Assembly: GCA_963806185.1 (NCBI GenBank)
Contig: CAWDXE010000001.1
Span: 512,001-576,000 of the forward strand
Reading direction: 5' to 3'
Length of the DNA: 64,000 nucleotides
Source: an uncultured candidate division Zixibacteria bacterium
GTDB lineage: Bacteria; Zixibacteria; MSB-5A5; GN15; FEB-12
Positions 1-64,000 of this stretch are shown here, one piece after another. A model generated the notes under the pieces. It saw only the letters and a program-made list of their open reading frames with translations. It did not search any database and was not told the origin of the DNA. Position numbers and translations under genes: made by a program. Each line of letters starts with the position of its first letter. Within the stretch, counting starts at the first letter, position 1.

Positions 1-669
1 TATCGGCAACGGAAATCGCTGGCCTCCATTCCCTGGACGATTGATTCCCTTGGCCTGGCCGCCATCGTTGTGGGCCTCGCCCTTTTCATCGTGGGCAACG
101 GCGCCGCCGAGTACTTCACCGTTCGGCTCTCATTCGTCCTGACCCTGATCGGTTTGATCGTCTACCTGTGCGGACGTCAATTTGCCAAGGCGATCTGGTT
201 TCCTCTCTTCTTCCTCTTGTTCATGATACCCGTGCCCTATGTCCTCTACTATGCCGCGACCTTCCCGATGCAGACGCTGGCCACCAAAATCACCGTCGCC
301 GCACTGAGTTTTATCGGGCTGGACGTGGTTCGCCAGGGCAATATCATCCACATCGCCAACTACTCCCTCGAGGTTGCCGAGGCCTGCTCAGGTCTCCGTT
401 CCCTCGTTTCCCTGCTTGCCCTGGGCGCAATCTACGCCTATCTCACCCAGCGTCGCCTCTGGGCTCAGATCGTCCTCTTCTTGTCGACTATTCCCATTGC
501 GATTGCCGCTAACGTCTTTCGGGTGTTCGCCACGGCACTCATTGTGGCTACGATTTCCGATGGCGTTACCAAGGAGCCGGTGCATTCCCTCATGGGGCTG
601 ACCGTGTTCGTCGTTTCGTTCATCCTGTTGTTCATCGTCGGAGGAATCCTCCGGGCGGCCACGAAATGA
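1..669 (+). CDS. xrt: Exosortase (EpsH family transpeptidase), 5' truncated by window edge
   Basis: Frame open from base 1; multi-TM protein with catalytic EACSGLRS, ANxxR and late His (VHS) motifs; adjacent to epsI. Confidence 0.92.
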   Translation, partial: YRQRKSLASIPWTIDSLGLAAIVVGLALFIVGNGAAEYFTVRLSFVLTLIGLIVYLCGRQFAKAIWFPLFFLLFMIPVPYVLYYAATFPMQTLATKITVAALSFIGLDVVRQGNIIHIANYSLEVAEACSGLRSLVSLLALGAIYAYLTQRRLWAQIVLFLSTIPIAIAANVFRVFATALIVATISDGVTKEPVHSLMGLTVFVVSFILLFIVGGILRAATK

Positions 670-1307
670 AAAAGGCAGTCATTATATCGGTTATTCTCCT
701 GCTCGCTGCCGGCGTCTTCGGAAACTATCTCCGGTTTGGCCAGCGCATGCCGAACCGAATCGCTGATTTTTCACAAATCCCTCTGGAATTGGGTGTCTAT
801 GTCGGCCAGGAGCAGCGATTCGACGAAGAGAGCTACGAAGTTTTGAAGGCCGATACCACTACGCTGCGCGCTTACAGCGCCAATGTCGGCGAGCCGTTCT
901 GGCTGTTTATTGCCTATTTCTCGTCGCAAAAATACGGCAGTCAGATACATTCCCCCAAGCACTGCCTGCCGGGCGGAGGCTGGCGAATCGATAAAATGGA
1001 AGAGTACCAGCTTAACCTGCCCGACGGACCCAGGACCGTGAATCGATTGATTATCTCCGCCGGTCAGTCAAAGCAGGTTATGTTCTATTGGTTTGAAACG
1101 CGCACTGGAATCATCCGCGGCGAATTCGGCCTGAAATGGGACTTGATGAAGAATTCCCTGTCCCTGCGTCCTACCGACGCAGCCATCATCCGGCTCACGA
1201 TTCCGATCACGCCGGGCCAGACGATAGAAGAAGCGACCGCCCGGGCAACTGACTATTTTTCGACTTTCTATCGGTCGATCGAAAAAGCGCTCCCGTTCTC
1301 CAACTGA
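666..1307 (+). CDS. epsI: Exosortase-associated EpsI family protein
   Basis: N-terminal TM, QIHSPKHCLPGGGW motif, ATGA overlap with exosortase. Confidence 0.9.
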   Translation: MKKAVIISVILLLAAGVFGNYLRFGQRMPNRIADFSQIPLELGVYVGQEQRFDEESYEVLKADTTTLRAYSANVGEPFWLFIAYFSSQKYGSQIHSPKHCLPGGGWRIDKMEEYQLNLPDGPRTVNRLIISAGQSKQVMFYWFETRTGIIRGEFGLKWDLMKNSLSLRPTDAAIIRLTIPITPGQTIEEATARATDYFSTFYRSIEKALPFSN

Positions 1308-1338
1308 GACATCATCAGGGTTGCTGCCAGAGGCTTCA

Positions 1339-2211
1339 GTGATCAAAGACCTGATAAAGCTCTCCCGCCCAAAACAGTGGCTCAAGAACGGCTTTGTCAT
1401 GGCGCCGCTGGTCTTCGCCGGTGAAGCCGGGAATCTCCAGAAAGTTGCCACGGCGCTCGCCGCGACTGCTATCTTCTGCCTGTTGTCATCGTCCGTCTAT
1501 ATCTTCAACGATCTCACTGACCGCGAGTCGGACAAAAAACACCCGCTCAAAAAGACCCGCCCGCTGGCTTCCGGCAAGATCTCGCCCACGGTGGCTGTCA
1601 GCTTCATGTGTGTCCTTTTGATTGCGGCTTTCATTTGGGCATCGCAGATCGGCTACCAACTGGTGACGATTGCTGCCATTTTCCTCGTGCTCAATACGCT
1701 CTACTCGATCTTTCTCAAGCATATTGTCATTCTCGACGCCATGTCGGTCGCTATCAGCTTTGTGTTGCGCGCCTTCGGCGGCGCCGTCGCCATTGCCGTG
1801 ACCGCATCCCCCTGGATGATGATCAACACTTTCTTCCTCGCCCTATTCCTGACTTTTGGCAAACGCCGGCACGAGTTAGTCCTGCTCAATGACAAAGCCG
1901 TGGAACACCGCCGCATCCTCGGTGAATACTCGCCCCACCTGCTGGACCAGTTGATCGCCGTGACCACGCCCGCCGTGGTCATCATGTACATGCTCTACAC
2001 TTTTTCGCCTGAAACACAACAGAAACTCGGCACGCATTACCTCTACCTCACTATCCCCTTCGTCGCGTACGGTATCTTTCGTTATCTCTTCCTGATTCAC
2101 GCAAAAGAAAAGGGAGAGCCGACCACGATCCTCGTGTCCGACCTTCCCCTGATTGTAGATATCGTTTTGTGGGTGATTGTCTCGGCCGTGATCCTCAGCT
2201 TGCCGAAGTAG
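1339..2211 (+). CDS. UbiA-family prenyltransferase, decaprenyl-phosphate phosphoribosyltransferase type
   Basis: RPKQWLKN, NDLTDRESD..HPLKKTRPLASG, GKRRHEL motifs; GTG start chosen (TTG at 1321 is an alternative). Confidence 0.88.
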   Translation: MIKDLIKLSRPKQWLKNGFVMAPLVFAGEAGNLQKVATALAATAIFCLLSSSVYIFNDLTDRESDKKHPLKKTRPLASGKISPTVAVSFMCVLLIAAFIWASQIGYQLVTIAAIFLVLNTLYSIFLKHIVILDAMSVAISFVLRAFGGAVAIAVTASPWMMINTFFLALFLTFGKRRHELVLLNDKAVEHRRILGEYSPHLLDQLIAVTTPAVVIMYMLYTFSPETQQKLGTHYLYLTIPFVAYGIFRYLFLIHAKEKGEPTTILVSDLPLIVDIVLWVIVSAVILSLPK

Positions 2212-2222
2212 TGCGGCAGCAA

Positions 2223-2537
2223 TCAGTCCTTGAACAAATCGTCAAACGACTTCTTCCGCGTGTCCTTTGAATCCTTGGTCACCGACATCCCTCCGCCCGT
2301 CTTAACCATATTGCGCATCTGAAACATATCGCAGAAGTTGGCCTTTTCTTTGTCGATCACATTGTGGTCGATGGTCTCCCGACACTGGAAACGCCGGGTC
2401 GGGTCAAAATGCCGGCACCCCCGACAGGTTCGCAAGTCCGCCTCGCAATTGGGACATTGATCACCGCGCGCGACTTTGCTGATCAGCCCGGTTGGCTTGC
2501 CGCAGCTCCAGCACAACAATCCGTCAGATGCACCCAT
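2223..2537 (-). CDS. Small Cys-rich putative metal-binding hypothetical protein
   Basis: CWSC, CPNC, CRGC plus two more Cys, FDDLFK C-terminus; SD AAGGAG before ATG at 2537. Confidence 0.75.
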   Translation of the reverse strand: MGASDGLLCWSCGKPTGLISKVARGDQCPNCEADLRTCRGCRHFDPTRRFQCRETIDHNVIDKEKANFCDMFQMRNMVKTGGGMSVTKDSKDTRKKSFDDLFKD

Positions 2538-2601
2538 GGTTTGGCTCCTTTGCCATAAGTATACACCATTGGCCGGGCTATGCAACGCCAAACCCGCCGG
2601 C

Positions 2602-2826
2602 CTATTTCGGCGCGGGTTCTGTCAAATCCGCCACAATTTCGCAAAATTCCGTCTCACCGGTACGAAGCATACGCCGTACATACGCCTGACAGAGTTTGCA
2701 GTTCAGCCCGAAATCTACATGCTTCTGAAGCTGTTCGATACTGGTCGCCTGTTCGCGCTCGGCTATCGCCTTCAGTTCGGCGAACGACTTCCCGTAACAG
2801 ACGCAATGGGTAATGCGAATCGGCAT
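2602..2826 (-). CDS. BFD-like [2Fe-2S]-binding protein
   Basis: CxC...CxxC pattern (HCVC, NCKLCQAY), 74 aa; AGGA upstream of ATG. Confidence 0.75.
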   Translation of the reverse strand: MPIRITHCVCYGKSFAELKAIAEREQATSIEQLQKHVDFGLNCKLCQAYVRRMLRTGETEFCEIVADLTEPAPK

Positions 2827-2879
2827 AGCCGGATTCCTGAACTCATGGCCACCGGGGCCCTTGGTTACATTGTCCAATT

Positions 2880-3293
2880 CTACAAATGATACAACATCAG
2901 GTACACCACCACGCCGCTCACCGAGACAAACATCCAGACGTACCAAAGCCAGCGGGTGATGCCGCGATGTTTATCGAAACGCCCCTGGTATGCCCACCAC
3001 ACCGCCGTGACAATGAACGGAACCTGGAGAGCAGCGAGAATCACGTGCGGAATCAGCACCGCAAAATAGAGTGGTCGCGTCCAATCGTAATACGGATAGG
3101 GCACCGATCCCACTAGGTAATGATACGTCAGATAACTGATGAGAAACAGACCCGAGCTGATCAGAGCCGCGATCATGCACTTTTGATGTCTCGCCTGATC
3201 GCGCTGTTTTATGGCAATGAAGCCCAACAGCAGAAACAGCGAGCTGGTGAGATTGAGAACAGCGTTGAGTGTCGGCAGCAGCGAGACGTTCAG
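2880..3293 (-). CDS. DUF420 membrane protein (oxidase-associated)
   Basis: LPTLNAVLN..., HQKCM, FLISYLTYHY, WMFVSVSGVVVYLMLY; apparent CTG start overlapping upstream stop. Confidence 0.88.
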   Translation of the reverse strand: MNVSLLPTLNAVLNLTSSLFLLLGFIAIKQRDQARHQKCMIAALISSGLFLISYLTYHYLVGSVPYPYYDWTRPLYFAVLIPHVILAALQVPFIVTAVWWAYQGRFDKHRGITRWLWYVWMFVSVSGVVVYLMLYHL

Positions 3294-4825
3294 TCGTTAC
3301 CTCCGGCCAGCTCCCTGATATGCGCCTGAAGTGCCTTGATCCGATTGGGGTCGTCGTGATCATAGTAGCCGCGAATGCGCCCCTGCTGGTCAATCAGCAC
3401 GAACTTGGTGGAGTGCATCCCCGGCAAGTCCCCGGACAGCTTGAATCCCTCTTCGCAGAATTTCGATATGACATCCGCCGAGCCGGACGTTACAAACTCC
3501 CAGCGATGGTCGGTGACGCCGTGGGAAGAAGCGTAGGTACGCAGTACCGGCAACGAATCGGTCTGCGGATCCACGGTAAACGACACGAACTGCACGCGGT
3601 CGCTGTGCTTGTAGAAATCGTACAGCTCCTTCATCTTCACCACCATCACCGGACACGGCCCGCGACAACTGGTGAAAAAGAAATCGACCACACTCAACTT
3701 GCCCGTCAGGTTCTCTTTCGTGAATGCTCGGCCCTCGCGGTCGACAAAACTGAAGGCGGGCACGTCGTCCAAAACGGGTATCTGGCGACGTGATGTCTGC
3801 GCTTGTGCGATTACGCCGTATGCACCTACTCCCATTACCACGACCGCAACGGCGGTGCCGATCGCCGCCGAACGGAACCTGCCGCCGGAAGCCGCCAGTT
3901 CGGTGTATCCCTTGCGCAGGGAAGAAATGAGGACCAGCGCCAGCCCGACATACAACGAGCCAACCCAGACGTGAAAGAGCCGCAGCAGAGGCGGCAGGCC
4001 GCCAAACATGAAGACGAAACCGATCAGGATTTCCGCAAACGCGAGCACCATCAGACCGTATACGGCCTGTTTCACAATGGGCGCCGCTTCCGAACTGAGT
4101 TTGATCAGGCTGTAGCCGATATACCAGGTGGCAAATGCCAGCATCAAGCCGACGATGAAATGCAGGTCTTTCCAGACGCCGGTCATGGCGAGCAGATCGG
4201 CCGTCGAATGCAGCGGGAACTGTTCGGCGAGAGTCTCCACTGTTCCCCGTACCTTGGCCCCCAGCATGACCTGGGCAATACCCCCAATCCAGAGCAGCCA
4301 GGCCCAGAGCGATGCACTGGCCGGATACAGAGAACCGGCAATTCCCTTGGGTTGTCGGAGATAGCCGGCCTCTACCGTGACATAAATCATGAGTGAGAAG
4401 ATTACCAGCGCCAGCGTCATATGCAGCGTGACCACCAGGGGGTGGAGCTCTGACGAGACGACGGTCGCCCCCTGCCATCCTTGAATCGCCGTCAGCACAC
4501 CGGCTAGAATCGTGCACCAAAGTATGCGTGGTTCTTTTCGATAATGAATGATGGCGAGCACAGCCGTGGCCGCAATCAGCAGACCGACCGTCATGCCGAC
4601 CAGACGGTTGAAGTACTCAATCCAGGCCAGAGTGACATTGAAAAGGGAGGGATCGAGATCGGAAGGGAGATCCGTTATTGACAGCGGCGGAAGCCAGCGG
4701 CCAAAACAGCGGGGCCAGTCGGGGCACCCCAGTCCGGCACCGGATACGCGCACGAGTCCACCGATGAAAATCAGAAAGGCCGTCGCTATGGATGACCAGC
4801 GGGCAAGCCGGATAAAAGCGGTCAT
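3290..4825 (-). CDS. ctaA: Heme A synthase (COX15/CtaA) fused to C-terminal SCO copper-chaperone domain
   Basis: GLGCPDWPRC and EYFNR motifs with 8 TM region; C-terminal FFTSCRGPCP (CxxxC) and MHSTKFVLID SCO motifs in one ORF. Confidence 0.9.
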   Translation of the reverse strand: MTAFIRLARWSSIATAFLIFIGGLVRVSGAGLGCPDWPRCFGRWLPPLSITDLPSDLDPSLFNVTLAWIEYFNRLVGMTVGLLIAATAVLAIIHYRKEPRILWCTILAGVLTAIQGWQGATVVSSELHPLVVTLHMTLALVIFSLMIYVTVEAGYLRQPKGIAGSLYPASASLWAWLLWIGGIAQVMLGAKVRGTVETLAEQFPLHSTADLLAMTGVWKDLHFIVGLMLAFATWYIGYSLIKLSSEAAPIVKQAVYGLMVLAFAEILIGFVFMFGGLPPLLRLFHVWVGSLYVGLALVLISSLRKGYTELAASGGRFRSAAIGTAVAVVVMGVGAYGVIAQAQTSRRQIPVLDDVPAFSFVDREGRAFTKENLTGKLSVVDFFFTSCRGPCPVMVVKMKELYDFYKHSDRVQFVSFTVDPQTDSLPVLRTYASSHGVTDHRWEFVTSGSADVISKFCEEGFKLSGDLPGMHSTKFVLIDQQGRIRGYYDHDDPNRIKALQAHIRELAGGND

Positions 4826-4915
4826 CGGCTGACCTTCTCTCCTGCCTGATGCGAGCGTACTGTTTTCATAGACGTACGTCTAACAGTACAGCAGCGAGTG
4901 GGGCTTGGCAAGCAG

Positions 4916-5419
4916 TTAGTGCGGACTGGTTCCCGGATGGGCAGTAGCGGCGGAATCAGCGGCTGTGCGGCCGGGTTCGACCAACTTCGCGGCACCCGTC
5001 CTGGATGTGTCAGCCGAAGGCGCGGCTGCTCCCTCGTGACCTTCAGCAGCCCCATGGCCGGAGGGTCGCGCCGGCATGACCGCCTGTTTATTAATGGGGT
5101 GAGCTACCTGGTCATAGATATCGTCGCGCCGCATCGTATCGAGCATCGTGAGCGTGATGAAGAGCGCCAGGAAGATGAGAGAGCCGATGAAGATCATGCT
5201 GTAAATCTTGTTGTCGTACTTCAGGTGCATGAAGAAAAGAACGACCAGCGACGCTTTGATGGCCGCGATGAACATTGCGACAATCAGATTCGCTTCGCCG
5301 AAATCAAACTGGGCGACGGCTACCGTGATCCCGGTCATGACGAGCAGGATAGCCCCGATCGTGAGATACAGCCGCACGGGCAGTACATGGTGGGTCGCGC
5401 TGTCGTGTCTCATCGCCAT
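4916..5419 (-). CDS. coxD: Cytochrome c oxidase subunit IV (caa3 type)
   Basis: IAAIKASLVVLFFMHLKYD motif; position after subunit III; low-complexity C-tail. Confidence 0.88.
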   Translation of the reverse strand: MAMRHDSATHHVLPVRLYLTIGAILLVMTGITVAVAQFDFGEANLIVAMFIAAIKASLVVLFFMHLKYDNKIYSMIFIGSLIFLALFITLTMLDTMRRDDIYDQVAHPINKQAVMPARPSGHGAAEGHEGAAAPSADTSRTGAAKLVEPGRTAADSAATAHPGTSPH

Positions 5420-5426
5420 AACATCC

Positions 5427-6089
5427 TTACGAAATCAGGTAGAACAACGGGAACAGGAATATCCAGATCAAATCGACCAGGTGCCAGTATAGCCCCGTCA
5501 TTTCGATCGGCGTGTAGTAGCTCGGGCTGAACTGGTTCTTCACGGTCCGGTAGAGAATCCAGGTAATCACGCCCATACCGGCAATCACGTGTATGCCGTG
5601 CAGGCCGGTCATCATGAAGTAGACCGAGAAGAACACATGCGGGTTGGTGCCTTCGACGCCGGTAAACGTGTAGTACTTGCCCGGCAGCTGTCCCAGGTGG
5701 AACTTGTGCGCATATTCGAAGTACTTGATCACCAGAAATGTCCCGGCCAGGGCAAGCGTAGCAACCAGGTTTATGATCGTCCACCGCTTCTGGCCGAGCT
5801 GCATCGAGCGGATGGCCAGAGCCATGGTGACTGAAGAGGTGATCAGGACTACGGTATTGATTGTCCCCAGTACCACGTCGAGTTGTTTGTGCGCGTTGTG
5901 AAAGAGGTCCGGGTTCCACGATCGGTAGATGGCATAGGCACAGAACAGACCACCGAAGAGCAAAACCTCCGTAAGCAGGAAGAGCCACATGCCCAGCTTG
6001 GCTGAATCTTTTTGCTGCTCCATGTCGGCGAAATGGTGCTGCAGATTTGGATCAGCGTGTTCGAAGTGAACTGCGGGTCGGGTCGCCAT
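5427..6089 (-). CDS. coxC: Cytochrome c oxidase subunit III
   Basis: GMWLFLLTEVLLFGGLF, TGLHGIHV, GLYWHLVD motifs. Confidence 0.95.
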   Translation of the reverse strand: MATRPAVHFEHADPNLQHHFADMEQQKDSAKLGMWLFLLTEVLLFGGLFCAYAIYRSWNPDLFHNAHKQLDVVLGTINTVVLITSSVTMALAIRSMQLGQKRWTIINLVATLALAGTFLVIKYFEYAHKFHLGQLPGKYYTFTGVEGTNPHVFFSVYFMMTGLHGIHVIAGMGVITWILYRTVKNQFSPSYYTPIEMTGLYWHLVDLIWIFLFPLFYLIS

Positions 6090-7697
6090 CTATTTGTCTC
6101 TCTCCACAAGAATGGTGTCGTAGTCGTAGGGACCGTGCACGAGTTTGGGCTCACCGACGAAGTTATGAGTAGGCGGCGGCGAGGACGTTTCCCATTCCAT
6201 GGTCAAACTACCCCAGGGATTGGCCGGCGCCTTGGCGCCTCGGAAAAGCGAGTGGATAAGATAGACGAGCATGATGGTGAAACCCATTCCAAGCACCCAG
6301 GCGCCGTAGGTCGACATGGCATGCAGCCCCTGGTACATGTCGACATACGTGTAATAGCGACGCGGCATACCGCGCGAGCCCAGAATGAACTGGGTGAAGA
6401 ACGTCATATTGAAACCGATGAAGACGATCACCGCGGCGATACGCCCCCAGAATTCGCTGTACATGCGCCCGAAAATCTTCGGCCACCAGTAGTGCAGGCC
6501 GCCAAGCAGTGCCATCACCGTGCCGCCCATCATGACGTAATGGAAATGAGCGACGACAAAGTAGGTGTCATGCAAGTGAACGTCGACCGACAACGCCCCG
6601 AGAAAGATTCCGGTCAGACCACCGATCGTAAACAAGATGAGGAAGGACAGGGCGTACAGCATCGGCGTTTGAAAGGAAATGTTTCCCTTGTACAGGGTGG
6701 TCACCCAGTTGAATATTTTGATCCCCGAGGGAATACCGACGAAAAAGGTGAGAAACGAGAATATTGTGGCGGCAATTTCCGACTGACCGGAGACAAACAT
6801 ATGGTGTCCCCAGACGAGAAAGCCGAGGAAAGCAATACCAAGCGATGAAAACGCGACGGCCCGGTAGCCGAACAGCTTGCGATGAGAGAAGGTCGTGATC
6901 AGCTCGGAGATGATCGCCATCCCCGGCAGGATCATGATGTACACGGCCGGATGTGAATAGAACCAGAAGAAGTGCTGGTAAAGCACCGGGTCGCCACCCA
7001 TGGCCGGGTCAAAAATGCCGATGCCAAAGGCCCGCTCAAGAATCAACAGAACCAGGGTGATTCCCAGCACCGGTGTGGCAAGCACCTGAACTATAGCCGT
7101 ACTGTACAGACCCCAGACCATGAGCGGCATATCAAACCAGGTCATGCCCGGTGCGCGCAACTTGTGGACAGTTACGATAAAATTAAGACCTGTGAAAATT
7201 GACGAAAACCCGAGGATGAACACACCGGTGGTCATCGAAATCACAGCCGTGTTGGTGGTCGTCGAATACGGCGCGTAAAACGTCCAGCCGGTGTCAATAC
7301 CTCCCTGAACTATGGAGATCAAGCAAACCGCCGCACCTATAACATATAAGTACCAGCTGGTCAGGTTGAGCCGTGGAAAAGCAACGTCCTTGGCGCCGAT
7401 CATCAGAGGCAGAACAAAGTTACCTAACGCCGCAGGAATTGACGGAATGATAAACAGGAACACCATGATCGCGCCGTGCAGCGTGAAGAAGTGGTTGTAC
7501 GTGTCCGCGCTCATGAAATCTCGACCGGGATGGAGCAACTCGGTACGAAGGATGATGGCCAGCAGTCCGCCCGCCAGAAACGACGCCATAACCCCGATCA
7601 GGTACATGACCCCGATCCGCTTATGATCAAGCGTGAGCAGCCACGACTTAAGCCCCTTGGACGACGTCAGGTAATTGTCTGGTGCTGCCGTATGCAT
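6090..7697 (-). CDS. coxA: Cytochrome c oxidase subunit I, type A2
   Basis: [20 protein letters not shown] (YS = A2 signature), [24 protein letters not shown]. Confidence 0.97.
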
Positions 7698-7712
7698 AGA
7701 AACGTTGCCTCG

Positions 7713-8654
7713 TTACTGTAATGACTTGATATAGGCGATCAGCGCGTCAACCTGTCGATCCTTGAGGATCCCCTGGAAAGTCGGCATGACGGGCTGGAAT
7801 CCGTTGACAATCTTTGCCCGGGGATTCAGAATTGATTCGCGAATGTAATTCTCGTCGATCGTCGTTTTGCTGCCATCGGTAAACTGTACTTCGTGCCCGA
7901 ATATCCCCTTGAAACTCGGCCCTTGAATAATTGTGCCGTCCGTGCTATGGCAGGTGACACAGGCTTTCTGCTTGTACAATTGCGCCCCGTAGTCCTCGAG
8001 CGACATTCCCTCGCCCATCGAGGCACTTGATTCCAGCCACTTGGCGTAGTCCGCCGGTGATAACACGCGCACCTTGGCGATCATCTCCGAATGACCCTTG
8101 CCGCAGAACTCGGCGCAAAACCAGTTATACGTCCCGGTCGTCGTCGCCTCAAACCAGGCCAGCGTATAGCGATTGGGCAAGGCGTCCATCTTGACCCGGA
8201 AGGCCGGGATATAAAACGAGTGTATGACGTCGGTCGCCGAGAGCAGTACTTTGACCGGTGTATGAACCGGCACAACCAACTCGTTGACCAGCGTTGCACC
8301 CTCCGGATAATCGACGGTCCAAAACCACTTCTGTCCGGTCACCTTGACTTCCATCGCATGGGCCGGCATGATGTGCAACCGAAGGAAGTCCTTGAAACCC
8401 CAGACGAACACGATGAGGATCAGAATAGTAGGAATCACTGTCCAGGTGATTTCCAGAGCAGTGTTGTGGGCCAGGCTGGTGGTCAGGACATCTTTGCCGC
8501 GACGGCGGTAGCGAATGCCGAAGTAGATGACTCCCCCGACGACAATCGCAAAGAAGACGATACTGGCGTACAGTATGAAATAAAACAGACTGTCGACGTT
8601 CCCGGCCATCGTCGAGTGCTCACCGGGATTCCAGAAGCTGGCTGCAGTATCCAT
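7713..8654 (-). CDS. coxB: Cytochrome c oxidase subunit II with C-terminal cytochrome c (caa3)
   Basis: DVIHSF and CAEFCGKGHSEM CuA motifs; CVTCH heme motif with distal MP. Confidence 0.96.
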   Translation of the reverse strand: MDTAASFWNPGEHSTMAGNVDSLFYFILYASIVFFAIVVGGVIYFGIRYRRRGKDVLTTSLAHNTALEITWTVIPTILILIVFVWGFKDFLRLHIMPAHAMEVKVTGQKWFWTVDYPEGATLVNELVVPVHTPVKVLLSATDVIHSFYIPAFRVKMDALPNRYTLAWFEATTTGTYNWFCAEFCGKGHSEMIAKVRVLSPADYAKWLESSASMGEGMSLEDYGAQLYKQKACVTCHSTDGTIIQGPSFKGIFGHEVQFTDGSKTTIDENYIRESILNPRAKIVNGFQPVMPTFQGILKDRQVDALIAYIKSLQ

Positions 8655-8662
8655 CGGTTCCC

Positions 8663-9538
8663 TTATCTAGTCCCTATCGTGCCCGGAGCGGCCTGGCGCC
8701 GTTGGCGCATATGATCACGACGCCATAGTAACGCCAGAAAAATGCCCAGTGCCCCCGCACTCAGTGCTCCACCCAGCCGCATCAGATTACCGGCAAAAAC
8801 AACATACCCCTTGGCGTCAGGATCATAATGATAGCAGTACAAAATCAGCTTATCGAGCGGAGTCCCGATCTTCCCGGCCGACGCCTCGAGCAGGCTCAGG
8901 CGGAGATCTCTCTCTGAAAAATCAATCCCGTACAGCACTCGTGAGAGAACACCGCTCTCAGTCAGCACAAAGACTGCGGCCGGATGCGCATATTCGCCGG
9001 TTTCCTCAACCTTGTAGTACTTGAACCCCACGGCATCAGCCAGCGCCCGTGATTGGCTCTCGTCACCTACGAAAAATGTCCAGCCGTCTTCCGTCCCCGG
9101 TTTTCCGACCGACGCCGCGTAGTTCAATTTCTTGGCATGCGCCAGCTCGGCCGTTTCCGTCGGCTTGATGCTGACCGTCAGCATAGTGAACTCGTTCCCC
9201 GGGGTCCAGGCGAGCTTGGTAACAGCAGCCGACACACCGTTTAGCACCATGCTGCAGAGCATCGGGCAGTTATAGTAGGCCAGCGTCAAGATGACCGGTT
9301 TCCCCTTGTGGAAATAATCCCCCAGGCGCACTTGCTGTCCCTGATCGTTCGTAAACGTCAGGTCGAGCGGGATCTTTTCTCCGAGCTTGTCGACGATATC
9401 AATATTCTTCAGTTCGTCGGGCTGGGTCGAGACGACCTGACCAAAGGCAGTCGCGGCAACGAAGACCATTGCTGCGGCCCATGCGCCTATGTGCCCTTTA
9501 TGGGTCCCTTTAGTCCGATCTAACATAACATCAATCAC
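8663..9538 (-). CDS. SCO1/SenC family protein
   Basis: YYNCPMLC (CxxxC), AHPAA, LYCYHYDP, C-terminal TM; start uncertain. Confidence 0.9.
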   Translation of the reverse strand: MIDVMLDRTKGTHKGHIGAWAAAMVFVAATAFGQVVSTQPDELKNIDIVDKLGEKIPLDLTFTNDQGQQVRLGDYFHKGKPVILTLAYYNCPMLCSMVLNGVSAAVTKLAWTPGNEFTMLTVSIKPTETAELAHAKKLNYAASVGKPGTEDGWTFFVGDESQSRALADAVGFKYYKVEETGEYAHPAAVFVLTESGVLSRVLYGIDFSERDLRLSLLEASAGKIGTPLDKLILYCYHYDPDAKGYVVFAGNLMRLGGALSAGALGIFLALLWRRDHMRQRRQAAPGTIGTR

Positions 9539-9567
9539 AACAGGCGCTACCCTGAAAAGTTCGTCTT

Positions 9568-9954
9568 CTATCGTGTTTTTTTGGTGCTAATTTGCTGCGT
9601 AACAGAACTTTGCGGACTTGTTTGGTCCTGTTTCGCCTCGGCAGCTTCGAGTTTGACAGCCGAGTCAATCGGAATCCGCCAGATGCCCTTAACCGTATCA
9701 ACCAACTGGTAGCTGTGCAAACGCTGTTCTTCAGCGCTGCGCAGCTCGATCAATTGCGGATTTTCCGGCTTCAAGACCATCTCATAGTAGTCGCGCTCTC
9801 GGGACACCACGAAGTATTGCTCTACGGCCACGGAGAGGACGATCAGGATCACGATCACAGCCAGAGCAATGAGCCCGACCATAGGGACGTTGACGTCCCG
9901 CTTTTCGTACCCCGCTGAGCTGTTGCCGTGCGTTTGTGTGTCGTGAGCGCTCAT
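9568..9954 (-). CDS. Small single-TM protein of the ACIII-oxidase operon (possible ActG-like)
   Basis: GYEKRD, one TM, RIPIDSAV; located between actF and SCO. Confidence 0.6.
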   Translation of the reverse strand: MSAHDTQTHGNSSAGYEKRDVNVPMVGLIALAVIVILIVLSVAVEQYFVVSRERDYYEMVLKPENPQLIELRSAEEQRLHSYQLVDTVKGIWRIPIDSAVKLEAAEAKQDQTSPQSSVTQQISTKKTR

Positions 9955-9960
9955 GTTCCC

Positions 9961-11145
9961 CTACATATTCGTGAAGCCAATGGAGGCAGACAGTTTCGGA
10001 TCACTGACAGGGACCAGCGGATCGCGCGAGAATTGGCGCCAAAAGAAGAAGAAAAACAGGCCGCCGATGCCCGCCATGGTCGAGACGTCCATCCAGGACA
10101 TCTGTGCCCCTTCTTTCAAGAGAGTCGGCAGAACCAGCCAATACATATCAACCCAGTGCATCAACAGGATCCAGCCGGCGATGAGCGCCAGTCCGGTGAA
10201 GCTCCGTTTCACGGCCCGGAAGAGCAGGACGCAGAACGGAATCACAAAGTGACCGAACAGAATTATCATGCTGATCGCTTTCCACGATCCTACCCATCGG
10301 TTCAAATACCAGAAGTTCTCTTCGGGAAGGTTGGCGTACCAGATCAGGAAGTACTGCGAGAAGCCTATATACGTCCAGAAGATCGTGAAGCCAAACATGA
10401 GCTTCCCGAGATCGTGATAGTGCTCAACGGTAATAACGTCCTTGAGCACATTCTGCCGACGCAGGAACAACGCGATGACGATGAGCAGGGCTATCACGCC
10501 CAGCAAACCGCCGGCGAAGTAGTACACGCCGAAAATGGTCGAAAACCAGTGTGGTTCAAGCGACATGAGCCAGTCGTACCCGGCATAGGTCGTGGAGAGC
10601 GCAAACAATATCATGCCGATAGCCGAGACACGACGCATCCGCATCTGCATTGCCTCGGTGTGCCCCCGATCCTGAGCGCGGGAGGCCCTGACAAGGAAGT
10701 ACGAGATGACCGACCAGATCGCGAAATAGACGATCGTCCTGATCACAAAAAACGGAATATTGAGAAACGCCGCCTTCTTCTGCAGTAGATGATCCACCGC
10801 TACCACGTCGGCATGGCTCCACTCATACAGGTACGGTATTCCCAGCAGGAAGGGGATGCACAACAGGAACATCCACGGCAGCACCGACGCAACAGCCTCG
10901 GCAATCTTGCGGATGACCACGCTCCACATGGCTCCGGTGAGATGATGCAGCATGGTGAAGAACAGCGCACCCAGGGCCAGCGATACCCAATAGGCAAACG
11001 CCGTCAGGTAGGCGTAGAAGAACCGCTCCGGATTAACCGCGAATCCGGCCGCACCGGCGGCCAGCCCAATCAGTCCGACCGTTAGCGCAATCTTGCCGAC
11101 GTTGCCGGGGTTAGTCAAACGAAATGTCCCGCTATCGTACGTCAT
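9961..11145 (-). CDS. actF: Alternative complex III subunit F
   Basis: Multi-TM, DWLMSLEPHWFSTIFG, FSQYFLIWYANLPEE; synteny. Confidence 0.9.
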   Translation of the reverse strand: MTYDSGTFRLTNPGNVGKIALTVGLIGLAAGAAGFAVNPERFFYAYLTAFAYWVSLALGALFFTMLHHLTGAMWSVVIRKIAEAVASVLPWMFLLCIPFLLGIPYLYEWSHADVVAVDHLLQKKAAFLNIPFFVIRTIVYFAIWSVISYFLVRASRAQDRGHTEAMQMRMRRVSAIGMILFALSTTYAGYDWLMSLEPHWFSTIFGVYYFAGGLLGVIALLIVIALFLRRQNVLKDVITVEHYHDLGKLMFGFTIFWTYIGFSQYFLIWYANLPEENFWYLNRWVGSWKAISMIILFGHFVIPFCVLLFRAVKRSFTGLALIAGWILLMHWVDMYWLVLPTLLKEGAQMSWMDVSTMAGIGGLFFFFFWRQFSRDPLVPVSDPKLSASIGFTNM

Positions 11146-11155
11146 TTCCCACCTA

Positions 11156-11752
11156 TCACTGCCCGCCCCGAACGGAGCCTGGGACATCATTTGGCGACGC
11201 ATGCTGCGACCGCTGCAAAGCGCGGAAATAGGCGATAATCGCCCAGCGGTCCGCGACCGGAATCTGATATTTGTACGGCGGCATATTGCGTATGCCGTTG
11301 GTGATCACGTTGAAAATGTGGCCGTCCGGCGCCGCCAGCAATCGATCCTCTATGAAATTCGGCGGCGGCAGCAAACCACGTTTGACCACCATCCCCTGGC
11401 CGTCGCCGGTACGCCCATGACACGGCGAGCAGTAGATGTTGAAGCGCTCTTGTCCGCGCAGGAGTTCTGCCATAGTGGTCGGTACCGGTGATTCTTTGAC
11501 CGTGTCGCCGGCCGCGGTGAGACCGGTGTAGTAAGCGACATTCTCGTGAAGTTCGCCTCGGGCAATTGTCCCTTCCACCGGCATGCGCATGGCCGCTCCA
11601 TCAGCAAAGAATTCGCCGGCGTCCTGAGCTTCATAGCGCGGCTGCCGAAACATGTTCGTCTCCAATCGCATGCCCGGTTCCTGTTTGGGCATTTCGCGCA
11701 CACAGCCGACTGCGATCAAGCCAATGCTGATGACAAGTATGGCGCGCTTCAT
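11156..11752 (-). CDS. actE: Alternative complex III monoheme cytochrome c lipoprotein
   Basis: Lipobox IAVGC, CSPCH, GIRNMP, DRWAIIAY; ATGA overlap with actD. Confidence 0.9.
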   Translation of the reverse strand: MKRAILVISIGLIAVGCVREMPKQEPGMRLETNMFRQPRYEAQDAGEFFADGAAMRMPVEGTIARGELHENVAYYTGLTAAGDTVKESPVPTTMAELLRGQERFNIYCSPCHGRTGDGQGMVVKRGLLPPPNFIEDRLLAAPDGHIFNVITNGIRNMPPYKYQIPVADRWAIIAYFRALQRSQHASPNDVPGSVRGGQ

Positions 11753-12300
11753 GGTCCTTGCACTATCTCCACGTAGGTCGCTCCGAGCGACGTAAGTAAC
11801 TGCCTGGTCTTTTCCGCATTGAACTTGGGATCGTCCGCATCGACGCTGACGAAAAACTTGTCGTCGTTGACACCGGCAAAGCGCTCCGAGTAAAACAGGC
11901 CGTGAAACGGTTGCGGCAGACGGTTTGTAAACAGCATGCCAAACATGGCGCCCAGTGCCGCGCCCAGCACGGTTAACCCGAAGGTCACCGGTACATAGGC
12001 GACGTAGGCAAAGTAGGGCTTGCCCGAAATGATCAACGGGTAATCGACGCCCATCGTCCACCACTGGAGCAGAAAGGCGAGCGTCCCGCCCGTCAAGCCG
12101 CAGACACCGGCAATGTACCCGACAATCGATCGCTTCAACCCCATCGCCGTGTCCATCCCGTGAATCGGGAATGGCGAATGAGCGTCCCACTTGGTGAAGC
12201 CGGCATCGCGCATTCCTTCGGCCGCGTGAAGCAGCGACTTCACACCGTCAAATTCAGCCAATACGCCGTAAGTCTTGATTGGTTGGGAAACGGTAGTCAT
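11749..12300 (-). CDS. actD: Alternative complex III subunit D (DUF3341)
   Basis: DAHSPFPIHGMD, DYPLIISGKP motifs, 2 TM. Confidence 0.9.
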   Translation of the reverse strand: MTTVSQPIKTYGVLAEFDGVKSLLHAAEGMRDAGFTKWDAHSPFPIHGMDTAMGLKRSIVGYIAGVCGLTGGTLAFLLQWWTMGVDYPLIISGKPYFAYVAYVPVTFGLTVLGAALGAMFGMLFTNRLPQPFHGLFYSERFAGVNDDKFFVSVDADDPKFNAEKTRQLLTSLGATYVEIVQGP

Positions 12301-13715
12301 CAGTGTTTCCCTCCGGCTTGTGCAATCCCGTGCTTCTCGTCACCGTGGTGGTGAGGGTCGGCTTGTGGCAGCACACCCTTGACCTCAGCCATGGCCACCA
12401 CCGGCAGGAACCGGAGGAAGAGCAGGAAGAGCGTCAGAAACAGCCCGAACGAGCCCACGAATGTGGCAATATCCCAAATCGTCGGCCGGTAGTAATCCCA
12501 GGCTGACGGCAGGAAATCGCGTGACAAACTCATCACGATCACAAATCGTTCAAACCACATGCCGACGTTGATCAAGAGCGACGCGATAAACATGACACCG
12601 ATATGGGTGCGCCACTTCTTAAACCAGAAGATCTGCGGCACCACGACGTTACAGAAAATCATGGTCCAGTACGCCCAGGCGTACGGACCAAACGCGCGGT
12701 TGATAAATGCAAACGCCTCGTACTCATTGCCGCTGTACCAGGCAATGAAGAATTCGCAACTATAGGCATAGCCGACCATCATGCCGGTGACCAGCATGAT
12801 TTTGTTCATCTTTTCCAGGTGATTGACCGTGATGATGTGCTCGATCTTAAACGCTTTGCGAACAATAATCGCCAGCGTGAGAACCATGGCAAAACCGGAA
12901 AAGATAGCACCCGCCACAAAATAGGGCGGGAAAATGGTTGTGTGCCATCCGGGAATGAGCGAGACCGCAAAGTCAGTCGATACCACCGAGTGCACCGAAA
13001 GGACGAGCGGCGTCGATACGCCGGCCAGAACCAGATAGGCAAGTTCGTAATTTTTCCACTGACGGTTACCGCCGCGCCAGCCGAGTGAGAGAATACCGAA
13101 AATGAACTGGCGGATTTTGGTCTTCGCCCGGTCGCGCAGCGTGCCCAGATCGGGCACCAGTCCCATATACCAGAACAAAAGTGAACAGGTGAAATAGATA
13201 CTGACCGCAAACACGTCCCACAGCAGCGGCGAGCGGAAGTTGGGCCATATCGACATTTGGTTCGGAATCGGAAACACCCACCAGATGACCCATACACGGC
13301 CGACGTGAATAGTCGGGAAAATGAGCGCACAGATCACGGCGAAAATAGTCATCGCCTCGGCGAATCGGTTGATCGACGTACGCCAGCGCTGGCGGAACAG
13401 GAAAAGAATCGCGGAGATCAGCGTCCCGGCATGACCGATACCGACCCAGAAGACGAAATTGACAATCGCCCATCCCCAGCCGACAGGAATCTGAAGACCC
13501 CAGACGCCTGTTCCTTCGAGGAACAGATACCCAATCGAACCGAGCAGCACCAGCACCAGGGAGCCAAACAGACCCAGCAACAACAGGAATGTCATCGTGG
13601 TCTTTCGCTCGGTCAGGCCGCTGATCGCCTCGGTAATCGAGTGGAACGAGGGGTTCCCTTCGATAAGCGGCGGCTCAGTTCCGGCCTTGCGTGGAGTGGT
13701 GGTGATATCAGCCAT
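12300..13715 (-). CDS. actC: Alternative complex III subunit C (NrfD/PsrC family quinol-binding)
   Basis: [53 protein letters not shown]. Confidence 0.95.
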
Positions 13716-13734
13716 CAGTTCTTCCTAAGCAGCC

Positions 13735-16725
13735 TCACGAATTATGCTCTGACTCCAGAGCGGTCGTCGTCGCCAGCTCCGGATTCGGATTACGCAGTTT
13801 TGCCAGATACGACGTGCGCGGCCGGGTATTCAGCTCGGCCAGCACCTCATACTTGCGATCGCCCTTCTTAAGCTGGGTCACTTGCGCGTCCTTGTCGAGA
13901 ATATTGCCAAAGACAATTGCCTGAGTCGGGCAGGCCTGCTGGCAGGCGGTTTGTATTTCACCGTCGCGCACTGACCGGCCCTCCAGCTTGGCGGCAATCT
14001 TGCCGCTCTGAATTCGCTGAATACAGTATGTACACTTTTCCATGACACCGCGGAAGCGGACTGTCACTTCGGGGTTCTGCACCATCTTCAACGATTCCGG
14101 CATATTCTTGGTGTAGTTGAAGAAGTTGAAACGCCGGACCTTGTATGGACAGTTGTTGGAACAATACCGGGTACCGATGCATCGGTTGTATACCATCGTA
14201 TTCAGACCCTCGTGATCGTGTACTGTCGCCGCCACGGGGCAAACCGATTCGCACGGCGCATTCTCGCAATGCTGGCACATCACCGGTTGCATGACGATTT
14301 CCGGGTCCTCGAGGTCGCCGGCGAAATACCTGTCCAACCGTATCCACAACATCTCGCGACCGCGGCGCACCTGATCACGCCCGACAATCGGAATATTATT
14401 TTCGCTCTGACAAGCCATAGCACACGCGTTACAGCCGGTACACGCATTCAGATCGATCGACATCCCCCACTGATAGCCTTCGGTATACTGATGCTCGTCC
14501 CACATGGAGACCAGCGGCGGATGATGGGGCTGTTCCGGCTTGAAATCTTCGCCCGCTTTGTACTGTTCGAGCGTCGCCTCGCGAATGATCGGCCGACCGT
14601 GCATCGACCCTTCTTCCTGGGTTTGCGCCAGCTCGTGGTTCCGGCCCGTGCGAGTCACCGTCAATCCAGCCGCAAAAAACGGGCTGGTCGACGCACGCAG
14701 AAGGTAGGTGTTGACGCCGACATTCTCGGCCACCCGCCCCATACTGTTGCGGCCGTATCCGAGCGCCACTGAAACCGTGGCCTCGGCCTGACCGGGGTTC
14801 ACCCAGACAGCCATCTCGACCTTCTTGCCGTCCAGATTCAATTCAACGATGTCGCCGTTAACCACACCGAGCCGTTGGGCCGCCTTTGGACTCACCGCCG
14901 CGACATTCTCCCAGGTGGTCTTGGTAATTGGATCGGCCAGCTCCTGCAGCCAACCGTTGTTGGCGTAGCGGCCGTCCCACACATTTGAAATCGTGAACAC
15001 CAATTCGAACGCGTCACCCTTCGCCTGTCGGGCACGCACATCAGCATAGGCAGCATCGAACTGAGCGGCAGATGTAGCCGGCGGCATTGCATTCAGTACC
15101 GCCGGAGCCACGGCACTGTCCTTCAGCACGCCATCGTGTAACGTGCGGCGCCACTGCCCCTCCGCGTCGAGCCCGCCAATCATCCCGCTCCAGGTTTCCC
15201 GGACAATGTCGTACCCCTTCTTCTCTTCACCCGTGGCGACGAGCGCAAGTAACTCGACATTACTCTTGGTGGCATACAAAGGCTCGATGAGCGGCTGGAT
15301 CAGACTGACGGTGCCGTCCGAAGTGCGAACGTCGCCCCATTGTTCGAGGTAGTGCGATATCGGCAGATGCCATTGCACCGCCTCCGCCGTTTCATCGACA
15401 TGGGTGCCGGCGGCAATAGTGAGCTTCACCTTTTTGAGAGCGGCCTCAAAATTGAGATCGGTCGGAGCATGGTAGACCGGATTTGCGCCCAGAACGACCA
15501 GTGTGGTGACCTCTCCGGCGTTCATCGCCGTAGTCAGCTCAGCCAGGGCTCTGGTATCGGATGGTGACGCATCCTGCAATGGATTGTACGTTACTGTATT
15601 GCCGATGTTATTCAACTGCCGGTTGATTTCGAAGGCGAGCGCATGCACGATCGGAGGCTGGTTGCGACCCACCATAATGATACTCGCGCCACGCGCCGAT
15701 TGCAGGTCTCCGGCCAATACGCGTATCCATTTGGCATCGAAGGACGCTTCCGGAGTTGCGTTGATAGTACGAATCCCCAATTCGGCGGCGAGGAGCAGGA
15801 GAAAATCGAGTATCTGACTTGAGGCGACACGCAGGCGATGGTCAGCCAACATGCCGGTGAGCGTATACGCCGGCTCGACCACGTAGAGACGATTCATGGC
15901 ATCCTGCTTGCCATAAACTCGACGGCCGTCCATGAACCCCTTCTGATTGCGCACCGCATCACTCTCGGTGCGGACAAAATCGTTGTTAAGCGAGAGAACG
16001 ATCTTTGCTTTTTCCAGGGAGTATACGGGCTGATGCAACGTGCCAGTGGCAAGACGAATGCCCTCGAATACCTGCTCGTCGCTTACCGGCTCGTACGAGA
16101 CAAAACGAGCTTTCGGGAAAGTCTTCTTGAATTCGCCCATCAGACGCGCGAGCGTCGGCGAACCGAAGGGGTCGGTGAGAACGGCGAGCCCTTCTCCGCC
16201 GGTCGAAGCAAGACTCTTGTGCTGACCGGACCAGAACGATGCAAAAGCCGACCAGGACGACGCCACATTCTGATTCATCACCTGGCGGGCACGATCGGGG
16301 TCATACAGATTCAGTATCGAAGCTTGAAGCCACGGCGTTGAACCACCACCGGGCGTCGACGGATGCTCGGGGTTCCCGTCGACTTTGATCGGGCGGCCGT
16401 CGCGGCTGGTCGCCAGCACGCCATAACCGCCAATGCCGAAAGGCATCGTGGTGGCATACAGGCGGGATTCACCGGGGTCAACACCTTCCGGGCGGGTCAC
16501 ATATGGAACAATCTTCTCCACCGGCTTGCGGCAGCCCGCCAGGCCGGCCAATGCCACCGATGCGCCCATTAATGTTAAAAAGCTCCGGCGTGACCAGTCA
16601 TTGCCGAACTCGGATGCACCCTGCGGGAACTCCCGATCAAGAAATTCGCGAAACTCGGGCGTGTCCTGCAACTGGCCGAGGCTGCGCCAATACTGCTTGC
16701 CGTTTTCGTTATGCATCTGGTTCAT
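13735..16725 (-). CDS. actB: Alternative complex III subunit B (molybdopterin-oxidoreductase-like + Fe-S)
   Basis: YWRSL, Tat motif SRRSFL followed by LAGC; C-terminal CTGCNAC, CQHCENAPC, CIGTRYCSNNCP, EKCTYC; ATGA overlap with actA. Confidence 0.95.
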   Translation of the reverse strand: MNQMHNENGKQYWRSLGQLQDTPEFREFLDREFPQGASEFGNDWSRRSFLTLMGASVALAGLAGCRKPVEKIVPYVTRPEGVDPGESRLYATTMPFGIGGYGVLATSRDGRPIKVDGNPEHPSTPGGGSTPWLQASILNLYDPDRARQVMNQNVASSWSAFASFWSGQHKSLASTGGEGLAVLTDPFGSPTLARLMGEFKKTFPKARFVSYEPVSDEQVFEGIRLATGTLHQPVYSLEKAKIVLSLNNDFVRTESDAVRNQKGFMDGRRVYGKQDAMNRLYVVEPAYTLTGMLADHRLRVASSQILDFLLLLAAELGIRTINATPEASFDAKWIRVLAGDLQSARGASIIMVGRNQPPIVHALAFEINRQLNNIGNTVTYNPLQDASPSDTRALAELTTAMNAGEVTTLVVLGANPVYHAPTDLNFEAALKKVKLTIAAGTHVDETAEAVQWHLPISHYLEQWGDVRTSDGTVSLIQPLIEPLYATKSNVELLALVATGEEKKGYDIVRETWSGMIGGLDAEGQWRRTLHDGVLKDSAVAPAVLNAMPPATSAAQFDAAYADVRARQAKGDAFELVFTISNVWDGRYANNGWLQELADPITKTTWENVAAVSPKAAQRLGVVNGDIVELNLDGKKVEMAVWVNPGQAEATVSVALGYGRNSMGRVAENVGVNTYLLRASTSPFFAAGLTVTRTGRNHELAQTQEEGSMHGRPIIREATLEQYKAGEDFKPEQPHHPPLVSMWDEHQYTEGYQWGMSIDLNACTGCNACAMACQSENNIPIVGRDQVRRGREMLWIRLDRYFAGDLEDPEIVMQPVMCQHCENAPCESVCPVAATVHDHEGLNTMVYNRCIGTRYCSNNCPYKVRRFNFFNYTKNMPESLKMVQNPEVTVRFRGVMEKCTYCIQRIQSGKIAAKLEGRSVRDGEIQTACQQACPTQAIVFGNILDKDAQVTQLKKGDRKYEVLAELNTRPRTSYLAKLRNPNPELATTTALESEHNS

Positions 16726-17369
16726 CGGTGGCAGCCCCAGCAGTCTGTCGGTGGTTTGATGTTTCGAGCTTTGACGGTCTGAGCGGCCCAATCCGCCTGA
16801 TCGACCGGAGGATTCCACTTCATGTTCGTCACCTCGGCCACAGGGCGGAGATTCGGAGCCGGGTTGCGGTGGCAATCCAAACACCAGCCCATCGAGAGCG
16901 GTTGAGCCTGTGAGACCACTTCCATTTGTGCGACATTGCCGTGGCAACTGATACAGGCGACGCCCGCGTTGATGTGCGAAGCGTGTTCGAAATAGACATA
17001 GCCGGGCATGTTGTTCACGCGCACCCATTGCAGCGGTACGTGGCTGGCAGCGCTCTCGCGGACCAGCGTCAACTTTTCACTTTCCGGCTTCACCAGCTTG
17101 TGGCAATTCATGCACGTCTGAGTCGGCGGTACGTTGGCGTGCGTGGCGCGCTCTACCGAGGTGTGACAGTAGCGGCAATCCATCCCCAGGTCGCCGGCGT
17201 GCAGCTTGTGGCTGTATTCAACCGGCTGTTTCGGGCGATACCCGACATCCAGGTAGCGGGGCGAGCCGTAATACCAGAACCCGCCGACCGCAGCGATCAA
17301 CCCGCACAGTACGACGCCAAGAGAGATAAGAGGGAGTTTATTGGCCCATTGGGGAAATATTTGCGGCAA
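16722..17369 (-). CDS. actA: Alternative complex III pentaheme cytochrome c
   Basis: N-terminal TM, five CxxCH motifs (CRYCH, CMNCH, CISCH, CLDCH, CWGCH); TTG start. Confidence 0.93.
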   Translation of the reverse strand: MPQIFPQWANKLPLISLGVVLCGLIAAVGGFWYYGSPRYLDVGYRPKQPVEYSHKLHAGDLGMDCRYCHTSVERATHANVPPTQTCMNCHKLVKPESEKLTLVRESAASHVPLQWVRVNNMPGYVYFEHASHINAGVACISCHGNVAQMEVVSQAQPLSMGWCLDCHRNPAPNLRPVAEVTNMKWNPPVDQADWAAQTVKARNIKPPTDCWGCHR

Positions 17370-17381
17370 GCCTGTCTCGCT

Positions 17382-17399
17382 TCGTTATCTTTTTCACAA
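17382..17399 (-). promoter_or_regulatory. Candidate Rex operator in actA leader
   Basis: TTGTGAAAAAGATAACGA versus Rex consensus TTGTGAA-N4-TTCACAA. Confidence 0.45.
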
Positions 17400-17480
17400 G
17401 ATGAGGGTTGTCACTCGCTGTCCTTGCGAAGCGATCGACATCCCGGACTGCTCATTCCCTACTTTAATTCGCTCGGGGCG

Positions 17481-17509
17481 AAAATATAGTCGACGGCGGT
17501 ACCTGTCAA
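17481..17509 (-). promoter_or_regulatory. Sigma70-type promoter of act-cox operon
   Basis: TTGACA-17 nt-TATTTT on minus strand about 110 nt upstream of actA. Confidence 0.6.
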
Positions 17510-17629
17510 CGCTTTTTCTCCCGGTGGGCTAAAGAATAGACTTAAATATTCTACGATAATGGGGCGTAACGGTCATCTCTAAAACGGATCGCTTTAGTCC
17601 GATTTTAGCCGTGAAAGGCAAAATCATCG

Positions 17630-18490
17630 TCACACGATCTTATCGACAATCATAGCCGCGAACAGCGCAAACAAATAGACGATCGAATACCCGAAGAGGC
17701 CGCGCATCGCCTTCTCCGTCCCGCGCTGTCTCGCCTGAACGCTTTTGACGACAAAGTAACCGCTCAGTCCGATGGCGGCGATCAGGTAGATCCACCCCAC
17801 GCCGTAGAAAAACAGGAGCAGACTCACAACGGAGACGGCGACGGTATAAATGAGAATCTGCCGCAAGGTAGATTCGTCACCTTTGGCGACCGGCATCATC
17901 GGCAGTCCGGCTTTCACATAATCTTCCTTGCAGAACATGGCGAGTGCCCAGAAATGGGGCGGCGTCCAGAGAAAGACGATAGCGAACATGAGCCACGGTG
18001 TGACCGCCATCGATCCGGATGCTGCTACCCAGGCACCAACCGGCGCCATGGCCCCGGCTGCACCGCCAATCACAATATTCTGACTGGTATTCGGTTTCAA
18101 ATAGAGCGTGTAAAACAGGCTGTAGAAGAGAATAGTCCCTAGAGACATCAGGGCCGCAGCCCAATTGAAGAGGTAAGCGAAAATCGCGACACCGACAACG
18201 CCGATTGAAATCGAAAAAACCAAGGCGTGCCAGGGAGCGATCTTCTTGAGCGGCAGCGGGCGTCGCTGGCTCGTGCGCGCCATCGTGGCGTCGATGTCGC
18301 GTTCGAAATACTGGTTGAGGGCGTTGGCACAGCCACCGGTCAAATACAGAGCGACCAGGACCATGATAAATTTGAAGGGATCCGCCAGCAGGCTTCCCTC
18401 GATCACCAGCGCCGTTGCGCCGGTGAAGAGGACCAGCAGCATGATGGTTGGTTTCGTGAGCAATAGATAATCGTGTAGAATGGTCCGCAT
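17630..18490 (-). CDS. ctaB: Protoheme IX farnesyltransferase (heme O synthase)
   Basis: LTKP, NQYFERDIDATMART..RPLP, QNIVIGG, WTPPHFWALA, DY..AGLPMMP. Confidence 0.96.
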   Translation of the reverse strand: MRTILHDYLLLTKPTIMLLVLFTGATALVIEGSLLADPFKFIMVLVALYLTGGCANALNQYFERDIDATMARTSQRRPLPLKKIAPWHALVFSISIGVVGVAIFAYLFNWAAALMSLGTILFYSLFYTLYLKPNTSQNIVIGGAAGAMAPVGAWVAASGSMAVTPWLMFAIVFLWTPPHFWALAMFCKEDYVKAGLPMMPVAKGDESTLRQILIYTVAVSVVSLLLFFYGVGWIYLIAAIGLSGYFVVKSVQARQRGTEKAMRGLFGYSIVYLFALFAAMIVDKIV

Positions 18491-18953
18491 TTGTCCCTTC
18501 ACGTGTGGCGCGAGTATACAACATTTGGGCTGAGATCGCCACTCCGATCAAACGAACCGCACAACACCAGAGAGGAAGGGTGGTTCCAGCTTTTCTTTGG
18601 CGGAGTAACCGATCTGCGAGCCTTATGCGCACCCGACCGCACAGAAAGTGCCTCGGGTGTGACACGAAAATTGTGCACCGAGTCTGTTCACATCCGGTGG
18701 ATTTCATGTGGGTAATTGTCGACAGTTCGAAAACATGCTGTCATACAACGCCTTAACCAACCGATGATCGTAAAAGTGGAGTCACGAGTATGCTACTGAG
18801 GAATTTTTGTCCGCTAACCCATTTTAACATAATCAGATACGCGAACTGATTAGTTGGTCGGAAGGAAAGTGATCGCGCGGGCGAAAACGCACCGTATATT
18901 TCCCAAAAGTTAGGATATTGTGATTCAATAGCCTGCGAGTTTCCTGCGCAAAA

Positions 18954-19000
18954 CCACAATTTTTTGTAGGTCCAATTTTTCAAACCACAATATCTTGTGT
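18954..19000 (+). promoter_or_regulatory. Tandem NrdR boxes
   Basis: CCACAATTTTTTGTAG (18954-18969) and CCACAATATCTTGTGT (18985-19000), 31 bp apart, upstream of nrdJ; consensus acaCwAtATaTwGtgt. Confidence 0.8.
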
Positions 19001-19160
19001 CCGCTAGCACAAAAAACACCAGGACGTGATACCCGATGCGACAGGGACCGGACTGCGCTGAAAAGGCCTCTTCCCTCACCAGCGCCGGCCGCAGCGAATC
19101 GGGCAGAGAACATGGAGGTTCTGTTTCTGTCTCTGGCAGAAAGAGCCCAGGAGGTCGAGA

Positions 19161-22100
19161 GTGAGAATAAACCGCTATTTTACAACCGCGGGCGAGTCAC
19201 CCTATAAGGGAATCAACTTCGTTCGCCGGTCATCCGAGATAAAGAACCCTGACGGATCAACGGTCTTTAAGGCACAAAATCTGATGGTGCCCGAATCCTG
19301 GACTCAGGTCGCCATCGATATTCTGGCTCAGAAGTATTTCCGTAAGGCCGGCGTGCCGCAGACGCACGAGGACGGTCGACCGGTACTCAACGAACAGGGC
19401 GATCAGGTGACCGGAGGAGAGACTGACTCTCGTCAGGTATTCAATCGGTTGGCCGGTTGCTGGCGCCATTGGGGTGAGACTCACAGTTACTTTTCGAGCG
19501 CTGACGATGCCCAGGCATTTTATGATGAACTCTGCTACATGCTGGCGACGCAGATCGCGGCGCCCAATTCACCGCAGTGGTTCAACACCGGCCTCCATTA
19601 CGCGTACGGAATCTCCGGTGTGCCGCAGGGGCACTTCTATGTGGACCCGACGTCACACACCATGACGCAGGCCAGGAACGCCTACGAGCATCCTCAGCCG
19701 CACGCCTGTTTCATTCAGTCGGTCAGTGACGACCTGGTAAATGACGGCGGGATTATGGATCTCTGGGTGCGGGAGGCCCGTCTGTTCAAGTACGGCTCCG
19801 GCACCGGCTCTAATTTCTCCAATCTTCGCGGCTCGGGCGAGAAGCTCTCCGGCGGCGGACAGTCGTCGGGGCTCATGTCGTTCCTCAAGATCGGCGATCG
19901 CGCCGCGGGCGCCATCAAGTCAGGCGGCACAACTCGGCGGGCGGCCAAGATGGTCTGCCTCGATCTGGATCATCCTGACGTGATTGACTTCATCGATTGG
20001 AAAGTGGTCGAAGAACAGAAGGTGGCGGCGCTGGTAACCGGCTCGAAGATTATCCGGCAACAGCTCAAGACGATTTTCAGCGCTACTACCCTGATCGACG
20101 AGCACGGGGAGACCAAAGTTGAAGTTGATGCGGAGAAGAACAAGGCGCTCAAGGATGCTCTGCGCACCGCTAAGCGGCTGCTGGTTCCGGCCAATTATGT
20201 CAAGAAGGTCCTCGACCTGGCCTCACAGGGGATCAAGAGCATCGACTACATCCAGCTCGAGACCGATTGGGATAGCGAAGCGTATCTGACGGTGTCGGGA
20301 CAGAATTCCAACAATTCGGTCCGCATCCCGAACGAATTTTTCGAGACACTCCAGGCGCGCGAGGAATGGCAGTTGAAGTCGCGCACCTCGGGCAAAGTCA
20401 CGAAGACCATCCCGGCGACCGAAATGTGGGAAAAGATCTGCTACAGTGCCTGGGCCTGCGCCGATCCAGGTGTGCAGTTTGATACCACCATCAATGAGTG
20501 GCATACCTGCCCCGAGGATGGCCGGATCAATGCCTCCAATCCCTGCTCGGAATACATGTTCCTGGATGATACCGCCTGCAATCTGGCGTCGATCAACCTG
20601 GTAAGATTTGTTGACGATCAGGAGAATTTCGATCTTGAGGGGTACCTGCATGCGATTCGTCTGTGGACGATTGTGCTGGAAATTTCCGTGCTTATGGCAT
20701 CGTTCCCCTCCAAGTCGATCGCTCAGAAGAGTTATGAATTTCGTACGCTCGGTTTGGGGTATGCCAACCTGGGCACATTGTTGATGAGACTTGGTATTCC
20801 GTATGACTCGCCGCGCGGCTACGCCTGGTGCGGCGCTCTCACCGCGCTTTTGACGGGGGAAGCGTACGTGACTTCGGCCGAAATGGCCAAGGAGCACGGC
20901 GCCTTCCCAGGATTCTACCGTAATCGTGAGCACATGCTGCGAGTCATACGTAACCATCGTCGCGCCGCCCAGAATGCCGAGAAATCGGAATACGAAGCGC
21001 TGACTGTCAAACCGACCGGCATCAATCCCAATTATCTGCCGGAACTGCTGGTCAAAGCGTCTCGCGACCGTGTGGGACAAGGCGCTGGAGCTGGGCGAAG
21101 TTTACGGTTATCGCAATGCCCAGGTGACGGTGATCGCGCCGACCGGCACGATCGGCCTGCTCATGGATTGCGACACCACCGGTATCGAGCCGGATTTCGC
21201 ACTGGTGAAGTTCAAAAAGCTGGCCGGGGGCGGGTATTTCAAGATCATCAACCAGTCGGTTCCGGCGGCACTCAAGCGTCTGGGCTACACCGAGAACGAA
21301 CTCAGCGACATCATCACGTACGCCACCGGTGCTCGCACACTCAAAGGGGCGCCGTATATCAATCACGAATCGCTCAAGGCGCACGGCTTTGACAGACGAA
21401 GAACTGGCCAAGCTCGAAGCGGCCCTGGCGAATGTCTTCGACATCAGCTTCGCGTTCAACAAGTTCACGTCCTCGGCGAGGAGTTCATCAAGGACACGCT
21501 GGGTATCAGCGATGATGTTTTCAACGCCTGGGAATTCAATCTGCTCCGCGAGCTCGGCTTCACCAAGGAGCAGATCGAGGCGGCCAACGAGTACTGCTGC
21601 GGCACGATGACGCTTGAGGGCGCTCCAGCTTCTCAAGGAAAAGGACCTGCCTATTTTCGACTGCGCCAACCGGTGCGGCAAAAAGGGCAAGCGGTTCATC
21701 TCGTACGAATCGCACATCCGGATGATGGCCGCGGCGCAGCCGTTTATTTCCGGTGCGATTTCCAAGACGATCAACATGCCGGCCGAAGCGACAATCGAGG
21801 ACGTCAAGAAGGCCTACCGGATGTCGTGGGAAACCATGAACAAGGCGGTCGCGCTGTATCGCGACGGCTCCAAACTGTCGCAGCCGCTCAGTGCGACCTC
21901 GTTCACCGATGATGAGCGAATCGGATGGCGAGCATCAGACGATGTACGGTCGAGCATCGTCTCCGAGAAGATGGCCGAGCGGCTCGTTTACCGGTATATC
22001 GCCAAGCGGCGCAAACTGCCGAACCGTCGCGGCGGCTACACACAGAAGGCGGTCGTCGGCGGCCACAAGATCTATCTGCGCACCGGCGAGTACTCCGACG

Positions 22101-22857
22101 GCTCGCTCGGCGAAATCTTCCTCGATATGCACCGCGAGGGCGCGGCGTTCCGTTCGCTCATGAACTGCTTCGCCATCGCCATCTCGCTCGGCCTGCAGCA
22201 CGGCGTGCCGCTCGAGGAGTATGTCGAGGCCTTCCTGTTCAGCCGCTTCGAGCCGAACGGGATCGTCGAGGGGAACAAGTCGATCAAGATGGCGACCTCG
22301 ATTATCGATTACATCTTCCGCGAGCTGGCGATCACCTATCTGGATCGCAACGATCTGGCGCACGTGTCGCACGACGACCTGCGCAACGACACGCTCGGCT
22401 CTCCGGCCGACGAATCGATGGACTTCGAAGAAGAAGAACCGGCGTCGCCGATTGTCACCGGTCAGATGACCGCGGCGACACGTCAGCAGGATGATATTCA
22501 CACCACCCATCTCGGTTTCGCGCCGACGCCCGAACGGTCACACGGGCAACGGAAAAGCCGGCCAACGGCGGGAACGGGAATGGACATTCACACGGAGGGA
22601 ATGGTCATGGTAAGTCGATGGAGTCTGCACCTGCAGCAGCAAAGAATCCTGCAGGCCAAACGGCGGTGCATGAGTATATCAGTGCCGGAACCGCCACCGC
22701 CGGCGAAGGAACCAACCGTCTCCAGCGAGAAATCCGAATCGCGCGGATGAGCGGGTACGAGGGGGACATGTGTCGGGAGTGCGGATCGTTTACGATGGTT
22801 CGCAACGGCACGTGTTTGAAGTGTGACACCTGCGGCTCCACGAGTGGGTGCAGTTAA
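19161..22857 (+). CDS. nrdJ: Class II (adenosylcobalamin-dependent) ribonucleotide reductase; several apparent sequencing frameshifts in 3' half
   Basis: [50 protein letters not shown]-terminal CRECG...[17 protein letters not shown] pieces 19161, 21070, 21329, 21614, 22618 are collinear. Confidence 0.93.
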
Positions 22858-22896
22858 GAGTTTTCTTTTTCCAACATTTCATTTTCGTGTTTGACG

Positions 22897-22929
22897 ATCA
22901 CGCGCCGGACGCCAATCCCGGCGCGTGAT
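22897..22929 (+). terminator. Hairpin terminator after nrdJ
   Basis: 12-bp perfect stem ATCACGCGCCGG/CCGGCGCGTGAT followed by TCTGTTT. Confidence 0.7.
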
Positions 22930-23153
22930 TCTGTTTGGGGGGTCGGCGCTTCACTCCTTGATTCGGTGGCCCACGGCTTGGCGTGGGTTACCTCTATGCG
23001 GCTGGCTACGTTCACAATTGATCGGAAAGATCGAAATGGCGAAGCTCAGTAATAAAATCGAGAGCGATGATGCTGGATCGCGAAATCCGCCGCGAGTGGT
23101 GGGCCACCAGTCATGCCCTTCCACCATGAATTATAGATGGCCGGGCGGTGATT

Positions 23154-23569
23154 TCACTGCAAGATCACGTTCAGAACTTTCATGCTAGACTTATTTACTA
23201 CTACGACCACCGGCTTTTTCCCCAGTGTCCAAACAGTCTCAATAGGCTCCTCTGCAAGATTTCTGGTGGTGACGGTTACGTAATAGTTACGCTATCCGAA
23301 AAGACTTCCTGCAAGGCAAATTCGGACGTATCAGCATACCAGGGTCCTTGAGCGATGTAGCTATGTGCGACATCAAATACCTTCGAACGAATGGGGTTTG
23401 ATTCAACCGAATTCCGTCGCACAGCCGCTTCGTATAGATCGACCAACGGCGGGGCGGCACATCCAAAGACAAGACATACGGTACCGCTTACAAGAAGCTC
23501 TCGCCAAAATTTCCGCGCCCTCCGTGCTCTTCTCACGAAAGGCACTGACTGTTCCCGCAATATGTTCAT
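23154..23569 (-). CDS. Hypothetical putative lipoprotein (frameshift near 23290)
   Basis: Hydrophobic segment ending LVFGC; ORF 23276-23569 continues in another frame as YYVTVTTR...KPVVVVVNKSSMKVLNVILQ. Confidence 0.45.
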
Positions 23570-23665
23570 GGAAATGCTCCTCCATAATAACAGGACCGGA
23601 GGCCCAAGTCTCTCTCTTCGTCTTCAGTGGCCCGCGGCTTGCCGCGGGTTCCCTTGATGTCGTCG

Positions 23666-24488
23666 TTACTCGTGACTCGTCCCGTTTCCCTTCCAGTTTG
23701 CTGGCGGAAACGGCCAGCTGAAACAATCCAAGTGAGCCCCGGAAAGAGCATGAAAAGCACAGGTGAGGCTCTCATAGGTTTCGTCTGGCCGAGGTGCCCG
23801 ATCTTGATGGGTTAAGGGTTGAGGTGGTACCCCTTTGATTGTGATGTGCCACACTGGGAGACTATCTCCTTCGGTTGATGTGACTATCAAGAGACGGCCG
23901 ATGATTTCGAGCGCTTGGCTGGGAGCAGTTATGATGTAATTCCCGGCCAGCAGGTCACCAAACTTGATCTCAGGCACACCGGTAAATCGGCCGAGGACTT
24001 TCTCTCCCACCCAGCCATACTGTTCGATGAGCCTCTGCGGTCAGTGGATCTGGAGCAAGGCGCGGATCACGTCCCGCGAGGCGATGCTCGACCCTCAACA
24101 GGTCGCCTGTTTCCGCATTGAGGATAACGTTGAAAGCCATGTACGACCGATGACCAGGCAGGCTGTCGTGAGAGAAGCAGGAGACGCATACCGAATCGTA
24201 ATGAACACTCCATACCACCTGAGAATCAGTCGACACATACGGTGCGAGACTGTCGACTGTTGTTGTCAAATGGGCGCTCGCGCTTCCGACAGCTTGGCGC
24301 GTGGAGGTTGCTCCAAAGCGAGTATACTTGTCGGCCAGTTCGATAGCCGAGGCTTCTGAAGCCACTTTAGCCGATGGCGATAATTGACCTTCAGCCGCGA
24401 CGGCAATTGAACACCCGCAAAGAAGAATCCCCACAATGCATGAGATTCCAGCTCCTGCCAACCCGTATCGCTTCAACGGTTCAAACAT
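23666..24488 (-). CDS. Hypothetical exported protein with PepSY-like repeats (frameshift near 24015)
   Basis: SD GAGG, signal peptide; overlapping ORFs 23970-24488 and 23666-24010; repeated VW.V/I and NAETG/HALSG motifs. Confidence 0.5.
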
Positions 24489-24691
24489 GAACTACCTCAT
24501 TGAAGGTGGTGTAAGCCGATTCCAATATCCCGTGGGTTTCCTCCATGCCGCCGGCCATGTTCACATTTGCGCCGAATAAGTCGTAGTCGTAGCATACAGT
24601 GTCCAAAATGCGACGGGCGACTCGCTCGTTGCATCATTAGAAACATAGTAAGGATTGTCTACGGAAGCAAGTGATTGAATTGACAGCCCTG

Positions 24692-25172
24692 CCCCGGGAC
24701 CACAGGGGTCCCGGGCTACAAGAGAAGAGAAATACGCGCAGGCAAGTACGGTGGACTCTGAGATCCTGAACCTTTAAGAAAAGGTTCAGGATGACAATAT
24801 ACAGGAAGTAGTAGGGCAGCACCGATGCGAGTCTTCGAGCGGGTGCTGCCGTCTTCATGTTTCATTCATGGCAGCATCCGGCGCCAAGAGGCGCCATCGA
24901 TGCTGCCCTACAGAGTGAGCTTGCACCCTCGCTCTACGGGTTGGGGTGAGGGCATGGAAGGTAATGCGTCGGGTCACACGGCGATAAGAATCGCCGCAGG
25001 ACCTGACGCAACAGCCAACACGAGACGCACACCGGAGATGAAAAAAGAAACGGTCAGGCTCGGGAGCCTGACCGCACGTAAGCTGGATCCTACAGTCAGG
25101 GGCGCAAGGCCCCTGACCTACAAGACAAACCAACAAGACCTACAGGTCGAAACCACAGGGGTTTCGACCTCC
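24692..25172. repeat. Cluster of about nine REP-like palindromes
   Basis: Hairpins at 24692-24719, 24761-24795, 24811-24850, 24870-24911, 24911-24937, 24965-25012, 25051-25077, 25095-25121, 25144-25172; five start with GTAG on one strand. Confidence 0.8.
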
Positions 25173-25176
25173 AAAA

Positions 25177-25720
25177 TCACTTCGCGTCCATAAGTTGGCA
25201 TTCAAAGAACAAGGTCGAGTTCGGTGGTATCGCACCACCCATCCCCTGCTCACCGTACGCCAACTGCGGCGGGACGATCAACAGACCGCTTGCCGCCCAC
25301 CTTCATCCCGACCAGTCCTTCGTCCCAGCCGGCAATCACTTCCCGGTTACCCAGCACCAACGGATACGGCTTGCCGCGCGGAATTGAGGAATCAAGCGGG
25401 CTCCCCTTCTTCTGTCCGTCCACGTAGAGCCAGACGGTGTAATCCACAGCGACATGCTTCCCGGCGACAGCCTCCGCACCGGTCCCCACTTTTTCATCGA
25501 AGTACTTCAAACCAGACTTGGTCGTCACGTATTCCACTTTTTTCTCCGCAGCTTTGGCCGTATCGGCCCTGGTTGAATCGGCGATCTTGAACGGAGCCGG
25601 CTTGGTTGTGTCGGCGACTTTGGCCGGGGCTGTCTTGTCGGCGGCTGGTTTGTCGCCCGAAGCACAGGCATTCAGGCCGAGCGCCGCGAAAGCAAACAAA
25701 CAGACAATGGTCTTCCTCAT
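25177..25720 (-). CDS. FKBP-type peptidyl-prolyl isomerase lipoprotein (frameshift near 25285)
   Basis: Lipobox LNAC, TKSGLKY, VIAGWDEGLVGMKVGGKR; C-terminus PPQLAYG...IPPNSTLFFE in shifted frame. Confidence 0.92.
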
Positions 25721-25778
25721 CGTGATTCCCTTCCTATCGTTAACAGTTTTCGGAAATTCCATCAGCAATCAATACGTG

Positions 25779-27060
25779 TCAATTAGACACAGTAATTGTC
25801 TCATCCCGTTTCGCGCCGGTCGACACGATGCGCGATTGTCACACCCAGATCATTGGCAATGAACTGGAGATACTCGCGCGCTTTCTCCGGCAACTGAGCA
25901 AACGTCGTGACACCGGTGGTATCGGTGTGCCAGCCGGCGACGGACTTGTACACCGGCTTGACGCGCGCCAGGGCCGCCAGATCAAGCGGGACCTCGTGCA
26001 AGGTCTGACCGTCGAGTTCGTACGCCACACAGACTTTGAGTTCGGGCAGATCATCGAGTACGTCGAGCTTGGTGATGGCAATGGAGTCCACCCCGTTGAT
26101 GCGCACGACGTGGCGCAATTGCACCAGATCGAGCCAGCCGCAGCGACGGGGACGGCCCGTGGTGGCGCCGAATTCGTCACCCTGCGTACGGATCTTTTCG
26201 CCCAGGGCGTCGACCAGTTCGGTCGGGAAGGGCCCGGCACCGACGCGCGTCGTATATGCCTTTACCACGCCCACGACTTCATCGATCATTTTGGGACCGA
26301 CACCAAGGCCGGTCAGCACACCGCCAACGGTCGTGTTGCTTGAGGTGGCAAAGGGGTAGGTGCCGAGATCGACGTCGAGCATCGAGCCTTGCGCCCCCTC
26401 ATACAGAATCGACTTGCCCGCTTTCTGCGCTTTCTGCAGGCAAAGCGAAACATCGACCACCATCGGGCGGAAGAATTCGACCAGTTCCATGAGGCGTCGA
26501 AACGTGAGTTCGACGTCGGCGCGTTCATCGCTTGAACCCTCGAAATATCTCGCTTTGATAGACCGATTGTAGGCCAGGCGCGCCTTGAGTCGGTCGGGGC
26601 TGAAGAGGTCGACCATGCGGATACCATGACGAGCAACCTTGTCGACATAAGCCGGACCGATGCCGCGCTGCGTGGTGCCGAGCGAGCTGGTGCCGCGCGC
26701 TTCCTCCTCGACCGCGTCAATCAACTTATGATACGGCAGGACCAGATTGGCAGCCGGTGAGACGAAGATACGGCCCGCGTAGTCGACGCCACGCTTGTGC
26801 AGAGCGTCGAGTTCATCCTTGAATTTGAACGGGTCGAGCACGACCCCGTTGCCAATATAGCACACCTTCCCGGGATGGAGAATGCCGGAAGGAACCAGGT
26901 GCAGGACGAATTTCTCGCTGCCAACATGAATGGTATGACCGGCGTTGGCGCCTCCCTGGTGGCGGGCGATGATGTCCGCCTCAGCGGCCAGCAAGTCGAC
27001 GATCTTACCTTTACCTTCGTCCCCCCACTGACACCCGATAATGACTCTGTTTTTCCCCAT
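25779..27060 (-). CDS. purA: Adenylosuccinate synthetase (frameshift near 25830)
   Basis: QWGDEGKGK, GGANAGHT, EFGATTGRPRRCGW, TKLDVL; end IVSTGAKRDETI in shifted frame. Confidence 0.96.
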
Positions 27061-27063
27061 CGG

Positions 27064-27667
27064 TTATGACACTCGCTTCCGCTTGGTGTGTTCGGCGAGC
27101 AGCTCGCGCACGGCGCTCGTCAGTTCATTCTTTCCCGTTCCGGCCACGGTTGAAAACGGAAGGGCATCCACGCCCAGTTCCGTTTCAATCTGGCGAACTC
27201 TTCTTGTTCAGCTGGTCCCGTCCGACTTTGTCGGCCTTGGTGATCACGGCCAGCACCGGCAGGCGGCGATCGACCAGCCAGTTGATGAGTTGCCGATCTT
27301 CATCAGTTGGGTCGCGACGGCTATCCAGCAACAAAAGAAGGCCGGCCAGTTCCTGGCCGGTTGTCAGATACTGCTCGATCAATGACCCCCAGGTTGCTTT
27401 GACCGACTTGGCAACCTTGGCATACCCGTATCCGGGCAAGTCGACAAAATAGAAGGTATCATCAATTCGGAAAAAATTCAAGGACCGTGTCTTGCCCGGT
27501 GTGCCGGAGACCTTGGCCAGCCCCTTGCGGTTCCACAACTTATTGAGAAGTGAGGACTTGCCTACATTAGACCGCCCCGCTACGGCCACCTGAGGGGAAC
27601 CGTCACGAGGCAGTTGATCCATCCGAAAGACCGACGTGGCAAACTCGGCCACAAATGATTTGGCGAT
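27064..27667 (-). CDS. engB: Ribosome-biogenesis GTPase YihA/YsxC (frameshift near 27199)
   Basis: GRSNVGKSS, VDLPGYGYA, TKADK; follows lon; start uncertain (ATC at 27667 after AAGGAG, or TTG at 27709). Confidence 0.94.
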
Positions 27668-27714
27668 CTCTATCGCTCCTTCCCGAAATACATCTGATCC
27701 GCAGAGCAACTCAC

Positions 27715-30140
27715 CTATCGCAGGTGAGCGGCCGGCTGACTTCCAGCCGTGCGATGAGCCTTCGTCCGCGCGAAGGGTGATCTCGTCATGGCCAATCGTA
27801 AGGCTTCGTCAATCGTCGAGACCAAGTGCAGCTTCAGCCCCTCCTTCAATTCTGGGGGAAGCTCGACGAGGTCCTTTCGATTGCGCGAAGGAATGATGAT
27901 CTCGGTAATGCCCGCCCGTTTGGCCGCGAGCAATTTCTCGTTGAGTCCACCGATTGGCAGGACATCACCACCCAGAGTGATCTCGCCGGTCATGGCGATG
28001 TCGGTGCGAACGGCAATCTTGCTGACTGATGACAGCAGGGCCACCAACAGGGTAATACCGGCCGAGGGTCCGTCTTTCGGCACAGCGCCCTCCGGGATAT
28101 GCACGTGCAGTTCCAGCGAATCGAAGAAGTCTTCCTTCAAATTGAAACGCTCGGCGTGATTACGAATGTACGACAGGGCGGCCGTGCCCGATTCGCGCAT
28201 GACATCGCCCAGCGAACCGGTTAAGGTCAGGGTCGCTTTCCCCTTCATGGGCACAACCTCGACCGGCAATGCCTCTCCGCCCATTTCTGTCCAGGCGAGA
28301 CCGACAGCATAGCCGATGGTCGGTTCTGTCTTGAGATTGGTTTCGACGAATTTCCGTGGGGCCGAGTGTCCGATTTACCGCCGCAGGCGTGACGTTGAGG
28401 CTCTTGAACTTCTTCCCTCCCGCCAGATCGACTGCCGCCTTGCGAAGGATCGCGCTGAGCTGACGTTCCAGTTCGCGCACGCCGGCTTCGCGGGTGTAGT
28501 AGCGGATGATTTCAAAGAACGCCTTTTCGTCGAAATTGGTCACCACGTTCTCCAGACCAAGATCGTGGCGGAGTTTGGGCAGGAGGTACTCCTTGCCAAT
28601 GGCCGCCTTTTCGAAGTCGAGATAACCGGGCAGGCGGATGATCTCCATTCGGTCGCGAAGCGCCTCGGGAATGGCGCTGAGAGAATTGGCGGTCGTGATG
28701 AACAGAATATGCGACAGGTCGCTCTCGACTTCGAGATAATTATCGTAAAATGAATTGTTCTGCTCCGGATCGAGTACCTCGAGCAGAGCCGCCGCGGGGT
28801 CACCACGGAAGTCAGCGCCGATCTTGTCGATTTCGTCGAGGAGAAAGACCGGGTTAATCGAACCGGCCTTCTTCAGTGACTGAATGATTCGCCCCGGCAG
28901 CGCGCCTATGTAGGTACGGCGATGCCCGCGGATTTCGGCCTCGTCGTGAATGCCGCCGAGCGACATGCGCACGAACTTGCGTCCCATCGCACGAGCAACC
29001 GATCGTCCCACCGAAGTCTTCCCTACTCCGGGCGGGCCGACGAGACAGAGAATCGGACCTTTGACTTTTCCTGAGAGGCGAATGACGGCGAGGTGTTCGA
29101 GAATGCGCCGTTTGGCCTTCTCCAGACCATAATGGTCGCCGTCGAGAATGGTGCGAACCTCGTTGAAGTCAGTCCGATCCGTGGTGTGAACATTCCACGG
29201 TATGGCCAGGAGCCAGTCGACGTAGGAGCGAATGACCCCCGCTTCGGCTGAGTACGGATGCATCTTCGATAGTTTGCGAATCTCTTCCTCGGCTTTGGCG
29301 CGAACGCGATCGGGGTAGTCACCGCTCTCGAGCTTGCCGAAAAGGTCCTCAACTTCGGCGCCGGCATCGTCACCCTGCCCCAATTCATCCTTGATCGCCT
29401 TTAGCTGCTGCTGCAGATAGATCTCGCGTTGTGTGCGTGACATAGACTCGCGCACGCTACCGTCAATCTTCTGCTCGATTTTCAGAATCTCAATTTCCTC
29501 GCGCAGGATTTCGGCCAGAGCAAGGAACTGGTCCTTCGATGAATTGGTCTCGAGCAGTCGTTGCTTGACCTCAATGCGGTGTAACAAGTGAGCAGAGATG
29601 GTGTCGGCAGTGAGGTCGTGACTTTCGACCGAGGCCAGCGTGACCAGAATCTCATCGGGAATACGGCGATTGAGCCGGACATAGTCGGTGAACTGATCGG
29701 AAACGGTACGGGCAAGCGCGGTAGTCTCGCGATCGGTTGGCTCGTTGTCGCGGCGAATCAGTTGGAAGCGGGCCGTCATGAAACCGTTGGTCCGGCTCTG
29801 GCGTTTCCAGCCGGGCCCGGACAAGCCCCTCGACCAGCACCTTGAGGGTGCCGTTGGGCATCTTCATCACCTGCAATATTCGGGCAACCACGCCGATCGG
29901 AAACAGGTCGTTTTGTTTGGGATTATCGACGGCCGGCGATTTCTGGGCCACCAGCAGGATCTGCTTGCTGTTGACCATCGCCTCCTGCAGCGCCTTGACC
30001 GTAAACTTCCGGCCCACCAACAGCGGGTAGATCATGTGCGGGAAGATGACTATGTCGCGCAGCGGGATAACCGGCAGACTGGCCTGAATTTCAATATTTT
30101 CAGAATTGTACAGAACGTGCATTTCAACATCTCGTTTCAT
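27715..30140 (-). CDS. lon: ATP-dependent Lon protease (frameshifts near 29800 and 28360)
   Basis: LPVIPLRD N-domain, GPPGVGKTS, HRRTYIGALPG, PKDGPSAG, catalytic Lys (NEKLLAA); three collinear ORFs. Confidence 0.96.
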
Positions 30141-30366
30141 TCAATCGCCCTTCTTGAGCATGGTTCAACATCAACATACTTGACAGATCAGGTTCTCAAA
30201 AGCACTTTTTCGGACCAGTGCCCAAAGGTGATACGTGGCGATACGGGCCGGCGACCAAAGATAGTGGGACCTCACTACCCATCCCTATGAGATGATTGCG
30301 CATAGGCTTAGTGAGAACTTTCTTTTAAACTTGCCTCCTTGGGGACGTCGCCCTTTATTCGAGCCC

Positions 30367-30729
30367 ATGCCACGACGGATACGCCAACGCCCCTCTCTGC
30401 TGACACCGGCCGGATCGTTCATTCGACGACTCTCCGACGCCGACACCCGCATGCGGCGCCGGCTGTTTATCCTCTCGATCATCGTTATCGTCTGCTTTTC
30501 GGCCTATTCGCTCGTCAGCGGCGAATATGGTGTGCCGCGTATCGTAAAACTTAACTTGCAGAGAAAGACCCTCGAGGACAGCAATCGCCTGCGCCTGGCT
30601 GAGCTAGTCGACGCCGACCGCGAGCGAAACATGCTGAAATTTGATCATAGCTATATCGAGTTTATCGCCCGCACCAAGTACCACATGGCCGCTCCGGATG
30701 AGACGATCTACCGGTATCGCGGACGGTGA
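30367..30729 (+). CDS. ftsB: Septum formation initiator family protein (FtsB/DivIC)
   Basis: Single TM, GEYG, coiled coil, IEFIARTKYHM..PDETIY. Confidence 0.8.
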   Translation: MPRRIRQRPSLLTPAGSFIRRLSDADTRMRRRLFILSIIVIVCFSAYSLVSGEYGVPRIVKLNLQRKTLEDSNRLRLAELVDADRERNMLKFDHSYIEFIARTKYHMAAPDETIYRYRGR

Positions 30730-31529
30730 GTGGTATGGGGCTGGAGACTACCGACGCCATCCTTCTCAAAGCTTTCAACTGGTCAGAGTCATCGCGGACA
30801 GTCGTATTTCTGAGTCGCGAGCGGGGTAAGCTACCGCTGGTCGACAAAGGGGGAAGATCGTTTGCCACCAAGCGGGGGCGGATTATGCCGTTCGCGCGCA
30901 TGGAGGTGACTTTTTATGCCACCAATCGCGAAGCCAACGGATATATCCGAGAGATCGCGCTCGTAGAACTGTTCAACATGGAAAAGGATGGCTCACTTGG
31001 GCGAATCGGTTACGGCTCAGCCGCCCTGGAACTACTCTCTCAACTCCTGCCTCAGGAAGAGCCGGTTGAGGCACTCTATGATTACACAACATCCTATTTG
31101 CGATACTTGAGTACTGTCGACAAGCGTCATCTGCCGGCGCTGTTCATTACGTATTATCTGCGGCTGATGTCGCAATTGGGGTATCACCCATCACTGGCCT
31201 GGTGTGCCGGCTGCGAGAAAGAACTGGCCAAAGCGACAACCGCCGAGGGCATGATCATCTTTTCGCCTGAACGTGGAGGGGTCGTCTGTCCCTCTTGCCA
31301 AACCGTGGGCGAGTATTATATTGGCATTTCTTTGCCGGACATGGAGATGTTGGCGAGGCTTCAGCGGGCCAACCTGGCTGAAGGGAGTACTGAAGTGCTC
31401 GGTTTTGATCGGGCCGGGGTCCTTCTGGAGGCGCTGACCCGGTTCCTTCGCTTCCATTCCGGCATGGTGAATGACGTGAAATCGCTCACGTTTCTGGAGA
31501 AACTGAAGAAGAGTCAGATGAATCGCTAG
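30726..31529 (+). CDS. recO: DNA repair protein RecO
   Basis: AILLK...ESSRTV..LSRERGK OB fold, GYHP.L..CAGC...GGVVCPSC zinc finger; next to glyQS. Confidence 0.92.
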   Translation: MSGMGLETTDAILLKAFNWSESSRTVVFLSRERGKLPLVDKGGRSFATKRGRIMPFARMEVTFYATNREANGYIREIALVELFNMEKDGSLGRIGYGSAALELLSQLLPQEEPVEALYDYTTSYLRYLSTVDKRHLPALFITYYLRLMSQLGYHPSLAWCAGCEKELAKATTAEGMIIFSPERGGVVCPSCQTVGEYYIGISLPDMEMLARLQRANLAEGSTEVLGFDRAGVLLEALTRFLRFHSGMVNDVKSLTFLEKLKKSQMNR

Positions 31530-31538
31530 AGAGGAAAT

Positions 31539-32882
31539 ATGGCTACCGCAAAACCCGCCGATGACGTCATGGAAAAACTGGTCTCGCTCAGCAAACGCCG
31601 GGGATATGTTTTCCCATCATCGGAAATCTACGGCGGCCTCAATTCCTGCTGGGACTACGGCCCGCTTGGCGCCGAACTGAAGCGAAACATCAAGAGCTTC
31701 TGGTGGGACGCTATGACTAACCGACGCGACGACGTCGAAGGCCTCGATGCCGCAATCCTGATGCACCCGCAGGTCTGGCATACGTCCGGCCACGTGGCCG
31801 AGTTTGTCGATCCGATGGTCGACTGCAAGAAGTGCAAAGGGCGTTTTCGCGCGGACAAGCTGGACGAATCCGCCTGTCTGCTCAAGCCGTCCAGGACGCC
31901 GCACACCTGCGGCATGGCGGAACTGACCGAGGTTCGCAATTTCAACCTGATGTTCAAGACGTTCATGGGGCCCGTCGAAGACGACTCCGCCACGATTTAC
32001 CTTCGCCCCGAGACGGCGCAGGGGATCTATGTCAATTTCCTGAACGTGAAGAATTCGTCACGGCAGAAAGTACCGTTCGGCATCGCCCAGATCGGCAAAG
32101 CGTTTCGCAATGAGATCACGCCGGGCAACTTCATTTTCCGAACTCGCGAGTTCGAGCAGATGGAGATGCAGTTCTTCATCCATCCGACCGAGGATGAGAA
32201 GTGGTTCGAGTACTGGCGCGAGGAGCGCTGGAAATTCTACGAACGGCTCGGCATTCGCATGAACAAACTGCGCTGGCATCAGCACGGACCGACCGAGCTC
32301 GCCCACTATGCCAAAGCGGCCTACGATATCGAATACGAGTATCCCTTCGGGTGGCAGGAATTGGAAGGGATTCACAACCGGACCGATTTCGATCTCGGTC
32401 GTCATATGGAAGCCACCAAGAAGGACATGCGCTACTTCGATGAGCGGTTCACTGAGAAGTTCATTCCCTATATCATCGAGACTTCTGCGGGGTGCGACCG
32501 GACATTACTGACTGTGTTGGTCGATGCCTACGAGGAAAAGGAAGTCAACGGCGAGCCACGCGTGTTCCTACACCTGTCGCCGCGCATCGCGCCGATCAAA
32601 GCGGCTATCTTCCCGCTGGTGAAGAAGGACGGCATGCCGGAGTTCGCCGAAAAAGTGTATCACGACCTAAAGCGGCGATTCAAGGTATTCTATGACGAGT
32701 CTGGCGCCGTGGGACGTCGGTATGCCCGCATGGACGAGGCCGGCTGCCCGTTCTGTATCACGGTCGACGGACAGTCGCTTCAGGACAATACGATGACGGT
32801 CCGCGATCGCGACTCAATGGAGCAAACGCGTATGACGGCCTTGCAGATTATGGAATTTCTGGATCAGAAGATTAACGGGTAA
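31539..32882 (+). CDS. glyQS: Glycine--tRNA ligase (alpha2 type)
   Basis: KRRG..FPSSEIYGG, LRPETAQG, FRNEITP, FRTREFEQME, IETSAG. Confidence 0.97.
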   Translation: MATAKPADDVMEKLVSLSKRRGYVFPSSEIYGGLNSCWDYGPLGAELKRNIKSFWWDAMTNRRDDVEGLDAAILMHPQVWHTSGHVAEFVDPMVDCKKCKGRFRADKLDESACLLKPSRTPHTCGMAELTEVRNFNLMFKTFMGPVEDDSATIYLRPETAQGIYVNFLNVKNSSRQKVPFGIAQIGKAFRNEITPGNFIFRTREFEQMEMQFFIHPTEDEKWFEYWREERWKFYERLGIRMNKLRWHQHGPTELAHYAKAAYDIEYEYPFGWQELEGIHNRTDFDLGRHMEATKKDMRYFDERFTEKFIPYIIETSAGCDRTLLTVLVDAYEEKEVNGEPRVFLHLSPRIAPIKAAIFPLVKKDGMPEFAEKVYHDLKRRFKVFYDESGAVGRRYARMDEAGCPFCITVDGQSLQDNTMTVRDRDSMEQTRMTALQIMEFLDQKING

Positions 32883-32897
32883 TCCGCCGCTGTCGGA

Positions 32898-33155
32898 TTA
32901 CACTCCCCACACATGCTCATCCAGGGCGCGCTCCATGTCCGCCAGGGTCGGATACATGGATGGCTTCAGGTCGCGCGGCAGCATACGCTGATCAGCCAGA
33001 GTGTGACCGTTGATAATCAAAATAGGTGATTGAACCGGTTGTTCGGACTCGGTGATCCGGGCCAGTACTCCACGCTCTTCGACGTATCTCCGCACGAAAC
33101 GGCGCGCTAATTCCTGTCGCGGGTCCGTGCTGGAATATATGATACTGATATCGAT
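32898..33155 (-). CDS. Small hypothetical protein, possible thioredoxin-like fold lacking CxxC
   Basis: ISIIY...SPILIING...YPT pattern; strong SD GGGAGG 5 nt before ATC (TTG at 33179 is an alternative). Confidence 0.6.
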   Translation of the reverse strand: MDISIIYSSTDPRQELARRFVRRYVEERGVLARITESEQPVQSPILIINGHTLADQRMLPRDLKPSMYPTLADMERALDEHVWGV

Positions 33156-33393
33156 AACTACCTCCCTGTACGATTTCAATCTGTACCCAATTGGGGTTGC
33201 TATGCAACAATAACATCTCCCCCAATTTATTTATGTGAAGTTCAGCGATAATGTTCCATAAAATCGCCAAAACATCACGCGCCGGCGTCACCTGACACCG
33301 GTAGTACAGTAGATGAAGTCGGTATAGTAAGTTAAGAAATCCCCACGTACTGTGCGATGACTGTACGTCGGAAAGGTAGAACCGGCGTGCGGC

Positions 33394-34446
33394 TCAAGCA
33401 ACGATTAAATGGTGCGTGGCAAGAGAAACTACTTCACCGATAATCCGACTGGGCAATCCCTCGGCAGCCAACTCGGCGCCAAACGCCTCAGCCCGGTCGG
33501 GAGCTATGGCTATCAGCAGTCCTCCGGAGGTCTGGGGGTCAAACAGCAGATGTTCGAGACTGGCGGGCAAGGTCGCCACAAAGCGTATGTGGGGGGTTAC
33601 AAACTCTCGGTTGTCACTGGCACCGCCGGGAATCATGCCGGCGTCGGCAAGTTCAAGCGCCTCGGGGAAGACGGGCAAGGCATCGGCGTAAAACATGATG
33701 CTAACGCCGGATCCTGAAGCCATCTCAAACCCATGTCCCATCAACCCATAGCCGGTGACATCAGTGGCCGCGTGCGCGGTATATTTTAGCATCAGCTCGG
33801 ATGCAGTTCGATTGAGAGCGGCCATTTGGGCCATGACCAAGGCCGTCACTTCGGGGCTGGCCTTGTCCCGCTTGATTCCGGTTGTAATTATGCCCGTGCC
33901 AAGCGGTTTGGTGAGGAAAAGCCGGTCACCCACCTGGGCACCGGAATTGGTGATGATCCGCGAGGGGTCAATGAGCCCGGTCGCCGCCACACCGAATTTC
34001 AATTCCTTGTCTTTGATGGAGTGTCCGCCGACAACGACCGCTCCGGCCTCAGTCACCTTGTCGTTTCCACCTCGCAGAATCTCAGTCAGAACTTCCTGGG
34101 GCATACCCATTGGGAAGCCTACGATATTCAAGGCAGTAATTGGCCGTCCTCCCATCGCATAGATATCGGACAGGGCGTTGGCCGCGGCAATCTGGCCGAA
34201 CATGTACGGGTCGTCGACAATTGGTGGAAAGAAGTCGACCGTTTGCACCAATGCCAACTGGTCACTGATCCGAAACACGCCGGCGTCGTCAGCCTTGTTG
34301 AAGCCGACCAGCAGGTCGGGGTGACTGGCTTGCGGCAGGTCTTTGAGAGCGTCGGCCAAGAACTTTGGCCCTAGTTTTGACGCTCAACCCGCGCAGGAGA
34401 CCTCGGCCGTCAGCTTGATGGTTGTCAGTTTGCGTTTGTCGTCCAC
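33394..34446 (-). CDS. selD: Selenide, water dikinase, selenocysteine-containing (TGA at 34384-34386)
   Basis: KLT...SCAG-TGA-ASKLGP in frame with DDAGV, TVDFFPPIVDDP, ATDVTGYGL.GH, DPQTSGGLL. Confidence 0.95.
34347..34385 (-). promoter_or_regulatory. Bacterial SECIS element of selD
   Basis: Overlapping and just 3' of the UGA: GAGCGUC-aaaacuag-GGCCAA-AGUUC-UUGGCC-GACGCUC two-stem hairpin with G in apical loop. Confidence 0.8.
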
Positions 34447-34720
34447 CCAGCCAATCTAAAGCGGTAAACACAGGCTGGCAAGTTTGCATAAGTGGCCAAG
34501 TCATGCAGTTTTAGGCCCAACCGGGGGGCTCGACAATGAATGAGGCGCCCTGTGCAGCTTTTGAACAGCGAAACTGCTCCCCAATCGCTCTAATTCTTTC
34601 ATTTTCTTCCGATTATATACCAATAACCGGGCTTGTGACCGGTCACCCAGGTGCCAAAAGCGCTTTTGCCGAGGTCTGGGATTCTGGAGCACACGAAAGA
34701 TAGGACGACACGAGCTTAAG

Positions 34721-36850
34721 ATGAGCCAGGAAAAGAAATCGAACCTCCGTATTGACGAGATTCTTCTCTGGGACGGTCTGGTTACTGAGACCCAGGTTCG
34801 GGAAGCCCTGCAGCACCAGAAACTTCACGGCGGTAAAATCGGGTCGCACCTCATGCGACAGGGTCATGTCAATGAGGCTGGGCTGGTGCAGGCACTGTCA
34901 CGCCAACTCGGCTGCGAGGGCGTGATCCTTACCGGACGTGAGATTCCAGCTGACGTCATTGCCCTTGTCCCACAACAGGTGGCGATCGCCAGAACAGTCA
35001 TCCCATTCAACTACGATCTGAATGCCAAGACTGTTGATATTGCCTGCGAGAACCCATCCGATCAGGATCTGCTTAACGAGCTATCGTTCATCCTGAAGGA
35101 TCGGACAATCAGATTATTCATTGCCGCTGAGATCGCCCTGAAGTCCGCGATCGCCCGGTACTACCTGGCTATGCCGGGGCGGGAAGCGGATCAAACCGGA
35201 GATATGGTTAAGGGGATATTCGCCTCTGACCCGACTTACCCGCAGGTGTCGGTTGGCACCAGGCGCGAGCCGGTATATCGGGGCACGATCCTCATGGTCA
35301 CCGACGATCAATTGGCTGATTTTCGTCTGCGCGAAGCAATGGAAATGGAACATTATCGCGTGGTGACGACGGAGTCAGCCGATGACGCCATCGACATCAT
35401 TTCCGGCCAGCAGTTTGACACGGTGTTTATTCGCGACAGCGTCCAGGGCGATTACATCGATTTGATCGATCGGTTGCGCAAAATTTCTCCGCGCACCAGA
35501 GTTCGTTATTACGACGCCGCCACCAGTCTGCTGACCGACAGCGAGGGAAGCACCACAATCGTTGATCTGCAGGTGCGCAATCTCGATCTCTTCACCTCTT
35601 TGTTGTCATCACGTGAGAAACTCGCCAGCAATCACAGTGGGACGGTTGGTCAGTATGTCGACAAGCTCTGCCGGCATATCGGGATTCCGGACAAAGACCG
35701 ATTGGTGATTACGACCGCCGCCTACCTGCATGACCTGGGTCGATTCTACTATGGTGACGCCACGCAGTTGAGCGACAGCCGCTCGCAGATCAATCTGACA
35801 ATTAAGCTGCTCGATTCGCTCAATTATTCGCCGCTCGTGATCGGTATTCTGCGCTCGATGTATATCAATCTGCGGGAGAAATACACCAAACGGCTGCCGA
35901 TTGAGACGCTCGGGGGCAATATCCTGACCGTCATCGATATCTTCTGCGAGCACATTCCGGTGGGCCAGAAGATGTCGCTGGATCGGTTCGAGGTCGTTCA
36001 GCGGAAATTTCATGACCTCAAGGGGAAGCTCTTTCTCTCCGAAGTGGTCGACGCCTTCCTGAACATGATTCAGAAGGACATTCTGTTGCCGCAGCCGAAC
36101 GAGAAGTTCAATCAGGTCATGGTGTATTGCGACGATGAAGAAATCATTGCCCCCGTGGAAAATCGCCTGCGAAGCGAGGGGTTCCGCACGATCAAGCAAT
36201 CCAAACTCGAGGCTTTCATCGACCTGTACAAGCGAAGCAAGCCGGACATCCTCGTGCTGATCGAACATGGCGGACCGTCAAAGGTAGTCAATTTGATTGA
36301 CGCGACCATCTCCGGCGGTATTGATCTCAAGCAGGTACCGACGTTTCTCCTGACCGACGTCTGGGTGGCTTCACAGTTGACCTCTATTTTTGACAAGGGA
36401 ATCGAGGACCTGATTCCGATCGACAACAACCTGAATCTGCTGATTGTGAAGATGAAGAAAGTCCGGTCCCGCATTGAAGCGGCCTCGAATATACCGATGG
36501 CGCCCAAGGACATTCCGGACGGCACCGGGGCGATGGGCAATCTGGTTGACATGAACCTGATTGATCTCCTCCAGGCACTGGGGCCGAGTCGCCGCACGGT
36601 GCGATTGACCGTCTCGTCCAACGCGAATGAGCTGATCATGTACCTCGATCGGGGCGATATCGTCTACGCCAAGCTGAACGAGCAGCAAGGTGCGGAAGCG
36701 GTTTATGAGGGGCTGAACTGGAAATCAGGTTTCTGGACGGTGCAGCCGGTTACTCGCGAACAACTCCCGCAGCCGAATAACGAATTCAGCAACGAATCGA
36801 TTCTGATGGAAGGGTGTCGACTGATCGACGAAAAGCAGAAGACCAGCTAG
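34721..36850 (+). CDS. Multidomain signalling protein: MshEN/GspE-N, receiver-like, HD, receiver-like, DUF4388
   Basis: RIDEILL..GLVT..QV.EAL..Q....KIG..L N-terminus; HS..V and AAYLHDLGR; C-terminal GNLVDMNLIDLLQ...SILMEG. Confidence 0.8.
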   Translation: MSQEKKSNLRIDEILLWDGLVTETQVREALQHQKLHGGKIGSHLMRQGHVNEAGLVQALSRQLGCEGVILTGREIPADVIALVPQQVAIARTVIPFNYDLNAKTVDIACENPSDQDLLNELSFILKDRTIRLFIAAEIALKSAIARYYLAMPGREADQTGDMVKGIFASDPTYPQVSVGTRREPVYRGTILMVTDDQLADFRLREAMEMEHYRVVTTESADDAIDIISGQQFDTVFIRDSVQGDYIDLIDRLRKISPRTRVRYYDAATSLLTDSEGSTTIVDLQVRNLDLFTSLLSSREKLASNHSGTVGQYVDKLCRHIGIPDKDRLVITTAAYLHDLGRFYYGDATQLSDSRSQINLTIKLLDSLNYSPLVIGILRSMYINLREKYTKRLPIETLGGNILTVIDIFCEHIPVGQKMSLDRFEVVQRKFHDLKGKLFLSEVVDAFLNMIQKDILLPQPNEKFNQVMVYCDDEEIIAPVENRLRSEGFRTIKQSKLEAFIDLYKRSKPDILVLIEHGGPSKVVNLIDATISGGIDLKQVPTFLLTDVWVASQLTSIFDKGIEDLIPIDNNLNLLIVKMKKVRSRIEAASNIPMAPKDIPDGTGAMGNLVDMNLIDLLQALGPSRRTVRLTVSSNANELIMYLDRGDIVYAKLNEQQGAEAVYEGLNWKSGFWTVQPVTREQLPQPNNEFSNESILMEGCRLIDEKQKTS

Positions 36851-37347
36851 GCGGAATTCCTGTCGGTGACAGGGACAGCACTGCTTACAGACTCAATCCA
36901 CCGCTCGATCTGCCGCAAGGCCGGTTCAATCGCCTCGATGATCGGAGGCGTCATCTGTTCGGACAGCGTATTGACATCGAGGGCTTCCACGGCCAGGACA
37001 GTCACCTTCTCCGGCATCTTCGCGCCAAGCGCCCGCCCCAGGGCAAGAGCGGTAGGTAAGCTGATCTGGTGTGAGCCGGTCAGCGTATTCGACGGCGCCA
37101 GCTCCCCCGCATCGAAGAGATGCAGAGTACCGGGACGAGCATGGCCTGTCACGATAGCATCGACAATCAGGACACGAGGCCGATCACACAACAAGTCCAG
37201 GAGCGCAAAGCCGGCTGTGGCGGCGCTGATAATCTCAACGCCGCCGATATGTTTCGCACGGGCCGAGAGGCGGTCGGCCACGGTCGGCCCGAACGCATCA
37301 TCACAATGCACTTCATTTCCGAGGCAGAGTACCAGCGGAGCGCGCAC
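36847..37347 (-). CDS. Hydrogenase maturation protease
   Basis: LCLGNEVHCDDAFG, LIVDAI, GSHQ; follows large subunit that has a C-terminal extension. Confidence 0.92.
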   Translation of the reverse strand: MRAPLVLCLGNEVHCDDAFGPTVADRLSARAKHIGGVEIISAATAGFALLDLLCDRPRVLIVDAIVTGHARPGTLHLFDAGELAPSNTLTGSHQISLPTALALGRALGAKMPEKVTVLAVEALDVNTLSEQMTPPIIEAIEPALRQIERWIESVSSAVPVTDRNSA

Positions 37348-37349
37348 GG

Positions 37350-38828
37350 CTATCTCCTCACGATATCGATCACCTCGCACGTAGCGGCGTCGTGCACGAT
37401 CAGTTCCAGCGGCATCTCGCCGGGAAGCGTGTGCGTGGCACAGCCAAAGCAGGGGTCATAGGCGCGGAACGCCATCTCGATCTTGTTGAGGGTGCCATTG
37501 GTGATCGGCTTGCCCTTCTTGATCAGCCCCTGCGCCGCCCGCTTGATAGACATTGAGATCGGGGCATTGTTATTGGTGGTGCCAACTATCAAGTTGGCTT
37601 CGGTGACGATGCCATTCTTATCGGTCTTGTAATGGTGGGTCAGCGTTCCGCGCGGGGCCTCGACAATACCCACCCCCTCGCCGACAATTCCCGTCGGAAT
37701 GGTATGGATGTTGTCGGACGTAATCTCGTCGTCCTGGGCCATCTGTGCGACGGCCTCACTCGCATACACCAGTTCGACAATGCGCGCCCAGTGAGTGGCA
37801 AGAGTCGAATGGACGGGTGTCTTGCCGGACCGATCCTTGGTCAAGGTCTCATAAAAACGCTCGTATTCGGCCTGGGCCAGCGGGGTTGCCATGCCGTCCG
37901 AAACATTGAGGCGCGACAGCGGCGTCGCTTTGTACACGCCCGAGTCCATGCCGTCGACAAACCCCTTCCACCCCACCTTTTTCAGATAGGGGTATTTGAG
38001 GTAGCTATACGGCTCGACGTGTTCGGCGACGTAATCGAGATAGTCCTTTGGCTCGTACTGCGCATGCCTCGTACCGTCGGGGCCGGTTACGCGCACCTGG
38101 CCGTCGTAGAAGTTCACCTTGCCGTTCTTATCCACCAGACCCATGTTATATGTCTGGTGCGCGTAGGCATCGGAAAGAATGAGATCAACATACTGCTTGT
38201 TGGCCAGGACGATGTCGTTGAGCACCTGCACGGCGAATTTGGAGAATTCGACCATATCCTTGCCGATCTGAATGATTTCCTGCTGTTCTTCCTTTGTCAC
38301 ACGCTTGGACATGCCGCCGGGAATGGCCGTCACCGGGTGCACTTTCTTGCCGCCGATGATTTCAATGACGCGCTGCCCGCGTGCTCGCTGGGCGATCACT
38401 TTCTTGCCGGCATCCAGACCTACCTTTGCTATGACCCCAAGAATGTTCCGTTCGGCCGGCGGAGCGTCGGGGCCGCACACAAAATCCGGACCACCGAGGG
38501 CAAAGAAATGGGTCGTGTGGTCGCCGGAGTAAAAGGCACAGTACATCAGTTCGCGAAGTTTGAAGGCAGCCGATGGAATCGTGACGCCATAGACTGCGTC
38601 AGCCGCTTTGGCCGCCGCCAGATGGTGGGCATCGGGACAGACGCCGCAAATGCGGGTAGTGATGCGCGCTAATTCCTCGACCGGTCTTCCCTGCGCGAAT
38701 TTCTCAAAACCACGCAGTTCAGGCACCTGGAAGTAGCAGTTCACCAACTCGCCGTCATCGCCGACAAAGAGGTGAATCTTGCCGTGCCCTTCAAGACGGG
38801 TAATCGGATCGATCAATATCTGTTTCAT
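37350..38828 (-). CDS. mvhA: [NiFe]-hydrogenase large subunit, group 3c (Mvh)
   Basis: ITRLEGH, L1 RICGVCPDAH, EAPRGTL.HHY, L2 AYDPCFGCATH + extension; mvhDG/hdr context. Confidence 0.94.
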   Translation of the reverse strand: MKQILIDPITRLEGHGKIHLFVGDDGELVNCYFQVPELRGFEKFAQGRPVEELARITTRICGVCPDAHHLAAAKAADAVYGVTIPSAAFKLRELMYCAFYSGDHTTHFFALGGPDFVCGPDAPPAERNILGVIAKVGLDAGKKVIAQRARGQRVIEIIGGKKVHPVTAIPGGMSKRVTKEEQQEIIQIGKDMVEFSKFAVQVLNDIVLANKQYVDLILSDAYAHQTYNMGLVDKNGKVNFYDGQVRVTGPDGTRHAQYEPKDYLDYVAEHVEPYSYLKYPYLKKVGWKGFVDGMDSGVYKATPLSRLNVSDGMATPLAQAEYERFYETLTKDRSGKTPVHSTLATHWARIVELVYASEAVAQMAQDDEITSDNIHTIPTGIVGEGVGIVEAPRGTLTHHYKTDKNGIVTEANLIVGTTNNNAPISMSIKRAAQGLIKKGKPITNGTLNKIEMAFRAYDPCFGCATHTLPGEMPLELIVHDAATCEVIDIVRR

Positions 38829-39796
38829 GATTGCACCCTCCGCAGAAGCGACTCGGGCAGGCTGAAACGGTAGAAGGTACCGATCGGATCGGCGATACTA
38901 TCAATGATACGATCAATCTCGGCCGGGTCTGATGAGTCAATTACACTGGCTATGGCGGAGGCCATTTTGGCGCCCTGATCGCGGACATTGAGCGGTATAC
39001 CGTAACACCCCCGGCAAGGCATGCCGGCGTTGACGCATTTGGCTCCGCAGCCGGAGCGAGTCGCCGGGCCGAGGCAGATGACTCCCTGCTCCAGCAAACA
39101 CAGTTTGGGATCGGCATGAACCTCAAACGGTCGGACGAATTTCTTGATCTTCTTGATATTCCGATCCCTCGTGCACTCGTCGCAGCAGCATTTTTCGCTG
39201 GCCCCCAGCACGGTTCCCTTTGGCGGGAGCGGCTTGCCGTTCTGCAGTATATCAATGACAGCCGCCACCACTGCGGCAATCTGATCGGACTGCGGCGGGC
39301 AACCGGGAATGATGTAATCGACATCAACTACCTGCCCCAGCGTACGTACGGTGTTCCACAGTTCCGGGATATGCAAAGTCCCTTCGGGCACAGTCACCTC
39401 GGGCTGCGGCAGAATCCCCTCCGGATTCACGGTCGAAGGTGACTCTTTGTAGGCATAGTTCATGATGCCCTGTTTGGTATAGAGATTGGCCAGCCCGGGG
39501 ATGCATCCCTCGGAGGCACAACTGCCAAAGGCACACAGGACGACGGACTTTTGCCGTAGAAGACGCGCGATTTCGTAGTTTTCGTCACTGCGAATAGCGC
39601 CGTTGAAAAGCGTCAGCGTGATTGACTTGTCCTCCATGGCCCGCACGTCGTCGTACTTGAAATCGGTCGCACAGGGCCAGAAGACAATATCGAAGAAATT
39701 GGCGACATCCAGAATCTTCTCTTCTATATCGAGAATGGCGATATCACACCCGCCACATGAGGCGGCCCAGTAAATAGCCAGTTTTGGTTTTGCCAT
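38825..39796 (-). CDS. mvhG: [NiFe]-hydrogenase small subunit
   Basis: SCGGC, GSCA..GCIPGLAN, PGCPP, CDEC, CLLEQGVICLGPATRSGC, CRGCYG. Confidence 0.94.
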   Translation of the reverse strand: MAKPKLAIYWAASCGGCDIAILDIEEKILDVANFFDIVFWPCATDFKYDDVRAMEDKSITLTLFNGAIRSDENYEIARLLRQKSVVLCAFGSCASEGCIPGLANLYTKQGIMNYAYKESPSTVNPEGILPQPEVTVPEGTLHIPELWNTVRTLGQVVDVDYIIPGCPPQSDQIAAVVAAVIDILQNGKPLPPKGTVLGASEKCCCDECTRDRNIKKIKKFVRPFEVHADPKLCLLEQGVICLGPATRSGCGAKCVNAGMPCRGCYGIPLNVRDQGAKMASAIASVIDSSDPAEIDRIIDSIADPIGTFYRFSLPESLLRRVQS

Positions 39797-39799
39797 AGG

Positions 39800-40261
39800 T
39801 TACTCCTTCCCCGCCGCCACTGCCGGCTGCTCGGATTTCTCCGGAACGAATGCCCAGTCGTTGAGTTTGAAGGGGCCAAGTTGCCTGATCTCTTCGGTGA
39901 ATTCAGTGATGACCTGCTGGAAACGGGCACCCTCCGAGGCGGACACCCATTCCAGTCGCAGCCGGCGCGGGTCGATACCCATCCCATTGAGAATCTTCTT
40001 GGTGATGGGGATTCGCCGCAGGCATTTGTAATTTCCTTCGACATAATGACAGTCGCCGGGATGGCAGCCACAGACTATCACGCCGTCGGCGCCGCGACGA
40101 AACGAATCAAGAACAAATGTCGGATCGACTCGCCCCGAGCACATGACGCGGATCGCCATTACGTTCGGGGGGTACTTCATGCGGGCCGTACCGGCGAGGT
40201 CGGCCCCGGTGTAGCTGCACCAGTTGCAGAGAAAGCCGATGATGCGGGGTTCGAAACTCAT
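39800..40261 (-). CDS. mvhD: Hydrogenase/Hdr [2Fe-2S] adaptor subunit
   Basis: FLCNWCSYTGADLAG, VMCSGRV, GCHPGDCHY, WVSASEG. Confidence 0.96.
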   Translation of the reverse strand: MSFEPRIIGFLCNWCSYTGADLAGTARMKYPPNVMAIRVMCSGRVDPTFVLDSFRRGADGVIVCGCHPGDCHYVEGNYKCLRRIPITKKILNGMGIDPRRLRLEWVSASEGARFQQVITEFTEEIRQLGPFKLNDWAFVPEKSEQPAVAAGKE

Positions 40262-42015
40262 GACAGCATCCCCTCGATTTGAGCGTATATCTGATCGTCG
40301 GTAAATTGGCGGGCAGAAATCGCGCCCGCAGGACAAGCTGCCACGCATGTCCCACAGGCCTTGCACAAGGCGGAATTCACCGTACTCACCTTCTTTTCGG
40401 CATTGTAATCGATGGCCGAATACGGACACATGTCGTTGCAGATACGACAACCGGAACAGTATTCTTCCTGCACCACCGCATAGGCGGCATCCATGAGGAT
40501 TTCGCCCTGGGCAAACAGCTTGAGCACCTGAGCGGCCGCCGCGCCGCCCTGGGCGACGGTATCCGGAATGTCCTTCGCCCCCTGGCAGGCGCCGGCCAAA
40601 AAGACTCCGTCAGTCGTAGTCGATACGGGAGCCAGTTTCGGGTGCGCCTCGATAAACCAACCGTCGGCGCCGGTCGAGATATTGAACTTGCGGCCGGTCT
40701 CTTTGGCGTCGGGCCGCGCTTCGAGCGCCGTGCAGAGGATGACCATGTCCACCGGGATTTCGCGGAATTTGCCGATCAACGTATCTTCGCAGCAGACCAG
40801 GAGGTGTCCTTCGTCGCCGCGTCGGTTACCGGAAGGAATCACCTCGGCTACTTTGCCGCGGATGACGTTGACGTCCTCATCAAGGATCCTCTGGTAGAAC
40901 TCCTCGTACCCTTTACCGAAGGAACGCACATCGATGTAGAACTGGTATACCTCGGCACTGGTCTTTTCCTTAACCAGATGCGAGAACTTGAAGGCATACA
41001 TGCAGCAGACGCGGCTGCAGTACTTGTGATGGTTCTCATCGCGGCTGCCTACGCAGTGGACAATGGCGATGGCGCGTGGCTCTTCGCCGTTCTCCAGCAT
41101 GATCTTGCCGCCGGTGCTACCGGCCGCATTATTCATAACCTCGAATTCTTCGGCCGTTATGACATTGGGCAGGCGACCGTAGCCGAACTGCTTCATCGGC
41201 GTCGGATCAAACGATTCGAAGCCGGTGGCCATGATGACCGCACCGACGTCAAATTCCTCGACCACATCCGAGGTGTGGAAATCGATCGCTTCCTTCGGGC
41301 AGACTTTGGCACAGACCATGCATCCGCCGGTCTTGAAATGAATGCAGTTCTCGCGGTAGATCCGCGGCACATTCGGCACGGCCTGGCGGAAGGGAAGAGA
41401 GATGGCCGCATTCGGGCTGAGGCTCAGTTCGCGGTGATCGACCTCCTTAAGGTCGAGCGATTCCATCTGGATATAGCCGGTCGGACACAGTTTGGCGCAG
41501 GCACCACACAGGATACAGTTGGTGGATTCGGCATCAAAGGCGGTCGAGACGTCGCGCTCGGCGCCGCGATTGATAAAAGACAGTGCGTGGGCGCCAACGA
41601 CCTCATCGCACACGCGGACACACAATCCGCAGAGAATACAGGTATAGGTTCCCGTACCCCAGCGGGGTTCGGTGATCCCCAACTGCTCCGCCAGTCTTTG
41701 CAGTACCGGAACAGGCGAGCAGTTAGCCATGAGCATTTCCAGGTTCGTGCGTCGAGCATTAATGACGCGGGCGGTGTCAGTGAAGATTTGCAGCCCGTCC
41801 CAGGCGGGATAATTGCAGGCGGTCACAATCTTGTTCCACCCGTTGCCGGCGCGGGCTTCCACCGCGCAAATGCGACAGGCGGCATACGGCGTCATATGGG
41901 GATAGTAGCAGAGAGTCGGGATTTCAATGCCAAGTTGCTTGGCCGCCTCGAGTATGTACGAGCCTTCCTCGACTTCCACCTTCTGTCCATCTATCGTTAT
42001 TGAAACAAGGGGCAT
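40258..42015 (-). CDS. hdrA: Fusion: NuoG/HydA-type N-terminal Fe-S module + C-terminal half of HdrA
   Basis: IPTLC...CRIC...TAC [2Fe-2S]; CILCGLCVRVC, CILCGACAKLCP; then PFRQAVP, VGAVIMATG, CVGSRD, YCSRVCCMYAFK, HPKLAPV, AGACQGAKDIPD, C-terminal 2x[4Fe-4S]. Confidence 0.9.
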   Translation of the reverse strand: MPLVSITIDGQKVEVEEGSYILEAAKQLGIEIPTLCYYPHMTPYAACRICAVEARAGNGWNKIVTACNYPAWDGLQIFTDTARVINARRTNLEMLMANCSPVPVLQRLAEQLGITEPRWGTGTYTCILCGLCVRVCDEVVGAHALSFINRGAERDVSTAFDAESTNCILCGACAKLCPTGYIQMESLDLKEVDHRELSLSPNAAISLPFRQAVPNVPRIYRENCIHFKTGGCMVCAKVCPKEAIDFHTSDVVEEFDVGAVIMATGFESFDPTPMKQFGYGRLPNVITAEEFEVMNNAAGSTGGKIMLENGEEPRAIAIVHCVGSRDENHHKYCSRVCCMYAFKFSHLVKEKTSAEVYQFYIDVRSFGKGYEEFYQRILDEDVNVIRGKVAEVIPSGNRRGDEGHLLVCCEDTLIGKFREIPVDMVILCTALEARPDAKETGRKFNISTGADGWFIEAHPKLAPVSTTTDGVFLAGACQGAKDIPDTVAQGGAAAAQVLKLFAQGEILMDAAYAVVQEEYCSGCRICNDMCPYSAIDYNAEKKVSTVNSALCKACGTCVAACPAGAISARQFTDDQIYAQIEGMLS

Positions 42016-42029
42016 ATGGTCAACACCTC

Positions 42030-44046
42030 CTACACCGTCACGGCTTGTTGTTGGGTCGGCCGAGCCGGGTTCCAGTGTTCTTTGGCAATCTCCTGGATGC
42101 GGTCGCCCTCGCCTCGCTTGACCCGCTTGATGCTGTCGTAGCGGCAGATCTGATAGCAGGCGCCGCATTGAATGCACTTGTCCTGTATGATCACGTGGAG
42201 CTTCTTGGGTTCGCCCACGATCGCTTCGGTGGGACACGCCTTCTTGCAGGCATGACAGCCGTTGCAGGTTTCATTGATCGCATGCGAGACCAGTTCTTTG
42301 CAGACGCCGGCCGGGCAGCGTTTGTCAACCACGTGGGCCATGTACTCATGGCGGAAGTATCGCAGGGTCGACAGGACCGGATTGGGCGCCGAACCGCCCA
42401 ATTGGCAGAGGCTGGTGTCGATGATGACCTGCGAGAGTTGCTCGAGATACTCGATATCCTCCGGGACGCCATGGCCGTCACAGATCTTCTTCAATATGTT
42501 GTGCATGACCACCAGACCCTCGCGGCAGGGTACACACTTCCCGCAGCTTTCCTCGGTGAGAAAGCCGAGGAAGTACTTGGCGACATCGACCATGCACGAG
42601 TCGGAATCCATCACGATCATGCCGCCCGATCCCATCATCGAACCGGCTTTGGTCAATTCGTCAAAATCGATAGGCAGGTCGAGCAGGCAGGGGGCCTCCT
42701 CGTCTTCCTTGATGTCGCCGTGGGCGACCATGCTCTCACGAATGGCCTGCTCGCTGGTTTCCACGATGAGCGTGCCACCCGACGGACCGCCGGTCTGTAC
42801 CGCGCGGAACCGTTTCCGACCGGGAACACCGCCGCCGATATCGTAAAGAATCTCGCGCAGGGTGATCCCCATCGGGACTTCGACCAGTCCCGTGTTATTG
42901 ATCTTGCCGGTGAGGGCAAACACCTTTGTTCCCTTGGAACCGGCAGTGCCGATCTTGGAGAACCATTCCCAGCCCTGGTTAATGATAATAGGAACGTTCG
43001 CCCAGGTTTCGACATTGTTAAGGCAGGTCGGCTTGTCATAGAGTCCGGCTTCAACCGTATGGATATACTTCGCCCGCGGTTCGCCCATCTTTCCTTCGAG
43101 CGAGGCCATGAGCGCGGTTGATTCACCACAGACGAAGGCGCCGCCACCCCGTGAGATTTCGATGTCGAAATCAAAACCGGTGCCGAGAATGTTTTTGCCG
43201 AGCAAACCAATCTCGCGCGCCCGATCCAGGGCGACGATGAGATTCGTCACGGCGAGCGGATACTCGTTACGAACATACACAAAGCCATCGTTGGAGCCGA
43301 TGGCAAACGCGCCGATGATCATCCCCTCGATGACCGAATGCGGATTCCCCTCGAGCAGGGAACGGTTCATGAAGGCGCCCGGGTCTCCCTCGTCCGCGTT
43401 GCAGACGATGTACTTCGGTGAACCCTGCGCGCGACGGCAGTGGTCCCACTTGCGACCGGTCGGAAAGCCGCCGCCGCCTCGCCCGCGAAGTCCGGACTTC
43501 TTGATTTCGTCAATGATGCGATCGGAGTTCATTGTGGTGAGTGCTTTCACCACCGCCGTGTACCCGTCGTGTAAGATGTAGTCGTTAATGGAGGCAGGGT
43601 CGATCAGGCCATTATTACCGAAGAGAAGGCGCATCTGTTTCTTGTAGAACGGGATATCCCTTTGGTGAACGATTGTCTCGCCGCTTTGCGGGTCGCGATA
43701 AAGCAGGCGGTTGACCAGGCGACCGCCCTTGACGGTCTGTTCCATGATCAACTTGACGTCACCAACCTTGACCTTCTGGTAGAAGATCTCCTGTGGCTGA
43801 ATCAGGACGAGCGGGCCGCGTTCACAGAAACCATGACAGCCGGTAGTTTCGAGTCCGACGGTGTCTCCCGAATCGGTCTTCGGCGATGGCCTTGCGAAAG
43901 GCTTCGGCCACCGGGGCACAACCGCAGGCAAGACAGCCGGTGCCGGTGCACAGGGTGATGACCATCTTATTGGGGTCGTATTCTTGCTTAAGTCTGGCCC
44001 GCAGGGAGGCAAGCTCTTTCGGGGATTGAAGTTTGTTGACCTTCAT
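42030..44046 (-). CDS. nuoF: NuoF/HydB-type FMN/NAD(H)-binding subunit, long form (frameshift near 43868)
   Basis: N-terminal [62 protein letters not shown]-terminal 2x[4Fe-4S]. Confidence 0.92.
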
Positions 44047-44562
44047 ACATTCTCCTCGCGGTCGGGCTCGGACTTCTTCCCTTTCAAATCGGCCAGCATC
44101 TTGTCGACTTTCGACACGGTCATATTGCCGTAATAGACTTCGTTGGCGGTCACCAGCGGTCCCAGCGCACAGGCGCCGAGACAGTTGACGCTCTCCAGAG
44201 AATACTGCATATCGGCCGTGGTCTCGCCGGACTTGATTTTGAGTTCACGCTCGAGCTTGTCGACAATGACGATCGACTGGCGCACATGGCAGGCCGTGCC
44301 GGTGCAGACGCAGATGTGATTTTTCCCCTTGGGGGTCAGGCTGAAAGTCTTGTAGAAGGTCGCCACGCCGTAGATCTGAGCGACCGGGAGCTTCATGCGT
44401 TTAGAGACCGCGAGCAAAGCGGCTTCCGGCAGATAACGATAGTGTTTTTGTATATCCTGCAGGATCATGATCAGCGCCGACGGCTTGGCGCCGTATTCGT
44501 TGACGATCCGCGTAATTACTTCATTGACGTCGTAAGTCAGGTGGCGCTGTAGTGGTACTCAT
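44043..44562 (-). CDS. nuoE: NuoE/HydC-type [2Fe-2S] subunit (frameshift near 44540)
   Basis: VATFY, VCTGTACHV, VNCLGACALGP; SD GGAGG and ATGA overlap with hdrA N-half stop. Confidence 0.92.
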
Positions 44563-45543
44563 ACGTCAACCTCCTCCATATCCGGTGGAACATTTTCGGG
44601 CATCGGCTGAGCGCCCGTGAGCACGGTCAGATCGTGTCGCGGCCCGAGGATGTACTTGTCGCGCACGTCGAGCAGTCGACCTTCGCGATACACGCGACCG
44701 CCCAGGAGCATGCGACGGTCGCGCGGGAACGGACGGCTCGGGCAGGCCTCGTAGCAGGAGCCGCAGCTGTTGCAGAGCGTGGTATCGACATACCGGGCCT
44801 TACTGCGCACCTGCGACTTTGAAATTGCCGATATACCCGCTCACACTCTCAATCTCCGCCCAGGTCATCAGCTTGATATTCGGATGCTTGCCGACCGATA
44901 CCATCTTCGGGGTCAGAATGCAGGCGGCGCAATCGAGAGTCGGGAAGGTTTTGTCGAACTTCGACATGTGGCCGCCGATGGTCGAATCGCGCTCGACCAG
45001 AATAACCTTATAGCCGGCGTCGGCGATCTGCAGGGCCGCCTCGATTCCGGCGATACCTCCGCCGACAATCATCACCTGCTTGGTGATCGGAACGCGGCGC
45101 ATTTCCAGCGGTTCGTGGAACCGGACCCGCGCTACGGCGGCCCTCACCAGCGCCTGTGCCTTGCGGGTCGCACCGACGGCATCGGTGGTGACCCAGCTCA
45201 CCTGCTCGCGGATATTGGCCATCTCAAAGAAGTACCGATTGACGCCGCCGGTCTCGACCGCCTTGCGGAAGGTGCTCTCGTGCATCAGCGGACTGCATGC
45301 GGCGACGACGACCCGATTCAGATTGAATTCCTTGATATCCTTCTGAATCAATTCCTGCCCCGGGTCGGAACACATGAAGCGGTAGTGTCGGGCAATGACG
45401 ACGTTGGGCTGCGCCGCAGCCGTCTCCACCACTTTGGCTACGTCAACCATCTTTGCGATGTTCGAGCCGCAGTGACAGACATATACGCCGATCCGGATAT
45501 CGTCGGCGTTCTTCGGCCGAGATCCATTACCATCGTTTGTCAT
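44559..45543 (-). CDS. hdrA: N-terminal half of heterodisulfide reductase subunit A (frameshift near 44814)
   Basis: RIGVYVCHCGSNI, MCSDPGQ, AACSP, ANIREQVSWV, GGGIAG, DKTFPTLDCAACIL, RYVD..LCNSCGSCYEACP then unrelated tail and stop. Confidence 0.9.
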
Positions 45544-46422
45544 ACGTTCACCTCCACGGCCCTGGCAGTCAGCTTCTCCGCGGGGATCATCAATTTGTCC
45601 ATGCCCATCTTTCCGGGGATCAATGCCCAGGGCCACGCCCAGCAGGTGGCTGAAATACACCACCGGAATATTGAAAGTCTTACCGGAGCGGGCGTTGATC
45701 TTGTTCTGATAGGCCTCAAGATTCATCTGGCAAAGCGGGCAGGCCGTGGCGATGATATCAGCGTTGTTGTCGGAGGCAACCTCAAGCAGCCGCAGATTGA
45801 GATCAAGCGCGATTTCTTCCTGAGTGGTCATCAGCATACCGCCGCAACAGCGCACCTTGGCCGGGAAATAGGTGACCGTTGCACCGAGCGCCGTAAACAG
45901 CTTGTCCATCGTCACCGGATCGTCAACGTCATCAAAGTGCCCGTGGGGTCGGACAATTTGACAGCCGTAGTAGGGAGCCACTCTGAGTCCGGTGAGTGGA
46001 TTCTTCACCTTGGCCTTTATGGCGTCGAGACCAATGTCATTAGTGAGAATATCGAGCGGATGCTTGACCTCGACGGTAGTCGTATAGGAGAGGTCAGCCG
46101 CGGCGAGCGCTTCGTTGACCATTGCTCGCTCCTTGGGATCCCAGTCAACGCTTCGATTGGCCTTGCGCAGAATCGTGTAGCATGAACTACAGGGGGCGCA
46201 GATCTCCATTCCCATCTTCTGAGCTATCGCCAGATTGCGAGCCGAGATCGCAGTCGCCACGATCTTTTTCACCGACATGTACATCGTCGCTCCGCAGCAA
46301 TTCCAGTCTTCGATTTCGGTCAATCCGATTTCGAGCACGCGAAACACTTCGCGAATCGATTTGTCATAGGGCGAAGCCGAGTGTTCCAGGCTGCAGCCGG
46401 GGTAGTAGGCATACTGTTTCAT
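45540..46422 (-). CDS. hdrB: Heterodisulfide reductase subunit B (frameshift near 45616)
   Basis: YYPGCS, WNCCGA, PCSSC, YYGCQ, CCGG, ACPLCQMNLE; true end MGMDKLMIP...VEVNV-stop overlaps hdrA ATG. Confidence 0.93.
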
Positions 46423-47010
46423 GCTTCATCCCCCAATTTGTTGGCACGATCGATGATCGCGCGTACTTCGCTTATGCGTTTGATCTTCTTAGGCAGAAGC
46501 CCGAGCCGGCCGCGGCGAATCATTGACAGCCCGAACCCGGCGCTGGCGAACAGCTTCGTCCACTTCGATCTCAAAAGGTAGCGAATACCCAGTCCCAGTT
46601 CGAAGTTGCGGCCGTACGTATACACCTGATCAACAAACGCATTCGACAAGTACATGGACCGGAAATTGCTGCGGGTATACTTTCTTGTCCATCGCGACGC
46701 GTTTTAGTGCGTACATCGTGTCGGTGACCTTGATACCGACCGGACATCGCACCGTACACGAATAACACGAAGCACACAGCCAGATCGTCCGGCTCCGCAG
46801 AATATCCTCCAGTTGGCCGGCACGAAAGAGCGCGATCACTTGCCGGGGTGTGATATCCATCGCGTGTGAGACCGGACAGGTCCCCGTACAGGTGCCGCAC
46901 TGCAGGCACCGCTTTATCTTCTGACCGTCGGGAAACGTAGTGACCTGTTCCCAGAACGCTTCTCTAAGGTCGGCCTCGGTCTTGGGAAGAGGTTCCAAAG
47001 CACCCCGCAT
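46419..47010 (-). CDS. hdrC: Heterodisulfide reductase subunit C (frameshift near 46648)
   Basis: CLQCGTCTGTCP and WLCASCYSCTVRCP; SD GGAGG. Confidence 0.92.
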
Positions 47011-47345
47011 ATTACCTCCGCAGTCAAAATGGGACGTCAACTAATCGTAATTAGCCCCTCAATCGAGTGTGAGTACCAAGCAATTCCAACTCAAAATTGT
47101 CGTGTCTCGCAGAAGATAACTTTACCCACAATCATGGGGCAAGACAATTCGATCACAACACGCAAAAAGTGGGTCCAATTGTCGGCAATATCTACAAATA
47201 TCGTACTCTTTAGAGTGATTGCTTTGCGACCTATTCAGCCGAGCAGATATTTATGATCGGATTTATCCCGATTCCAACAGTGGTATCAGTCAAAAGCTGA
47301 CACGATCATGTCGGGCAATTTAAGTCGGATAACTGAATCGACCGG

Positions 47346-48506
47346 CTAATGAGAAATGGAGATCGAATGGCGTGTGTAGCCGCGCATCGGCAGAGGTATG
47401 TCGAGAGTCGCCCTCTCGTCTTCGGAGCGGAGGTTCATCTTGATTTCTTCGAGTCGGCCCGAGGTAACCTTGGTCAACCAGTCCGGATCGAGCAGCAGAG
47501 CACGTCCAAGCGCAACCAACTCGATGCCATCATCGAGGATGGCCAAGGCCTGGTCGGGGTGGAGCACGCCTCCCACACCAATGACCGGGATTTGCAGCGG
47601 CAAGGAAGCGCGGACAAAGTTAGTCGGATTTGTGTCGGCGGGGAGGTCATTGCGAACGCCAACACCGTACTGCCAGCTCGACACATGGACGATGTCGATT
47701 CCGTGCGGCAGCAATAGACCGAGCAATTGGACGGCATCGCGGGTGGAATAGCCGTCCGGAGCCGGCTCTTCCGGTGAGATTCGGTAAGCGACCGGATACT
47801 CTCGCCCCACTTCCGACCTCACGGCCTTCAGCACCTCAATGGCAAAGCGAGCACGATTTTCGAGGCGATGGCACAACTCGAGTCGGTCGTGCTCGGCATG
47901 ACGATCACAGGTCGCGCATTGGCAGTCTCCCCCCCAGCGGTCAGTTCGGTGGTTAGTGAATGGTGAGAAAAACTGTTGAAACAGGTAGGAATTGGCTCCG
48001 TGCAGTTCGATACCGGTGAAACCAGCCGCTTTTGCCCTGCCGGCGGCCCGCGCGAACGACTCAATTATCAGCCAGATCTCGTCTTCGGTCATAGCGATTG
48101 GCATTTCCGACGTGCCTCGCCTATTAATGACGGCCGAGGGGGCCATCGGGGGACGACCGGTTAACGATGAACGCGTCGCGTTCCCCCCGTGATGAATCTG
48201 CAGAAACGAGGCGGCACCGTGACGATTGATGGCGTCAGCGCACTGCGTCAAACGGGGAAGCATCGCATTGCAGTGGCAACCCACCTGGTTTTCGAACGCC
48301 TGCCCGGACTGGTGACAGTAGCAGGCGGGGGTTATGATGAGCCCGATGTCCGATTGCGCGCGCTTTTCCAGGTAGGCGATTTCATCCAGCGAGAAGCGAC
48401 CATCGGTCTCGCCCGACACCGTGGTCATAGGAGCCATGACCAGGCGGTTCTTGAGCGTCAGATGCGAGGCGACAGAAAGAGGAGCCAGGAGCCGGCCGTA
48501 GTTCAT
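47346..48506 (-). CDS. NADH:flavin oxidoreductase (Old Yellow Enzyme family)
   Basis: LKNRLVMAPMT, QIHHGG, GIELHGANSYL..QFFSP.TN.R.D.WGG, LENRARF, LGRALLLDPDW. Confidence 0.93.
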   Translation of the reverse strand: MNYGRLLAPLSVASHLTLKNRLVMAPMTTVSGETDGRFSLDEIAYLEKRAQSDIGLIITPACYCHQSGQAFENQVGCHCNAMLPRLTQCADAINRHGAASFLQIHHGGNATRSSLTGRPPMAPSAVINRRGTSEMPIAMTEDEIWLIIESFARAAGRAKAAGFTGIELHGANSYLFQQFFSPFTNHRTDRWGGDCQCATCDRHAEHDRLELCHRLENRARFAIEVLKAVRSEVGREYPVAYRISPEEPAPDGYSTRDAVQLLGLLLPHGIDIVHVSSWQYGVGVRNDLPADTNPTNFVRASLPLQIPVIGVGGVLHPDQALAILDDGIELVALGRALLLDPDWLTKVTSGRLEEIKMNLRSEDERATLDIPLPMRGYTRHSISISH

Positions 48507-48563
48507 GAATGAAACCTACGTCACGGCACTCGGCGCGACAAGCTGGAAATCGGCAGAGTTCAA

Positions 48564-51461
48564 TCAGTCGAAAACAGTATCTGTTGGCTGAGACTGACGT
48601 TTCCTGAGGAGATTGTGGGCAGCGGTAGATATCTCGAACGGTGTAAACGGTTTGCGTACGCACTCGCTGATACCGGCAGAAGACAGCTCTTCAGCTTTCA
48701 ACTCGTGACGCAGTCCGGTCATCAGCAGTATTGGTATTTCGGGTCGAATCTTGTGCACAGCCGTGGCCAGATCCCGTCCACTCACCTGCGGCATATTCCA
48801 ATCCAGGATGACCAGGTCGAACAGATGCGGTGAGAGCCTGAACCCGTCAAGTGCGACTACGCTGTCGGAGAAGGAAAGTACTTCGTAACCCAGGCGAGTG
48901 AAGATCTTTCGGAGCATGGTCACAATGGCGACTTCGTCGTCGACCAGCAGGATTCGTTCGCCGTTGCCGGACGGGAGTCGTCGGCTCAGAGGTGAATTCT
49001 GGTTCGAAAGCACCTCGGCCCGCGGCAGGAAGATCGTGAAGGTCGTGCCTGCACCTGGACGGCTTTCAACCGAAATCTCACCGCCGTGAGCGGTGATGAT
49101 GCTCTGCACCACGGCCAGACCCAGCCCCGTTCCTTCTCCCTTCTCTTTGGTCGTGAAGAACGGTTCAAAGACATGCGCCAGCACCGACGGTTCCATGCCA
49201 CAGCCGGTGTCGCGCACCTGCAGGCGGAGGCAGGGTAAATCCTGGAGACGGGGATTGTCGGCCACCATAGCGGGTGTCGCCGGCATGAGCGTCAGCTCAA
49301 GCAGACCGCCCTTTTCGCGCAAGGCGTGGTAGGCGTTGGTGCAAAGATTCATGACGACCTGGTGGATCTGTACGGGATCAGCCTTAACGGCCATGGATGT
49401 CGCGGCTGACTCAAAGCGGATGTCTATGCTCGGTGGCAGAGATGCCCGCAGGAGATTGGTGGCTTCCTTGACAATACTGTGCAAGGATACAGCCTCACGC
49501 ACCTGTTCGGACCGCCGACTGAAGGTCAGGATCTGCTGGATGAGACCCTTGGCGCGATTGGCTGCCGACATGATATGTTCGAGTTCTTCGCGCCCTTCAG
49601 CATCCGACGGAAGCGACTCCAGGGCCATTTCGGCGTACCCGCAAAGCGGCGTGAGGATATTATTGAAATCGTGAGCGATGCCGCCGGCCAGAATACCGAT
49701 GACTTCCATCTTTTGCGATTGGCGAAGTTGAGCCTCGAGTTCCCCTCGACGACGTTCGGCCTCTTTTCGTTCGGACATTTCGCGGTGAGCTTCTTCGTAC
49801 AGCCGGAGGTTCTCTTCCGATTTTCGCTCAGCCTCGCGGCGAGCGGCATCCAGATCCTGGTAGCTGTGAATGTTCGACAGAGCAACAGCGGCGGCATCGG
49901 CCAGCGCCTGCAGGAGAGCAATCTCGTCAGGCGTGGCAGAATGGGGAGTATTCCAGAAGGCACCGACAGCACCGACAGGATCTTCCTGCCGGATGGGCAC
50001 CATGATTTGGCTGCATATTCCGGAGTTCTTGTACAATTCCTTCGAAATTCTGGAATCGACGGAAATATCGTCGATGGCCACGGCCTGGCGATTCGTAATG
50101 GTCCAGCCACTCACACCCATAGTCAGCGGAATGACCATATCCCTGAAGAACGGTACGGCGGCCTGTTCGGCGACACAGCGCACTTTGTCATCCTCGCGCA
50201 GAGCAAACACGGTCGAATCGGCGCTGACCAGCAGCTGCGCGGCGGTCGACACGAGATGGGCCAGGCTGTTCATATCATGCGTGAAGGACAACTGCTGAAT
50301 GACGACCACCAGTCGCTGCAGGTTCGTGTTGTGTCGCTCCAGGAACCGGGCCAGTTCCTTCTGCTCCGTGATATCCCGGACCATGCCGAACATCCGCACC
50401 GGAATACCATCACTATCGCGAACCACTTCCAGGTGCGACTCAATTGACCGAACGTGCCCGTCAGGACGGCGGATCCGGTACTCGAACTTGACACTCCCAC
50501 CGCGCGACGATTGCCGGCGCGTCAAGAGGTCCCTGAACTCCCGTACCACTCGGGAGCGATCATCGACGTGAAACATATCCTGCAGCATGTCGTACCTGGG
50601 CGTGAAATGCAGCGGATCGGTGCCATGGATGCGATGAGTTTCATCAGACCAGATCAACCGATCGGTGACGAGATCCCACTCGAAGGCACCCGTATTACCG
50701 ATGCGCTGCGCTTCGCTCAACATTCGCTCGCGGTCCTGGAGACGCTCTTCCATGACTCTGCGTTCGGTGATATCGACCATCGAGACGACGGCACGCTCCC
50801 AGGATTCAGCGACGTCGGACGCAATGGAAACACGCAGCAACACGAAGCGCAATTCCCCCTGGAGAGTGCGCAGTCGGGCTTCCACCTCGACACTTGGGGC
50901 TCCCTTGTATAACTGCACCAATGCTTCCCGAATGGGGCCATCCGCGGCACCGATCAAACACTGGGGAGCGAAACGCATCGCTTCTTCCGCGGACTGAGCG
51001 CCGACGATTTGAACGGCAGCCTGATTGGCCTCCAGAATATGACTCAGTGACATGATCTTGGCCAGCAGCTGCGGATTGGACTGCAGAGTCATGTTGGGAT
51101 CGGCGACCGATCCCCGGAGGATGAGATCAAGGTGGCGGCGCACTTGCGAAAGGTCCGTTTCCCAAATGGCCATGGGTGCATTGCGAAAGAGGTCGGAGTG
51201 ACGCTGCTCCCGGCGAAGCAATTCCTGGGTGGCGATAGCGGATCGGCGGAAGTGAAATCGCACCAGCAGGAAGATGAGCAAGGCGGAGCACAGAACGAAG
51301 AACCAGCCTTTGAGGGTCTGAAGTTCGGTGAGGGTAGTCCGATCGACAGAAATGGCGTCGACAATGTTATCGGAAAAGAGAATCCAGAGCAAGCTTGCGA
51401 TCGCATAGATAACTGCTACTCGGAAAGGAACAGATTCGGATATTGATGGACGATCGATCAT
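48564..51461 (-). CDS. Hybrid sensor histidine kinase (2 TM, PAS x2, GAF, HisKA, HATPase, REC)
   Basis: LAGGIAHDFNNIL, NLCTNA, DTGCGM, FEPFFTTK, GTGLGL, ILLVDDE..D..MP..KP. Confidence 0.94.
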   Translation of the reverse strand: MIDRPSISESVPFRVAVIYAIASLLWILFSDNIVDAISVDRTTLTELQTLKGWFFVLCSALLIFLLVRFHFRRSAIATQELLRREQRHSDLFRNAPMAIWETDLSQVRRHLDLILRGSVADPNMTLQSNPQLLAKIMSLSHILEANQAAVQIVGAQSAEEAMRFAPQCLIGAADGPIREALVQLYKGAPSVEVEARLRTLQGELRFVLLRVSIASDVAESWERAVVSMVDITERRVMEERLQDRERMLSEAQRIGNTGAFEWDLVTDRLIWSDETHRIHGTDPLHFTPRYDMLQDMFHVDDRSRVVREFRDLLTRRQSSRGGSVKFEYRIRRPDGHVRSIESHLEVVRDSDGIPVRMFGMVRDITEQKELARFLERHNTNLQRLVVVIQQLSFTHDMNSLAHLVSTAAQLLVSADSTVFALREDDKVRCVAEQAAVPFFRDMVIPLTMGVSGWTITNRQAVAIDDISVDSRISKELYKNSGICSQIMVPIRQEDPVGAVGAFWNTPHSATPDEIALLQALADAAAVALSNIHSYQDLDAARREAERKSEENLRLYEEAHREMSERKEAERRRGELEAQLRQSQKMEVIGILAGGIAHDFNNILTPLCGYAEMALESLPSDAEGREELEHIMSAANRAKGLIQQILTFSRRSEQVREAVSLHSIVKEATNLLRASLPPSIDIRFESAATSMAVKADPVQIHQVVMNLCTNAYHALREKGGLLELTLMPATPAMVADNPRLQDLPCLRLQVRDTGCGMEPSVLAHVFEPFFTTKEKGEGTGLGLAVVQSIITAHGGEISVESRPGAGTTFTIFLPRAEVLSNQNSPLSRRLPSGNGERILLVDDEVAIVTMLRKIFTRLGYEVLSFSDSVVALDGFRLSPHLFDLVILDWNMPQVSGRDLATAVHKIRPEIPILLMTGLRHELKAEELSSAGISECVRKPFTPFEISTAAHNLLRKRQSQPTDTVFD

Positions 51462-51664
51462 GAATCCCCTCAGGTGAATTCCCGCGCTTAGCCTGGCGCT
51501 GAAATTCCAAGAACACGTCCGGGAACATATAAACAGATTCTCCCGGCCTCGCTGAGAAAACGGCGAGACACTATAATTGTCGGCAGGTTTGCTTGGGGCT
51601 TGAGAGATGAAATGGAGAGGAAAGGTCGATCAATTACCGGAAGACCTTTTCGGACAAACGATTA

Positions 51665-54202
51665 TCACTCTACGATGACAATCTTGCCTTTTGTGTCCGA
51701 ACCTTCCAGATACCACAGATAGACTCCCGACGAAATGCGATTGCCGGACTCGTTCCGGCCATCCCAGACCAAGTCACCGCCGGCCACTGTCGGCCAGCGC
51801 CGAACGGTCTCGCCGCTCATGCTGGTTACCAGAAGACTTGAACCGTCCGGCAGCGAGACAAAAGTAACCTGTCCACCATCGTTAAGGTTCACCGGATTTG
51901 GATACAGGTAAACGGGTGTTCTGAGATCAAAATACATGGAGGGGGAATACTCGCGGCCGCTCATGCGGGCGCGCCAGTAATATCTTTTGCCACCCGTCAG
52001 CGGATCATCGGCCGTCCACGAAGTCAGAAGCTGACCCTCGGCGACCGGAGGCGAGGTAACGATTTCTGTTGAGAAGGTGGGTTCATCGGCAATGGAAAAC
52101 GTGTACGAGCGTGGGCCGGAGTCAGAGCAGACAGCGTTCTGCACGGTCAGCTCCGGCCTGGCCACGGCAACCAGTGATCCATTTGGTGGTCCGACCGGCT
52201 GCGGCACGCACGAATCGACCCCGGCAATGATCGTGATCCTGGCGTTCGACGTGGCAACGTTGGACAATGCCGACCAGTTGCCGGCATTGTCCGTGGATTT
52301 AAGAGCTATGTAATATTGCGCCCCCGGGGTGAGGTTGCGAAGGGCCATCGTTTCCGCACTTCCCGCGACCTTGGGCGCCGGCTCACCGGAAGCGGTGGAG
52401 TCCGACGACCAGTTAACCTCGGAAATGGCCGAACGCGAGTACCGGACATCGTAGGCGGCGACGCGGTTGCTGGCATCATCGGTCGGCGCCGTCCAGGTCA
52501 GCGTGATGGCACCATCCGTTTCGCCCGGCACGGCACCCAGGTCCTGCACGGAGGCAGGTGGGATGGTGTCGCTCGAGGTAGGCGCGGTGGTACCGGCGTT
52601 GGCCACGGTTGTATCACTCACCAGAACCCGCCACTCGGCGTTGCCGATACCGATGGTGGAATTGGTGTAGCGCGTCCAGGTAGCGTTGGGATTCAGTTCG
52701 AACCAAGTCCCCGTCGGCACCGCAACGGTTACGCGTGTCGAGGTAAGGTCGAAGTTGGCGCCGCGAGCATAACGACCGATGGCCAGCGTCTGGACTTGCG
52801 CAGTGTCGGTGGGCTTGCCCATAGTGACCTTGTGAACCGTGTACCCCTGTCCGGCGCCGTCGGTACCCTTCACACTGGAGTCACGAGAGGTCTTGGGGAT
52901 GCCAAAGTACTTGCCCCAGGCATAGCACCACATGGTGGTAGTATCGTAGGATTGGGGCGTACCACTGGCTACCGACCCGATCGTCTCGCGATTCATCTTG
53001 AAATCGACCTGACCGTTTTTGACACAGGGGGAGAACCAAACCTGGGTCGATCCGGGGTAGGTGGCATCAAGCATGAAACCGAGGCCGTTCATTTTGCTGC
53101 GATCATAGGACTTGCCCTGATCCAGATCATACTGACCCATGCGAATCCAACCGAGGAAGATATTGACTGCGGAATCCTTGACACTGTACACGGCCTTGAC
53201 GGCAGTGTTACAACTCGATTCGTATCCGTCGGCTCCCGGGTAAAAATAAGAATACTCGCCCATAACGTAGGCGCCGCAAAGGATGGAGGCGTGGCGGCCT
53301 TCGTTATCCCAGTTGGCGGGGTTATTGATCACCGGCACCGCGGCAAAGTTGGGGGCATAAAAGTAGCCGCGCGACTTGAGCATACTGCCGGCTGTGCCCA
53401 TCCAGCCGTCGCGGGCGCGTCGCAGGGAATCGCGAATGGCGACGATATTCATGGAACGCGGCCAACTGGGCAGGTAGTCATAGGGACCGCCCTTCAGCCA
53501 ATAATCGGAAGTCGTATCCTTGAAGGGGGCCTGGGTGCAGAAGTTGCCCGACACAGAATTGCCGGTGTAACCGATGATGAATTCTTCATCGACGAAGACA
53601 CCATCGTAACCCAGGGCTTCGATTTCACTGACCCATTTCTCGCCCAGATACTCACCCACACGCGGGTCGCGGAAATTCCAGAGAAGACGCGTCTGCGCGG
53701 CGGTGAAACCAGGGCCAAACATCGGGCTGTTGGGCGGTGTGGTCACCCACCGGCCGAAGCCGGTTGGATTGTTCGGATTAGAGCGACAGACAGCTGAATC
53801 GCCTGCGCCGGTCTTGGTGTGGAGCACGAGATCCCTGAAGTTGTATCCCTTTTGCGCGCACCAGCTGCGAATTGTCGACGTTTCAGTCGTGTCGACGAGA
53901 TACAGCGAATACACGAGCGCCTTCATCTCCGGGTTGAGATTACGCATGGATACGAGGTCCGAGGCGGACGATTCGCCCGAACCCATCGCAAAGGCATAGC
54001 GCTGAGCGTACCATTGCCGAATAGTCGGCGCGAGCGCCTGACCGGAAGATTGCCAAATTGTCGATCCGCCGTATGCATAGCATCCAATCCGCAACTGCTT
54101 GAGATACGGAGAAGGATTGGCGGCGCTGACCACTGAACCGAGCATCAGCACCAGGCTAATAGCGGTAAGGGTCAAGAGGGTTCTCTGACGCTTCATCATC
54201 AT
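51665..54202 (-). CDS. Secreted protein: putative glycoside-hydrolase-like barrel, FN3 domain, C-terminal T9SS-type/FlgD-Ig domain
   Basis: Signal peptide; YDGVFVDE; DTIPP..V.DL..LTWTAP..YDVRYS..D.AGNWS; YPNP...WDGRNESG..ISSGVY. Confidence 0.75.
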   Translation of the reverse strand: MMMKRQRTLLTLTAISLVLMLGSVVSAANPSPYLKQLRIGCYAYGGSTIWQSSGQALAPTIRQWYAQRYAFAMGSGESSASDLVSMRNLNPEMKALVYSLYLVDTTETSTIRSWCAQKGYNFRDLVLHTKTGAGDSAVCRSNPNNPTGFGRWVTTPPNSPMFGPGFTAAQTRLLWNFRDPRVGEYLGEKWVSEIEALGYDGVFVDEEFIIGYTGNSVSGNFCTQAPFKDTTSDYWLKGGPYDYLPSWPRSMNIVAIRDSLRRARDGWMGTAGSMLKSRGYFYAPNFAAVPVINNPANWDNEGRHASILCGAYVMGEYSYFYPGADGYESSCNTAVKAVYSVKDSAVNIFLGWIRMGQYDLDQGKSYDRSKMNGLGFMLDATYPGSTQVWFSPCVKNGQVDFKMNRETIGSVASGTPQSYDTTTMWCYAWGKYFGIPKTSRDSSVKGTDGAGQGYTVHKVTMGKPTDTAQVQTLAIGRYARGANFDLTSTRVTVAVPTGTWFELNPNATWTRYTNSTIGIGNAEWRVLVSDTTVANAGTTAPTSSDTIPPASVQDLGAVPGETDGAITLTWTAPTDDASNRVAAYDVRYSRSAISEVNWSSDSTASGEPAPKVAGSAETMALRNLTPGAQYYIALKSTDNAGNWSALSNVATSNARITIIAGVDSCVPQPVGPPNGSLVAVARPELTVQNAVCSDSGPRSYTFSIADEPTFSTEIVTSPPVAEGQLLTSWTADDPLTGGKRYYWRARMSGREYSPSMYFDLRTPVYLYPNPVNLNDGGQVTFVSLPDGSSLLVTSMSGETVRRWPTVAGGDLVWDGRNESGNRISSGVYLWYLEGSDTKGKIVIVE

Positions 54203-54256
54203 CGAGTACTCCTTGTCCTGCGTTCTTGCCTAACGAGTGAGCCACCGGAGTAAATG

Positions 54257-54273
54257 AGCAAGTCCCATTCCAA
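54257..54273 (-). promoter_or_regulatory. Candidate sigma54 promoter
   Basis: TTGGAATGGGACTTGCT (GG-N10-GC) about 55 nt upstream of ATG 54202. Confidence 0.5.
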
Positions 54274-54643
54274 CTGGGTGACGATTGCAGTAGCCCATAA
54301 ATTAGGTAAGTTGCTGGGTCAAAACAACTACAAATATCCGGGTTTGGTCTTCCCAGCTGTCCTTCATGCCTACGCATGCCCGGTAGTTCAGTTATCGACC
54401 AGCCGAAGCCCCTGCTTTACTGCTAAATTACGATGTATTCGCCAGGTACGCCGATTGAACAGCCGGCCGGCCAGTTGACCGGTACATGACCATTATACCG
54501 CGACTGGCCGGAGTCAGCGGCCAGAAAATTTAACGCAACCGGTCAATTTGGCATCGGAGCAGGGGTCAGCGCAGGCATGTCAGTAACGGCGATTAGTCGC
54601 CTGGATGAGACAAAATTGGACTCGAAAGGTCCATTGGAGCCGA

Positions 54644-54672
54644 GGAGGTCGCGCAAAATCTGCGCGACCTCC
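54644..54672 (-). terminator. Perfect hairpin after ABC operon (terminator or REP-like)
   Basis: 12-bp stem GGAGGTCGCGCA/TGCGCGACCTCC 4 nt after the stop; no U-tract. Confidence 0.55.
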
Positions 54673-54676
54673 CTGA

Positions 54677-56119
54677 TTAGCGGACGTCGTAGCGGGTGAA
54701 TCTCACGAAGGCGAGAGAAAACGCCCCCAGTATATACAGTCCGAGCAAGCCAAAATCGACGAGGGCATCCTTGAGCGCCGCGCCGAGCGGCATCACTGCG
54801 GACTGAAAGCGGGGCATGTCGCTCACATCCAGTACGCCGGCGGACCGGCCCTGGGTGATCTTCATCCCCTTCTCGCTGTCGAACATGATCATGAGTCGGC
54901 CGGCGTCGCCGTCGTTCGGGGCTTTTTCGTCTTTGTACCGGGTGATCTGTTCCCGATAGGTATCGATCGAATGTTCGTACCGTTCCTTGAGGGAGAGGCC
55001 GGTGCCGGCCAGGGTCATGGCCGCCAGCTGATATGATGATGACGGTGAGATGCGTGCCAGGCTGAGTGCCAATCGCTCTTGCGACTCTTTGCGACGGCGC
55101 AGGTCCTCGAAGAGTTCAGTCTCGTGAGCGTCAATCTCCGCTTCCGTGATTTTCCGCAGCGAATCCTGGCTTTCCAGGCGCGCCCATAACTGGTCGTCGG
55201 ATTTCTGCTCGTGATTGTCCCTGCTGTTTTCGAAAAGCTTCATTATATCGTCGTTGAACTTCTCCCAGCGATCTTTGGCGAAGGCCTCCTTCTGGCCGTC
55301 GATCTCAGCGATACTGGGCACATGCACCATTTGTGCGGCGGCCAGCGCGCCGGCACGGGGAATGATCAAGACGAACACAACCCAGAAGACGAGGGCCACG
55401 AGGAACGAGACGGAGGAATGTCGGGTCAGGGCTGAAACGCACACGCCCAGCACAATGAAGAATGTAAAGTAGAGAAGTGAAACGCCGAGGAGCAGGGCCA
55501 ACTGGGCCCAGTTGGTGACGGTCATCGGTACACCAGCCAGCATGACCATCAGCACGGCGATGAGGACGGCAATCGACATGGGCAGGACAAGTCCGAGCCA
55601 TGAGCCGACCGACTTCGCGATAATGTATTTCGCTCTCGGCACGGCGTGCGAGAATACCAGTTTGAGCGTGCCGAGTTCGCGCTCGCCGGAAATGGCGTCA
55701 AAGGTGAACAGGACGGCGAACAGGGAGAAGACGATTTGCACCACGAAAGCGAAATCGATCATGCGGAAGATCGCGAAGATGGGATCGTCACTGTACGGGC
55801 TCTGGTGAAGCCGGGAAACGGCTTCCTGCGACGGATCGGACCATCGGCCGATGTCCCAGGTCAGGCCGGAGACAAAGACCTGCATAGGGTCGGGCATGCG
55901 ATGGACGCGCGCCCGCAACTGGCTATACGAAGTTGATTCGCGCGTCTGCTGGTCGAAAAGTTTGAGCGACGATTCATACTGCGCCTTCGCCTCGTGATAC
56001 TCCTGTATGCCGATGCCGATTGAGAGCAGGAGGACGACCGTACAGACGGCAAAGGTGGCGATGAATTTGGGGCTCAGGAGAATGGCCTTCAGTTCTTTGG
56101 TAATCAATATATTCAGCAT
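54677..56119 (-). CDS. ABC-2 type transporter permease with large extracytoplasmic loops
   Basis: KELK, FDAISGERELGTLKLVFS, F.RYDVR end. Confidence 0.9.
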   Translation of the reverse strand: MLNILITKELKAILLSPKFIATFAVCTVVLLLSIGIGIQEYHEAKAQYESSLKLFDQQTRESTSYSQLRARVHRMPDPMQVFVSGLTWDIGRWSDPSQEAVSRLHQSPYSDDPIFAIFRMIDFAFVVQIVFSLFAVLFTFDAISGERELGTLKLVFSHAVPRAKYIIAKSVGSWLGLVLPMSIAVLIAVLMVMLAGVPMTVTNWAQLALLLGVSLLYFTFFIVLGVCVSALTRHSSVSFLVALVFWVVFVLIIPRAGALAAAQMVHVPSIAEIDGQKEAFAKDRWEKFNDDIMKLFENSRDNHEQKSDDQLWARLESQDSLRKITEAEIDAHETELFEDLRRRKESQERLALSLARISPSSSYQLAAMTLAGTGLSLKERYEHSIDTYREQITRYKDEKAPNDGDAGRLMIMFDSEKGMKITQGRSAGVLDVSDMPRFQSAVMPLGAALKDALVDFGLLGLYILGAFSLAFVRFTRYDVR

Positions 56120-56131
56120 ACTCACTCCATC

Positions 56132-57553
56132 TCAGCGCACATCATATCGCAAAAAGGAAAGGACCGCTCCGACAAAGCCGAGGAGCACGTAGAAGATCAG
56201 GAGGCCGACATTCGGAAGGGCGGAGTTGATCGCGCCGGCCGCCGTCACCGGGTTGTAAGTGAAGGCCGGCAATTCGGTGGGATCGATCGGCTTGGGCTTC
56301 TCTTGTTCCTCACCGTCGGTCACGGTTCTCATGCGAATGGTACGACCGCCCGGATTGACGCCTGTCTTCTCTTTGAGGAATGCCCCGAACTTGGTTTGAT
56401 AAGCGGTGGCCTGGCTCAGGTACGATTCGCGCAGGTCAAGATCGGTGCCGGCCAGGGACATCGAGGCGAGAGAGAAACAGGCGGTTGGGGATACACGGGC
56501 GATCGCAAAAGCGAGTCGCTTTTGTTCCAGCTGGCGGTTCTGCCGTTCTTCATTCAGTCGGCCGGCAAATTCGGCCTGCTTCTGATAGCGGACGTCGGAC
56601 AACGAATCCATAAACTTATTGAATTGCTCCATCATTTTATCCGGCGCCGTTCCGGGCGTGGTCTGGTAATTGCTGATGACGTCGCGATCTGACATCCACA
56701 GCTGCTGAGCAAAGCTGGCCTTCTTGGTGGAGAGTTCATCCACCTGCGGCACATTCACAAAGCGCCCGGCCACCAGCACGGAGGCGCGTGGTACGATCAG
56801 CACGCTGGCTATCCAGATGACCAGCATGTAGAGAAAGGACGTGGAGGATCGCTGGGTGAGCGCCGAGATGAAGACGGAGAGCGTCAGGAAGACGCCGACA
56901 TACAGCAGGCCGGTAAGGATGACTACGCCGAGCCGAGTCCAGTCACCGCCCGACAGGGGAGTGTTCATGATCAAGAGCACCAGCAGGCCTATGGCGACGG
57001 CGAGTAGAATCGGTACGGCTACAGCCAGGAAGCGCCCGACCAGTTTGGCAAGAATATAGACTGCCCGTGGAACGGCATTGGCAAACGACAATCGCAGCGT
57101 ACCCCTCTCCTTTTCCCCACTGATTGCGTCGTACCCCATCAGCACGGCGAAGAGCGACAGGATAACGCCAAAAATGAACTCGAGATCGAGAAAGCGAAAG
57201 ATGGCGAACATCGGATCCTCGCCGTAACGGCTATTGTCCGAAGTCAGTTCGCCTCTCCCTTTGACCGTGACGGTGCGACCGATGTCATTGGAAACTCCGG
57301 TCACCAGGGCGGCCAGCGGCTGCGGGGGAAGGAAGATGTTGTGATCGCCAACCCCAAACCAATCGGTGAGGCCGTCAAGCTGACGGAGCGTTTCCGCCTT
57401 GGCAGCTTCGTTCTGCGCGCGGTCCATTCTGAAATTGGCTGCCCCCGTGAAAAACGAAAGGATGATGAGTACGGCACAGACGGCAAACGAGATAGTGAAG
57501 GTGGGCGAGGTGAGGGTTTCGCGGAGTTCTTTTTCCAGCAGAGTAATAAACAT
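56132..57553 (-). CDS. ABC-2 type transporter permease (paralog of adjacent gene)
   Basis: KELR, YDAISGEKERGTLRLSFAN, FLRYDVR end. Confidence 0.9.
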   Translation of the reverse strand: MFITLLEKELRETLTSPTFTISFAVCAVLIILSFFTGAANFRMDRAQNEAAKAETLRQLDGLTDWFGVGDHNIFLPPQPLAALVTGVSNDIGRTVTVKGRGELTSDNSRYGEDPMFAIFRFLDLEFIFGVILSLFAVLMGYDAISGEKERGTLRLSFANAVPRAVYILAKLVGRFLAVAVPILLAVAIGLLVLLIMNTPLSGGDWTRLGVVILTGLLYVGVFLTLSVFISALTQRSSTSFLYMLVIWIASVLIVPRASVLVAGRFVNVPQVDELSTKKASFAQQLWMSDRDVISNYQTTPGTAPDKMMEQFNKFMDSLSDVRYQKQAEFAGRLNEERQNRQLEQKRLAFAIARVSPTACFSLASMSLAGTDLDLRESYLSQATAYQTKFGAFLKEKTGVNPGGRTIRMRTVTDGEEQEKPKPIDPTELPAFTYNPVTAAGAINSALPNVGLLIFYVLLGFVGAVLSFLRYDVR

Positions 57554-57561
57554 CGGTTACC

Positions 57562-58320
57562 TCACACCGCCACAGCCACGGAATGGCCGGACATGTATTG
57601 CATGTAGAGTTGTTCGAGATCGGTATTGGCCAGTTCCTGGGCCGGTCGCTGCATAACCAGTCGCCCCTGGTTCATGATGGCAATCGTATCGGCGACTTCA
57701 CGGGCACGAAAGATGTCATGGGTAGACATCAGGATCGCCTTTCCCTCGTCGCGCAGGGTCTCCAGCAGACGAAGGAATTCGTAGCCGGCCTGGGGATCGA
57801 GACCCGACGTCGGTTCGTCCAGAAGAATGGCGGGCGCATTTTTCAAAATGGCGATGGCAATACCGCACTTCTGGCGCATCCCTTTGGAGAATTCGCGCAG
57901 TTTCTTCCGGTGGGCCGCCTCGGAAAGCCCGACCCGTAGCAATACATCGCGATACATATCGCCAGAGACCTGTTTTCCACTCAAGCGAGTGAAGAAATCG
58001 AGATTCTGCAGGGCCGTGAAATTGCCGTAGAGAGTCACGTTTTCTGAGACATAGCTCAGAAACGGCTTCGCTCGTAAGGGTTCTTTATGCGTAACGATAC
58101 CGTTAACGCGGGCTTCACCCTCAGTCGGTTCGAGAAAATTGAGGAACAGGTTGATAGCGGTCGTCTTACCGGCGCCATTTCCACCCAGCATGGCGAAGAT
58201 CTGCCCCGCGTGGACGGCAAAGGCGACATGATCAAGAGCCAGGACCCCGTCGTCGTACCGTTTGGTCAGGTTTACCGCCTCGATCAACGGCGTGGCCGTC
58301 TCCATTGCTTGCATAGTCAT
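57562..58320 (-). CDS. ABC transporter ATP-binding protein
   Basis: GGNGAGKTT, FSKGMRQK, LLDEPTSGLDP, STH. Confidence 0.96.
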   Translation of the reverse strand: MTMQAMETATPLIEAVNLTKRYDDGVLALDHVAFAVHAGQIFAMLGGNGAGKTTAINLFLNFLEPTEGEARVNGIVTHKEPLRAKPFLSYVSENVTLYGNFTALQNLDFFTRLSGKQVSGDMYRDVLLRVGLSEAAHRKKLREFSKGMRQKCGIAIAILKNAPAILLDEPTSGLDPQAGYEFLRLLETLRDEGKAILMSTHDIFRAREVADTIAIMNQGRLVMQRPAQELANTDLEQLYMQYMSGHSVAVAV

Positions 58321-58347
58321 GATCGTCTCCTCACCAAAACCAATCGT

Positions 58348-59850
58348 TTATCGCTTTGACAGGCGCACGCCATAGACGACGATCGCCAGTACCAGTCCGA
58401 GAATGAGCAACACAACGAGCGACGTGCCCAAAAGATTGGCCTGCGGCTGCACCTCAACGGTGACGGTCTTGTCCTCGCCGATCACCGGAGTTCCGTTGGA
58501 CATCGCTGTGGTTCGCAGCCGCAGGTCGTATTTGCCGACCGCCACGTCAGACGGCGGAGTGAAAGTAAATCGCACGCGTTTCTCCTCGCCGATGTTGAGC
58601 GCGGCGACGAGCGGGGGATCGATCGTCTTCGACCAGTTCAACGGCAGATCGACGTCGACGACGATGTTGTCGAGGCGGTGAGTCCCCTCGTTCACCAGAT
58701 CGACCGCCATCTCGACGGTCTGGTCGTCTTTGATGGCATGATAGAGTTGATTGGAACGGACCAACAGCTTCCCCTTGCCGCGCGGCAGCAATTCGAGTTT
58801 GACAAAGCCGATATTCAAAGCAGAAAGCTCTCCCTCAGTCCATTGCCGGGCTGACAGGTCACCCACCTCGGCTGTCTTTTCCGGCGGCATCACGACCACA
58901 TAAAACGGAATCGGTTGATCGATCACGACGTCGCCGTTGGGTCTATCGGGAAGAGTAATCTCCAGGGCCGCCCGCTTGGTGCGTGTGCTCTCGGTGAACT
59001 TCACCTGACTCAGGCGCACCTGGCCGGCCGGATCCTTGAACACGCGGCTGATCTGGGTCGGGAGATTTGCGACGGCGAGACTGAAGGTGTTGCTGGTACC
59101 GCTAAAAAGTTCCAAAGTGAGATCGAACGAGGCGGTCTTGCCCAGATCGACCTCCTGCGAGAACTGCTCGGATCCAACCGCCACCTTGTTGCCCGCTGCG
59201 TCCTTTTGCAGAAAGATCCGCATGCTGCGCTGGCTGCCGTTGCTGTAGATCATGTAGACGGTCACCGCGTCAACATCCTGCAGGAGGGTAAAGTCGGTAC
59301 TCACCGGCTCGCCATAGCGAAGTTGGTCAATCTTGGTCTCGTACGGTTGGCTTATCACCGCATTGGCGTCATTCAGCAGCGAAACGTAAACATTGTTAAT
59401 GATGTCGGGCTGCAGAGATCGAAACAGTTGATCGTCGATATTGATTAGTTTGCGAAATTCCGCCGAGCCGCCTGACATGTTGGCGAGGGTCAACTTGACG
59501 TGCCGGCTGCCATCCTTGGCGTAGTATTTCATGGCCGATGAGACGGTGATATACTGTTGTTCAAATAGTACAGCCAGCAATGACTGCTGGTAATTCACCT
59601 CGGCATCCGAAAACGTCTGACGCGCGCGATCGAGAGCGGTCTCCGAGATCAGTTGCCGCTTGAACAGTTCCTGCTGGCGTTCCAGCTCCGCCTTGGCGAC
59701 ATCGTACGTTTCCTTCGCTCGTTTGAGCCCGAGAACGCGGTAGGTATCGTCACGCTGATTGAAGGCGGCGGTCGCCTGTGCCAGCAGGGTCGGCGGCACA
59801 AACAACGCCGCCGCCATCAGTATCGCTAAGCCAAAGAGCAGTTTACGCAC
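58348..59850 (-). CDS. Exported, C-terminally anchored Ig/NEW3-domain protein with N-terminal helical hairpin
   Basis: Signal peptide; LVNEG..RLDNI..DLPLNW...PP.DVAVGKY; C-terminal TM + basic tail; GTG start. Confidence 0.75.
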   Translation of the reverse strand: MRKLLFGLAILMAAALFVPPTLLAQATAAFNQRDDTYRVLGLKRAKETYDVAKAELERQQELFKRQLISETALDRARQTFSDAEVNYQQSLLAVLFEQQYITVSSAMKYYAKDGSRHVKLTLANMSGGSAEFRKLINIDDQLFRSLQPDIINNVYVSLLNDANAVISQPYETKIDQLRYGEPVSTDFTLLQDVDAVTVYMIYSNGSQRSMRIFLQKDAAGNKVAVGSEQFSQEVDLGKTASFDLTLELFSGTSNTFSLAVANLPTQISRVFKDPAGQVRLSQVKFTESTRTKRAALEITLPDRPNGDVVIDQPIPFYVVVMPPEKTAEVGDLSARQWTEGELSALNIGFVKLELLPRGKGKLLVRSNQLYHAIKDDQTVEMAVDLVNEGTHRLDNIVVDVDLPLNWSKTIDPPLVAALNIGEEKRVRFTFTPPSDVAVGKYDLRLRTTAMSNGTPVIGEDKTVTVEVQPQANLLGTSLVVLLILGLVLAIVVYGVRLSKR

Positions 59851-59853
59851 GGA

Positions 59854-60663
59854 TTACTTTCTGTTGACCTTAATTACGGCACCCGATGATTTTTTGGTCA
59901 CGATAATGGTGTGCTGCTTGCCGTCGCGCTCGACGATGAATTTCACGTCCTGGCCGTCGGCAATCTTCATCACGACTTCACCGGCAGCGGTGGCCGTGGT
60001 GATAGCCTTGTCGGCCACGGATATGACAATATCACCAGTTTTGAATTCTTTGGATCTGGGGTCGGCCTCGTCCAGATCAAGCTGGCCGGCGATGACAACC
60101 TTTCCCTTCTTATCGCCGAGAATAACGGCGGCACCGACGAGCGGGGTGAGGTTGTCGACGTCAGCTGGCGCGTCCAGCTTGCGGGTGAAGGTCATAGTCT
60201 GGGCGGCGGTATCTTCCCCGCCGTTCTGTCCGCCCATGATCATCATTTTGCGTTTTGGCAGGTCCTTTTCGTCGGCCTTCGGAAAGGTCACAATCATCAT
60301 TTTGTCGCCGCGCTTGATCCCGAGCTTGATCGCAACGCCGACCTTGGCGGCTTTGTACAGACTGTCAAGTTCCAGCGGCTTGGCCAGGCGTATGCCATTG
60401 GCCATGATGACCACGTCGCCCTCCTGCAGATCAATCGTACGATACGCGGCCGGACGGTGATCGCCGGGCGAAATTGCCATGACCTTCAGTGCCCCTTCTT
60501 CGCCAATGATTACCGCTCCCAGCTCCGGTAACATGCAGACGCCGTCTTCACCATTGACGACGATCTTTTTCATCACCTGGGCCGTCGCCGGCGGGCAGAT
60601 GGTCAGGACGAGAGACGTCACGATCACCGGAACAAGACCGACCAGATAAACATACTTGCTCAT
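59854..60663 (-). CDS. Exported tandem PDZ-like domain protein
   Basis: Signal peptide; LQEGDVVIMANG...IKRGDK and FKTGDIVISVAD...VERDGK; SD AAGGAG. Confidence 0.8.
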   Translation of the reverse strand: MSKYVYLVGLVPVIVTSLVLTICPPATAQVMKKIVVNGEDGVCMLPELGAVIIGEEGALKVMAISPGDHRPAAYRTIDLQEGDVVIMANGIRLAKPLELDSLYKAAKVGVAIKLGIKRGDKMMIVTFPKADEKDLPKRKMMIMGGQNGGEDTAAQTMTFTRKLDAPADVDNLTPLVGAAVILGDKKGKVVIAGQLDLDEADPRSKEFKTGDIVISVADKAITTATAAGEVVMKIADGQDVKFIVERDGKQHTIIVTKKSSGAVIKVNRK

Positions 60664-60735
60664 CACCATTCTCCTTATCAGCTTTGCGTAGCTCTGTCTA
60701 CGGACCAACATAGGCGGATGGTTGCGCGATGCCGA

Positions 60736-60770
60736 GTTAATCAGTGTTAGCGAACGTTAAGAAGTGTTAA
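60736..60770. promoter_or_regulatory. Four GTTAR direct repeats at 10-bp period; candidate response-regulator operator
   Basis: GTTAA 60736, GTTAG 60746, GTTAA 60756, GTTAA 60766 in divergent intergenic region. Confidence 0.75.
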
Positions 60771-60809
60771 GGGCGTGGCGTTTGCCCGCTCAATGCGTAT
60801 ATTCTTTGT

Positions 60810-62522
60810 ATGAAATTGTCCCGACCGAGTGTCACGTTTATCGTGATGATCATGATCTTCGCTCTCGGTGGTCTCGTGGCGTTGCAGGCCAAGTTGCTGA
60901 TGGACGCGCGCGATCACAAGGAGCAGGCGTTTCGCCAGAACGTGAATATGGTGCTTGGCAAGGTCGCGCAGGAGCTGGAAACGGGTGAGGTCGTTCAGAT
61001 CGCGTTGCAGGCGGAACCGGGCCTGGATTCGACCGAGGTGCATGCCTTCGTTGCACAGGCCGAGATTCGCACCGACTATACGGAGGACTCCACGGCGCAT
61101 GGTTTCAAATGGTCCACCTCCGGTTCTTTGCCGGTGACGATAAACGACGGAAAGCTGCAGTACCGGTTGGACGCACCGCAACGGGTGAAAATTCAGGTCT
61201 TCGATCCCATGACCGGCAAGGATCTGGTTATGGTCGATAGCCTGAAGATGCCGGGGGAATACGGCATCGACCTCAAGGACAGCAAATACGCGCGGGGATC
61301 GTATGTCTTTCGCGTGTCCTGCGACAGCGGCTCGGCAACGCTCGAGATCATCAATGGATCACCGACCGGCGCCCCTATGCAGCACCTGCCCGGCCAGGAG
61401 CGTCGAATGCTCGTGACCAAGGTGATCGATCAGTTGAACGTCCTTCAATTCAAGCCGATCGAGCGGCGCATTGACTCGCTCAAACTCGATTCGTCGCTGG
61501 CCCGCAATTTCCGCGAGGCCGGTATCGAAACACCGTATGCCTACGGCATAATTGCGTCCCGGAGCGACTCGCTGCGCCTGGCACGACCCCCGCACCGGGC
61601 ATCCGAACTCCGCGACGCGGAGTTTCGGGTCAATCTGTTCCCGATGGATATCTTCGCACCGCGCAGTCAATTGGTAGTCTATTTCCCCGAACAGAGCGGG
61701 TACGTGCGGTGGCAGGTACTCCCGTTGATGGCGGCTACGACGTTGTTTATGCTCGTCATCACCGGGTGTTTTGCCTACACGGTGCGCACGATAGTCCGGC
61801 AGAAACGATTCGCGGCCGTGACGGTGGATTTCATCAACAACATGACGCACGAATTCAAGACCCCGATATCGACTGTGGCGCTGGCCAGCGAGGCGATACT
61901 TACCCCCGAGGTAACCGGCAGTCCCGAACGAGTCGAGCGCTTTGCGAAAATGATCCAGGAAGAGAACCTGCGCATGCGTCGGCAGGTGGAGAAGATTTTG
62001 CAGATGGCGGCGCTGGAAGAGAAAGATTTTGAGTTAACGCTCACGGAAGTTGATATGAACGATGTCGCCGGCCGCGCGGTTGAGAACATGACTCTCCACG
62101 TTGAGACGAGACACGGCTCGATAGCCGCTGACCTGCAGGCAACCAATCCGCTGGTTCGCGCGGACGCGTTGCACATGGCCAATATCGTTCACAATCTTCT
62201 GGACAACGCCAACAAGTACTCCCCCGACACACCCAACATAGTTGTGAGTACTCGCAACGACGGAACCAGGCTGATCATCAGTGTCAAAGATAACGGGCTG
62301 GGTATTGCCCCGAAGGATCAGAAGATGATTTTCGACAAGTTTTTCCGTGTGTCCAGCGGCAATATCCACGACGTCAAGGGATTCGGCATCGGGCTGGCCT
62401 ACGTCAAGTTGATGACTACCGCGCAGGGGGGTGAGATAGATTTGAAAAGTGCGGCGGGGCAAGGGACGACGGTGGAGCTCTCCTTCCCGACAATTCCGGT
62501 GAGTACGGGAAAGATGTCATGA
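60810..62522 (+). CDS. Membrane sensor histidine kinase
   Basis: Two TM; DFINNMTHEFKTP, NLLDNANKYS, DNGLGI, FDKFFRV, GFGIGL. Confidence 0.95.
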   Translation: MKLSRPSVTFIVMIMIFALGGLVALQAKLLMDARDHKEQAFRQNVNMVLGKVAQELETGEVVQIALQAEPGLDSTEVHAFVAQAEIRTDYTEDSTAHGFKWSTSGSLPVTINDGKLQYRLDAPQRVKIQVFDPMTGKDLVMVDSLKMPGEYGIDLKDSKYARGSYVFRVSCDSGSATLEIINGSPTGAPMQHLPGQERRMLVTKVIDQLNVLQFKPIERRIDSLKLDSSLARNFREAGIETPYAYGIIASRSDSLRLARPPHRASELRDAEFRVNLFPMDIFAPRSQLVVYFPEQSGYVRWQVLPLMAATTLFMLVITGCFAYTVRTIVRQKRFAAVTVDFINNMTHEFKTPISTVALASEAILTPEVTGSPERVERFAKMIQEENLRMRRQVEKILQMAALEEKDFELTLTEVDMNDVAGRAVENMTLHVETRHGSIAADLQATNPLVRADALHMANIVHNLLDNANKYSPDTPNIVVSTRNDGTRLIISVKDNGLGIAPKDQKMIFDKFFRVSSGNIHDVKGFGIGLAYVKLMTTAQGGEIDLKSAAGQGTTVELSFPTIPVSTGKMS

Positions 62523-63214
62523 GCGCCGTCCAACGACTGCTGCTGGTCGAAGACGACACTAATCTCGGCCTGGTGCTGCAGGAGCATCTGCAAATGCAGG
62601 GGTACGGCGTGATGCTTGCGATTAACGGCGAGGACGGCCTGGCGGCCTACCGGCGCGAGCGATTTGATCTTCTCCTCGTTGATGTCATGATGCCGAAGAA
62701 AGACGGTTTCAGCCTGGCCCGGGAGATTCGCGCGACTGATCAGGACACACCGATAATCTTCCTGACCGCCAAATCGCTCAAGGAAGACAAGATCGAAGGA
62801 TTCCGCCTCGGTTGTGATGACTATCTCACCAAACCGTTCAGCATTGAGGAATTGCTGCTCCGCATCCGAGCGGTACTGCGGCGGAGCACCAAGTCACCGT
62901 CGGCCGACGGTGGACAACAACTGTTTTCCTTTGGCGTATTCACTTTTGACGCCAATCGGCAAACGCTGACATCCGGCAAGACTACGTTTGAACTGACGCC
63001 GAAAGAATCAGAATTACTCCGCCTGCTCTGCCTTCATCAAAATCAGATTCTCGAGCGCGAGGTGGCGCTTCGGGAGATTTGGGGAGATACCGGGTATTTC
63101 AGTGGCCGAAGCATGGATGTGTTTGTGTCGCGGTTGCGCAAATATCTCAAGGCCGATCCGCAGGTTGAATTGATGGGGATTCACGGCAAGGGATTCAAAT
63201 TGATTGTATCGTAG
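62519..63214 (+). CDS. OmpR/PhoB-family response regulator
   Basis: LLVEDD, DVMMP, FLTAK, DDYLTKPF, winged helix RSMDVFVSRLRK; ATGA overlap with kinase. Confidence 0.96.
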   Translation: MSAVQRLLLVEDDTNLGLVLQEHLQMQGYGVMLAINGEDGLAAYRRERFDLLLVDVMMPKKDGFSLAREIRATDQDTPIIFLTAKSLKEDKIEGFRLGCDDYLTKPFSIEELLLRIRAVLRRSTKSPSADGGQQLFSFGVFTFDANRQTLTSGKTTFELTPKESELLRLLCLHQNQILEREVALREIWGDTGYFSGRSMDVFVSRLRKYLKADPQVELMGIHGKGFKLIVS

Positions 63215-63220
63215 TGGCAG

Positions 63221-64000
63221 TCAATCGATCGCGATGATCCGTTCCAGCGCCGGCGTGCCGTATTCTGCGCCCGCCGTTTCCACGACCAGATTGTCCAGAA
63301 GCTGCGCTCTCCCCCGCCCGTGGCAGTGGCCGCAGAGAACAGTCAACTGCTTGTCGGGATGCTGCATCATGATTTCACGCAAGTAGTCACCGATGACCTG
63401 GGAAGCGAAGAACGGCAGGAACATGTTGCTTGACAACTTCCCTGCCTGCCAACAGGCTTCCTTGAACGGGGGCACGTGAGTTGCGACCAGAACGTGGTTG
63501 TACCGGGTAAGAAGGGGAGGAATGACTTTCCGGAAATGGTCAACCGCCTGATCGGCAAGTCGCTGCATGACTATCAGCAAATCCTTCATCCCGGTGGCAC
63601 CGGACAAATCCTCCCCTTCGCCTCGACGCTTGAAATCGTCGATCATCTCGAAATCATTCATGTAGACGGGAGAACTGTCGAAATCGCCCAGCCGACCGTC
63701 CGCCCACCCATCGTGCCCGACCAGAACAGTCGATTTCGACAGTGGGACGGCGTCGCTACTTGTCAAATAGTGCAGTCTACCATTTTCCCCGACGAGTGCG
63801 GCCACCTGCTCCCGAACGGCCGCGATGCTGCTGCGATAGAAATCGTGATTGCCCAGGACGAAGTAGACTGGGCGTTCGAGCGTCTGTTCAAGTATGGTCA
63901 GATGCGCGGCCAACGACGGGGCTTCGGCAATATCACCGGTAATGACGCAGGCATCGAACTCGCTTTTCGCGAGCGCAATGTGGAAATCAGACAACTGTTC
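63221..64000 (-). CDS. Calcineurin-like metallophosphoesterase, 5' truncated by window edge
   Basis: TGDI, VLGNHD, THVPP, CGHCH motifs; frame open to base 64000. Confidence 0.9.
   Translation of the reverse strand, partial: EQLSDFHIALAKSEFDACVITGDIAEAPSLAAHLTILEQTLERPVYFVLGNHDFYRSSIAAVREQVAALVGENGRLHYLTSSDAVPLSKSTVLVGHDGWADGRLGDFDSSPVYMNDFEMIDDFKRRGEGEDLSGATGMKDLLIVMQRLADQAVDHFRKVIPPLLTRYNHVLVATHVPPFKEACWQAGKLSSNMFLPFFASQVIGDYLREIMMQHPDKQLTVLCGHCHGRGRAQLLDNLVVETAGAEYGTPALERIIAID

Follow-up and report, generated by a model that had tools for sequence, protein, structure and literature searches.

In the solved Hdr complexes, HdrA's inserted ferredoxin domain is the low-potential exit, and VhuB and FmdF dock on this domain for low-potential electrons, according to the available text of PMC13518236. 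The same site is occupied in type III HdrA (HdrL) by a GltD domain, which lies between the two inserted-ferredoxin motifs in company with mvhADG, as described in the accessible sections of PMC12054007. The class II benzoyl-CoA reductase Bam(BC)2DEFGHI (BCRII) brings a HydBC-type module together with an HdrA-type module; there Bfu feeds the entry side as a separate input, and electrons leave to benzoyl-CoA and ETF (bioRxiv 10.64898/2026.04.10.717634, available portion). According to the same portion of that preprint, no complex with two distinct bifurcating modules had been reported before BCRII. Two modules in series are already known from that enzyme, in the reverse of the order that we propose below. 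Among Bfu enzymes, no Hdr-Mvh class is described in the accessible part of PMC9304861.

Here we analyse a 64,000 nt stretch of DNA (the window) from an uncultured candidate division Zixibacteria bacterium. It encodes an MvhAGD-HdrABC complex in which HdrA is split and a Bfu module is placed at the inserted ferredoxin, an arrangement that probably, though far from certainly, performs two bifurcations in series. A Zixibacteria genome with an MvhADG/HdrABC cluster is mentioned in the available text of PMC3903129, where a split HdrA is not described. Our literature search returned no description of the split-HdrA/Bfu layout, although a review of HdrA classes (Appel et al. 2021, BBA) may contain one.

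Organization of the operon

Ten closely packed genes occupy the minus strand from window position 47010 to 36847, with junctions of −4 to +14 nt at the seven junctions computed. The first is hdrC (46419..47010), encoding a 2x[4Fe-4S] protein that in relatives is an uninterrupted 194–203 amino acids, followed by hdrB (45540..46422), whose two CCG domains retain the full set of 10 Cys for the non-cubane sites. In the window copy, Gln stands in place of the His that follows the second-domain GC of HdrB, as in 24 of 28 among the HdrB listed. The N-terminal half of hdrA (44559..45543) comes third. It is separated from the C-terminal half by bfuC (44043..44562), of the HydC/NuoE type with a [2Fe-2S] cluster, and by bfuB (42030..44046), a HydB-type gene with an N-terminal [2Fe-2S] domain, FMN/NAD(P) and B1 sites, a B2 site and a C-terminal 2x[4Fe-4S] domain. 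A bfuA::hdrA fusion of 585 amino acids (40258..42015) supplies the remainder of HdrA.

Downstream lie mvhD (39800..40261; PF02662) and mvhG (38825..39796), the [NiFe]-hydrogenase small subunit, whose best NCBIfam match is VhuG. They are followed by mvhA (37350..38828), encoding the large subunit, which bears the motifs RICGVC and DPCFGC and has a tail that can be cleaved off, and by a hydrogenase maturation protease gene (36847..37347; PF01750, TIGR00072). The best PDB sequence for MvhA is 5ODC_F, with 7T2R_D scoring just below it. As in group 3c (MvhAGD-HdrABC) enzymes, MvhA, MvhG and MvhD are encoded with HdrABC and the large subunit is nearest to Mvh/Vhu. A scan for promoters and terminators gave matches at chance level.

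A preliminary description of the locus, made from the DNA letters, had recognized one operon with HdrABC, MvhADG, a protease and a long HydB-type subunit, and profile matches bear this out. Its motifs and genes are real, but it overlooked the split in HdrA, the HydC-like gene, the BfuA domain and five frameshifts.

These frameshifts lie near 46640 (hdrC), 45612 (hdrB), 44815 (the hdrA N-half), 44545 (probable, directly past the bfuC start) and 43870–43895 (bfuB), and are most likely assembly errors. That all five fall within the first five genes might be taken as a sign that the operon is genuinely decaying in its source organism. We regard decay as highly improbable, given that rpoB is likewise in 11 pieces across frames, that a lon copy and oxidase genes are broken too, that all five positions are uninterrupted in eight related loci, and that the homologous stretches lack in-frame stops. 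The source assembly comprises 8 contigs and is 82% complete; two soil sequencing runs with small shares of the organism yielded no reads bridging the breaks, and no RNA run containing the organism was listed. An apparent HdrB-HdrA fusion ORF was dismissed as an artefact of the frameshift near 45612.

HdrA is split at its inserted ferredoxin

In canonical (type I) HdrA, a single polypeptide contains the inserted ferredoxin uninterrupted. In the window, HdrA is encoded by two genes 2.5 kb apart and is broken inside that domain, with bfuC and bfuB filling the gap. The N-half corresponds to positions 1–230 of the HdrA2 profile and carries the N-terminal cluster domain, the first part of the FAD Rossmann fold, a CxxC motif (DCAAC) and a conserved tail. 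It stops past the first inserted-ferredoxin motif, CxxCxxCxxxCP, all four Cys of which are conserved without exception in the aligned tails (24 of 24). The C-half corresponds to profile positions 261–640 and is fused behind a 190-amino-acid domain of the HoxU/NuoG-N type (BfuA, residues 1–190), which has [2Fe-2S] and 2x[4Fe-4S] sites and lacks a His-ligated cluster. Residues 195–585 of the fusion contain the second inserted-ferredoxin motif, an FAD domain with E292 and K343, cluster Cys 321/333/337/338 and a C-terminal ferredoxin. Pipeline annotations of the fusion read ‘HdrA’ or ‘4Fe-4S protein’, which hides the system.

The predicted structures are consistent with an HdrA reassembled from its two chains. 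A complex model of the N-half with the fusion scored 0.78, and the best of three controls 0.00; the mark used for this score was attained by 116 of the 157 solved complexes and by 2 of the 215 mismatches in a calibration set from which our job differed in using its own alignments and added ligands. Runs agreed in at least 83% of contacts, and partner pLDDT was at least 72. Modelled contacts join Cys16/Cys20 of the N-half with Cys235/Cys239 of the C-half, and tail residues 31–32 with BfuA residues 183–184. The two chains are thereby predicted to re-form the 2x[4Fe-4S] domain in trans, in contact with the 2x[4Fe-4S] domain of BfuA, although resemblance to solved HdrA and ferredoxin folds may account for the passing score.

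Single-chain HdrA-N::BfuA::HdrA-C proteins also occur naturally (L120, P0121–P0125). A model of one of them, P0122, reached pLDDT 79.8 and pTM 0.71, values possibly lowered by an alignment whose unsplit rows were misaligned in the N-terminal part; Foldseek gave target TM values of 0.87 against 5ODC_A and 0.70 against 9MQX_A. An AlphaFold model of the window fusion by itself (pLDDT 64, below 50 at the junction) was rejected as a guide to geometry.

Signature residues of both bifurcation modules

The Lys in CCMYAFK and the Glu in ITAEEFE of HdrA, singled out in the preliminary description, indeed align with K409 and E356 of 5ODC_A (numbering counted from that alignment). Together with the adjacent cluster Cys, the FAD site has the residues of a bifurcating HdrA, although K409 and E356 are retained in most HdrA and discriminate weakly, according to the accessible text of PMC12054007. 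Of the 60 fusion ORFs long enough to include the motif, 59 have the K409 equivalent, and E292 and K343 of the fusion are invariant (33/33).

BfuB contains [24 protein letters not shown], and a 24-amino-acid insert lies behind its GGPSGG. Judged by published criteria (PMC7311640 and PMC9304861), it has the residues of Losey and colleagues (Ala/Glu232, Met234, Phe367 and GGPSG), here [18 protein letters not shown]. The HydB-type Cys/His site and terminal 2x[4Fe-4S] domain reported earlier were confirmed: all five B2-site ligands (the SCMV Cys, KKIC Cys, AHV His, RCP Cys and VCK Cys) are in place, as are two CxxCxxCxxxC motifs at the C-terminus. As in HydABC-type Bfu enzymes, the ligands of B1, B2, B3, B4 and B5 in BfuB and of C1 in BfuC are present, those of B5 spanning a frameshift in the window copy and being uninterrupted in relatives. 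The locus resembles type 2 Bfu in that HxxxCxxCxxxxxC, the motif of the His-ligated cluster, is missing from 62 of 62 fusion ORFs and in having extra subunits that would feed BfuA. The best PDB match of BfuB is 9MQX_B, with which it has a PR-KYIH motif in common.

Among 51 BfuB proteins encoded next to a fusion, AxM and GGPSG are each found in 50, the B2 His motif in all 51 and the C-terminal ferredoxin motif in 45. Five of the six without the C-terminal ferredoxin domain have a GltD-like domain in its place; the sixth (locus L029) has neither, and it also has Tyr and lacks GGPSG.

A proposed route for H2 electrons

The claim that two bifurcation chemistries meet in one complex is supported by these signatures, by the gene fusion and by the complex model; their coupling in series is a proposal. 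By analogy with solved Hdr and Bfu complexes, electrons from H2 would pass through MvhAG to the C-terminal ferredoxin of HdrA and MvhD, and on to FAD. From FAD, the high-potential arm would reach a disulfide by way of HdrC and HdrB, and the low-potential arm would lead from HdrA to BfuA and BfuBC in place of free ferredoxin, with BfuBC splitting these electrons again between NAD(P)+ and ferredoxin. The net reaction would be 4 H2 + 2 RSSR + NAD(P)+ + 2 Fd(ox) → 4 RSH + NAD(P)H + 2 Fd(red). Because the fusion places BfuA in the inserted ferredoxin, the low-potential exit, and the complex model agrees, HdrA is likely to act first and Bfu second; retention of MvhDG implies that the entry side of HdrA is occupied. 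The computed H2 threshold for ferredoxin reduction by such a series is 10- to 72-fold below that of Mvh-Hdr by itself, with the ferredoxin yield halved. For a disulfide near −281 mV, the thermodynamic calculation still gives a series threshold of ~220 Pa H2.

Electrons might instead enter through Bfu, with BfuBC merging NADH and reduced ferredoxin towards the HdrA flavin, and from there to the disulfide and protons (H2), or the whole series might run backwards and dispose of electrons from thiol, NADH and ferredoxin as H2. Every step is reversible in principle, BamGHI is a confurcating input to BamE in BCRII (available text of bioRxiv 10.64898/2026.04.10.717634), and NADH has been proposed as mid-potential donor for GltD-inserted HdrA with MvhADG (PMC12054007, accessible part). 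The 2-oxoacid:ferredoxin oxidoreductases of the genome would also require an electron sink, and Rnf was not found in the 82% complete assembly. Yet BamI of BCRII, as the same preprint text has it, feeds the C-terminal ferredoxin/BamF side, with the inserted ferredoxin as low-potential output, whereas in the window operon Bfu is placed at the inserted ferredoxin. For disulfides of −140 to −240 mV, running the series fully backwards would demand H2 below ~1–45 Pa, and the genome encodes a further, separate hydrogenase that is NAD(P)-linked and group 3b-like. We consider entry through Bfu unlikely.

The observation that the window holds no dsrC is correct, but the genome does have one: its sole DsrC match lies on contig C4 beside dsrM/dsrK-like genes, and DsrC is a candidate substrate for the source genome alone. 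As a dedicated HdrB substrate it was rejected, since dsrC occurs in 33 of 50 genomes with the fusion and 132 of 235 others (kin genomes, hence non-independent counts) and is absent from several 100%-complete fusion genomes. No disulfide partner co-occurring with the fusion was found among the phylum genomes (50 with, 235 without). Sulfate reduction was likewise set aside, with no dsrA or aprA match in the 82% complete genome.

Distribution and exchange of the insert

Of 285 genomes in the phylum, 50 contain the fusion, which also occurs in other phyla, and 120 of 120 among the matches listed cover at least 97% of residues 1–300. Other versions of the same operon have an HdrA that is not split or, within this phylum, a GltD domain at the Bfu site; such a domain is present in HdrA of the sister operon L215 and absent from the window operon. 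On the backbone tree GltD replaces Bfu in four separate places, and the insert at this site has been switched repeatedly.

Since the non-bifurcating GltD can occupy the same site, the site does not demand a second bifurcation. This exchange, a Planctomycete variant whose NuoF lacks bifurcation signatures, and the short circuits that blocked measurement of the coupled reaction in BCRII (available text of bioRxiv 10.64898/2026.04.10.717634) speak for loose coupling or for just one effective bifurcation. In that case the Bfu arm would be a plain NAD(P)/ferredoxin outlet, or HdrA a wire, as if NiFe-HydABCSL and Mvh-Hdr stood side by side. Against this, both modules' signatures are retained in nearly all copies, and NAD and ferredoxin reduction by Wor-Bfu are mutually dependent even if both are exergonic (accessible part of PMC9304861). 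We think a single bifurcation improbable, to a degree slightly beyond that of entry through Bfu.

Extending the series reading, we tentatively suggest, at somewhat less than even confidence, that the low-potential exit of HdrA is an exchangeable socket. Its Bfu form would be an H2-driven double-bifurcating enzyme, opposite in order to BCRII and reducing ferredoxin at H2 far below what either module could use alone; each lineage would set its H2 threshold through the choice of plug (none, GltD or Bfu). Sister operons, distinguished mainly by what is inserted, offer natural controls for electron routing at the low-potential side of HdrA. Many uncultured anaerobes have the split-HdrA/Bfu layout in conserved form, and it probably links two energy-coupling steps in a chain, so that ferredoxin could be reduced at very low H2, which suggests a route for bacteria to exploit trace H2.

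Comparison with known systems

Methanogen MvhAGD-HdrABC (PDB 5ODC and 8RVU; with VhuB/FmdF in super-assemblies) provides the best PDB matches for both HdrA halves, HdrB and MvhA. It has in common with the window operon all six subunit types, K409/E356, the cluster ligands and the 10 HdrB Cys; the substrate that marks this group is CoM-S-S-CoB. The window operon differs in its two-chain HdrA with Bfu at the inserted ferredoxin, in the His-to-Gln change in HdrB and in its bacterial host. The GltD of type III HdrA (PMC12054007, accessible sections) is a single, non-split NAD(P)H module, whereas Bfu consists of three subunits, interrupts the gene and brings with it a ferredoxin outlet. With type 2 Bfu such as Wor-Bfu (PDB 9MQX) and Por-Bfu, and with NiFe-HydABCSL (7T2R) (PMC9304861, available part), the operon shares the BfuBC core signatures, and its BfuA fold matches 9MQX_A; here the third substrate would be the low-potential arm of HdrA.

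BCRII, as described in the available text of the preprint, likewise has a BfuA without the His-ligated cluster. The window operon is not of that class: it has no BamBC tungsten module and a single HdrA in place of the double-HdrA BamE, and both HdrB sites are kept with their 10 Cys, the distal non-cubane site being disrupted in BCRII. The proposed order is reversed, the modules are linked by gene fusion and a hydrogenase is present. With simple substrates, the coupling that was unmeasurable in BCRII might be testable here. If our reading is true, this would be the second case of a double-module enzyme, linked to H2 and opposite in order to BCRII.

Organization of the operon

The operon (window 36847..47010, minus strand) comprises 10 genes in the order hdrC, hdrB, hdrA-N, bfuC, bfuB, bfuA::hdrA-C, mvhD, mvhG, mvhA and protease, of which the bfu genes correspond to a HydABC-type NAD(P)/ferredoxin bifurcating module (Bfu); the seven intergenic junctions computed range from -4 to +14 nt. 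Its first five genes are interrupted by five frameshifts, which might be read as decay of the operon in the window's organism. Such decay is very improbable. The frameshifts are most likely assembly errors, because rpoB of the same genome is split into 11 pieces and all five positions are unbroken in the related loci L019-L023, L096, L098 and L099.

HdrA is split within the inserted 2x[4Fe-4S] domain: its N-half terminates after the first CxxCxxCxxxCP motif and a tail, and the C-half begins with the second ferredoxin motif, joined behind a BfuA domain to give a fusion of 585 aa. In this BfuA domain a [2Fe-2S] site is accompanied by two cubane motifs, and the His-ligated cluster is missing from 62 of 62 fusion ORFs; this is the type 2 Bfu pattern as defined in PMC9304861. 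The closest solved relatives of the Bfu part are the Wor-Bfu chains. BfuB has the complete set of five B2 ligands listed in PMC9304861, and shows all three residue features used as criteria in PMC7311640; a 24-aa insert after GGPSGG (window 42700-42775) is kept in the window's clade and missing from solved HydB structures. HdrB keeps 10 of 10 Cys, and HdrA of this operon is the sole Hdr found on searching the window's genome. All motifs quoted in a preliminary description are present in the sequence, and the Lys and Glu of HdrA that it had highlighted align with K409 and E356 of the Mvh-Hdr structure 5ODC_A, residues that are, according to PMC12054007, linked to bifurcation yet retained in most HdrA.

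Conservation and exchange at the HdrA insertion site

The split-HdrA/Bfu operon is real and conserved. Among the matches listed, 120 of 120 homologues cover at least 97% of fusion residues 1-300, and those named come from KSB1, Zixibacteriota, Acidobacteriota and Eisenbacteria; a second search added Chloroflexota, Thermodesulfobacteriota and a Syntropharchaeia archaeon. Of 285 phylum genomes, 50 encode the fusion, including that of the window, and 153 encode HdrA of any form. The fusion is carried by 15 of 80 genome loci, the other 65 being weak matches; for metagenome loci, the best 42 of 80 were annotated. In the N-half, all 24 tails compared share the same four Cys. BfuB proteins adjoining the fusion (n = 51, a partly redundant set in which L097 and L106 are identical) retain AxM (50), GGPSG (50), the B2 His motif (51) and the C-terminal ferredoxin motif (45). 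Beside the fusion in L024, L026, L113, L114 and L119, BfuB is ~1020-1056 aa long and a GltD/NfnB-like flavin domain replaces the C-terminal ferredoxin domain.

The insertion site in HdrA appears to be an exchangeable socket. Across 19 picked loci, the hdrC-B-A-mvhD-G-A operon of the phylum takes three forms: HdrA is unsplit (~665 aa), carries a GltD-like insert (1135-1243 aa) or shows the Bfu split. A backbone tree (IQ-TREE; HdrA-C, MvhD, MvhG and MvhA; 30 of 40 rows, two long-branch permuted rows and eight near-duplicates being omitted) has starred branches that force four changes for four GltD forms and at least five for split forms; being unrooted, the tree counts these changes without ordering gain and loss. 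Within the window's clade is nested, with support of 100/100, a GltD form (L215) whose single chain retains the N-half tail and the BfuA end with GltD in between. In L023 and L227, BfuB falls within the window's BfuB clade (FastTree) but the backbone is distant, which may point to module exchange. Single-chain HdrA-N::BfuA::HdrA-C forms (L120 and proteins P0121-P0125) and HdrA-N::BfuC fusions (L134, L226) also occur.

Other arrangements accompany these forms. With hdrA-N joined to bfuC, the cassette in L134 and L226 is fused at both ends, and Flx-like genes follow mvhD in L134 and in the permuted form L138. Planctomycetota loci L027, L029 and L030 encode a permuted BfuA::HdrA-C::HdrA-N with MvhD, without mvhAG; in L029 a MetV-type gene lies downstream and the NuoF is without bifurcation signatures. 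A Bfu insert lies in a BamE-like permuted double HdrA in L114, L128, L141, L142 and L144, with mvhDGA downstream in L114, L141 and L142. Additional genes separate hdrA-N from bfuC in L025, L026, L111, L112, L116, L119, L129 and L140, those of L025 including a [FeFe]-hydrogenase-like (PF02906) and a PHP gene.

Structural models

Modelled alone, the window's fusion is poorly folded around the junction. For P0122, a natural homologue in a single chain, the model (pLDDT 79.8) is one in which both ferredoxin motifs are confident and the split-point linker is disordered, with target TM values of 0.87 against 5ODC_A and 0.70 against 9MQX_A (Wor-Bfu). When the N-half tail of the window (60 aa) was modelled together with fusion residues 1-260 and four cubanes, the complex scored 0.78, whereas the best control scored 0.00; contact agreement between runs was at least 83%, and partner pLDDT at least 72. 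Among solved complexes 116 of 157 attain the mark used, as do 2 of 215 mismatches. The pass, which concerns contacts and not distances, may in part reflect likeness to solved folds. Predicted contacts join Cys16/Cys20 with Cys235/Cys239, and the tail is predicted to pair with BfuA 183-184 and touch the BfuA cubane region.

Proposed electron flow

In solved Hdr super-assemblies, according to PMC13518236, VhuB or FmdF docks at the inserted ferredoxin, at which the low-potential arm arrives. BfuA appears to occupy this place, the entry side being kept by MvhDG. Electrons from H2 would reach the HdrA FAD and divide there: the high arm would lead to a disulfide, and the low arm would run through BfuA and BfuBC to NAD(P)+ and ferredoxin. 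We lean slightly towards such a double bifurcation in series, HdrA then Bfu. That Bfu serves as input, or that the complex runs in reverse, seems unlikely, and a single bifurcation or loose coupling a little more so.

With assumed potentials of -280 mV (NAD) and -500 mV (ferredoxin), taken from PMC9304861, the calculated equilibrium H2 pressure of the series is 72-fold below the value for Mvh-Hdr alone: with a disulfide at -140 mV it falls from 66 to 0.9 Pa, and at -281 mV from 16,000 to 222 Pa. With the four NAD(P)/ferredoxin settings assumed, the calculated factor ranges from 10 to 72.

Candidate acceptors and host metabolism

In the window's genome, dsrC has a DsrK-like gene beside it, and two ETFs and oxidases are also encoded; searches of this genome for dsrA, aprA and Rnf gave no match. 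In this organism DsrC could carry a thiol cycle to the quinone pool. Its occurrence does not follow that of the operon, since it is present in 33 of 50 fusion genomes and 132 of 235 others in the phylum (strong matches in 165 of 285). The dsrC gene, encoding two C-terminal Cys, lies in a three-gene cluster (G000:C4:49461-51966, L101) with an HmcF/TmcB/DsrK-like protein and a membrane protein that is DsrM-like by position and hydrophobicity, with no NCBIfam match at 1e-15. Unsplit hdrA lies 5-8 kb from tandem DsrC-like domains on four contigs (G033:C35, G036:C6, G038:C7, G039:C20).

Elsewhere on C4 of the window's genome, Vor-like 2-oxoacid:ferredoxin oxidoreductase genes are followed directly by bfuCBA (201000-207000, L102), a Por-Bfu type cluster whose BfuB shares 57% identity with that of the window, and a group 3b-like hydrogenase operon includes a cyclic-nucleotide-binding-like gene (394000-399000, L104); hypD is on C1. 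In the window, aa3-type cytochrome c oxidase genes adjoin Qrc/ACIII-like genes (5427-17369), which makes a facultatively aerobic host probable. A gene with AIRS domains (Pfam) at window 33394-34400, which from its motif we take to be selD-like, has, 5' of the called ORF, an in-frame TGA (VSCAG*ASKLG) that probably encodes selenocysteine.

Comparison with known systems

The operon product would work like Mvh-Hdr (MvhAGD-HdrABC) joined to a type 2 Bfu. Canonical HdrA, class II benzoyl-CoA reductase (BCRII) and type III HdrA were considered, and none fits. No description of the Bfu-split form was found in the literature searched. BCRII has both module types in series, with Bfu first (bioRxiv 10.64898/2026.04.10.717634), and type III HdrA has its insertion at the same HdrA site (PMC12054007).

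Follow-up and report, generated by a model that had tools for sequence, protein, structure and literature searches.

In the 64,000-nucleotide window, the whole stretch of DNA that was analysed, which derives from an uncultured Zixibacteria genome (82% complete), a minus-strand operon runs in the order hdrC-hdrB-hdrA(N)-nuoE-nuoF-[FeS arm::hdrA(C)]-mvhD-mvhG-mvhA-maturase. It opens with hdrC (46419-47010), whose product carries 2x[4Fe-4S] (Fer4_8/Fer4_17), and hdrB (45540-46422) with two CCG domains (CCG x2), followed by the N-terminal half of hdrA (44559-45543), which comprises the N-terminal FeS region, the first half of the FAD/TrxR domain, motif 1 of the inserted ferredoxin and a tail. Next come nuoE (bfuC; 44043-44562), encoding a thioredoxin-like [2Fe-2S] protein (2Fe-2S_thioredx, E 7e-50), nuoF (bfuB, HydB type; 42030-44046) and an intact ORF of 585 aa (40258-42015) in which a BfuA-type Fe-S arm is covalently joined to the C-terminal half of HdrA. 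Behind this fusion lie an intact mvhD for a [2Fe-2S] adaptor (39800-40261; FlpD, E 4e-56), mvhG for the hydrogenase small subunit (38825-39796), mvhA for a [NiFe] hydrogenase large subunit of the Mvh/Vhu type with Cys in place of Sec (37350-38828) and a hydrogenase maturation protease (36847-37380; HycI, E 6e-14); the top models for mvhG and mvhA were VhuG and VhuA, each with a score under its cut-off. ATGA overlaps with SD-like sites, reported in the preliminary description of this DNA for nuoE and nuoF, are found at hdrB/hdrA-N, hdrA-N/nuoE and nuoE/nuoF, and also at fusion/mvhD; nuoF and the fusion are separated by a 14-nt gap with no overlap. A promoter and terminator scan gave matches at chance level only.

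Compared with the nearest intact relative, five frameshifts are present, namely in hdrA-N (~44813), nuoE (~44530), nuoF (~43867), hdrB (~45615, near the C-terminus) and hdrC (~46648, with 66%/56% identity to the intact HdrC of the related locus L063 in two frames). The preliminary description had missed them, and the N-half is not a single ORF in this assembly; in relatives it is an intact ORF of 322-324 aa. The housekeeping genes of the genome contain 23 frame changes in 29.6 kb (0.78 per kb), and since rpoC is broken likewise, the frameshifts of the operon are probably assembly errors. A search of sequencing runs gave a highest word share of 6%, with two runs at 5-6%, neither of them RNA. 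That the layout is misassembled or the locus decaying, as five frameshifts in one copy might suggest, is extremely improbable, because the frameshift rate of the essential rpoC and ribosomal genes is similar and the same order with intact ORFs recurs in dozens of independent assemblies. The same order and intact ORFs were also seen in 5/40 sampled relatives, two of the five being clipped at contig ends, so that the architecture is neither chance nor misassembly.

The break in hdrA was originally placed after CNSCGSCYEACP (44774-44739), and both this position and the gene order are borne out on the sequence. The segment is motif 1 of the inserted ferredoxin (CxxCxxCxxxCP), the final HdrA-like element of the N-half, and its 4 Cys are unchanged in 48/48 homologues. 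Behind it, the tail first given as about 60 aa does exist (59 aa, 44559-44738), but it is conserved only over its first ~22 residues (PxxRxxxLGxxVxxEG), with a variable remainder and a length of 19-66 aa among 60 homologues. As had been described, the C-half sits behind the Fe-S arm (Fer2_4, Fer4_Nqo3) in a single intact ORF (42015-40258). Its resumption at AISLP was correct as to the region, but the true start lies ~10 residues earlier, at HRELSLSPN, a worn remnant of the HdrA EFNxGL loop that Dehalococcoidia homologues retain in full; a tie between the short C-half loop and the hairpin tail is at most suggested by 2 related long-loop cases among 60. The C-half then starts with motif 2 of the inserted ferredoxin (C-x7-CxxCxxxCP, 41296-41346), whose C224, C232, C235 and C239 are unchanged in 120/120 fusion homologues among the matches listed. 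In the stretch that follows (40987-41142, aligned to 5ODC_A), E292 and K343 correspond to E356 and K409 at the bifurcating FAD (PMC12054007, excerpt) and are present in 76/76 and 75/76 homologues, respectively.

The two halves are complementary, as the HdrA profile is covered at 1-254 (HdrA2 profile, L063 orthologue of the N-half) and at 261-640 with no overlap, and the FAD domain is divided over both chains. In both halves, the Cys ligands of all six HdrA clusters vary little or not at all, and the split within the inserted ferredoxin is genuine: motif 1 belongs to the N-half and motif 2 to the fusion, with all ligands invariant. Canonical type I HdrA is a single chain, whereas two ORFs are found here in every intact relative; we infer that the clusters of the inserted ferredoxin assemble across two polypeptides, as the preliminary description had proposed. 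Only one hdrA, the split one, was detected in this genome, and the HdrB homologues conserve 10 non-cubane Cys in 55/55 cases (two complete CCG motifs). Rare natural one-frame proteins combine N-half, arm and C-half (P0145 and P0157; P0209, P0211 and P0322 lack the N-domain), with 64% and 51% identity to the halves of this operon, and because they join these parts, they show the two halves to be one HdrA. AlphaFold2 gave a pLDDT of 75.8 and a pTM of 0.44 for the fusion alone, with poor regions at 188-215 and 456-484, a pattern that would fit an absent partner without pointing to one, and a pLDDT of 56.6 and a pTM of 0.33 for P0145, with the insert below 50.

The genes nested between the halves were taken at first for a NuoEFG-type NAD(H) module, a view that had to be revised, as they are of the BfuCBA type rather than that of complex I. 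BfuB consists of an N-terminal Trx [2Fe-2S] domain, an FMN/NADH domain, an SLBB domain with a ~24-aa insert, B1 and B2/Zn, with a C-terminal 2x[4Fe-4S]; the NADH_4Fe-4S domain and the N-terminal B5 Cys are present as well (Pfam, alignment). Its top PDB matches are 9MQX_B (WorB) and 7T2R_B (HydB). The B2/Zn ligands C438, H525, C531 and C536 are found in 68/68 homologues, position 476 is T/C/S in 64/68 and Cys in the copy of this operon, and the 4 Cys of BfuC are conserved in 66/66 homologues. The arm (41464-42015) holds a [2Fe-2S] cluster site (A1) and two [4Fe-4S] sites (A2, A4), as in WorA, and its 12 Cys are unchanged in 120/120 homologues among the matches listed, all 120 of which share 60-82% identity over fusion residues 1-270. 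It superimposes on 9MQX_A (WorA) with an rmsd of 1.7 over 182 columns (Foldseek); no H-cluster domain is present, and the His-ligated A3 motif occurs in 0/79 arms.

Judged by these residues, the earlier NAD(H) assignment is best narrowed to a putative bifurcating-type BfuABC acting on NADH and ferredoxin. A module that serves solely as an NAD(H) port, as for HdrL and type III HdrA, with NAD+ reduced and no second bifurcation to ferredoxin, seems quite improbable to us. The exit electrons would be reducing enough for NAD+ directly, and a GltD-type domain occupies the same ferredoxin in published type III HdrA and in a relative with an hdrCBA-mvhDGA operon (L146), where it is an inserted NAD(P)H domain. 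However, non-bifurcating homologues are without the B2 ligands, including the His, and without B3/B4 and B5 (Schut et al.), and BfuB retains all the features given there as lost; moreover, WorABCSL requires NAD+ and Fd together, although its donor could reduce either (PMC12318220, excerpt).

The fusion junction is present in 47/285 genomes of the phylum, one of which (G027) also has an intact Mvh-Hdr, and the nested order is found in 59/80 loci from many phyla, with mvhDGA (mvhG downstream) in 70/80. In one locus (L149), HdrA-N and NuoE form one fused protein. In 3/80 loci, split and arm are retained but nuoEF is absent from between the halves, and full BfuB was not found in at least one of the genomes holding them, so that coupling to BfuBC is not a strict requirement. 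The same three loci would fit a fusion that acts as a tether or rewires the complex: either HdrA motif 2 would have its partner in cis, in the last arm motif (motif b), or electrons from the arm would go to the input side, as with BamI, so that Bfu would serve as a second donor alongside the hydrogenase. Together with its spacer, this last arm motif (A4) can be aligned with HdrA motif 1 of 5ODC/7BKB; the homologous BamI of BCRII feeds the C-terminal ferredoxin and BamF (bioRxiv 10.64898/2026.04.10.717634, excerpt). We nevertheless consider such an arrangement distinctly unlikely, as pairing in cis would leave motif a of the arm and motif 1 of the N-half, both invariant, without a partner, MvhG and MvhD, the normal occupants of the input side, are encoded right behind, and the join is at the insert, distant in sequence from the C-terminal ferredoxin. 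Pipelines annotate the fusion merely as HdrA or 4Fe-4S protein, and the layout is therefore easily overlooked.

The split is probably a scar, left when a bfuCBA operon entered hdrA and became joined in frame to the rear part of the gene. The sensory [FeFe]/kinase/PHP cassette seen between the N-half and nuoE in 16/80 loci is what one would expect from the insertion of an entire operon. Trees of the N-half and of the C-half recover the same four groups, and trees suggest that the Bfu cassette is swapped between HdrA lineages.

The reading that we favour, and hold to be somewhat better than an even bet, is that the two HdrA chains reassemble and that their ferredoxin exit feeds the fused BfuABC arm, which would place two bifurcating machines in series. 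MvhDGA would take up the HdrA input side, with H2 oxidized by MvhAG and its electrons reaching the HdrA FAD by way of the C-terminal ferredoxin and MvhD. High-potential electrons would then flow through HdrC to the non-cubane clusters of HdrB and reduce a disulfide (RSSR), and low-potential electrons would enter the inserted ferredoxin, each of whose two clusters would have Cys from both chains. The latter domain is the low-potential exit of HdrA (PMC13518236; bioRxiv 10.64898/2026.04.10.717634; excerpts), and in WorA electrons enter at A4 before bifurcation to NAD+ and Fd (PMC12318220, excerpt); in the fusion the chain runs on directly after the A4 motif. From the inserted ferredoxin, electrons could thus travel along A4-A2-A1 to BfuBC and be split between NAD+ and ferredoxin, for a predicted net reaction of 4 H2 + 2 RSSR + NAD+ + 2 Fd(ox) -> 4 RSH + NADH + 2 Fd(red).

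The same complex might instead run mainly backward in fermentation or syntrophy, with BfuBC confurcating NADH and reduced ferredoxin, thiol-pair electrons joining at the HdrA FAD and H2 being released. This is unlikely in our estimation, although every step is reversible in characterized relatives (PMC9304861, excerpt). The computed equilibrium of ~0.4-225 Pa H2, which depends on the disulfide, would also suit reverse use. Syntrophic partners can attain such pressures. A two-Cys DsrC encoded beside DsrM/DsrK-like genes (without dsrA) could provide the thiols, but a separate sulfhydrogenase-type operon could make H2 instead, a respiratory chain (alternative complex III-like and caa3 oxidase genes) would pull the opposite way, and DsrC is not enriched in carriers of the fusion. 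It was found in 32/47 carriers and 140/238 non-carriers (68% vs 59%) and is missing in several near-complete carriers; as a general partner of HdrB it was rejected for lack of enrichment. Rnf, [FeFe] hydrogenase and dsrA were not found with the queries used in this 82% complete genome. For the favoured series arrangement running in the H2-oxidizing direction, the equilibrium H2 pressure computed from cited potentials is 27-72-fold lower than for plain Mvh-Hdr.

Slightly short of an even chance is what we would give to the wider proposal, namely a widespread H2-oxidizing enzyme that places HdrA-type and HydBC-type bifurcation in series, reversing the order of benzoyl-CoA reductase and using ferredoxin clusters built from two polypeptides, in which Bfu is an exchangeable exit plug-in swapped between hdrA lineages and ferredoxin is reduced at 30-70 times lower H2 than by Mvh-Hdr alone. 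To our knowledge, one enzyme alone chains two different bifurcation modules, for extreme reducing power; if the proposal holds, the same two modules would operate here in opposite order, harvesting dilute H2 and making a strong reductant from very little hydrogen. The lineages concerned, Zixibacteria, KSB1, Acidobacteriota, Planctomycetota, Ignavibacteria and Dehalococcoidia, are common in anoxic sediments. With its exit hard-wired to an NAD+/ferredoxin reporter, the enzyme would also offer a handle both on the disulfide reduced by bacterial HdrB and on the low-potential electron exit from HdrA. A literature search that covered neither the HdrA(BC) review by Appel et al. (2021) nor the complete 1558-cluster table of PMC9304861 returned no description of the layout, which goes unmentioned in the excerpts of PMC3903129, bioRxiv 2024.09.26.615249, PMC6895022, PMC5736913, PMC7325909 and PMC11237513 and has no match in the available part of the PMC9304861 supplement (8,449 characters).

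Among known systems, MvhADG-HdrABC of methanogens (5ODC, 8RVU, 7BKB; PMC13518236, excerpt) shares the hdrCBA-mvhDGA set, the five HdrA domains, K409/E356 and the CCG cysteines of HdrB, but here HdrA is two chains in a bacterial host, and a BfuA arm is attached to the insert where the methanogen insert docks ferredoxin or polyferredoxin. The canonical type I system reduces CoM-S-S-CoB and free ferredoxin. In type III HdrA and HdrL (PMC12054007, PMC9012536, excerpts), the same domain is interrupted for a GltD/NfnB-like NAD(P)H-handling unit, so that the insertion site has published precedent; there, a lone FAD/NAD(P)H domain follows the PQAVP loop within a single chain, whereas here a three-gene FMN module lies before that loop and the gene is broken. 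The fusion has neither Fer4_20 nor a second Pyr_redox domain (Pfam), unlike L146, and hence falls outside type III. NiFe-HydABCSL (type 3 Bfu; 7T2R) likewise couples a [NiFe] hydrogenase to BfuABC, but there electrons pass from the hydrogenase straight to A3; in this operon the arm has no A3, HdrA stands between hydrogenase and Bfu, and BfuB has all B2 ligands, including the C476 equivalent. The nearest BfuB sequence and the nearest arm structure are those of Wor-Bfu WorABCSL from Acetomicrobium mobile (9MQX; PMC12318220, excerpt), and both enzymes would take low-potential electrons at A4, from a separate WorS nanowire donor on the WorA C-terminal helix in the one and from a covalently joined half of HdrA's own ferredoxin in the other. 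The class II benzoyl-CoA reductase Bam[(BC)2DEFGHI]2, or 'Bam-Bfu' (PMC9304861, excerpt), was cited as precedent in the preliminary description, correctly in that HdrA and Bfu modules stand in series and both systems have a three-cluster arm with no A3. Its wiring is reversed, however: Bfu is upstream there, with BamI feeding the C-terminal ferredoxin/BamF and the insert feeding BamBC, whereas in this operon the hydrogenase takes the upstream place and Bfu is joined to the insert; likewise, BamE is a single doubled HdrA, while this locus encodes one split HdrA unit and no BamBC tungsten subunit.

The operon lies on the minus strand of the window (47010-36847) and comprises hdrC, hdrB, the gene for the HdrA N-half, nuoE, nuoF, a 585-aa fusion gene, mvhD, mvhG, mvhA and a maturation protease gene. 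The N-half terminates in CNSCGSCYEACP, followed by a 59-aa tail in which conservation is confined to the first ~22 residues, while the fusion is an intact frame (42015-40258, minus strand) in which an Fe-S arm of ~185 aa precedes the remainder of HdrA. The preliminary description, which had the N-half end after the first insert motif with a tail of about 60 aa and HdrA resume behind a NuoG/HydA-like Fe-S domain, is borne out on both points. The nearest intact orthologue's N-half covers positions 1-254 of the NCBIfam HdrA2 model and the window's C-half positions 261-640, the break falling directly after motif 1 of the inserted ferredoxin and the C-half starting in the loop preceding PQAVP, which is complete in Dehalococcoidia and shortened in the window. 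Near the operon end, a selD-like gene (33394-34359) is followed by a small ORF without Pfam match (32898-33179), both on the minus strand; no in-frame TGA was seen in the window's mvhA, mvhD or hdrA. In several relatives, the maturation protease gene is followed by one for a small protein that is rich in Cys and contains CxxCxGxG repeats (L144:14477-14845, L108:14143-14463, L111:8723-9040).

The operon was initially read without frame breaks, yet hdrC, hdrB, hdrA-N, nuoE and nuoF change frame once each in this assembly. These frameshifts look like assembly errors, because rpoC (a 538-aa frame, where two of three relatives have 1386-1391 aa) and other rpo/ribosomal genes of the genome are likewise broken, with frame changes in 12 of 38 ORFs taken from a relative's rpo/ribosomal region (tuf being entered twice and a few queries being spurious ORFs) and 23 frame changes per 29.6 kb of such genes (0.78 per kb). 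The window's lon (28163-30140) and class II ribonucleotide reductase gene nrdJ (19161-22747) are also fragmented. Frameshifts are frequent throughout the assembly, and other "split gene" cases there need comparison with relatives.

A search of genomes for the same gene order, as first proposed, recovered it: the full fusion is found in 5/40 sampled relatives with unchanged order, and their N-halves are intact (322-324 aa) wherever the contig extends that far. Within the phylum, fusion residues 1-270 are matched in 58/285 genomes (E<=1e-50) and the whole fusion junction in 47/285, the window's own included (E<=1e-120). The closest named records are from Ca. Zixiibacteriota, and the best 120 database matches share 60-82% identity and are nearly all 583-588 aa long. 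Scanning species genomes gave 417 confirmed matches, of which the best 80 were analysed. The compact order is present at 43 of these loci, and at 16 additional genes separate the N-half from nuoE (15 assigned by script; the other, L140, was misfiled owing to a gap in its nuoF). At three loci the N-half stands immediately ahead of the fusion, and the remaining 18 show it incompletely, mainly because of contig ends. Record titles name KSB1, Acidobacteriota, Eisenbacteria, Calditrichaeota, Planctomycetota, Dehalococcoidia and Bacteroidota/Ignavibacteria, and one match (P0222) carries an archaeal name.

Judged from sequence, the two halves make up one HdrA. The cluster ligands of both are all invariant, and the equivalents of K409/E356, proposed as markers of bifurcating HdrA, are retained (PMC12054007). 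Trees of the N-half and the C-half from the same 48 loci, in which the nearest intact relative (L063) stands in for the window, contain identical four supported groups. Single-chain versions also occur naturally: P0145 (870 aa) and P0157 (883 aa), with two full-length records apiece, run continuously from the N-half through a short linker and the arm to the C-half, and P0209, P0211 and P0322 have this form without the N-terminal domain. In the window's genome (82% complete), tblastn found no second hdrA. In a 2[4Fe-4S] domain, each cluster is bound by three cysteines of one motif and a fourth from the other motif. Because A2 and A4 of the arm have eight invariant cysteines of their own, the only remaining partner for motif 2, on the fusion, would be motif 1 on the other chain, and we infer that they pair across two chains. 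HdrA genes are rearranged in other ways at L147:1625-8626, where one encodes a permuted double unit of 954 aa, a separate gene covers the N-terminal part (203 aa), and the C-part is fused to MvhD.

Of the NuoEFG'-type module originally placed between the halves, nuoE and nuoF are present, but by sequence the type is Bfu, the HydABC-type bifurcating family (bfuC = nuoE, bfuB = nuoF). The nearest solved relatives of NuoF are WorB and HydB, well ahead of complex I NuoF, and it carries the N-terminal thioredoxin domain, C-terminal ferredoxin and B2/Zn ligands that are used to tell bifurcating from non-bifurcating homologues (Schut et al., PMC9304861). The arm, whose fold resembles WorA (rmsd 1.7), has the BfuA clusters A1, A2 and A4, and A3 is absent (0/79 arms); such arms receive electrons at A4 (PMC12318220; PMC9304861), where the HdrA half is attached. 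In nuoF (42700-42790), the SLBB GGPSGG motif is followed by an insert of ~24 aa, which has equal length in 38/68 homologues and might contact HdrA. Another unusual partner of the same arm type is the glycine-cleavage H-protein domain fused to a related BfuA arm at L148:4234-5538, with bfuC, a thioredoxin-like gene and bfuB downstream.

In methanogen Hdr and BamE, low-potential electrons are described as leaving through the inserted ferredoxin, and the input as formed by the C-terminal ferredoxin together with MvhD/BamF (PMC13518236; bioRxiv 10.64898/2026.04.10.717634; PMC9012536). Together with MvhDGA, encoded behind the fusion, this leads to a series with the hydrogenase at the input as the simplest circuit for the operon: electrons would pass from H2 through Mvh to the HdrA FAD, then in a high branch through HdrCB to a putative acceptor disulfide, and in a low branch through the two-chain ferredoxin, A4-A2-A1 and BfuBC to NAD+ and ferredoxin. 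With potentials from PMC13518236, the BCRII (class II benzoyl-CoA reductase) preprint and PMC9012536, and -200 and -450 mV added as intermediate cases, the proposed reaction is calculated to yield 61-125 kJ of free energy at 1 atm H2, with an equilibrium H2 27-72 times lower than for Mvh-Hdr reducing ferredoxin alone, because NADH would make up half of the low-branch output. Against an obligatory series count three of the best 80 of 417 loci, where nuoEF are missing and the arms are long-branched; one of these genomes has only a short NuoF-type match.

The genome encodes a DsrC that carries two Cys at its C-terminus; genes resembling those for DsrM and DsrK/HmcF come next (L151, G000:C4:49461-51790), and dsrA has no match. 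DsrC occurs in 172/285 genomes of the phylum and is not enriched with the fusion (32/47 carriers versus 140/238 other genomes), and it was rejected as a general acceptor partner. A cluster at 5430-18502 (minus strand) contains genes resembling those of alternative complex III, for a multiheme cytochrome c, a molybdopterin/FeS subunit and NrfD, together with genes for a caa3-type cytochrome oxidase, indicating that the host of the Hdr-Bfu-hydrogenase operon also encodes aerobic respiration. Intergenic short palindromic, REP-like elements (~24690-25180) have dozens of partial copies across the genome.

The gap of the 16 loci with additional genes (best 80 of 417) contains kinase, [FeFe]-hydrogenase-like sensor and PHP genes; cassettes of this kind stand ahead of hydCBA operons, which suggests that a whole operon was inserted into hdrA. 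Split HdrA forms are not one clade, as an AU test of 40 split C-halves versus 8 unsplit rejected this (p 1e-4; unrooted, with few unsplit sequences, and performed after the trees were seen). At L094 and L095 the Bfu genes are window-type and the HdrA halves group with intact Zixibacteria HdrA, and L109, L112 and L114 have the reverse pattern. From this incongruence and the lack of monophyly, the Bfu cassette seems to have been gained, lost or swapped at the HdrA insert site. L149 encodes HdrA-N fused to NuoE, and L146 has a GltD insert in the same inserted ferredoxin domain, as in the published type III/HdrL design.

The nested split-and-fusion form, unfamiliar to the preliminary description, is likewise not described in the literature searched, to which the main HdrA review and Schut's full cluster table did not belong. 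The layout is held to be a variant rather than wholly new, because two known systems precede it: serial Bfu-HdrA coupling is reported for BCRII, although in the order opposite to that proposed for the window, and HdrL already has an insertion into the same ferredoxin domain of HdrA.
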